A stretch of DNA of 42,876 bases, taken from contig FLMG01003988.1 of the NCBI GenBank assembly GCA_900088475.1, positions 1-42,876 of the forward strand, read 5' to 3'. This DNA is from Hyphochytrium catenoides (Eukaryota; Protista; Hyphochytriomycota). Below, piece after piece: positions 1-42,876 of the stretch (position 1 is the stretch's first letter; each line of letters begins with the position of its first letter). The notes below the pieces were generated by a model. That model saw only the letters and a list, made by a program, of their open reading frames with translations. It had not been told where the DNA came from and ran no database searches. Made by a program: the position numbers and the translations under genes.

Positions 1-209
1 CAATTCGGGACAATGCTGCGAAAACCTGGGGGAAGGAGAAAGTGTAAGCGTCTTGTCCTCATGAGGGTGTGCGGTGGGAAATCGACAGACTTACAGCCAA
101 AAAGGCCCACGCGCCAGTACACATGACCGGGTTCCTTATAGCCATCGTAATAGTGGGGAAGCTGGACGTCTCCATACGACGTCCGGTTTCCAGGTCTCAT
201 CTCCACAAC
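1..209 (-). CDS. Partial exons of an uncharacterised gene running off the left edge (exon 209-95, intron 94-26, exon 25-1)
   Basis: Minus strand has CAG|GTTGTG...GGCT|GTAAGT...TTCTCCTTCCCCCAG|GT. The spliced frame reads VVEMRPGNRTSYGDVQLPHYYDGYKEPGHVYWRVGLFGCFRSIVPN without stops. Upstream exons not resolved; no family recognised. Confidence 0.45.
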
Positions 210-1568
210 CTGTGGTGATGCATACGGAGCAGCTGAGGCGAGGAGCGGCTCACTCTGCCCTCTGTTGTTGTCGGCTGTCGTCATTCTTCTTCCCCTCCCG
301 TGGCAAAGATCGCCCTATTTCCCTCTTTTATATAACGTCGAGCTTTCTTAGCCTTCTCTCAGTGACAAGAAAGGCAATGCAATGCAGAGACTTGGCGCTT
401 GAAGCCCCAAGCTTGGCGCTCCTGTTGTCCATGTGAAGCCGAGCTCGTCAATAATGCGATCTTCGATCTTCAACTTCAGCTTGCGGATCGTCCCTTTTAT
501 AATGCTGTGTGCCCCACCTGTGCGACAAGAGGAAAAGCAGTGGGGAATGGGGAAGCACAAGCATTCTGATATCGTTAAACTGATTCCTTCATGATTATCA
601 TTATAGTGTGATCTATCTTTGGGAATTTTTAGCGGTAATCCAGAACTGATGTTTGTTACGATTCTCGTTGTGTGATTCTTGGATAATCCATCATTCTCTT
701 GGAAGATGGGACCCACCCGTCCAGCGTGGGATTTGAGACGCGTGGCAGGTATTCTGATCGTTCTGCCCTTCTCTTCTCTTCCTCCTAGTTCGAACGGACC
801 CCACGTCGAGCCTTTCTGTCTACATGATGGGAACTCCTTGACTCTTGACTCACTTTCGCTGTTACTATGTTCTATCGTTTCCCGTCTCTGCAGCTCTCCG
901 TAAGTTGTTAGGGCTTGTGGTTCAGGAGAGCATCGAGTGTCATCAATGATCAGTACTGGTGCTGTCCCACCCACCCTCAGCTACACTCCCTGAACAGCAC
1001 CACACAGCGGCAGCACCAAACACAACCACAGTCCAACCGGTAATATCTCTAACCCAAAAAGACCCTTTATAATACCTTGAGATACAATAATATGTCCTCT
1101 GATCTCCTCCTGGAGTTCGGCATGGATACGTGTCAGCCTGCCAGCTTGCTTTCGTGGCGGAAAATAACACACCCAGCGCGTCAGTTCTGATGCGAATATT
1201 ATCTATGGCTTCCGTTGCCCAGTAAGGCCCTCACTATCATCCTCAAACATCATCCTTCCGCCCCAAGCTCTCTTACTACGCTTCACTCTAGTAGTAAATA
1301 ACGGTCATATTGATGTTGAAGGTTTCCGTATTACTATGTTAGATAGGTCCATAGGATCTTTTGCAGTAGAATAGAAAGAAAGGAAGCCTGAAGCGGCAGT
1401 CAAGCCCAGAACGGCTCTGCTCCTCCTGCTCTGTCTGGACGCTGGATCCCCAGCCAAGCTCAGCCGCAAACTCCGCTCCCGAGCAGGCCAAGGTCATTTG
1501 GAAAGTCTCCAGAAGCGCAGCACCGAGCTTGCTGCCGCACTTTCCTGTTAGAGAAGGGACAGTCAATC

Positions 1569-3625
1569 ATGCCAAGAGTTAACACCTGTTTAGCGGCGCT
1601 GCTGGTCGTCGGCGCGGCGCTCGTAGCATGCCCAGCGCAGGCTGAAGAGAGTGGCGCCAGCGGCCCCGTGGTCGGTATTGATCTTGGTACCACATACAGC
1701 TGCGTCGGCATCTACCAGAATGGCAAGGTGGACATCATTCTGAACGATCAGGGTAACCGTATCACTCCCTCCTATGTGGCTTGGGACAACAATGGCGAGC
1801 GTCTTATCGGTGATGCTGCCAAGAACCAGGCTACCATCAACCCTGAGAACACCGTTTTTGACGTCAAGCGCCTTATTGGCCGCCAGTGGGGCGATAAGTC
1901 CGTCCAGGCCGACAGGAAGCTCTTTCCCTTCAAGCTAGTCGAGAAGGATAACAAGCCTTACATCAGTGTGAACATCAAGGGCGAGCAGAAGACGTTTGCC
2001 CCTGAGGAGATCTCTGCTATGGTTCTGGGCAAGATGAAGCAGATTTCTGAGACCTACCTCGGCAAGGACGTCAAGGATGCTGTGGTCACCGTCCCTGCAT
2101 ACTTCAATGATGCTCAGCGCCAGGCTACCAAGGATGCTGGTGTCATTGCTGGCCTCAAGGTCCAACGTATCATCAACGAGCCTACTGCTGCTGCATTCGC
2201 CTACGGTCTGGACCGCCTGGACGTCGAGAAGAACATTCTTGTTTTTGACCTTGGAGGAGGAACATTTGATGTCACTCTCCTGACCATTGACCAGGGTGTC
2301 TTTGAGGTGCTTTCTACCAACGGAGATACCCATCTTGGTGGTGAGGACTTCGACCAGCGTGTGATGCAGTACTTCATCAAGATGCTCAAGAAGAAGCACA
2401 ACGTAGACATCTCTGGTGACAAGCGCGCTCTGCAGAAGCTGCGCCGCGAGGCTGAACGTGCTAAGAGAGCTCTGTCTAACAGCGCTCAGGTCCGCCTTGA
2501 GATTGAGTCTCTCGCTGAGGGCCACGACTTCAGCGAGACCCTTACTCGTGCTCGCTTTGAGGAACTCAACATGGATCTGTTCAAGAAGACTCTTGTCCCT
2601 GTAGGCAAGGTTCTCGCTGATGCTAAGCTGAAGAAGGAGGATGTAGATGAGATTGTACTTGTTGGTGGCTCCACTCGTATCCCTAAGGTCCAGCAGCTGC
2701 TTCAGGAGTACTTTAACGGCAAGGAGCTTCACCGCGGCATCAACCCAGATGAGGCTGTGGCATACGGTGCTGCGGTTCAGGGCGGCATCCTCAGTGGCAC
2801 CATCGACGACAAGCACTCCCAGGTTCTCCTTATTGATGTGGCTCCTCTGTCTCAGGGTATTGAGACCGTTGGTGGCGTTATGACCAAGATCATCAACAGA
2901 AACACCGCTATCCCCACCAAGAAGGCACAGACTTTCTCCACCTACCAGGACAACCAGCCTGCTGTGCTCATTCAGGTACTGTTGCCGTCTACTACTATTC
3001 TTTAGCTTGTCACCTGAGCGAAACGGCTCACATCTCTTTTCCTTGTTAGGTGTTCGAGGGTGAGCGTGCTATGACCAAGGACAACCACCTTCTAGGAAAG
3101 TTCGAGCTCACTGGTATCCCACCTGCTCCTCGCGGTGTCCCTCAGATTGAGGTGACGTTCGAGGTAGACGCCAATGGTATCCTTCAGGTGTCTGCTGAGG
3201 ACAAGGGCACGGGCAAGGCCCAGAAGATCACCATTACGGCTGACAAGGGAAGACTCTCCGAAGAAGAGATCCAGCGCATGGTTGACGAGGCAGAGCAGTA
3301 CAAAGAGCAGGATTCCAAGCTTAGAGAGAAAGTCACTGCAAGGAACGATCTTGAGGGTTACCTCTACCAGATGAAGAACCTCATTGAGGACGACGAGAAG
3401 GGCGTCGCAGATAAGATCAGCGAGAGTGACAAGGAGGCAGTAGAGGGCGCAGTCAAGGATGCCATTGAGTGGCTGGATGACAATCAGGAGGCAGATAGCG
3501 ATGACTATAAGTCCAAGAAGGAGGAAGTGGAGAAGATTGTCAAGCCAATCATCAGCAAGCTCTACGCAGGAGCCGGAGGCGCTGGAGGCGCTCCCGAAGA
3601 GGAGGATGAGCACGACGAGCTTTAG
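1569..3625 (+). CDS. BiP: ER luminal HSP70 chaperone BiP/GRP78, 660 aa; exons 1569-2975 and 3050-3625
   Basis: N-terminal signal peptide, HSP70 signatures [28 protein letters not shown] and [11 protein letters not shown], and a C-terminal HDEL-stop. The intron CAG|GTACTG...TTAG|GTG joins VLIQ|VFEGER in frame. Confidence 0.98.
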
Positions 3626-3945
3626 AGCGGCGGTGCTTTCTATTGATAGAGTTATCGTTCACATGGATAGTATATATCTCCCGCCCATAGTTAATCACCA
3701 GTAATACATAGGACCGCGGGCTCTCCCGCACGATCTCAAACCCCTGTGTCTCATAGCCTTTAGAGGTAGAACCTGCAGCTTCTTGGTAAGACCAGAACAG
3801 TTTTATCAAGCTTTGTCCCCTGGCGCAGGGGACAGAAGATCCAAGTTACTTGAGAGCTGGGCTTGCGTTATATCTACATAGTGCGTAAGAGTCCTAAGCC
3901 TACCATAGGCATCTCTCGCTCACTGTCCCTGGGCATGATTAAAGC

Positions 3946-6900
3946 CTAACGAAAGCTTCTGGCGCTGGATGCTGACGAAGTACCTCTTTGTGCACCTTTT
4001 CGAGCCCTCTTCTCTCCTGACCTCCCACCTCGGCCCCCTGAAACGCCGCCAAGGCCCCTCTTATTCCCCACGCCAGCCCCTGTCTTGTTGCCTCTGCCCG
4101 CTCCTCTGCCGTCCCGGTTCCACCCGTTGTCTCCTCCTTCTTCTTTATTGGTGCAGTCAGGGGCCATATGACCTGCCGTCGCGCGGGGTCGCAAAAAAGC
4201 AAAGTGTCAGGGTGAGTATGAGCGGTCAGACATAGGAAGATATGAAAGCAGGTCCTTGTGGAAGACGGTAAGACATAAGGACAGCAAAGTGAAGATGCAG
4301 TATTCATGCTAGCAAAGACATCGTTCCACCTGCGCCGACAGGACTAACCTTCCTCGCCGCAAGAGTAGCAAGTGATCCCTCTTCCTCCTCCTCTGCCTCC
4401 AACACCGCGGCCTCGGATCCCTGCGCGGCCCCTGTTGGCAGCAGCGCTTCTAACTGACTGCTGTCCTCCGCCGTCGTCGAAAGCGAAGTAACCGCACGGC
4501 TCACACTTATAGTAAATCTTGCCCTGCGTAGGTCCTGGCTTCCTCACCGTGAGCGGAGCCAGGTCAGCTCGGCAAGTCGGGCATTTCGAGGAGCCATTAC
4601 TACTCTCAGCGGGCCCTCCTCTCACACCGCTCGACGGCAAACGTCCCGGTGCACCATTGGCCCTCAGTGGCGGCGGAGGATTGCCTGTGGCAAGACGAGA
4701 GTTGCCTCTCCCAGCTTGGGCATTGCCTCTTCCCCCTTGCGCAGTGCCACCTGCTTGCTGGGTCTGTCTGCCACCACCGCCTCCTCCACGTGGCGCGGCG
4801 GCCATCAACTCCTTGAGGTCGTCGCTGCACTGAAAACAAGCTACAGTCCCAGACAAAGGAAACGACATTAGATGAAGTCGAAGTGAGGTTTAGAGGCAAA
4901 CAATCAGATTAAACAAAGCAAAGTGCCGAACGTCTCCTTCTTGGAAAGGCCCGGGCCATGCGAAACGTTGCACTTTATCGGTAACTACCTTCGAAGCTCT
5001 GTGGTATGTACGGCGGAACGCTCCCAGGCGTGAAGGTAAGTGATATCTTCTTCACCGCACCTCGGCCTGGAATAGGTGGCGAACATGCTAAGTATTCAAT
5101 TGACGAGAAAGCAAGCTCACCCATAAGAGTAGTACTAAGTGAGGTACTAAAGTTGGCCACTACGATGCAGAAGTAAATAGATTGGCAGAGGACAGTCTCT
5201 AAGACTATCTGGAGCACGCAGCACTAGGAATGCAGGGGGAGCTTGACTCCATCTGCCTACCTGAGCGTTCACACCGATCGCAGGTGGATTGCAGACACTC
5301 AACGGTGCGGGTGCCCTGAAGAAGAATGTAAGAACGTCTTGTGGGCCTCAACCTTGCAGCTTTACAGACACAGAAGACGAGAGGATGAAGCGATGCGTAG
5401 GTCGGGGAATCGAACAAAACACATCTACTGACCTCTGGAAGCCAATTGCTCGTTCTGCACTGCAAGAATGAAAATGGGAGAGCAAGAACAGTCTGTTAGC
5501 AGAGCAGACAAACACTTCCAGGAAACTAAGCTGAGGTGCACCTCCGAGCAGGGAGAAGAGCTCCGTCTGACAAAAGATAAAAACACTCTAAGGATAAGCG
5601 ATTAAGGGATTCACCTCTGGGTAGCCCTTGCATGAGATAAGCCACTTATCTGTCCGTGTCTTCTTCAGAACCATTTCTGCCCGACCACAGGCAATGCAGC
5701 GACCAAGAGGCGTTTCTGTCCTCCCTGAGGCCTGTGGGCAGTTCGCAGTGCATTGAAAGCAGCGGAAGCCGCCACCCATATCCTAAGAGATCATAAATGA
5801 GTCAAGCCAGGGGCTAAGGAGGAGTATCGTATGTGCTAAAAGCTGCAGGAGCTGACTTGGAAGGGAGCTAGTGCAGCGAAGTGCGTGACTTTGATAGATC
5901 CTAAGCCCCAGGGAGCATCATTGCGGTCAAGTAACAGGGAGTAACAGCTATGATACCCATATGAAGTTTTACCTGTTGCCCCGTCATGCCCTCCGGGGGA
6001 TGACTGTAGCACCACGTGCAGAAAGAGTAGCCAGACCCTTGGTAACCGTCTCCTTCACTTACTGACAACACTGAAAACGTGCAGAGAGGGCATTGCAGGT
6101 TATCCAACCGAGAGAGACGACCATTGCGGGGAACCGAAAGAGCTATGTTGCATGTGGAGCAGCGTAAGAACCGCCGAGTGTTCCCTCCGCCTTCGTGTGG
6201 AACACTTGACCTGAGATCGCAAGGACGGAAGAGCAAGAATACACCTATCTTTAGCTTCTCCAATGATTCTAGGGCGTCAGTTGCTGGAAAACGGCATAAC
6301 CACTCCGGACTGAATATTCTCCACCTTTCTACCAAGCCCATTGTTTCCTGCTCATGCTCTATCAAACTGCGGTTGAGTGAAGAAGATCTACGGTATTCAC
6401 CACTTGCACCTGAAAGTCACCCCTCTCTAGTCTTCCTAGCAGCAAGTCTTACATAAGATCTAACGGGCCTCGACATCGGCCGCAGGTTCCTAGGTTATTC
6501 CTCAGAAGGTTTCCCTCTACGACCTCCTGCTGGCCCGCTCCCTCATAATGTCTCAGAACTGAATCTTCTAGTAGCTGAGCTTGTGCCGCCACTCCTTCAA
6601 ATACTTCTCGCATCTGAACAATGGCAGTTGACGATGAGTCCGTGTGCGCATATCCCTCTCCTTCTTACCCTTTATCTGCTTCCCCACCAAATCTTGTTCT
6701 CTCTACAACCTCCCCACCTCACTTTCTTCTCTCCACTAGTTTGCTGTTCAGTGAAGGTGTTCATTCTCCTCACTCTTTGCTTGTGATCCCTCGCTATCTT
6801 TGCTCCCGCTTGCCCCTTCTTGAACCTCCATTATCCTCATGTGGGCCTCCTTCGTTGCTACCAGTCTTCTTACCTCGGTGACACATGAACGAAGAACCTC

Positions 6901-9900
6901 CTCCGGCTGCTTCAGTCCATCGACCACGCTCTTGCAGTCCCTCTCCATCTTAAGACGAGTATAGAGCAAGAAGACCACAAAGTGAGGCATTTGTTTAGCT
7001 CTGCCGTCAACAGTAGTACCGTACTTCGCTATAGTACTGAGGGTTAGTACGCTCCAGAAAAAAGAACTTCACCTTTGCTCGTTTCTCAGGTTGAGCCAAT
7101 GGAAAGCCCATTTCCTCGTAGGCATTCACAAGCGCTAGCCCGAGGGGCGTAGGTTCAAACTGCTGGCCACCATTAACTCGTTTGACGTATGCACGGACTT
7201 GAATCTTCTTGATGTGTTCTGCCATAGTAGCATCTGTGCCGATACCGTGACGGTCCATAAGACCGATCAAATCTGGCTCAGAAAGCAAAGGAGGGGCCTG
7301 CGTGCGACCATCCTAAGAATGGAGAGGCTAATAGTTAGCTAATAGGCCAAAATGCTTTGGATGAATGTGAAAGGAGTGAGGAAGAGCGCTCTAGATAGCT
7401 AAGGATGACACGAGGGATCGCTTGCCAGACACTCCTCACCATCATGAGTATAGAAGAAGGTTGAAATCTCTCTCCCTGTTGGTACTGAGGGATCGTCTTG
7501 CCAGTCCACTTCTCGTAGGTGTAAACCTCCAGGTAGTTACGCTCAAGAACAATCAGGCCTGATGTGGAAAACTCCTCGCCAGCAATATCAATGGTAATCT
7601 GTCGTGGACAAGTGCAAGAAGGAGGATAGGGTTGGTATACTCGGTCGCATATCCACAGATGGTATAGGAACCACCAGCGGATGCTGATAAAGAGCCTTCG
7701 CTAAATTGAGGAGTATGTCCAGGTTGGAATCAGCTTAGCTAAAGGGAATAGATGCGTTTAGGCATACTGGACCGATAAGGGCCATGTAGCTTGTAACGTA
7801 TAGAACGATAGAGAGAGCCCAGAGTCCCACCTTCGTCTGATGTCCCACTGCGTTCCTGCTGCAGCAGGCGAGAAAATGTCTCACGACAAGTTCGTAAACT
7901 TTGCGCTCATCGCCCTCGAGCTATCGAACGAAGCGCAAATAGAGATTAGTGCCATGCAAATAAGAGTTTTGGCACATTATAATCAACCGGCAATGTGAAG
8001 GCTAAGATCTCTGCCGCGAAGCCTGGCCAATAAATATGGGCTGCGTGGCAACAACAAACCGAGCCTCTCGGAGGTAGGTATTGACCCCGGCGCCGTACCG
8101 TGTTCAGTTCCACAGCCTTGGTCGGATGAATGGGAGGATGGGCATTATCATCATTCGGGCCGCGAGCCGGAATCTCGAACTTGCCACCATTTATAAGGCC
8201 CTGGGCATATTCCCCCCACTTCAAGAGTCGTTAGGTCGTGACAATAGATAGATAAGGGACATGGTAAATGTATATCAGTGAGGCAAGACTTACCATTGAA
8301 TGGTGATCAAACGCTGAGATAAGTCCTGGAAGGGCGAGCAAGGAGGAAGTCGTGAGGCAAAAGAAAGTACCATTCGGAAAATGAGACCGTAAGCTCGCTC
8401 ATTGAAGAAAACAGCCTTACCAGCCAGATCAGTCCCTTCCTTGAACACTTCTGTCTCAGTACGAGGATAACTCAACAATCCGCGGTTATACAGCTAGATA
8501 GGGGACGGCAGTTAGAACTCTATATGGGCGAGGAAGTAAGCGATTGAAGTACATAAAGAGGTGCAGCTTGTAACCTTGGGCAGCTTAACCTACATTCTCG
8601 GCTACCGCCATTGCTCTGTCAGCAGATAGTCTCAGCCACCGCGTTGCCCGCTTTTGGAACTCTACCGTTGCTAGAGGAAGCGGCTTTCGCCTCTTGGTCT
8701 CCCGGCTCTCTATCTAAGAACAAGAGACAGACAAGAGAATGAGGCCTTAGCAACGGGCTTCAAAAAACGGTAACTGTGGATCTTACATCTATCACCACAG
8801 CTTCACTATGGGCCAGCACTGCCTCATAGAGTACCAAGCATGCGAGCCGATTGAACAGACGATTCCGCCGCCAGCTGAACTCCGCCTCAAGCTCTGAAAC
8901 CAAGCCATAAAGGAGTACAGAGGGTCAGAAACGTAGTAAAGCGGATGCCCATCAGGTCTTGGACACTCAGATGTGAATAGAGATATGTCATAGGGTAAAG
9001 AGACTTAAGAGAGCACTGGCAATGCGACGATATTGCACAGACCAAGAATAGAGCACGGGACAAAGCAGAAATGACAAGCTAGCTAATTTTTGGACATTGA
9101 CCAGTTGTTGAAGGGAAGACGAAAAGGAGAACCACCTTCATCTGTTCCTCTGTCTCTGCGCTTATCTAAGACTCTAATGTACCAGAAGTCCTCCGGCACG
9201 AAGGATTGAATCCGGTTGTAGCGTTGCACGACAAAGCCCAAAGTGGGGAATTGGCAAGGACCGTAGGAGATCAGCTGTATGTGAAGAATCACACGCGTGG
9301 TAAGATTCTAGTATCCTCCACGACGGACCGAGGCTCTCCCACCCTACCTGGCCGAGGCCTGCAAACTTGGTCTGCAGTCGCATTGTCTGGAATCTAGTGA
9401 AAGCCGATCCGAAGCGCAAGTCCAGCTCTTGTCGCGCGTCCACAGCCTTTTGTTTGTGTGTGATGGTTTAGCAGTGCATGCGGCCGAGAGAAGTACGGAA
9501 GGCTTAGTCATAATGATTGCAATTCGGAGGCAGCGGCCGCTGGTTGCTAGTAGGATGGGTCTAGGGGCTGAAGTAACGGCACAAGCTATATCTCAAGCAG
9601 TCACAGAACAAAAGCAGAGCTCTCAAGAGCACGTACTCGCCGCTCGAGACGAGGGAGAATAAGTAAGGGGTAAAAAAAGGAACGGACCTTCGCCATCCTC
9701 TCATTCACTCTGTTCAGCGCATTTATAGCGGCAAAGATGTCTCTGGGAATTAGAGCTGAGAACTTCGCGCGATAGACATCTAGACGGCGGTTAGCTTGCA
9801 AACAGATGTCCCGCACTTCGACAGCAATATTTTCCCCTTCCCTGTCACAATCCAGCCATAGGATGAGCCACTGTTCAGGCGAAGCAAACAATACCGGACT

Positions 9901-10504
9901 TAGACAACTCCTCTGGGTGGACCACGACTATGATCGAGATGAAAAACAGTCTGACCTGTGCTTTCCTAGCTTCCTGTTTTAGCGTTCTTTCTATCTTCTT
10001 GGAGGTGTCATCGCTCTTGACACTCTTCACGACGGGCGCCGTGAAGAGGTCGCGTGGATGACAGGACGACCAACCCCTGCCAAAGCGAGCCATAGTCAGA
10101 ACCAATGGTGGAGAAGCAGTATAGGGTAGCTTATGACCTTAGCTATCCCTTAGACGCAGTCAAAATGATGATTTAGAAGAGGGAGGCAGCTTGCAGTATC
10201 AGTTCACTTACCGTAGAGTGGGATCGAAGTCCATCTCCATAAGATGTCCCGTCACGGACGTGAAGATCATGTTTACATCTTGACCCATGGCAGACACGGA
10301 GAACTCAAAGACGGCGTTGTAAGGACTGTGTCCATCCCGCTGGTGCAATCATGCGGAGAGCTGTGAGTTCCGAAGCACGGGAGGTAAGAAAGTAAGGTTC
10401 TCTGCCCTGCGTACGCTTACCCGTCGAGCTGAGTTTCTACTTAGGATGGCCGAGACTTCCTTAGCGACCGAGGGCTTCTCAGCCACATTCAGAGCGGTTA
10501 TCAT
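3946..10504 (-). CDS. TOP3A: DNA topoisomerase III alpha (type IA), ~1071 aa, 23 exons: 10504-10421, 10339-10212, 10076-9956, 9870-9688, 9446-9348, 9274-9136, 8893-8787, 8713-8594, 8493-8421, 8325-8294, 8218-8099, 7920-7831, 7598-7440, 7312-7073, 6948-6874, 6613-6453, 6210-5973, 5782-5615, 5459-5433, 5315-5261, 5066-4989, 4840-4349, 4172-3946
   Basis: [12 protein letters not shown] start, [18 protein letters not shown] (TOPRIM), [13 protein letters not shown], catalytic [16 protein letters not shown] and GIGTDAT. C-terminal Cys4 zinc ribbons, a GRF-type finger (CPTC...[17 protein letters not shown]), a CCHC knuckle (CYSCGEEG|HMAPDC) and an RGG tail. All 22 introns are GT-AG and exon lengths sum to 3216 nt in frame. 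Confidence 0.95.
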
Positions 10505-11291
10505 CGTATCATCCCAGGGTCATACGTCTTTATTCCCCGAAGTGGGTCTGAGAATAACTGCGGCAAGAGCTTCATTGAGAACTATAAGTTGGCCCATGTG
10601 AAATGGATGCTTGACTATCCATCTTGAGCCAAGCTTCCTATACTAGGTCGTAGCAGCCACCCTGTCATACGCTAGAACATGCTCCACCTGGATTCCACTT
10701 CCACCTCCCATGGAGGCAGCGGTACAGTCGCCACGCTCCTCGGCAAATTTTGAGTCAGCTAGGACAGTGGTTCTTCACTCCTACAGCCAGACCAACAACC
10801 CAGCGAAGCACTTACACCAGCCTCTTGACTGTGAAGCTTCCAGCACTTAATGATGCCGAGTTATAGAACATAGAACTCCTACTTGTACACAGTTCTCGAA
10901 TCAGAGCTTTCGGTCTTCAATAATGCGAAACCGCGAAAATGGAGACGAATTTGCCGCGATCCGGCAGCCGCTAACGTCCGATTTTGGGACATCGGCTGAT
11001 TGATGATGAAGAAAACCTCTTTCTCACTCTTTCTCACATCATTGGTAGCCTGCAGATCAGGCTTCGGGCCACACCTTGAAGATTCTGGCTTCCATCCTGC
11101 AGCTCAGACGGCCACATCCGGCCTCATGTTGCCAAGGATGAGATGGAAGCGTAAGCTCTCTTGGTCCTTACAGCAAGGACAGGTCCAACCTCAATGGCAG
11201 GCGCTAAGGCGTGATTATGGTCGGGCAAGGTGCTACTGGTGACGTGCTCAGTCTACGGCTTTGAATCCAAAGGCAAGGGATGGACCAGAGC
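10505..11291. promoter_or_regulatory. Divergent (head-to-head) intergenic region shared by TOP3A and RNPC3, with E2F-like motifs CCGCGAAA (10931-10938) and TTTGCCGC (10950-10957)
   Basis: 787 bp between the two start codons; two matches to TTTSSCGS in opposite orientation near the midpoint. Function not demonstrated. Confidence 0.35.
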
Positions 11292-13364
11292 ATGGCGAAG
11301 TACGTACTTCTTGTCAAGAATCTTCCGCCGACACTGCCCAGGTCGGCCATTGAGAAGCTTTTCAGGCACTTTGGGGCCACAGAAATCCGCCTTCTAAATG
11401 AAAAAAGTTCTAAGGTACCTTAGACTTGCAAACCTTCTTGGACTCACTTCGTTCGCTCCGTCTCCTTCCGCTACGCTTTACTGATATCACTGCCCTGCTG
11501 CAATCACAGAGAGGGCCTGCCTTTGTAGAGTTTGCAGATGAAGCGTCATTACATCGCGGCCGCGCCAAGCTAGATGGGCTGACCCTAGGCGATAAAAAGC
11601 TTTCTGCCACGGTTCATGTGCCCGAGGGGACAGCTGAGGACAAGGAGCGGGTCCGGAGGCATATCAGTGGCCCAAATCACGGTCAAGCTGAGGCCGCGGA
11701 TCTGGCGGGCTTGCAAAGGCCCGCGGGCAGTCCTGTGAGGTACAGGAATCGTATCCTTTCACCCCAACAGCAACCCACTCTTATCACTGTTTCGACAAGT
11801 CCCTTGCACTGAACATTCCAAGAGGCAGAAAGCTAAGATTAGCTGGTTCTTTCGCTCTTGCTCTGTGATTGATTCCCCTTCTATCCCCCAGAGCCCATTA
11901 GGCATATTGACCTTGACTTCTATAATAGACTTGCTCGTGGTCATCACACCAGGTTGCCGGAGAGTGCGCATGGAGCAGGCACCTTGTTCGCACATCCCGG
12001 TGTGGCGCCGCCCGCAGTCCTTCAGCTTCCAGTCGCATCATCTCTCTCCCCAGAGCTAGGGTAAGGGCCAGCAATTATGGCTCACTCTTCCTTTGAGAAT
12101 AGTGCTCATCCTCTAGAATCTCTTCCTCCGCCTTCCAACCCCATCGCCTCTCTTCGCTTCAGCTGGCATAAGTATCAGTCCTGACAGGCGGTTCTGCAAT
12201 AGGCTCCATTACCCTCCATCGCCTCTTCTTCAATACAGCTATCCTCCGCCGTCAGCAGCTGTCCTGACAAACATCATGAATGGTAAGCAGGCAAGATCCG
12301 TATTACCTTGATGGCTGTTCATCCACTTAGAATAGGCCCTTGGACTTCATTATCTTATTACGTAGCCCTCCTAGCAGTCCCAAAGTTCTACGAGCAGGCA
12401 CTTCATCTCATGAACAAGATGAATCTTCCTTGTCCGTTTACTTCGGAGCCATTCCCATCAGTCCCCATGCCTGCGACGCAGGTAACGCCGATAGTAGGTT
12501 TCTATCTGCTCCAGAGGTTGATGGCTTGTCTCTCTGCTTGCAGCCGAACGACCCCTTACTGGCGACAGATGAGTCAGAGCTCGAGTCGGATGATGAAAAG
12601 GATAAGGGGATTGCCCCTCTAAGAGAAGAACCAGAGACTGGTCCCACCAAGAGACCTGCCGTCCATGAAATAGCAAGAGAAAAGCCAAGCAGCGTCACCG
12701 CTGGGGCGGTAATTTTAAAAGGAAAGAGACGGAAGCTGGAGTCTCAACCATCTACATCGTCCAATTTTCTGTCTGAAGCGTCATTATACACTCGACCTGG
12801 GGTGGCCACCGCTAAGGAATTGTCTGACGGCCGGCTATCCAAAGATGGTAGGAGTCCCTATAAGCAATCGAATAGACAACCTTGCTCTAACGGGACCGCA
12901 GTTCTTTTGTCTGAACACGCCAAATTGATGGCAAACTATGCTCCTGGCGAGCCCTCAGAGACCCTTTATGTTAAAAATGTGGCAAGGACGGTGGAGGCTT
13001 CGGATCTTGAATACCTTCTTGGTGGGCTCTTTCCAACTCAAGAGGAGCAGATCAGGTGTGTCAAGAAGGCTCCTACATTCTGGCTCTATAATCTGGTTCA
13101 CCCGCCTAAAGACGGACTTTCCGTTCTCTTCGAAGCAGCGGCATGAATGTGAAACTGTTTAAGGAGGGTAGGATGAAGGGCCAAGCGTTTATCACATTCC
13201 AGTCCTTAGTCTTGGCTCAGCGTGCGTGTGACTTGGTCCACGGATTTATGCTAGAAGGCAGGCCGCTAATAGTGGTAAGAAGAAATGCCAGCGTCGTGGC
13301 TGTAACGTTGTCTCTAATTTTTCTCCGACAGATGTTTCGCCGCCAACAGCAGAATGCCTCCTAG
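11292..13364 (+). CDS. RNPC3: RNPC3 / U11/U12 di-snRNP 65K protein, ~435 aa; exons 11292-11414, 11510-11739, 11929(or 11953)-12060, 12203-12282, 12366-12481, 12544-12847, 12902-13055, 13139(or 13136)-13274, 13332-13364
   Basis: N-terminal RRM (LLVKNLP...FRHFGA...PAFVEF). Diagnostic central block LGLHYPPSPLLQYSYPPP...TNIMNALLAVPKFYEQALHLMNKMNLPCPF. Acidic DESELESDDE. C-terminal RRM NYAPGEPSETLYVKNVA...KEGRMKGQAFITF...HGFMLEGRPLIV. Exons sum to 1308 nt in frame. Confidence 0.93.
11751..11928 (+). other. Putative U12-type (minor) GT-AG intron, 178 nt, nested in and competing with U2-type intron 2 of RNPC3
   Basis: 5' end GTATCCTTT at 11751-11759 matches the U12 donor consensus RTATCCTTT. Branch CCTTGAC at 11911-11917 matches the core of TCCTTRAC, with branch A 11916 lying 12 nt from the TAG acceptor ending at 11928. 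Confidence 0.7.
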
Positions 13365-15564
13365 CGTCATTCCTCCTATCACCTCCTGAAAAAACGGCTA
13401 CTGCTGCGCCTTAGTAAGGAGCAGATTCAGAAAACGACCGAGTGGATCACCATCGTGGCCCCATCTGTCCGTGTTTCGGGAGCTTCTGGCTTGCTGGCAA
13501 GTCAGCGTCATCCCTGAGCAGAACTTCGTCGTGAGAAGGGAGCAGCTTCTCTTCAAGCAGACTTTCTCTTCAGAATTACCTACAGTTGTCTGGCTCCTGT
13601 GACTATAGTAGAGTGGAGGACCAGCGGACGCCTGTCAAGTCAATGCCCCGGACCTAGGGTTTGCAATAACGTCGGCCTCTAGCTTGAAAGTTCTCATGAC
13701 CGAGCATGTAGGCTGTTCTTAAGTGCTGGACATCAGTGTGCTTCTAAGGCGCGCGATACCCCAGCGTAGATCAGATAGATTACTGATGATCTTGTCTCTT
13801 TTTTGCAGCAATCGCCCCTATAGGGTTATGTAAGCAGTTCGGTGCAGCCTCTGACAATGTCCTGAGTACATTTGGCCATATATGATGACACAATCTATTA
13901 AATGCGGTGACGAAGAGACATCTCTTCTGATGAAGAACCTGTGCTAAAGTCTATTGGCCCAGGGTTATATCGCAAGACCGAGAGCAAATTGTTTTCTCAT
14001 TAATGGCATAACATTCTCCGCCACTTGGAGAGGGGAAAGCCCTCGTGTCTTCTGGCGATGGCTGAGGCGAAAGTGCTAGCTAGATCGTAAATGCTTTCGT
14101 GATGCATCTGAGGTACAGAACAACGGACTTCTTCCGCCGCCACTCTGTTATCAACAGCAGCCTAGAGCTAATAAGAAAGAACGAAGCTTCAAAGCTCTAC
14201 CAGTACTAGTCCTTTGCGTAGAAGCCATTGGCCTCGGTTCCGTCGTCTAGAACTGAGAGTCAATCAGTCAACTAGCTCAACCGCTACAAAAGAAGGGCTA
14301 CTTGTCCAGGAGCCGGTTCTCCACAATCGACCTATTCGAAGGAGTTAGTGGTGCCATGCCAGTCCTCTTCCTCTCGAGCACCTGTAGGACCTCAGGGCAG
14401 GTCCAGCGGCATTGTGACACATATCTGTTCACTCCTGCTAAGTCAAGAATTGTCCCGTTCACCGCCTTGTCCCCTCCAGCTACGTGTGGAAGTCCTGCTG
14501 GCTCGGGACGGTCCCATGCCATACCCATCCGGGTATCCGGTAGAGGTCTGCCTAGCTCTTTGACTCGTAGGTATTGACCCGAGGAAGAGACAAAATTTAG
14601 ATTGGTCGCAGTAGGCAGTCCTCACTTGTGCAGTATATGACAGCTATTATGTGCGAGTCAAGCATGAGAGCACTTGGCCCAAGAGTAAAGAACTAAGCTC
14701 GGGTGAAGTGGATACTGCCACGGGTCCCGTGCTGATCCCAGGAGAACATTAGAGTAGCCTCAGCATTACGAGAGCATGTCCGAGGTGGCAAGGTGTATCG
14801 CTGAAGTCACGGACTACAGATTTATTTATTGGGCAGGGACGTACTCCTTGGACAACTGACAGTGCGTGGCTCGGGCAAGGAAAAGCTGAGACGCCATTGC
14901 GGACGCCACGAGACGGTCCCTCGTATCTGTGGAGGAGAGGCTCCTGCTGCTGCTGCTGCTGCTAAAGCTGCGGAGTGAAGGGTCACTACTGCTGCCAAGA
15001 CACTGAAGATGAGGCTTTGGACTGTGGGCTCTTGGACGGACAAGTAAACTAGCGAATTCTGGATCTTAAGAGTTCTCATCATGAGCCAGAAGGCGATCCG
15101 TGACATGAATGCAGGTAGGAATGGGCATGTCCTTTATACAAACGAGGGAGCTCTTATAAGCTCTGTAGACTGCAGAAGGGCCCCAATAACGCAATAAGGT
15201 CCCGATCGGCCTAGCTGTCAAGTTACTAAGGTCAGATAACTGAATCCAATAGTTCTTGCTTGTGGTTACCTATGGTTGGCTTCGCACTTTCACTTCATAC
15301 AATCCCCGAGACCTCCTAGAATTGAACTCTAGAAGAGGCTGGCTTCTCGCACTTCCATCCTTCTTCCTTCCAGTCATCTCCATTGCAGCAGCAGGAGAGC
15401 TCCATATGCTATCAGAAAGACATCCACTCACAGCTGACGAAGGCTTCGAGCTTCATCACATATCATCCAGAGCAAAAGCATTGATCTCAGGTGGAAGAGC
15501 TCCCCAAGCCCCACACTGAGACATCTGAGTCAGAGTATCATCTTCTCCCTTTCATTAGAGAGCC

Positions 15565-15901
15565 ATGAACTTCGGATTTGGAAAGAAAGAGGCTCCGGTC
15601 CAGACGGGCCCAGACCCGCTGGCGCTTGCCAAAATTGAGATGGAGATGTATGGAGATTTATATAACAGGTGTGAATGTGCTTTGTCGTCGCATTTTATAT
15701 TTGACATTGACGCTGGGTGTTACTTTAAGGATGACAGATCTTTGCTTCAAGAAGTGCCTTAGTGGGCTAAAGGAACCTGACCTTAACGTCGGCGAGATGA
15801 GCTGTATAGATCGCTGTGTGAGCAAGTACATGGAGGTTAACGCGAAGGTGGGGACCAAGTTCCAGCAAATGGAGCAAAACATGAAGCAGCCAGGACAGTA
15901 G
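15565..15901 (+). CDS. TIM10: Mitochondrial intermembrane-space small Tim chaperone Tim10, 91 aa; exons 15565-15668 and 15730-15901
   Basis: EMEMYGDLYNR|MTDLCFKKC...DLNVGEMSCIDRCVSKY gives the twin CX3C motif in a Tim10-type context. GT-AG intron 15669-15729 is in frame. Confidence 0.93.
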
Positions 15902-16150
15902 ACGACGATGCTTGATAATGCAGAAGTCAGTTCAGCCTGCATTGCCAAGAGCAGCTCAATGACAGCAGTGAAAATGCCCAGGATGGATCGGAGGAAACCC
16001 GACTGTCGTGCCCTCAGGCATAGTCGCCGGGGCCACGGTGATACTTGAGAATGTAGCTGTTGATCATGCTCAAACAGCAAGGCTTTTTAGCTATTTACAG
16101 ATTGTGGATGGTGCAGACCTTCCAAAGAAGAATATGGTGCGTCTTCACTC

Positions 16151-17514
16151 TTATACCGGGCCCAGGTAATAAAGTCCATGATCATCGTTGTATACGACTT
16201 CATCAGTGCCCGCTCCTGAGTCCACGACAGTGACCGCATAAGGAATGTTAAGGTGAAATGAAGCCTGCGATACGTTTATGCGGAGCTTCCTCAGGCAGTT
16301 ACCATCCTTAGAAGCCCAAACGCGGATCATCGCATCTGCTCCCATGGTTAAGAATCTTTCTCCAAGGGCTGTAAGGGCAACAATTGCCGATCCGTGAGCC
16401 TTTCTTAGTGTCGCTATGGGGACGGGATCATCCGCCCCAATATCCAGAATGACAACGTCATTTTGGTCACAGCCCTTGATATAAATTAAGTGCTTCTCTT
16501 GTCGCCGCTCGCCGTTGGGTGACGGTGCACCATCGCAGAGTTTGAAGCCCCAAGGATGTACCCTTTTTGGTAGGGACAGCAGGATAGTCTCATCGACAGA
16601 CTTGTTGGCGATATTGAGAAGCTACAAGGGAACAACATGGCAATGGTGAGCTAAGGGTCATTTAGGACAATAGAGGACATCCGAATGGCACGTGGAAAAG
16701 AAGTCAGCGCATGGGAGGCAGGGTGAAAAGAATGGGTTTATCTTCCGTGTAATGAGCCAAGACCAATCCTTACCCTAATCACCAGGGTGCTATCGTTTCT
16801 CCATTCCGTCAGAACAAGGTAGAATGCACTGAAGTATGTCAGAATAGTGCCTTGCGGGAGGTGAGATAGACAGATGAGTGAATCCCTCTTTGCCTTAGCG
16901 TCATACAAATACATATCCGGCCGCCCTGGGGCCAGGTTGATGGACTTGAAGCCTTCCTGAGCAGTAAATGTGTCGGGACAGAATGCTTGCTTGTGCCGCC
17001 TGTCATGGCTGATGTTTTCACGCTTTAGTACTGCTGGCTGGTACGGGAAGGTCCACCACTGTGGAGCTAGCTGTAGCACCAATGTTTGGCGGTCTCCAGC
17101 CGCAGCGTAAAGTGTGTGCTCTACATCATCATAGTGCAGCCCGTGAATGCCTTCTGCAGCTTGAGAGCACAGTTTCCTAATGTGGATGTCCAGCTCTCCT
17201 ACCGCGGGCTCAAGTTCAATAACCACCTTCTCTAGTTCTGCCGCGATGCAATGAGCACTACTGACAGGATCCTGCTTTGGGATAACTTTCTTACGTAGCA
17301 ACTTCACAATTTGTACGGCTCCATCGGCGTAGCCAACACATAATGTGGAAGATCTGGGGCAGGCGACCAGGCAAGTAATTGGCGAGACCAGGGAATTTTT
17401 GAGGAGGTGGCGAGATGCGCTAAGCTCCACAAGTGGGACGCTATTGTCAATGACATGGTTGGCCTGTACGCCTCTTTGCTGAGGGGTTGCGCTGGTAGAG
17501 GCCACAGACCCCAT
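16151..17514 (-). CDS. WD40/beta-propeller-like protein; exons 17514-16774 and 16621-16151; may extend 5' towards ~18104
   Basis: The spliced frame (IR|GTAAGG...TGTAG|LLNIANK) is open. WD-like segments SPITCLVAC...LCVGYADGAVQI and KAHGSAIVALTALGERFLTMGADAMIRVWASKDGNCLRKL. True start unresolved; there is an in-frame TAA at 17529-17527. Confidence 0.65.
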
Positions 17515-18313
17515 GCCTTTATGCCTTTAGTTGGGGTCGTTCATAGGTGGTTCTTTTGCATGCCAGTGAAATGCCTCTTACGGGCTCGTCCGGAGACTAT
17601 TGTCTGGGTGTGTCAAAGTTCTTTCTCACGTCGGGCCGTTGTTCCACAAGCGGGGAAATATTGGGCAGAATGATTCCGGAAGTCTGAGCTCATCGGTCAT
17701 CTCTCTTCTAAGCCAGCATCACCAGGCAAGTGCACCGCTCTCAGGCCTCTCAGCTTACCCCTACCTCTGCCATCTGAGCCACCATCATCTGCCTCCTCCC
17801 TCCCTGTCCCTCACATTATAATCAGCAAACCATCAGAAAGATGTAACGCCATTGTCATTTTGTCGAGTTGCCCCTGGAGGACTTCTGTATACTCTGAACT
17901 CGATAATTAATTTATGATAATCACTTTATTGCTGTTTTGATGACTGATGGGTTGATGGGCTGATGGCTTGCTTGCCTTGGATTTGCCGCTGTGATGCTGC
18001 TTCTCATCACTCATCACAGGCCCCGCTGCCCTCGCTCCTCCGCCGCCGTTCACATCATCATCAGGCATGCCTTCTGATGTCTGACTGCTGACTGCTCCCA
18101 ACATCGGCTGACAGGTCTCAGAAGGCAGGTAGGATGTTACATTAGGCTAGTGATTCCTATAAGTAGGGGACAGCACTATCAGGAACTCTAAATAGATTGA
18201 TGCCGTGCACTTTGTTGAAAGCACGATAGCGTGCTCTTCGGTTGGCCTATCCCGAGTGGTAAACCTGACGAGAGAGTGCGCCGAAGGACAGCAGAGTCTT
18301 GTGAACACGACCA

Positions 18314-22591
<4,278 letters not shown>

Positions 22592-23034
22592 AAATAGGTC
22601 CTTCTGCTTATTGGCAGTGACCTCTTCCTGCTTCCTCTGCTTTTGAGCCTGTTGTTCGGCTCGTTCGGGATACCGTCTTTCGGCCAGTCCCAGCTCCTCT
22701 TACCTCAGGATGTTCCTTTCTCCTCCTCCTTCACTTTCTTTTCGCGCTCTCTTGGGTGTCCACGTCTTGCTCTCCTCTCTTCTATTCCTCTACTCGCAGT
22801 CTCTTTCAATAGCTCCGAGTGGATGCAAGAAATGCTATTTAATAACAGAATACATATTTATCAGTGGGCCTCACGGCCCTCAGAGATAGTCAGACACCAT
22901 CTTTGTAGAGCTTTTCGACCTCTTTCCAGTCTCTTCCTTCTCTATAGAGACTGAGCTTTACTCCCGGGTGAGTGATGCCGTCTTACCTCCCGCTCTCACA
23001 TTCCATAAGCGTGAGTTGCAAGAACAGACTAGGT

Positions 23035-25118
23035 TTAAAACTTATGCCTTCCGAACCCGGTCGTAGTGTTTGAAGTGCTCGAGCTACTGAGGCTAGTGGG
23101 CAGACTGCCGCCTAGCCCACCGCCTGCCAGATACTTTGCCTGTGCTTGGAACGGATTTCGATTGCTATTTTGTGTGCTACTCGTGCCTGAGAAACCTAAT
23201 TTAACATCAAGTGTCAGGGTCGGGTGCCATGGACCTGTGCAGTTGAGGTTCATACCACTATCACCGCTGCTGATGGCGCCGGGAACATATCGTGCTTGTT
23301 TGGTGTACTTGTTGCTGATATTGAGGCTGCGTGGAGCGAGGGAAAGAGAACTGCAGTAAGAACAGGGCTCTGCCAGGGTTATGCTCCTCATACGGAGGAT
23401 TGTCACCCAAGATAATAGAAAAAGGCACATGAAGGGGTGCAACGGGATTAGAGCGGCAGATTTTACGAAGGAGCGGAAGTCAGATAGCAGAGAAATTTGT
23501 GCGCCATACCTTCCCAAAGCGCTATTGGTACTAGTGTAGGAGTTACTTAGGCCTCCTATCGACGAGGGTGCCCCGTAGTTTGAGCTAGTTCCGGAGAGTG
23601 ATGAAAGGTTTGATGACCCAAAAGTGCTCGTAGGCGAAAGAGTTGAAGAGCCAAAGGAGCTTGTGGCGTTGGTGCTGACGTTGCTTGTCCCAAACTTAGA
23701 GGTGAATGTGGAATAACTGGGATTATAGGAAAGAGAGGATGACGAATCTTTGTCCTTGTCACCATTGCCTGGCAGTGTGTAGGGTTTGGTCTGCTTGAGC
23801 GGTGCTGCGCTGGTGTGGAAGGTTCCTGTGTCAAAAGAGAACTCATCATCGTCATTCTTGATTTCTTTCTTGTTCCTACTGCTGCTGAAGTCATTCGATG
23901 GTTGAACAGCGCTGATCTGATTGTGGTTGCTTTCATTCTCCGGCCGACGCGGGGTCTGGTTCTGTGTGGGCTTTGAGGGAACTTCATGGTCTAGCTTTAA
24001 ACTATCGTCAGGAGGTGGAAGTTTTTCTGGAAGCCCTACTCCGACCTGCTCAAAAGATCAACGCAACGCGAGACAATCGAATGTTAAAGGGCCAGAGGTC
24101 TGGCAGAACGGCGCGGATTAGAAGAACTCACCTGGAAAAATGGATATTGTAGAGCTTGGCTCGCTGTGGGTCTCTTGTTAGGGTCGTAATTCAGTAGATC
24201 TGTCATTAGCTGTATAGCCTCAGGGCTGGCGTGGGGAATGATTGTCGACAAAGGTGTGGCCACAAATTGAGGAAACTTGAAGTTCATCTGTGTGGCAAGC
24301 TTTAACCCCTCAGGCCAAACTTTCGCCGTTGGAGAACCCAGAACAGAGCAAATTTTATAGAGCTCGTCGGCTTCACTGCTCCCTGGGAAGAGCGGTCGAA
24401 GAGTGTATAACTCAGCCATGATGCAACCCATGGCCCAATTATCAATAGGAGAATTGTAACTGGTTGAGCGAAGTAGCACTTCTGGCGCTCTGTACCACCG
24501 CGTTGACACGTAATCCGTGAAAGGTGGTTTTGATCGAATCTCTCGTGCTAGCCCAAAGTCTGCAACCTTCAGTGTCTCGCCCTTGACTAGCATGTTTTCA
24601 GGCTTGATATCTCGATGAAAGAACCCATGCTTATGCATAAACGCTAGGCCTTGAAACATTTGATACCTTCATCCACGGACGTTAGAAGGGCCCACAGTTC
24701 AATAAGAGACAGCCGTCACGTACATGACATTCCTGATCTTTGACTCTGGCAAATTTCTGTCCCTATTCTTGGTCATTTCATAGAGATTTTCTTCCATGAA
24801 CTCGAAGACGAAATAGAGTTCGTCATTCTCTCTAATAACCTCTTTGAGCTTTACGATATTGGGATGATTCAACTTTTTCAATGACTGTTGCCGGAGAGTA
24901 AAACGTTAGTTGGCCCGAAAGTTCAAGCTCATGAACTTTGACGGCATATGTCTTGAGCTTACCTTGACTTCCCTAAGGGCCATGCACTCTTCCCATGTGT
25001 AAAACTTTTTCTTCATCTTCTTGATGGCCACAACTTCGCCCGTCGATTTGTTCACGGCTTTGAGGACACTGCCATAGGTGCCATCACCAAGCTGCTTGGT
25101 GATTTTATAACGATTCAT
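23035..25118 (-). CDS. MAK: MAK/ICK (RCK family, CMGC) Ser/Thr kinase; exons 25118-24963, 24884-24724, 24666-24132, 24045-23510, 23326-23035 (possible extra 60-nt in-frame intron 23255-23196)
   Basis: MNRYK...LGDGTYGSV...[77 protein letters not shown] (TDY activation loop), followed by a Ser-rich tail ending GFGRHKF. Confidence 0.95.
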
Positions 25119-26815
25119 GGCTGCGTCTTCTGAACTCTCCCGCTGTCGTGACAGTACTATTCAGGTTGACAGCGGGGCAGAAGCTTTCACAGCCTTACAC
25201 AGGCCGAAGCGTTGCCTCCGCTAGTGTCTTGCAATTTTCGCCGTAGAATTGATTTAAGCAGCCTTCATCTTCCTACCCTTCAGCCAGTGGTGCTTATGAC
25301 GGAAAGTTTCTGCTCTTCATCGGAAGAGCTCAGCAAGAATTGCCAAATATCGTAACCCTTCTTTGGGCCGTAACCCTTCTTGTCTCTTGCACTTGTGACT
25401 GACTCTCTCTTCCTCTCCGGTTTAAAACCCAATGCCGATCCCCTCTTGCTCCAAATTGTCACTCTGGCGTCCCAGCCTCGCCTTAAACAATGAATCTCCG
25501 GAATCTGCAAACTTGGATTCTTAGATTACGTAAATCCGGACGGCCGAGCGTCAGAAATCACCGCGCGGCGAGAAAAACTCTTTATCTGCTGCTCTCGTCC
25601 CACTCTGTCTGGCACAGCTTCACTCTCCCTGCACTCTATCGTCCTCTCGCGGTGCGCTCTATCTCGTCCGTCTCTCTCTGCCTCCTCTGTCTCGAGCGCA
25701 GACTCTTTCTTGGGCGAGTTGTCTCCTTGGTCTCCTTCAGCCGTGAATAGCACCGCATCTGTGGCGACATGGCTCACATCTCTTCTCACTCCTCAACCTT
25801 CCTGCTCTGTCTCGCATGTTTCCTTTCGCCTAAACCTACATACCCGATGCCTTCTGCAACGCGTATTATTATGCTACTAGGTATTACGTACTGAAGCAGA
25901 GAGAAAGTATCATTACTATGTAGTCTGGGACTCTAATCTCCATCTAAAACTGAAACCACCAAACAGGACAACATCCAGGATATGAACTCTCACCAATCCC
26001 TATCCAGGATACCTAACAGCCGTAACTGTGAGACTCAAACGTGAGAAATCTATTATTTCCTGAATCCAAGAGCCGGATATCCTTAATACTGACATCCTAT
26101 TCGACTATTTTAAATCCAATAAGCTCGTAACCCGGATATCATCAGAATCGCCAAGCATGGTCTTGATCTGGAGTGAAGTGCACTCATCGTCCTGGCTGTC
26201 ATCCACATCATGACATTCTCATCCTCGGCGGCGGCCCAGACTACGCAAAGCGCCGCCGCGGAAGCGCCGCCAGTGAATGAGAGCACACACAAAGAACACA
26301 AGCGCTGACAGAAGTTTGCAGTCCTTTATTAGGTCCTGGACTACCATGTCCGGCCAGATATTATCCTCCTGCCCTAGCAAGACGTCAGCCAAAAACGTTA
26401 GGGCGGCGTATGGATGGGAAAGTCCTCATAAGAACCAGGGTATTTGTACATAGGTGTCAGCATCAGCCTTACACTCTTTAGAACGCGCCTTCCTCTCGGA
26501 TGTGGATGGCCTAGTAGCTGTCTCCGCCTCTTGTCACCTAATTGTAGATGGGCGGCCGCCCACCACCGGACCTTATTCAGTTCCTGGCCAAGCAGCAGTC
26601 CCGAGCTTACTCTACATCCACTGTCTCTTGACTACTCCTTAGCAGTCTATTACAAAGGGCTCTAGACTAATACGGACTGAACTACTGGGATTATTCTTTA
26701 AGCTTAAATACCTCGCTCACAGAAAAGAAAGCATTTTTTTGGAATGTGTGGGTACAGTCTGCCATGCTATTGAGCTCCTCTAGTGATCCGCTGACTCCGT
26801 GCGGTCTAGCTCTCT

Positions 26816-28684
26816 TTATGGCTCAGAAAGAATTGACTTGTCTTTTAGAAAGAACGCCGCAGAGCGCGGCGGGATGTAAAGCATAGTGCTTCCCGAAGAA
26901 AGTGTCATCCTCTTAGGACTGTCGGGATGGAACTCATCCAGCACGTTAATATACGTCCCTGGCTCTAATGTGCCGATAGAGCTCAGGTTGATCGTCAAGG
27001 TCGAGCCAGACTTGTTGATAATGCCTAATGCGTAGTTGCCTCTGGTCCATACAAGATGGTTATCCCAGTTCATCTCATTTGTCCAATGCCAATAGATGCT
27101 AGAACCCAACGTAACCTGACGGAACTTGATCATCTGCGGGATCAAAGGCCTAGAGAGGGGGCGACCATTGAACTCCATCCTACGGTGGAAGTTCTCATAC
27201 TGATTCAGGAAGATCTCCGCGTCCTTGTCCGCGCCCCGGTCGGAATAAACATACGGCAGTCCGCCCCTCTTGCCAAAGATAAAGGCAAACGCTAACATCT
27301 CATCAACCTCATCCGGGTACTTGAGGTACAGAAAGGCATCATTTGTGGGGATGTCATGGTTCATAATGAAAGTGAGAGACCGCTCGGCGTCCAGCGCTGC
27401 CTTAGGGTCGCGAGCAAACATTCCGTAGGGCATAACGTCGACAACCTTTCGGAGGCTGCCACCAATTTTGAAGGCCTGACGGAGCTCAGTCGTCAGCGGA
27501 AAGTCGTAGAATAAGACGCGCTTGTCAGCAGTGGCAAGAGAAGGACCGAGCGATGTGTCATAGTTATTCTTGTCACCAATTACTTCCGCTAGGAGCACCA
27601 TATCGTCTTCTATGATGGGGCCAAGAGGTCCCTCGGCAGAGTCTGTCACAGGAGCAAAGAGAGACTCAAAGTACTCTGGATTAACATGCTTGTACGCGTC
27701 GAAGCGGAATCCCTTGACGCCATAGCTCTTCAGCCTGAGAAGATACGCTCGCTGTTCCCGCAACACCACTGGGTTAGGTGGCAGGCGTCGCCCTCCAGCA
27801 TTGCCTGCGTCAATCCCTACATTCAGATCAAGCAATCCCTGAGGCACACGGAAGTCGTTGAGCCGCCAGTAGCGCGATTGGAATGGGATGTCATAGTTCT
27901 CCACGTTTTTCGTCTCGTACCAGGGAGAGGTCACGTTGTAGATGATGGCTGGGTTGCTGCACTGAGAGCCAGAGCAGGTGGATTTGTAGACGTTCTTGCC
28001 CGAGAAGAGAGGTCCAGTAACCGGAGAAGTTACCCAGGATTGGCTCTTTACGTCCCACGTGCGGTAGGTGTACCTCTTGGCTGCGTAGTTCTCATAGATT
28101 GCTGAGGGAGGAATGGTGATCATGTCCTTGTCTTTATAGTCCCGGTCAACGTCTGGATAGTGCAGCATATGGTTGAGGACAATGTCGATGATAATCCTGA
28201 CTCCCGCTTTCTCGGCAGCGGCCATCATCTCTTCAAAATCCTGCTGGCTTCCCAGCGGCCCGTCGATAACGCGATAATCTAGCGGCTGGTAGCGCTTGTA
28301 CCAGGAGCGAGGAGTGTCCCCGTTGACACTGGCCACATCGCTCTCCAGGGACAAAGTAGGCGGTGATACATGGAGGTGCGTGTACCCTAGGCTCAGCAAG
28401 GAAACCTTTTGCATCTCCGCCGTGATATCCTTGAATCGCCAGTTGAACAACTGAAGGACGGTGTAGGGCAGCTCCCCAGGAATAGCAGCGCGTGCAATCT
28501 TCCGCTTGCATGGTCCATCAACAACTTGGTGGTCAAACTCCGTTGATCTTCGAAGATAGGTGTCTTCTCTGTACTGGTCTGATGCCACACAAGAGTCCGC
28601 GTGGTAGATAGAAAAGGAACAGAGCGCAATCAACAGCGCCTGCAGGAGCAAGACTCCTCTACCCGGCACATGGTAGAGCTTCAT
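26816..28684 (-). CDS. Secreted alpha-amylase, GH13 (resembles proteobacterial subfamily GH13_27), 622 aa, intronless
   Basis: Signal-peptide-like N-terminus. GH13 regions: LQLFNW, WYKRYQPLDYRVIDGPLG, DIVLNH (I), GFRFDAYKH (II, nucleophile D), AEVIG (III, acid/base E), FIMNHD (IV). C-terminal beta-sandwich segment TRGNYALGIINKS...LEPGTYINVL. Confidence 0.9.
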   Translation of the reverse strand: MKLYHVPGRGVLLLQALLIALCSFSIYHADSCVASDQYREDTYLRRSTEFDHQVVDGPCKRKIARAAIPGELPYTVLQLFNWRFKDITAEMQKVSLLSLGYTHLHVSPPTLSLESDVASVNGDTPRSWYKRYQPLDYRVIDGPLGSQQDFEEMMAAAEKAGVRIIIDIVLNHMLHYPDVDRDYKDKDMITIPPSAIYENYAAKRYTYRTWDVKSQSWVTSPVTGPLFSGKNVYKSTCSGSQCSNPAIIYNVTSPWYETKNVENYDIPFQSRYWRLNDFRVPQGLLDLNVGIDAGNAGGRRLPPNPVVLREQRAYLLRLKSYGVKGFRFDAYKHVNPEYFESLFAPVTDSAEGPLGPIIEDDMVLLAEVIGDKNNYDTSLGPSLATADKRVLFYDFPLTTELRQAFKIGGSLRKVVDVMPYGMFARDPKAALDAERSLTFIMNHDIPTNDAFLYLKYPDEVDEMLAFAFIFGKRGGLPYVYSDRGADKDAEIFLNQYENFHRRMEFNGRPLSRPLIPQMIKFRQVTLGSSIYWHWTNEMNWDNHLVWTRGNYALGIINKSGSTLTINLSSIGTLEPGTYINVLDEFHPDSPKRMTLSSGSTMLYIPPRSAAFFLKDKSILSEP

Positions 28685-29366
28685 CCTTTGGCTTACAAGG
28701 CCGCCACAAGCCTCTTTATGAACGACCTAGTCCCCTGTGGCTGCGCCTGACAGGTTGACTCAACGTTTGGTAGGCCACGCAACCGATGATATGAGCAGAG
28801 TTGTGCAACTGACGACCGCATCGGGCAGCGGGCATCAGCATGAAGACTGTGGGCGGGAGATAGGCGGCCATGTCTCACGGATGGCTGTCACCCTGGCTTC
28901 CCAAGAGATGAACCCCCATTCTTTCTCATCAAAGATAACAGGGAAGCTGCTCCTCCTGCGGCCTTGTGATGATCCAACTCTTACAAGGGTAAAGATCAGC
29001 CCTAGCTCCTAATGATATGACCCAAGTACACGCCTACGACTGGTCTCACGCCGCTGGCAGGAAGAGAAGAGAGCTTGAGAGAACGACCGTGGCGTTCCCA
29101 TAGTTCTATGTGCCCGGCCTACTAGCGAAGGGATCCTGGCCATAGAAGTGAGTTGATGGTGGCTTCTTAGTCAGAAAGTTGAAGGCGGCGGGTAAAGTGA
29201 TAGCAAAAGATAGTCTTCTATGCTCAGGGAGATAAATGATAATGAATAAGAAGTAAGTTCAAAGAGCAGGGTTCTGATCTGTGCTCGCTGTTGCTCTTGA
29301 AGATGACTCTGCCGACTCCAAAGAACGTGGAGAGTTGAAGAGCCAGAAAGAAAACGAGCATGTACG

Positions 29367-29369
<3 letters not shown>

Positions 29370-29414
<45 letters not shown>

Positions 29415-29520
29415 TAAGAGAGAGAGACAGAGAGAACGAGAGAGAGAGAAAGAGAAAGAGAGAGAGAAAGGAGTTTGAGAGGGTGAGAGAGGAGAGGAGA
29501 AAAAAAGAAAGAAGAAACAA
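29370..29520. repeat. (GA)n / purine-rich microsatellite tract
   Basis: Long AGAGAGAG runs visible directly. Confidence 0.9.
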
Positions 29521-30964
29521 GGTAAGACAGCGGCCGGATAACATGAGAGACGGGCTTTATTATTCATCAAAGTTCTCTGGGGCTGCCTCGAGGACAAAAT
29601 AAGACCGTGAAGAGTGAGAGAGACGGACGTCGGGGCCTGCCCAGTCTTGAGATTGTCTAGACGCGCGCTCGACCGAATAAAGTGATAGAAGAACGACCGG
29701 TAGAACTACTGGCCCGTGACCATCGCCCATAAAAAGAGAGCTACTGCTGAGAAGAACGGTAGATCTATAGGCCAAAGAGCGGTGTCGTCCGGCCCATTGC
29801 CGACCGATGACTGAGAAGCATCAGGACCTCAGAGCTCATGGTACGCCGCTCTTGGACGTGCCTCTGTCTAGCACATATGGCCGCTAATACTGATCGAGGT
29901 CTAAACTTCAAGATCTGGGGATAGAAGAGGACATGACTTGTCCTAGGAGTACCGTGCTGCTGCCGCCCTACGAGACACCATCGTCTTGTTTGCATTCAGC
30001 GCTAGGCATTTCCTCTCGGTCACTAACAGGACGGCGAGATATGTCCAAGACTGTCCATCAGTCCATCAGCATCAGCCAAGGCAAGCACGTGAAGGCGAGC
30101 AACAGCAGCAAGGCAAGATCTTGATGTGAGTCACTCCGCCCGCTGTCTCGCGTCTTCTTCCTTGTCTTCTTCACCGACTGCTTCTAGGGCGCCCCCGTTC
30201 TGCGGTCTTAGACTTTATCCTCCTGTTTCTGGCTGCATCATCCGCCCGGGGCAGCTGCTGCTGAAGGCCATGTTATCTGCGCGGCACCAGCATCCACTGC
30301 GTCCACTTTATCTGAGCGGAAGGACAGGTACAACGACGCAGCGAGAAGATGATGGTCTAGTGATGAGCGTGGTGGACGGTCAGAGAGGGCGAAACGATTG
30401 AGGAGATGAAGGATACGGCTTCTCTGTCTTCTTATGCGGCCTTGTACCGACTGCTGAAGCTGCTCAGCTGATGACAGAACGTTGTCAACATTATCATCCT
30501 TTGTGATAGAAGACAAGAATAGGAGACAGCAGTAGGTCTACTTTATATGAACACAGCTAATAATGACGCCAAACGCGACAGATAGAGCTCATCAGTCCAT
30601 CCACAGACAGCCGCCGCCCTTCCGTCAGCACCAGCGATGAGACGTTATGGGTCCTCTTGGCCAGGCTGTATCCAAACTCTGCATCAGCCATTCTAGACGG
30701 AATCAGTCGAGCTGCAGAGGTAGGGCTTCGGCAAGGGATAAGGGGCAGCCATAGGACCGGTGGACCTCTTCCGCCGCCAGATAGACTTTCTAGCTCCAGT
30801 CGCCCTAGGATACGTAGCTAGCGAGCGCTCTGTATGTGTGCGTCTCTCTCTCTTTCTTTGCGTCTCTCTCTCTCTTCTTTTTTGGTCTGTCACTCTCTCT
30901 GTCTGGTGCATCTCTCTCCCACTCTCGCTTGCTCCTCTCTCCTTCATAAACCGCTGCCCTATCT

Positions 30965-30969
<5 letters not shown>

Positions 30970-30998
<29 letters not shown>

Positions 30999-31034
30999 NN
31001 NNNNNNNNNNNNNNNNNNNNNNNNNNNNNNNNNN
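30970..31034. repeat. (TC)n microsatellite abutting an assembly gap (N 30999-31034)
   Basis: TCTCTC run followed by 36 Ns. Confidence 0.9.
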
Positions 31035-31043
31035 CTATGACAC

Positions 31044-34000
31044 CTATCCACCGTCCACTTGCTCTCCTCCTCCTTCACCTAACAAGGCTAACTCTGTCTT
31101 CCTCCTCCAGCCTGCAGACAGACCTCGACTTCTCCTCCTCGCGCTCTGATGGTGGGGAGACACTTCAAAGATCTCAAAGCGGCACTTGAGCATGACGCAC
31201 TCCAGCGGCCGCGTGAAGGCCAAGAAGACCAGGCGGACGCACAGAATGAAGATCGTCACTCCGCGGTTGATAGCAAACTGCCTTATAGACAGCGACCAGG
31301 CCGAGAGCTCCTCTTCACCATCGTTTGGCCGAAGAACGATGCGTCCACGAGCCAAGTCCAGCCTTGGATCACAGGTGGTGTTTGCCTGGTCCTCGTCCTC
31401 TCCCGGAAGAGGCTCCAGCCAGCCAGCAGCCAGCAGTGCAAACATGATGAAGGCTGTGAGGAAGAGAGCCACTAAGAGAAAGGCCAAGCTCTGTCGTCTG
31501 GAAGCTGCTGGAAAGGAATCATACGAAGCGGCAATGACAGCGCCGACAAAGTAAGCTGCAGACCAGAAGAGCCCTGGGAAGCTGAAGCACCAGAGACCGC
31601 CCCAGGAAGAGACCTGGAAGAGCAGGAGCTCCAGAAGCATGAAGCGCATGTCAAACGTCTGCAGGAGACTAGACAATATCCGATAGTTCATGCTGCCTGT
31701 GTAGACGACAGCGCACCAGCAGGACGAGAGAAACGCTGCCACTGCGAGTCCGCTTAGCCAGACCTTTTCCTCCTGCATGTTGGCAGCACGGAGGTGCTCT
31801 AGCACGCCTATGAAGAGAGACATCGTACAGAAGACAAAGACAAACCACGTGACAGTGGCTAACATCCTCTTCCGCCGGCGCAGCCAGCTACGGACCGCGC
31901 TTTCTTGTCCTAGAAAGCACTTCATGACTGTCATTCTGCTCTCCTCTTCCGTGAACTCTCGATTGGGGCGGTGCGCGACCAGGTAGAGCCGCCTCTGACC
32001 AAAGGTAGGAGAGAGAAAGAGAAGAGAAGAGAGAGAAGCCGACGTCGCCGAGAGGAAGAAGGCTTTGGATAGAGAGAAAGGAGGACGCAGAGGAGGGGAG
32101 GACGGGGATAATGCACGCTCATCTTGCTGGGGAAGAGAAGCAGGGGAGAGAGGAGGAGAAGAGAGACTCTTGGCGGCAGAAGAAGAAGAGACTGTGGCTG
32201 GTGTCTTGGTCTGTCTCTCTACTGAGCTTCTTCTCTCTTCCCGAGCTGGATCTGCTGCTATTGCAGGCTGCCGTCGTAACTGCGAGCTCCGGCTTATGTT
32301 TCCTGTCTCCTGGCTCTTCTTCTTCCTGGAAGAGAAAGAGGAACAACGAGCCGTGGAGCGCTGGATCTGGTTGAGAAGCTTGGCGATGGAGAGAAGCGAG
32401 AACCGCAGCTGTGGATCGTCAAAAACTGGGGCAGAAATGAGCCAGCGCTGGAAAGAGGGAAAGAGCTGCTGCTGAAAGTACCTCAGCTTTCCTTCACTTA
32501 CTCTCTTCTCTCTCTTCCTCTCCTCTCCTTCTCTCGTCTCGTCATCTTCTCTTCCTCCTTTTCTCTCTCCTCTTTCTTCCACTGCTGCTCTTTCTCTCTT
32601 CTGCTCCTCTTTATCTTTGTTAGGTGGCGAAGGAGGAGAGAAGGGACGGCAGAAGAGCGGCTGAGGAGCCTTGTCTTCTTCTTCTCTTTCTGTTTCTTCT
32701 CTTTCTCGTCTGCTGTTGTCTGCTACTGGATCATGCGGCTGAAGGGGAAGAGAGAGAGCAGTGCCTGTGGAGAGAGGAGAGGAAAGCCCTGTACGGAGGA
32801 TGTCTTCTTCCTCTTTCTTCTTCCTGGAGGAAAGGGAAGAAAGGTACTCTTCTTCCTTCTCTTCTTCTCCGGACGGCACCACCTCTACCTTTGCAGGGCG
32901 TCTCCCCCACTTGCCCCCGCTATTATCCTGATCTCCGTACTGGCTCTGACTCGCCTGTGGTTGGATTGCTTGCGGAGCTGGGGACGAGAGGAGAGGAGAG
33001 ACGACAGGAGGAGAGGAAGACAAGGCCTCCAGCCTGGCCGAGCCTGAAGCTTCTTCTCGCTGTCCTTCTTCTTTCTCTCTCGCGTCTTCCCGCTTCTCTT
33101 CCTCCTCCTGCTCTTCCTCTTCCTCCTCCCCCTCCTCCTCCTGGACCTTCTCAACCAGCTTGACCCTTGACTTCAGCGTCACACTGAGCCGCGGGTTGCG
33201 ATAGATAGAGCCGCAGAGCCTAGCTACGAGGATGACCAAGGTGTACAGGCGGTTGACAGCAAACTCCAAGAGAGAGAAGCGGACCTGGCGCCCTTCTCCC
33301 CCTGGCGAGCCAAGGGAAGGCCCCCAGACCCACTCGAGAGCACCGGCATCGCCTCTGTCATTGCCTAAAGAGGAACTGCCAACCTCTGCAGCTGCGTCTG
33401 AAGGCTGCTGCGGCGCCCATTCAAGNNNNNNNNNNNNNNNNNNNNNNNNNNNNNNNNNNNNNNNNNNNNNNNNNNCCATGACAGAAGAGAGTGACAAGAA
33501 AGACAGAGTCAAGCACGTCACTGTTCCTCTTCGAACAGGCGCTGGGCAGCAGTCCAAGAAGAGAAGAAGGCTGAAGCCCATGCACAACGTTAGGGATCCC
33601 AGGTATGCCGTGGCCGTGAAGCACCAAAGGCCGGCACACGCAGCGGCAAACAGCGCCACGTGCACAGCCAAAAAGCCAGCGTCAAAGCTCTTCAAGGTCC
33701 ACTTGAGCAGCTGCAGGTTAGCCACAGAAGCGTGGAAGAGCAGGATCCAGAGACATCCAAACACTGCTACCAAGCCAGGGAAGAATCGGTCTGTGAGAGA
33801 TGTAGGAAGAATGAAACAGAGTGCCGTCAAGATGAGGACCAAGAGTGCGATAAGAAGGGTGAGATATATCAGCCAGCGCCTTTGCAAGGAAGAAAGAGCG
33901 AATTGCTCCTGGCCCAAGAGCCTCATCAATGCTGTCTCCCGGGCCAGTCTGCCTGGCAGACAAAGGAAAGGCGTCACCGCCTGGAGAGAGTACTGCCGCC

Positions 34001-35207
34001 ATCGTCTCTCTCTCTCTATCCCTGTGCTCGTCGTGGTACTCTTCTCCATTCCTTGACCATCTCCTCCGCTTCGCCATGTGCTGCCCGTGGCGGCGGTGGG
34101 AAAGCTAGAAGAGGAGTGAGACGCCGAGGACTTCCAGGAGGAGCCACGAGACAGAGTGCCGCCGCTGCTGGGGCTGTGCCTGCCGCTGCTGCTCTGTCCA
34201 GCTCTGCCCGTGGTGCCGCTGGTGCCCTGCTGAGGAGAGACTCTCTTGTTCCTATTCCTTTTGTTGCTGCTGCTGCTTGGCTCCGTTGCCTTGATTTCTT
34301 CCCTTCTCGCCTGAGACTGTTCTTCTCTCTCCTCTTCTGTCCATTTGCGCTGTTCTTCTGGTTGAGGAGAAGATCGTCCGGTCCCGTGTGGAGCGGGCCG
34401 TCTCTCCTCTTTCCTCTTCTCATCCTCTGTCCTTTGTCCACGCTGCGCCCCTTCTTCACCTAGTACATCAGAGCTTGCACCTTTCGGTTTGCCTTCTTTA
34501 TAGACTGGGGAAGAAGCGAGGGAAGACGGGGGAGAGGGCAGCAGGAAAGACGTAGAGCCAGGCCATTCTGATTGAAGACGGGCCAGAAGGACACCTCGAA
34601 TATCTTGCAAGAGGAAGCTGCAGTCTTTCCAAAGCTTGCGCAGCTCTTCCTCTCGTGCTTGTGGGACTTGGGTCCATAAAGAACGGGAGCGATAAGAGGA
34701 GAGGGATAAGGAGGAGGAGGGAGAAAAGGGTGTTTAGCATGGAAGGGAGACACACAGGGAGAGGCAGAGAAAGAGAGGAGAGAGAGACAGAGAGAATGAA
34801 GAGAGAGACAGCTGGCCGAGAGAGAGAGAGAGAGAAACGGAGAGAGAGAGAGAAACGGAGAGAGACGTGAAGGAAAGGGATAGATAGACAAAAGAGGAGG
34901 AGCTCTCGGCTAGAAGAAAGATAGTTTAGATGCTAGCAGTGACCCAGAGGAAGACAGGGAAGAGAGAGAGAGAGAGAGAGAGAGATCTACCTCCTTCTGT
35001 CCTCTTGCATAACTCTTCCATTCCTCCTCTCTCCTCTGTGAGCTCGTGAAGCGCATCCTGGATCGCCTCACACAGAAGCTCGGCGGTCTCTCCTCTTTCT
35101 GTCGCGCTGTAACCATCAGAGTCTGTCTCTCCATCTAACTGCGCATCCGCCACGTGGACCTTCCACTTCTTCATCGTCCTTATCCCGTTCCCGGAGGCAG
35201 CTTCTGC
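31044..35207 (-). CDS. Large polytopic membrane protein with two homologous multi-TM modules and low-complexity linkers; main exon ~34666-31044 (contains N gap 33426-33475), probable upstream exon 35207-34991, start unresolved
   Basis: 1188-codon open frame with two hydrophobic clusters sharing motifs (NLQLLKWTLKSFDAGFL / NYRILSSLLQTFDMRFM; FAVNRLYTLVILVARL..NP..SVTLKSR / FAINRGVTIFILCVRL..RP..CVMLKCR). The upstream exon ends GAG|GTAGAT and joins in frame at AAG| (34666 or 34657). Confidence 0.75.
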
Positions 35208-37968
35208 CTGATAGAGAGTAAATGATCACGGAAGCGGTCGCTCTCTCTTTCTCTCTCTCTCTCTCTTATCTACCTCTGGCCTTACAGAGTGTAGGGTCTG
35301 TCTTTGTAGGTACCTCTTTCCAATCCTGTCTCTGCCGCTTCTCCCTCCTACTTCTTGTGCCTTCCTCTCTCTCTCTTCTCTCGAGCTTTCTCTTTGAGTG
35401 CGCGCGTGTCTCTTTTCGTCTCTCTATTCTTCCGTCTTGCCTCAGTCTCAAAGTCCAGTCAGCACGTCCTCCGCAGCCATCTGCAGCGTCTGCTTGTCGA
35501 CCAAAGTATTTTCAATCTTTGGAAGAGTTATTTCATTAGAGAGACGTTTATTAGGAGCCCGCGCTTCTCTTCAGAGAGGCACGCAGTCTTTTAGATGTCA
35601 AACTTGGCCATAGCACATGAGGCTGGCACCGCTTCCCTTCTAGGGCAGCAGTTAACGCTTGAGACAGAATGGGTCGTCTCTTCTCTCTCTCTGAAGTTGT
35701 CTCTCTTCTGCCTCGATTCTTTTCGTTCGCTCTCTCATTCACACACTCTTTCTCTCTTTGATCTGCTCTCGTTCTTCCTTTCAATGCTCTCCTTCTCCTT
35801 CTTGACTGAGCGTCAAGGGTACAATCACTACTATTACTTCTTCTATCTGTTCTTCATCTTTTAGGTGAGTGAACGGATGTCCGGCTTTATCCGCGGTGCA
35901 ACCTATAGAAAGGCCATGGAAGCATGCAGTTCACTCCTGCCGGCATACGACAGGCAAATCATAAAGAGAGAGAGAGAAAGATTAAAGAAGAGAGAAAAAT
36001 GAACACCTACGATGCGTAAAGTGAAGCATTTTTCTCCTCATAATGCTTCGCAAACGTTCGCTTCCTCTGTCTTCTCCGTTCTTTCTCTTGCCCCTTCAGC
36101 CTTGCAAGCATCCAGGATATGCTACAAGCAGTTGCTAGTGAGCCGAAGGGCTCTTCATACCTTTAGAAGGGTCTGATGGTGATGAGGTAGATGAGCACTA
36201 CAAGGACATGCGCGAATGACGTGAGCCGGAAAGAGAGAGCGACCGAGAAGGACATGCGGAGGAGGACAAGAGACAGAGACGCGAGAGGGGAATACTTCGA
36301 AAGCTAAGAAGAGATATGCCTTGAGCCTAGGGTTGGAGGAAGACAGAGACACCGAGGAACATGGAGAGAGAGACGGGAGGAAGAAGGTAGGTGTCATTAT
36401 CAACCACCGCTAGAGGGCACACAGAGTCACGAACTTGTTCGTTCAGGGCACACCCTGCTCAGGGTAAAGGCCAGACGCTGTCAGCAGGATGGTCATTGAA
36501 GTCCGTTACACCTTGATGCAAAGAGGAGCACGCCGCCCAAGCACTTCCCTGGTGCTTTGGCGGTACTTTATTGGTTGCTGCCGCAGCTGCTCCCGGTGCT
36601 GGTTGTGAAGCTGCTGCTGCTCCTAGTGCTAGTGGTGCTGGTCCTGCCCCTGTGCTGCCCCTGGTGGTGCTGCTTTGATGTGCTGCTCCTGGTGCTGGTG
36701 GTGCCAGTGCTGGTGCACTACTGTTTCAAGGTTGCGACGGATCGGATGATAAGAGCTGAATCCAAGCATGATGTAACGACCAGAAACATTCAACGGAAAC
36801 CTTCGTTGGAGGGAATTATTAACGAACAGCATGACGTCTCACTAACAGTTCATGAAAGTTTCCAACAGCAAAATAATCCTAATATTTCACGCCTGCGGAG
36901 TAGTGCACTAGAGGTTCAGAAGGAGGCCGAGATCTCATAACGGACGCCGTGCCGCCAGCACCGACGATGGAAGAGGAAGAAGAGTAGCCTCAAGTTCCTC
37001 AGTAGTAAGTGGTAGATAGTACAAAGAAGAGAAGATACTACGAGAGACAGTGGATGCCATTCTACCTAAGGAGACGGAGAAGAAAACGGCTCCTCCTTCC
37101 AGGATCGAAAGGAGAGGGACAGTATAGCGGACAGGCAAAGAGATGGTGGCTGTGGGTGTGAGAACGCTGATGGTAGGAGAGATATGTTAATTCTCTCATA
37201 GCCATCCACCACCTTGATATCTACTGGCTGGTATGACCTCTTCGTCCCACACTACTACCTTCGCTCCATTTCTCTCTAATGTGCTTCTCTCCCCCGTAGT
37301 GAGACATGACTGATCACTGAACAAGAGGACAACATCAAAGCCGTTGTTGTCACTCATCCTTTTGACCATCCTGATCTTAACAATGTCACCCCGCGCAGAG
37401 CTGAGGTTCCTCATAGGGATGTATCAGCTGCTGCTCCTTGATGGGCAGAGTGATCCACAAATCCTTTTCTTATACTAGAAGAGGATACTACTAGTTCTGG
37501 TGAGCAACAACTACCAGTCCAGGAGGAGGAAGTAATGTTTACATAGATTATCGACAGGCAGGATAGCTCCTCAAGCAGAAGAACAACACAGTTTGGCAGC
37601 ACGCGCAGTTCAAGGGTAATATTCTCCTCAGTGATATACCCGCTTGACGAAGTGTCGCTGAACCCGCCGCCCATGGTCCGGTGACGCCGACTGAGGCGCT
37701 AGTAGACTCCACCGCCACTGCTCCAAATAAGAACACTTTCGGGGGGTGGATAACGAACTCTGCCTTGTAACCGGATGCCAAATCAGCCACAGTATAGAAC
37801 GTGGCCGGCTTGTGCAATGGCACCCGTGGTACATGGACTACGTCGGCCAAAAGTTCTCTAACACTCCTGAGGAGACCATCACGCTAGTTGAACACGCTGA
37901 TCACTAAGGACATATAACCGCGACTGACAGATCCACATTCCCATTTCGAGGACTCAGAAGCTTCCCCT

Positions 37969-38009
37969 TACAACTGTCATATGGACTACAACTGTCATAT
38001 GGACTACAA
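37969..38009 (+). repeat. Perfect tandem duplication of 18-mer TACAACTGTCATATGGAC (2.3 copies)
   Basis: 37969-37986 is identical to 37987-38004, followed by TACAA. Confidence 0.9.
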
Positions 38010-38584
38010 GGCCACACTGTCAGCATTGGGCGACCTCATTTCATAGTCATCCCATAGAGAGAATTGACGGCATGCACGAAGGAGGGTCCTATCGAAAGAG
38101 GGAGAAGAGGGGATAAGAGGAAACAAGACTCAGTGGTGAGCCTCTAAACCACTTGCAGTTCCCAAGTCGAGACCATCCACCAGACGAGGACGAGCTCATG
38201 AGAGCTCATCCTTACCGACGGCACAGAACCGTGCTGATGGACAAACTGAGGCAACGGAAGTCGCAATGTTTGACCGACACTGCAGTTCTACTGACAGCGC
38301 CGCAGTGCCAAGGAAAGCACTGTTAAAAGAAGGGATTGGATTAACGCACAAGCACCGCCATAGAAGAGGAGGAAAACTCCGTGCCTTATACAGTCCTCGT
38401 ACTAGCGATCCCTGTCACCTGCTCGGCTGTCGCCAGGGCGCGACTTTTCCCTATCTTCTATTCTATTATTATTGCCCGCTGTTCGTTATCTTTTGTCCTC
38501 CAACTTTGGACAGCTCATGATCTCGAACAAAGGAGAGGAGGAGTGAGTCCTGCTGCTTGAAGAGTAACCTTCCTCATCCTTGCG

Positions 38585-39005
38585 CTCCTCTCTCTCTTTC
38601 GCTTTATCTCTCTCGCTCTCACTGCCTCTTTCTCTCTGTCGCTGTCACCTCTCTCTCTCACACCTCACTCTCTCTGTCTCGGTCTCTCTCACCGCACTCT
38701 CTTCCTCTAACTCTCTTCATCCCTCATTCATTCGTCTCTCTCATTCTCTCTTTCTCAACCCTCTCTCTCTCTCTCTCAACCCCTCTCTCTCTCTCTCTCC
38801 TCTCTCTGTCTCTCTTTTTCTCTCTCTCTCTCTGTCTCGCTTGTTCTCATTCTTTTTTGTTCCTCTTGATCTGGGTTTTGGCGTTTTTGGCTGAAGCTGA
38901 CCTCCTCCTCCTCCTCCCTCCTCCTTGCTCTTTAATATCTTTTTTCACCATTTTCTTTCTTTTTCTCTCTCTCTGTCTCTCTCTGATTCTCTCCCGCTGT
39001 CTCTC
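38585..39005. repeat. Degenerate (CT)n / pyrimidine-rich tract
   Basis: About 400 nt of CTCTCT-rich sequence; ORFs here are Leu/Ser artefacts. Confidence 0.85.
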
Positions 39006-39484
39006 TTACACTGCCCCATCTCTCAACCAGCACAAGCAAGATCACGAAAATTAAGCGAGCGCAGTAGTAATAAAGGTTGGACTTATTGCTGTGATTATAA
39101 CTATTCGTATAGCCCCAGAGCTTAATAATAGGCCAGGATGCGGTGGTAAGAACGGGGATGATGGCGGCGGTGGAGGAAATTTTGTCCCTTGTGCAACGGA
39201 GTCCTCCAATCCTCTACAGTCATGATAATTCGTAATACTAGGCCCCTATTGTAAATCTTTCATGAATATACGTTATGTCATTCTGTATACAGCTGATGAC
39301 TCGTTCACGACCAGTGGCTTGACAAACTCAATCAGTATCACACCCACAATGCTTTATGTTAAACTAACTGTTAGCTATCATTAACAAACCCACATGTACG
39401 TCTCAAACCCAGTATTCTTGTGAGCAACCAATCAGAACGGTGGTGGTGGAGTCTGAGTCGAGGAAATGACCAGCTTCCCCCGCA

Positions 39485-39766
39485 GCTCTGTCTCTCTCAG
39501 CTGTGTCTCTCTCTCTCTCTCTCACACTCTGTCTCTTTCTCTCCCAGGGATTTCCCTCACTTTCCTCCCCTCTCTCGCTCTCTCTCTCTTTCCGTATCTC
39601 TCTCTTTCACTTCTGAAACCTCTGTCTCTCTCTCTGTCTCTTTGATTATACCCTTCTTCTCCCAAAAGCTCTGTCTCTCTCTAATTTGTCATCTCAGCGT
39701 TCCTCTATGAGATTCTCTANNNNNNNNNNNNNNNNNNNNNNNNNNNNNNNNNNNNNNNNNNNNTCT

Positions 39767-39800
<34 letters not shown>

Positions 39801-39805
39801 TTCCA
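39485..39805. repeat. (CT)n-rich tract with assembly gap (N 39720-39762) upstream of the ankyrin-FYVE gene
   Basis: Seen directly in the sequence. Confidence 0.85.
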
Positions 39806-40093
39806 TCTGAGTCTTTTCTCTTCAGACCGAAGTCTTCTCAATGTCCGCTCTCCTTTCCTTCCTCTCTACTTCGCCTCTGGAACAGGCTGTCTGACAATCA
39901 GCAGCTGCGATCTCTTTGAAGATTATAGTATCTGAGTCGGTCTCTGCCAGATCTGGCGAAGAAAGCCCAGCGACAATAGCCAGGCTGCTTCTCTAATTCT
40001 GACCGCTGCAAGCTTTTCCTCGGGCTCAGGGCCCGACAAAGGCTTTTGAAGCACTGCCGCTGTCAAGACCAGGCAGCTCTGTCAATAACCAGC

Positions 40094-42541
40094 ATGCCGG
40101 CACCGTCAGAGATTGGGAGAACGTCGGAGGCGACTAAGCTGGCTGCTAGCAGTGACACTAGCTCAGGCACAACTGACCCGCTGGCTCGGGAAGAGGCTCT
40201 CTATGAAGAAGAAGATGACACGTTGGAGTTACTGCAGGAGTTTACTATGGCTGCAGACGATGATAGCAGCTTCTCGCAGTCCAATTTGCCTGACAAGTTC
40301 GCAGACATGACGCTGAGCGGTCAAGATGGCAGTGAGACCACGTCTGGAACCTCCCGGACGACAAAGAGCCAAGAGTCTGAAGATTGGGATGTCTTCCCTT
40401 CTCCGGATGATAAAGGGGAGGGAGAAGGGCAAACGGATCTCCGCAGCTCTCAAAGGAGTTCTGTTGGTGACCCTACCCGCCCCAGTAATCGCAGCAGTTT
40501 GCGGAGTAGTCAGAGCTCGCACTCGTCCAGCCGTAAGACTCTAACCTCTAGAATGAGTCAGATTATCCAGCAGAAACGCCCCATCACCAGCCGCAGTGAG
40601 CTGCTCAGCATGCTGGGGCCTGGAGCGAACGTGAACTCCGCAAACAGACTAGGAAGGACGCTCCTGCACGTGGCGGCGCACCAGAATAACCTTGAAGGCG
40701 TGAAGATCCTGCTGGACTGCAGCGCAAAGGTGAGAGAGCAGCGTCCTCGCGTTGCTTGTTAAAAGATTCGGCCTGCTTTTTCACGGGGGTTCTCAAGAGG
40801 CGGGTGGCGCTTCTTCGCTGTTGTTACCTACTGCTTCATGACCGTCTGAGTGTCATTGTGCTTGCCTCGTCTAGTCCATCCCCTTGCTGTCTCTAGCAGC
40901 AACTCTGTCTCGCGTTTGTTGGCTGTTGGTTGGAGATGGAGGTAGAGGATCTGTTGCTTGCTACTGAAGCTCACATTTGTCAACGATTTGATGTAGGTAA
41001 ATCTTGCGGACCATCAAGGCCTCACTCCACTGCATCTGACCACCAACCACAAGGTGGCGAAGCTCCTCCTTGAGAAGCTTGCAAGTCCCAACGCCGCGGA
41101 TGAGGAGGGAATGACTCCGCTCCATGGCGCCGTGGAGACGGGTAATATCAAGCTTGTTCGCGTCCTTCTGGGTTACTATGCAGACGTTGAAGTAGGAGAG
41201 TTCAAGTTCAGTCGCACACCGCTGCACATGGCGGTTTGTACCGGACAAGTAGAGATTCTGCAGGTTCTCTGCGACCATGATGAGACCACGGGTTCGGCTG
41301 TCAACTGTCCAGACTCCATTGGCAATACAGCCCTGCACTATGCCGTGGCGCGTCCTGCTAATGGCAACCCTTGCGAGCTAACGCGGATCCTTTTAAAGTA
41401 TGGGGCGGACCCCAATGTGCAGAATAACAAGGGACAGGCACCGTTGCATGTTCACGTGATGTTATGCGCTCAGGACGATAAGCAGGGCGCTCAAGGCGTT
41501 ACGAAGTACATTGTGAGGGCTCTAGCTCGCTGTGGAGCAGATCTGAACATCATGGACGAAAATCTGAGCACCCCTCTGCACCTGGCGCTGAAGTATAAGA
41601 AGTGGAATGCGGCTGTAGCCTTAGCTGCGGCTGGCGCGGACCTGAACCTGAAGAATCCTGAAGGGCTGATTGCTTTTGAGCAAGTTCCTGGGAAGATTTA
41701 CCGTCAGATGCTGAGCTGCATCAAACGAGCGCCGTCGGAACTGGACAAGAAAGAGCGACAGTCGTGCATGAGCTGTAAGAAGAGCTTCGGGATCTTCAGG
41801 AGCTCCAAGCAATGCCACTATTGCAATCGCATCTGCTGCTCACAGTGCGTAGAGAAGAGCGTGAAACTCTCCTGCGTCTCCTCAGATGTCCGAAGAACGT
41901 CTCCTCGGATGAGGAAGATGGCAGATAACGCGTCTCTTCGAGTCTGCTACCTCTGCTATCGCATCCTGACTGCCTCTCAGGATGAGTCGGCCAAAGAGAG
42001 CACCTTCCTCTCGTCTCTCCTGGGCTGTGAGTTTGAAGAAGAGAAGATAAAGATAGAGAGAGTGACTACCAGGCACTCAGAGCTCTCCGACATACAGCCT
42101 GGCGCCAACCACCAACACAAAGGAATGACAGGGAGAGGCACATCTGCCTTCCCCAAGAAGATATCAACAGAGCTGTTTGGACGAGGACCGGAAGGGAACA
42201 ACCGTAAGACCGTCGCAGGGCCTGCAGCAGCTGCAGGAGCCGCTGCAAGGCGCGGCGTCCCTCCTGCGTCCTTCACTGCCTCTGCCCATCGCTCGCGGTC
42301 AGTAGGAGCGCCACCAGGGGGAGCACTGCATGCTTCTTTTACCCGGAGTAGGAAGGGAACGTTTCCCTCTCAGGCCACAAGGAGTGGAGGTCTCAGCTCA
42401 ATGCATGTGGGAGGGGGAGGGACCGGCGGTCATCCCTCTTTTGCCTCTATAGGAGGCCGTGCCCCGGTGCCAGGAGGGATGTGGCGGGTGACAGAGGAGC
42501 CACGAGATGTGGAGCTGTCCTTTCAATCCGTAGGAGATTGA
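40094..42541 (+). CDS. Ankyrin-repeat protein with FYVE-like zinc finger, ~726 aa; exons 40094-40729 and 40997-42541
   Basis: About 7 ankyrin repeats (GRTLLHVAA, GLTPLHL, GMTPLHGAV, SRTPLHMAV, GNTALHYAV, GQAPLHV, LSTPLHLAL) then CMSC...QCHYCNRICCSQC...RVCYLC. Intron AAG|GTGAGA...TGTAG|GTA joins CSAK|VNLADH in frame. The 3' end could involve further splicing. Confidence 0.88.
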
Positions 42542-42876
42542 GTAGGGGAGAGAGAGAGAGACTGCGAAAGAGAGTGAGAGATGAGCGAGGAGAGCGATAG
42601 ATAGGGAGTAGAGGAGGAGAAGCCTGCACTATTATGGAAACCCTTTCTGAGGATAAACAAAGTTATTTATTGACGAGTCAAGAGTACTGTCCCCGCCCTC
42701 TCGCGCGCTCTGCTCTCTCTCTCTCTCTTTGTTTCTCTCTCTTCTCTGCATGTCTCTCTTGCTTCTCTTTCTCTCTGTCTGCCGCTCTTCCAGCGATCTG
42801 CTTGGTCTCTTGTCCTAACCTTAGGAAGAAATGGGAGAGTGTGAGGAAGAAGGAGTGGGGATGAGGGAGGAGCATC

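Follow-up and report, generated by a model that had tools for sequence, protein, structure and literature searches.

In the human gene CCDC84/CENATAC, splicing from a U2-type donor yields the full-length protein and splicing from a U12-type donor yields a premature stop, with a 3′ splice site shared by the two paths (PMC8280824, PMC8329584, PMC6800510). U12 products (premature stop) and U2 products (coding) stand at about 65:35, and impairment of the minor spliceosome moves the balance to about 15:85 (PMC6800510); the competing donors have been interpreted as negative autoregulation (PMC6800510, PMC8280824, PMC8329584). Animal 65K is also feedback-regulated, via U11 binding (PMC5473595). The element known as the USSE, present in animal 65K and in animal and plant U11-48K, consists of tandem 5′ splice site motifs; recognition of these U12 5′ splice site-like sequences by U11 leads to an unproductive isoform (PMC5473595, PMC8329584). 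Its motifs are not used as donors but activate an upstream U2 3′ splice site by exon definition, and in animal 65K the element acts on the 3′ UTR.

Major and minor spliceosomes also compete for close sites within one intron in Drosophila prospero and vertebrate SRSF10; there the U2 intron is nested within an AT-AC U12 intron, and U12 splicing is productive. Overlapping U1 and U11 sites are reported for the RSV NRS (Hibbert 1999). In LKB1/STK11 the disease mutation IVS2+1A>G, which turns an AT-AC intron into a GT-AC intron, diverts splicing to nearby 3′ sites and to cryptic U2 sites.

Here we describe a candidate feedback switch in a 43-kb window of Hyphochytrium catenoides DNA, the window being the whole stretch that was analysed (42 876 nt). 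It lies in the second intron of RNPC3, the gene for the U11/U12-65K protein. A sequence-only reading of this DNA had pointed to the competing donors of the intron and had presented them as a different design from those already established; that last claim cannot stand, as human CENATAC/CCDC84 is documented with the same layout.

The gene and its second intron

RNPC3 occupies 11280..13364 on the forward strand, and its nine exons (11280-11414, 11510-11739, 11929-12060, 12203-12282, 12366-12481, 12544-12847, 12902-13055, 13139-13274 and 13332-13364) form a spliced model that translates without a stop into a product of 439 aa. Pfam RRM_1 is matched by exons 1, 2 and 8. In a search of solved structures the top match of exon 7 was the C-terminal RRM of RNA-binding protein 40 (RNPC3) (3EGN/5OBN in PDB, E = 2e-5), and the exon 5 peptide had no match there. 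Alignment with four orthologs, at 32-39% identity, takes in the LG-LHYPP...PKFY..LHLMNKMNLP core. The product has the parts that mark 65K, namely an N-terminal RRM, a central block that is Pro-rich and carries PKFY..LHLMNKMNLP, and a C-terminal RRM with an N-terminal extension. The earlier assignment of the gene to RNPC3/U11-U12-65K is upheld by the Pfam, PDB and ortholog evidence together.

Exon 2 ends ...CCT GTG AG, and the U2-type donor reads GAG/GTACAG across the boundary of exon and intron (AG/GTACAG at 11738..11745, intron start at 11740), comparable in strength to the intron 1 donor, AAG/GTACCT. The TAG acceptor lies at 11926..11928, and a further acceptor, CAG, ends at 11952. As a U2 intron ending at the TAG, intron 2 measures 189 nt. 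Eleven nucleotides downstream of the U2 donor, at 11751..11759, stands GTATCCTTT, which agrees with the U12 5′ splice site RTATCCTT(T) at 9/9 positions. It is the sole U12 donor motif in 11000-14300 when up to one mismatch is allowed, leaving aside a poor GTCTCCTTC at 11460. The branch motif CCTTGAC follows at 11911..11917 with its A at 11916; written with the preceding base, aCCTTGAC agrees with the U12 branch consensus TCCTTRAC at 7/8 positions. From A11916 to the end of the TAG at 11928 is 12 nt, within the distance of roughly 10-20 nt at which a U12 branch site (TCCTTRAY) precedes its 3′ splice site, and within the 11-13 nt described as optimal (PMC3584512). On re-reading, the sequence bore out every earlier statement about where the two donors, CCTTGAC, TAG and CAG are placed.

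Judged by these signals, RNPC3 intron 2 is a genuine U12-competent intron, and its TAG acceptor at 11928 is probably common to both spliceosomes. The branch motif would serve either of them, by way of TTGAC in the case of U2. Other RNPC3 introns carry branch-like motifs (CTGAC, CTAAC or TTGAT) 11-27 nt before their AG; since CTTGAC also fits this U2 branch consensus of the organism, the branch motif of intron 2 carries less weight as evidence than a complete 7-mer would.

Folding of the RNA gave no signal of a structure masking either donor (z-scores 0.75 and 0.33).

Frequency of the signature

The window contains five copies of the octamer RTATCCTT, where 1.68 would be expected. Besides the copy in RNPC3, one lies within BiP, in the coding exon (3177), one is antisense to an amylase ORF (28425), and two are in stretches without a convincing ORF (26077 and 30409). 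The four remaining matches all fall outside introns, in line with the earlier remark that U12-like donors are absent from the other introns. We also scanned both strands for a composite signature, defined as RTATCCTT followed within 30-500 nt by CCTTRAC and, 10-15 nt past the branch A, by AG or AC. It occurs once in the window, and that occurrence is RNPC3 intron 2. Analytically about 0.07-0.2 occurrences per window would be expected anywhere, and for a sense-strand intron of RNPC3 alone the expectation is orders of magnitude lower; we put the joint chance of the U12 donor and branch for RNPC3 at roughly 1e-4, by our own estimate. Neither snRNA nor tRNA genes were found in the window.

These counts bear on one account of the locus, that intron 2 is a plain U2 intron in which the resemblance to a U12 donor is accidental, or in which U11 binds the motif but splicing from it never follows. 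CTTGAC at a distance of 12 nt from the AG is nothing unusual among the U2 introns of RNPC3, the octamer turns up four more times outside any intron, and a scan of thousands of windows can be expected to yield some chance 8-mers close to the donors of interesting genes. Nevertheless, a 9/9 donor paired with CCTTRAC at optimal spacing, found a single time in the window and in a gene of the minor spliceosome, makes this account very improbable in our view.

Consequences of donor choice

Joined to 11929 or 11953, the U2 donor at 11740 keeps the frame into ...SPELG/LHYPP. The U12 donor at 11751 joined to either of the same positions gives ...RYRNHLLVV...LSPQS and then a stop, for a product of 164 aa. 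After U12 GT-AG splicing (11750^11929) the stop is the TAG at 12057..12059, 1 nt before the junction of exon 3 with intron 3 and with six introns downstream. Retention of intron 2 ends at the TGA at 11810..11812 (ORF 11426..11812). Translation thus agrees with what had been said earlier of all three paths.

A constitutive U12 intron is expected to restore the frame on removal, and GT(11751)-AG(11928) does not. The U12 donor has only two in-frame partners, the AG at 11978 (joined to 11979), which is distant, and the AC dinucleotide at 11929..11930 (joined to 11931), which ends 14 nt after the branch A, would make 11751-11930 an intron with non-canonical GT-AC termini, and adds YRN to the protein. 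The CAG at 11978 had been named in the sequence-only reading as the acceptor that would make this an ordinary productive minor intron. It is unlikely in that role and we rejected it, as it stands 62 nt from A11916 with no branch motif near.

Other ways in which the U12 path might be made productive were also rejected. A hidden frame or indel would need a frame that stops close near 11634 and again near 11686, and exon 2 is free of indels in the contigs built from DNA runs. Among alternative exon 3 donors that could rescue the frame there is only GTGGCG at 12002 together with two poor sites, and their use would delete the conserved Pro-rich/LG segment. Sequential splicing of nested introns was rejected separately, as it would leave a second intron of only 35 nt.

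The in-frame AC at 11929-30, which had been missed earlier, may mark either a productive GT-AC minor intron or the remains of an AT-AC ancestor. Taken as productive, the intron would have GT-AC termini, and its removal would join 11750 to 11931 and give a 442-aa protein with the extra YRN; the upstream GTACAG would be a U2 donor present by chance or as a back-up, and each of the two products would function. The 11750^11931 join is in frame, 14 nt from branch to AC is inside the tolerated range, and past the junction LARG aligns with LAKG of an oomycete ortholog in both in-frame versions. According to Dietrich et al. 2001, U12 3′ sites reportedly accept several terminal nucleotides, which favours this reading. 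Against it, the optimal distance of 12 nt is occupied by an AG that precedes the AC by two bases, and the chance of an in-frame AG/GTA donor arising within 11 nt is by our estimate about 1-8%. When the first base of the AT-AC intron of LKB1 is changed from A to G, cryptic sites are used rather than clean GT-AC splicing. GT-AC termini are also described as disfavoured among natural U12 introns (PMC3584512), so that U12 splicing should take the AG at 11928 instead. We consider a productive GT-AC intron distinctly unlikely. With 12 nt between branch A and AG, a distance within the optimum, U12 GT-AG splicing is the outcome expected of the minor spliceosome, and it would be unproductive.

LKB1 offers a parallel in geometry, a G-initial consensus U12 donor facing an AC 3′ end, as in the GT...AG/AC arrangement of RNPC3 intron 2. 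In RNPC3, by contrast, all available reads carry the G, and an in-frame U2 donor compensates for it.

Alleles and relatives

A search for RNA runs matching RNPC3 gave none, and one with the neighbouring BiP gene, open to runs of any kind, gave three of the organism besides metagenome and metatranscriptome runs. The three runs, all of DNA with reads that carry no splice joints, were aligned over 2.6 kb at the gene; a fourth run contributed no reads. In all contigs from these runs GTATCCTTT is identical. Between the two alleles of the sequenced strain there is no difference at 11743-11772 or at 11897-11927, and both keep all motifs, although the middle of intron 2 shows 12 substitutions and 6 gap positions. 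Allelic identity at the ends is expected for any intron.

A homologous-protein search with a 268-aa open frame gave no match, and the searched collections contained no close relative, an exhaustive HMMER search returning only 12 distant matches. A metagenome scan with exon 2 found nothing, and with exon 5 as query it turned up 13 loci, all of them distant. None of 17 distant RNPC3 loci has RTATCCTT inside the gene. Oomycete-like RNPC3 genes have no intron at the position of intron 2. Identity to the nearest orthologs retrieved is 32-39%.

These comparisons touch on a third account, that the locus is an evolutionary intermediate with no regulatory role. A formerly productive AT-AC U12 intron (11751-11930) would have changed its first base from A to G, the upstream U2 donor and the TAG would have taken over, and the perfect U12 motif would be a recent relic whose use amounts to splicing noise. 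With A at 11751 this would be a textbook in-frame AT-AC intron, its branch A 14 nt from the AC. Nested U2 and U12 sites have been discussed as steps in the conversion of U12 to U2 introns (PMC8329584), the human LKB1 +1A>G change gives cryptic splicing by both spliceosomes, and the orthologs are without any U12 motif at the intron 2 position. However, a 9/9 donor and branch under no selection for them, yielding transcripts with a premature stop, should decay fast or be selected against, and here the motifs are intact in both alleles despite the highly diverged middle of the intron. The host gene, moreover, belongs to a small class known for autoregulation via U11 binding. We regard a mere intermediate as unlikely, though it deserves to be weighed seriously.

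A proposed feedback switch in RNPC3

Comparison with CENATAC is the closest. Each is a minor-spliceosome gene with an intron in which two donors compete for one 3′ splice site, a U2 donor that leads to the full-length protein and a U12 donor that leads to a premature stop; for RNPC3 this layout is present at the level of sequence. They differ in gene and lineage, CENATAC being a U4atac/U6atac factor of animals and 65K the U11/U12 di-snRNP bridge, here in a stramenopile-like protist. With the USSE of animal 65K the shared features are the target gene, 65K, and the logic, a U12 5′ splice site-like sequence whose recognition by U11 would give an unproductive isoform. In contrast to its tandem motifs, RNPC3 has a single one in 11000-14300 (up to one mismatch), located in a coding-region intron 11 nt after a donor and not after an acceptor. 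No USSE-like element was seen in the RNPC3 3′ region up to 14300. The motif in intron 2 is moreover paired with a branch site, so it should itself be spliceable. Relative to prospero and SRSF10 the nesting is reversed: a putative U12 intron lies inside a U2 intron at the 5′ end, the 3′ end would be shared, and the U12 path would be unproductive.

The switch that we propose would work as follows. Either spliceosome could excise RNPC3 intron 2. The major spliceosome would use GTACAG at 11740 and the TAG at 11928 to give full-length 65K, while recognition of both GTATCCTTT (11751) and CCTTGAC (11911-17) by the U11/U12 di-snRNP would direct splicing to the same TAG. The latter path would add 11 nt and bring in the stop at 12057-59, upstream of six introns, and the outcome would be either a truncated protein with the first RRM only or a substrate for NMD. 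The 65K protein is the bridge between U11 and U12 in the di-snRNP, and extra 65K would therefore be expected to raise the amount of di-snRNP and with it poison splicing; less 65K would then be made, a homeostatic negative feedback. In a minimal alternative, U11 at 11751 would simply block U1, only 11 nt away.

The gene identity, the motifs, their uniqueness in the window and the frames are read directly from the DNA. From them we infer the use of both sites, the shared 3′ site, the decay of the poison isoform and a response to minor-spliceosome activity. On this footing a self-limiting feedback switch of the CENATAC kind in RNPC3 intron 2 is plausible, and we hold it at slightly less than even confidence. 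Somewhat more tentatively, control of a protist 65K by a spliceable poison minor intron within a U2 intron would have converged on the animal CENATAC circuit and would match the USSE of animal 65K in function. Such a switch may have originated from an in-frame AT-AC intron whose first base was changed to G.

The design of competing donors is already known from human CENATAC, and what differs here is the gene, 65K, and the lineage. Should the locus be only a relic, it would be a snapshot of a U12 intron turning into a U2 intron. If it works, it would be a compact natural reporter of minor-spliceosome activity, with 11 nt between donors in a 189-nt intron, and a 65K switch built like that of CENATAC in a distant protist would mean that the feedback has evolved repeatedly, by different cis-designs. 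Minor-spliceosome feedback through U11 recognition would then be a principle that recurs among eukaryotic supergroups and may be ancient.

Gene identity

The nine-exon model of RNPC3 on the forward strand (11280-11414, 11510-11739, 11929-12060, 12203-12282, 12366-12481, 12544-12847, 12902-13055, 13139-13274 and 13332-13364) gives 439 stop-free residues. Pfam RRM_1 is matched by exons 1, 2 and 8, and the best structure matches of exon 7 are 5OBN and 3EGN, the C-terminal RRM of RNA-binding protein 40 (RNPC3), at E = 2e-5, followed by the RNPC3 paralog RBM41; the exon 5 peptide matched none of the solved structures searched. Exons 6-7, searched exhaustively with HMMER, drew only 12 proteins, all distant. 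Four of the 12 aligned to the model at 32-39% identity, and this alignment takes in the characteristic central block (LG-LHYPP..., PKFY..LHLMNKMNLP). By its RRM_1 domains, exon 7 structure matches and ortholog alignment, the gene is therefore a U11/U12-65K ortholog, whose presence fits an active minor spliceosome. The N-terminal part of the product resembles in alignment the oomycete-like proteins P0002 and P0008.

Splice signals of intron 2

Read directly, window positions 11720-11760 run ...CCT GTG AG, then GTACAGGAATC, then GTATCCTTTC. The GT of the first (U2) donor falls at 11740 and the U12 donor 9-mer GTATCCTTT at 11751-11759; the branch motif CCTTGAC occupies 11911-11917 with its A at 11916, the TAG acceptor ends at 11928 with an AC dinucleotide right behind it (11929-30), and two further CAGs end at 11952 and 11978 (all on the forward strand). 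The branch A is thus 12 nt from the AG and 14 nt from the AC. Every coordinate of the sequence-only reading was correct on re-reading. RNA folding near both donors was unremarkable.

A U12 motif might lie by chance inside a plain U2 intron. Other RNPC3 introns carry CTGAC at 18 nt (intron 3), TTGAT at 22 nt (intron 5) and CTAAC at 11 nt (intron 6), and TTGAC 12 nt ahead of the AG is equally normal as a U2 branch in this gene, so that the intron 2 branch motif is dual-purpose. Against coincidence, which we consider very unlikely, stands a composite pattern (the donor 8-mer, CCTTRAC 30-500 nt later, and AG or AC 10-15 nt past the branch A) that occurs once in the window with both strands counted, exactly at RNPC3 intron 2. 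From measured motif frequencies we estimate 0.07-0.2 composites anywhere per window, and the expectation for the sense strand of one given gene's intron is far lower. The donor 8-mer RTATCCTT by itself was seen five times in the window against 1.68 expected from shuffles; the remaining four matches lie in a BiP coding exon, antisense to an amylase ORF, or where no ORF is convincing. Judged by these signals, intron 2 is genuinely U12-competent.

Reading-frame outcomes

Translation bears out the outcomes that had been proposed for the two donors and for retention. The U2 path, joining 11739 to 11929 or 11953, continues in frame into ...SPELG/LHYPP; the U12 path, joining 11750 to either acceptor, shifts the frame to a TAG stop at 12057-59, 1 base ahead of the exon 3 donor and with six introns still to come; retention of intron 2 runs into a TGA stop at 11810-12. 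Two possible escapes were rejected: the frame that would make U12 GT-AG splicing productive contains two stops within 11600-11750, and each alternative exon 3 donor that could restore the frame would delete a Pro-rich/LG segment that aligns with orthologs. Exon 2 is free of indels in the DNA contigs.

The sequence-only reading overlooked that an intron running from the U12 donor to the AC at 11930 would also keep the frame. Such GT-AC joining (11750^11931) would give ...PVRYRN-LARG... instead of ...PVR-LARG..., as in a productive GT-AC minor intron. We regard this as improbable: mixed U12 termini such as GT-AC appear disfavoured, and the AG at 12 nt, not the AC at 14 nt, falls within the branch-to-3′ splice site optimum of 11-13 nt (reviewed in PMC3584512). 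In human LKB1, the +1A>G mutation of an AT-AC intron leaves GT...AC ends, and both spliceosomes then splice at cryptic sites instead of removing the intron cleanly as GT-AC (PMC8329584). For these reasons the expected U12 product of intron 2 is the frame-shifted form. The exact in-frame AC makes an AT-AC ancestry attractive. Intron 2 could be a recent relic of such an in-frame intron, its first base changed and its splicing rescued by the U2 donor, a reading that we rate as unlikely; the same ancestry would also fit an intron that was co-opted as a switch afterwards.

Orthologs and alleles

Protein homology, the exhaustive HMMER search and an exon 2 metagenome scan found no close relative. Four orthologs from public genomes were mapped to their own DNA (L001-L004) and 13 RNPC3-like metagenome loci were added. 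The two oomycete-like genes (L003, L004) are intronless at the intron 2 position, and L001 has a U2-type intron somewhere within the unalignable linker that holds intron 2. Sense RTATCCTT was found inside the gene in none of these 17 loci (two metagenome loci, L005 and L007, have one each, 2.9 kb upstream of the gene), and because these distant loci have no such in-gene motif, the two-donor arrangement is, on this sampling, lineage-specific. Two RNPC3 intron positions, 11415-11509, within RRM1 and ahead of its RNP1 strand, and 12061-12202, between LG and [LI]xY before the conserved core, are common to this protist and the oomycete-like and fungal-like genomes, which suggests that they are old. 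In the fungal-looking ortholog P0004, the annotated 'intron' at the intron 2 position (L002:827-919) is really coding: it reads in frame as a Pro-rich stretch that finishes in ...APLLG, after which comes a GTAAC donor. The public gene model probably mis-splices this stretch.

A search for RNA runs on RNPC3 found none, and the three runs of the organism found through BiP are DNA, with contigs that cross introns and contain no joints; 2.6 kb of the window was compared. They show two haplotypes of the sequenced strain. Two contigs that both span 11743-11927 are separated by 12 substitutions and 6 gap positions, all within the middle of intron 2 (11773-11897, ~125 nt), and are identical in the flanks (11743-11772 and 11897-11927); a contig covering 11440-11772 has both donors unchanged. 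Neither allele has therefore lost a donor, the branch motif or the acceptor, which is weak support, since the ends of any intron are conserved. Elsewhere in RNPC3 the haplotypes are ~1-2% different. Exon 2 variant pairs (11524/11569 versus 11690/11703) differ between contigs of two of the runs, X1 and X2, hinting at more than two haplotypes.

Other features of the window

BiP (ER-type HSP70, HDEL end) lies at 1569-3625 (+) as open frames 1569-3005 and 3050-3625, linked across a single short intron (near 2980-3055). At 3177, GTATCCTT is plain BiP coding sequence (NGILQV). The minus strand upstream of RNPC3 (~5900-10500) carries a multi-intron gene whose ORF pieces resemble DNA topoisomerase III. 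Also on the minus strand are exon fragments resembling the N-terminus of a MAK/ICK (RCK-family) protein kinase (24699-25118) and an intronless amylase ORF of 622 aa (26816-28684), whose product had no exact match in the public gene collection. The stretches 29224-29602 and 30760-34610 contain a CT/GA-rich simple-sequence region as well as assembly gaps (N, read as X), which fall inside and beside a minus-strand, 1188-aa low-complexity membrane-protein ORF. The window had no Rfam or tRNA matches.

A candidate switch and known systems

We tentatively favor, at a little under an even chance, a competing-donor mechanism through which 65K would limit its own production. U1 at 11740 would compete for intron 2 with the U11/U12 di-snRNP at 11751 and 11911-17, the U2 path yielding 65K protein and the U12 path a premature-stop mRNA; alternatively, U11 might merely block U1. 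Since 65K is required for di-snRNP assembly, its abundance would restrict its own output.

The sequence-only reading called this a different design. That holds relative to the U11 snRNP-binding splicing enhancer (USSE, as defined in PMC8329584), which is tandem and follows the acceptor, whereas intron 2 has a single motif that follows the donor and is paired with a branch site. It does not hold generally, as the same design has been described for human CCDC84/CENATAC, a minor-spliceosome protein. Its coding mRNA arises from a U2 donor and U12 acceptor, and use of the U12 sites produces a premature-stop transcript; the ratio of U12 (premature stop) to U2 (coding) splicing is ~65:35 in controls and ~15:85 in U4atac-defective TALS cells (PMC6800510). 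The CENATAC donors are conserved among animals and have been interpreted as an autoregulatory circuit (PMC8280824, PMC8329584). Here too, as read from the sequence, the U2 donor would be productive and the U12 donor would lead to a premature stop, but the host gene is that of 65K and the lineage is distant. If the switch is true, RNPC3 intron 2 would extend the CENATAC-type design to another gene and a far-removed lineage.
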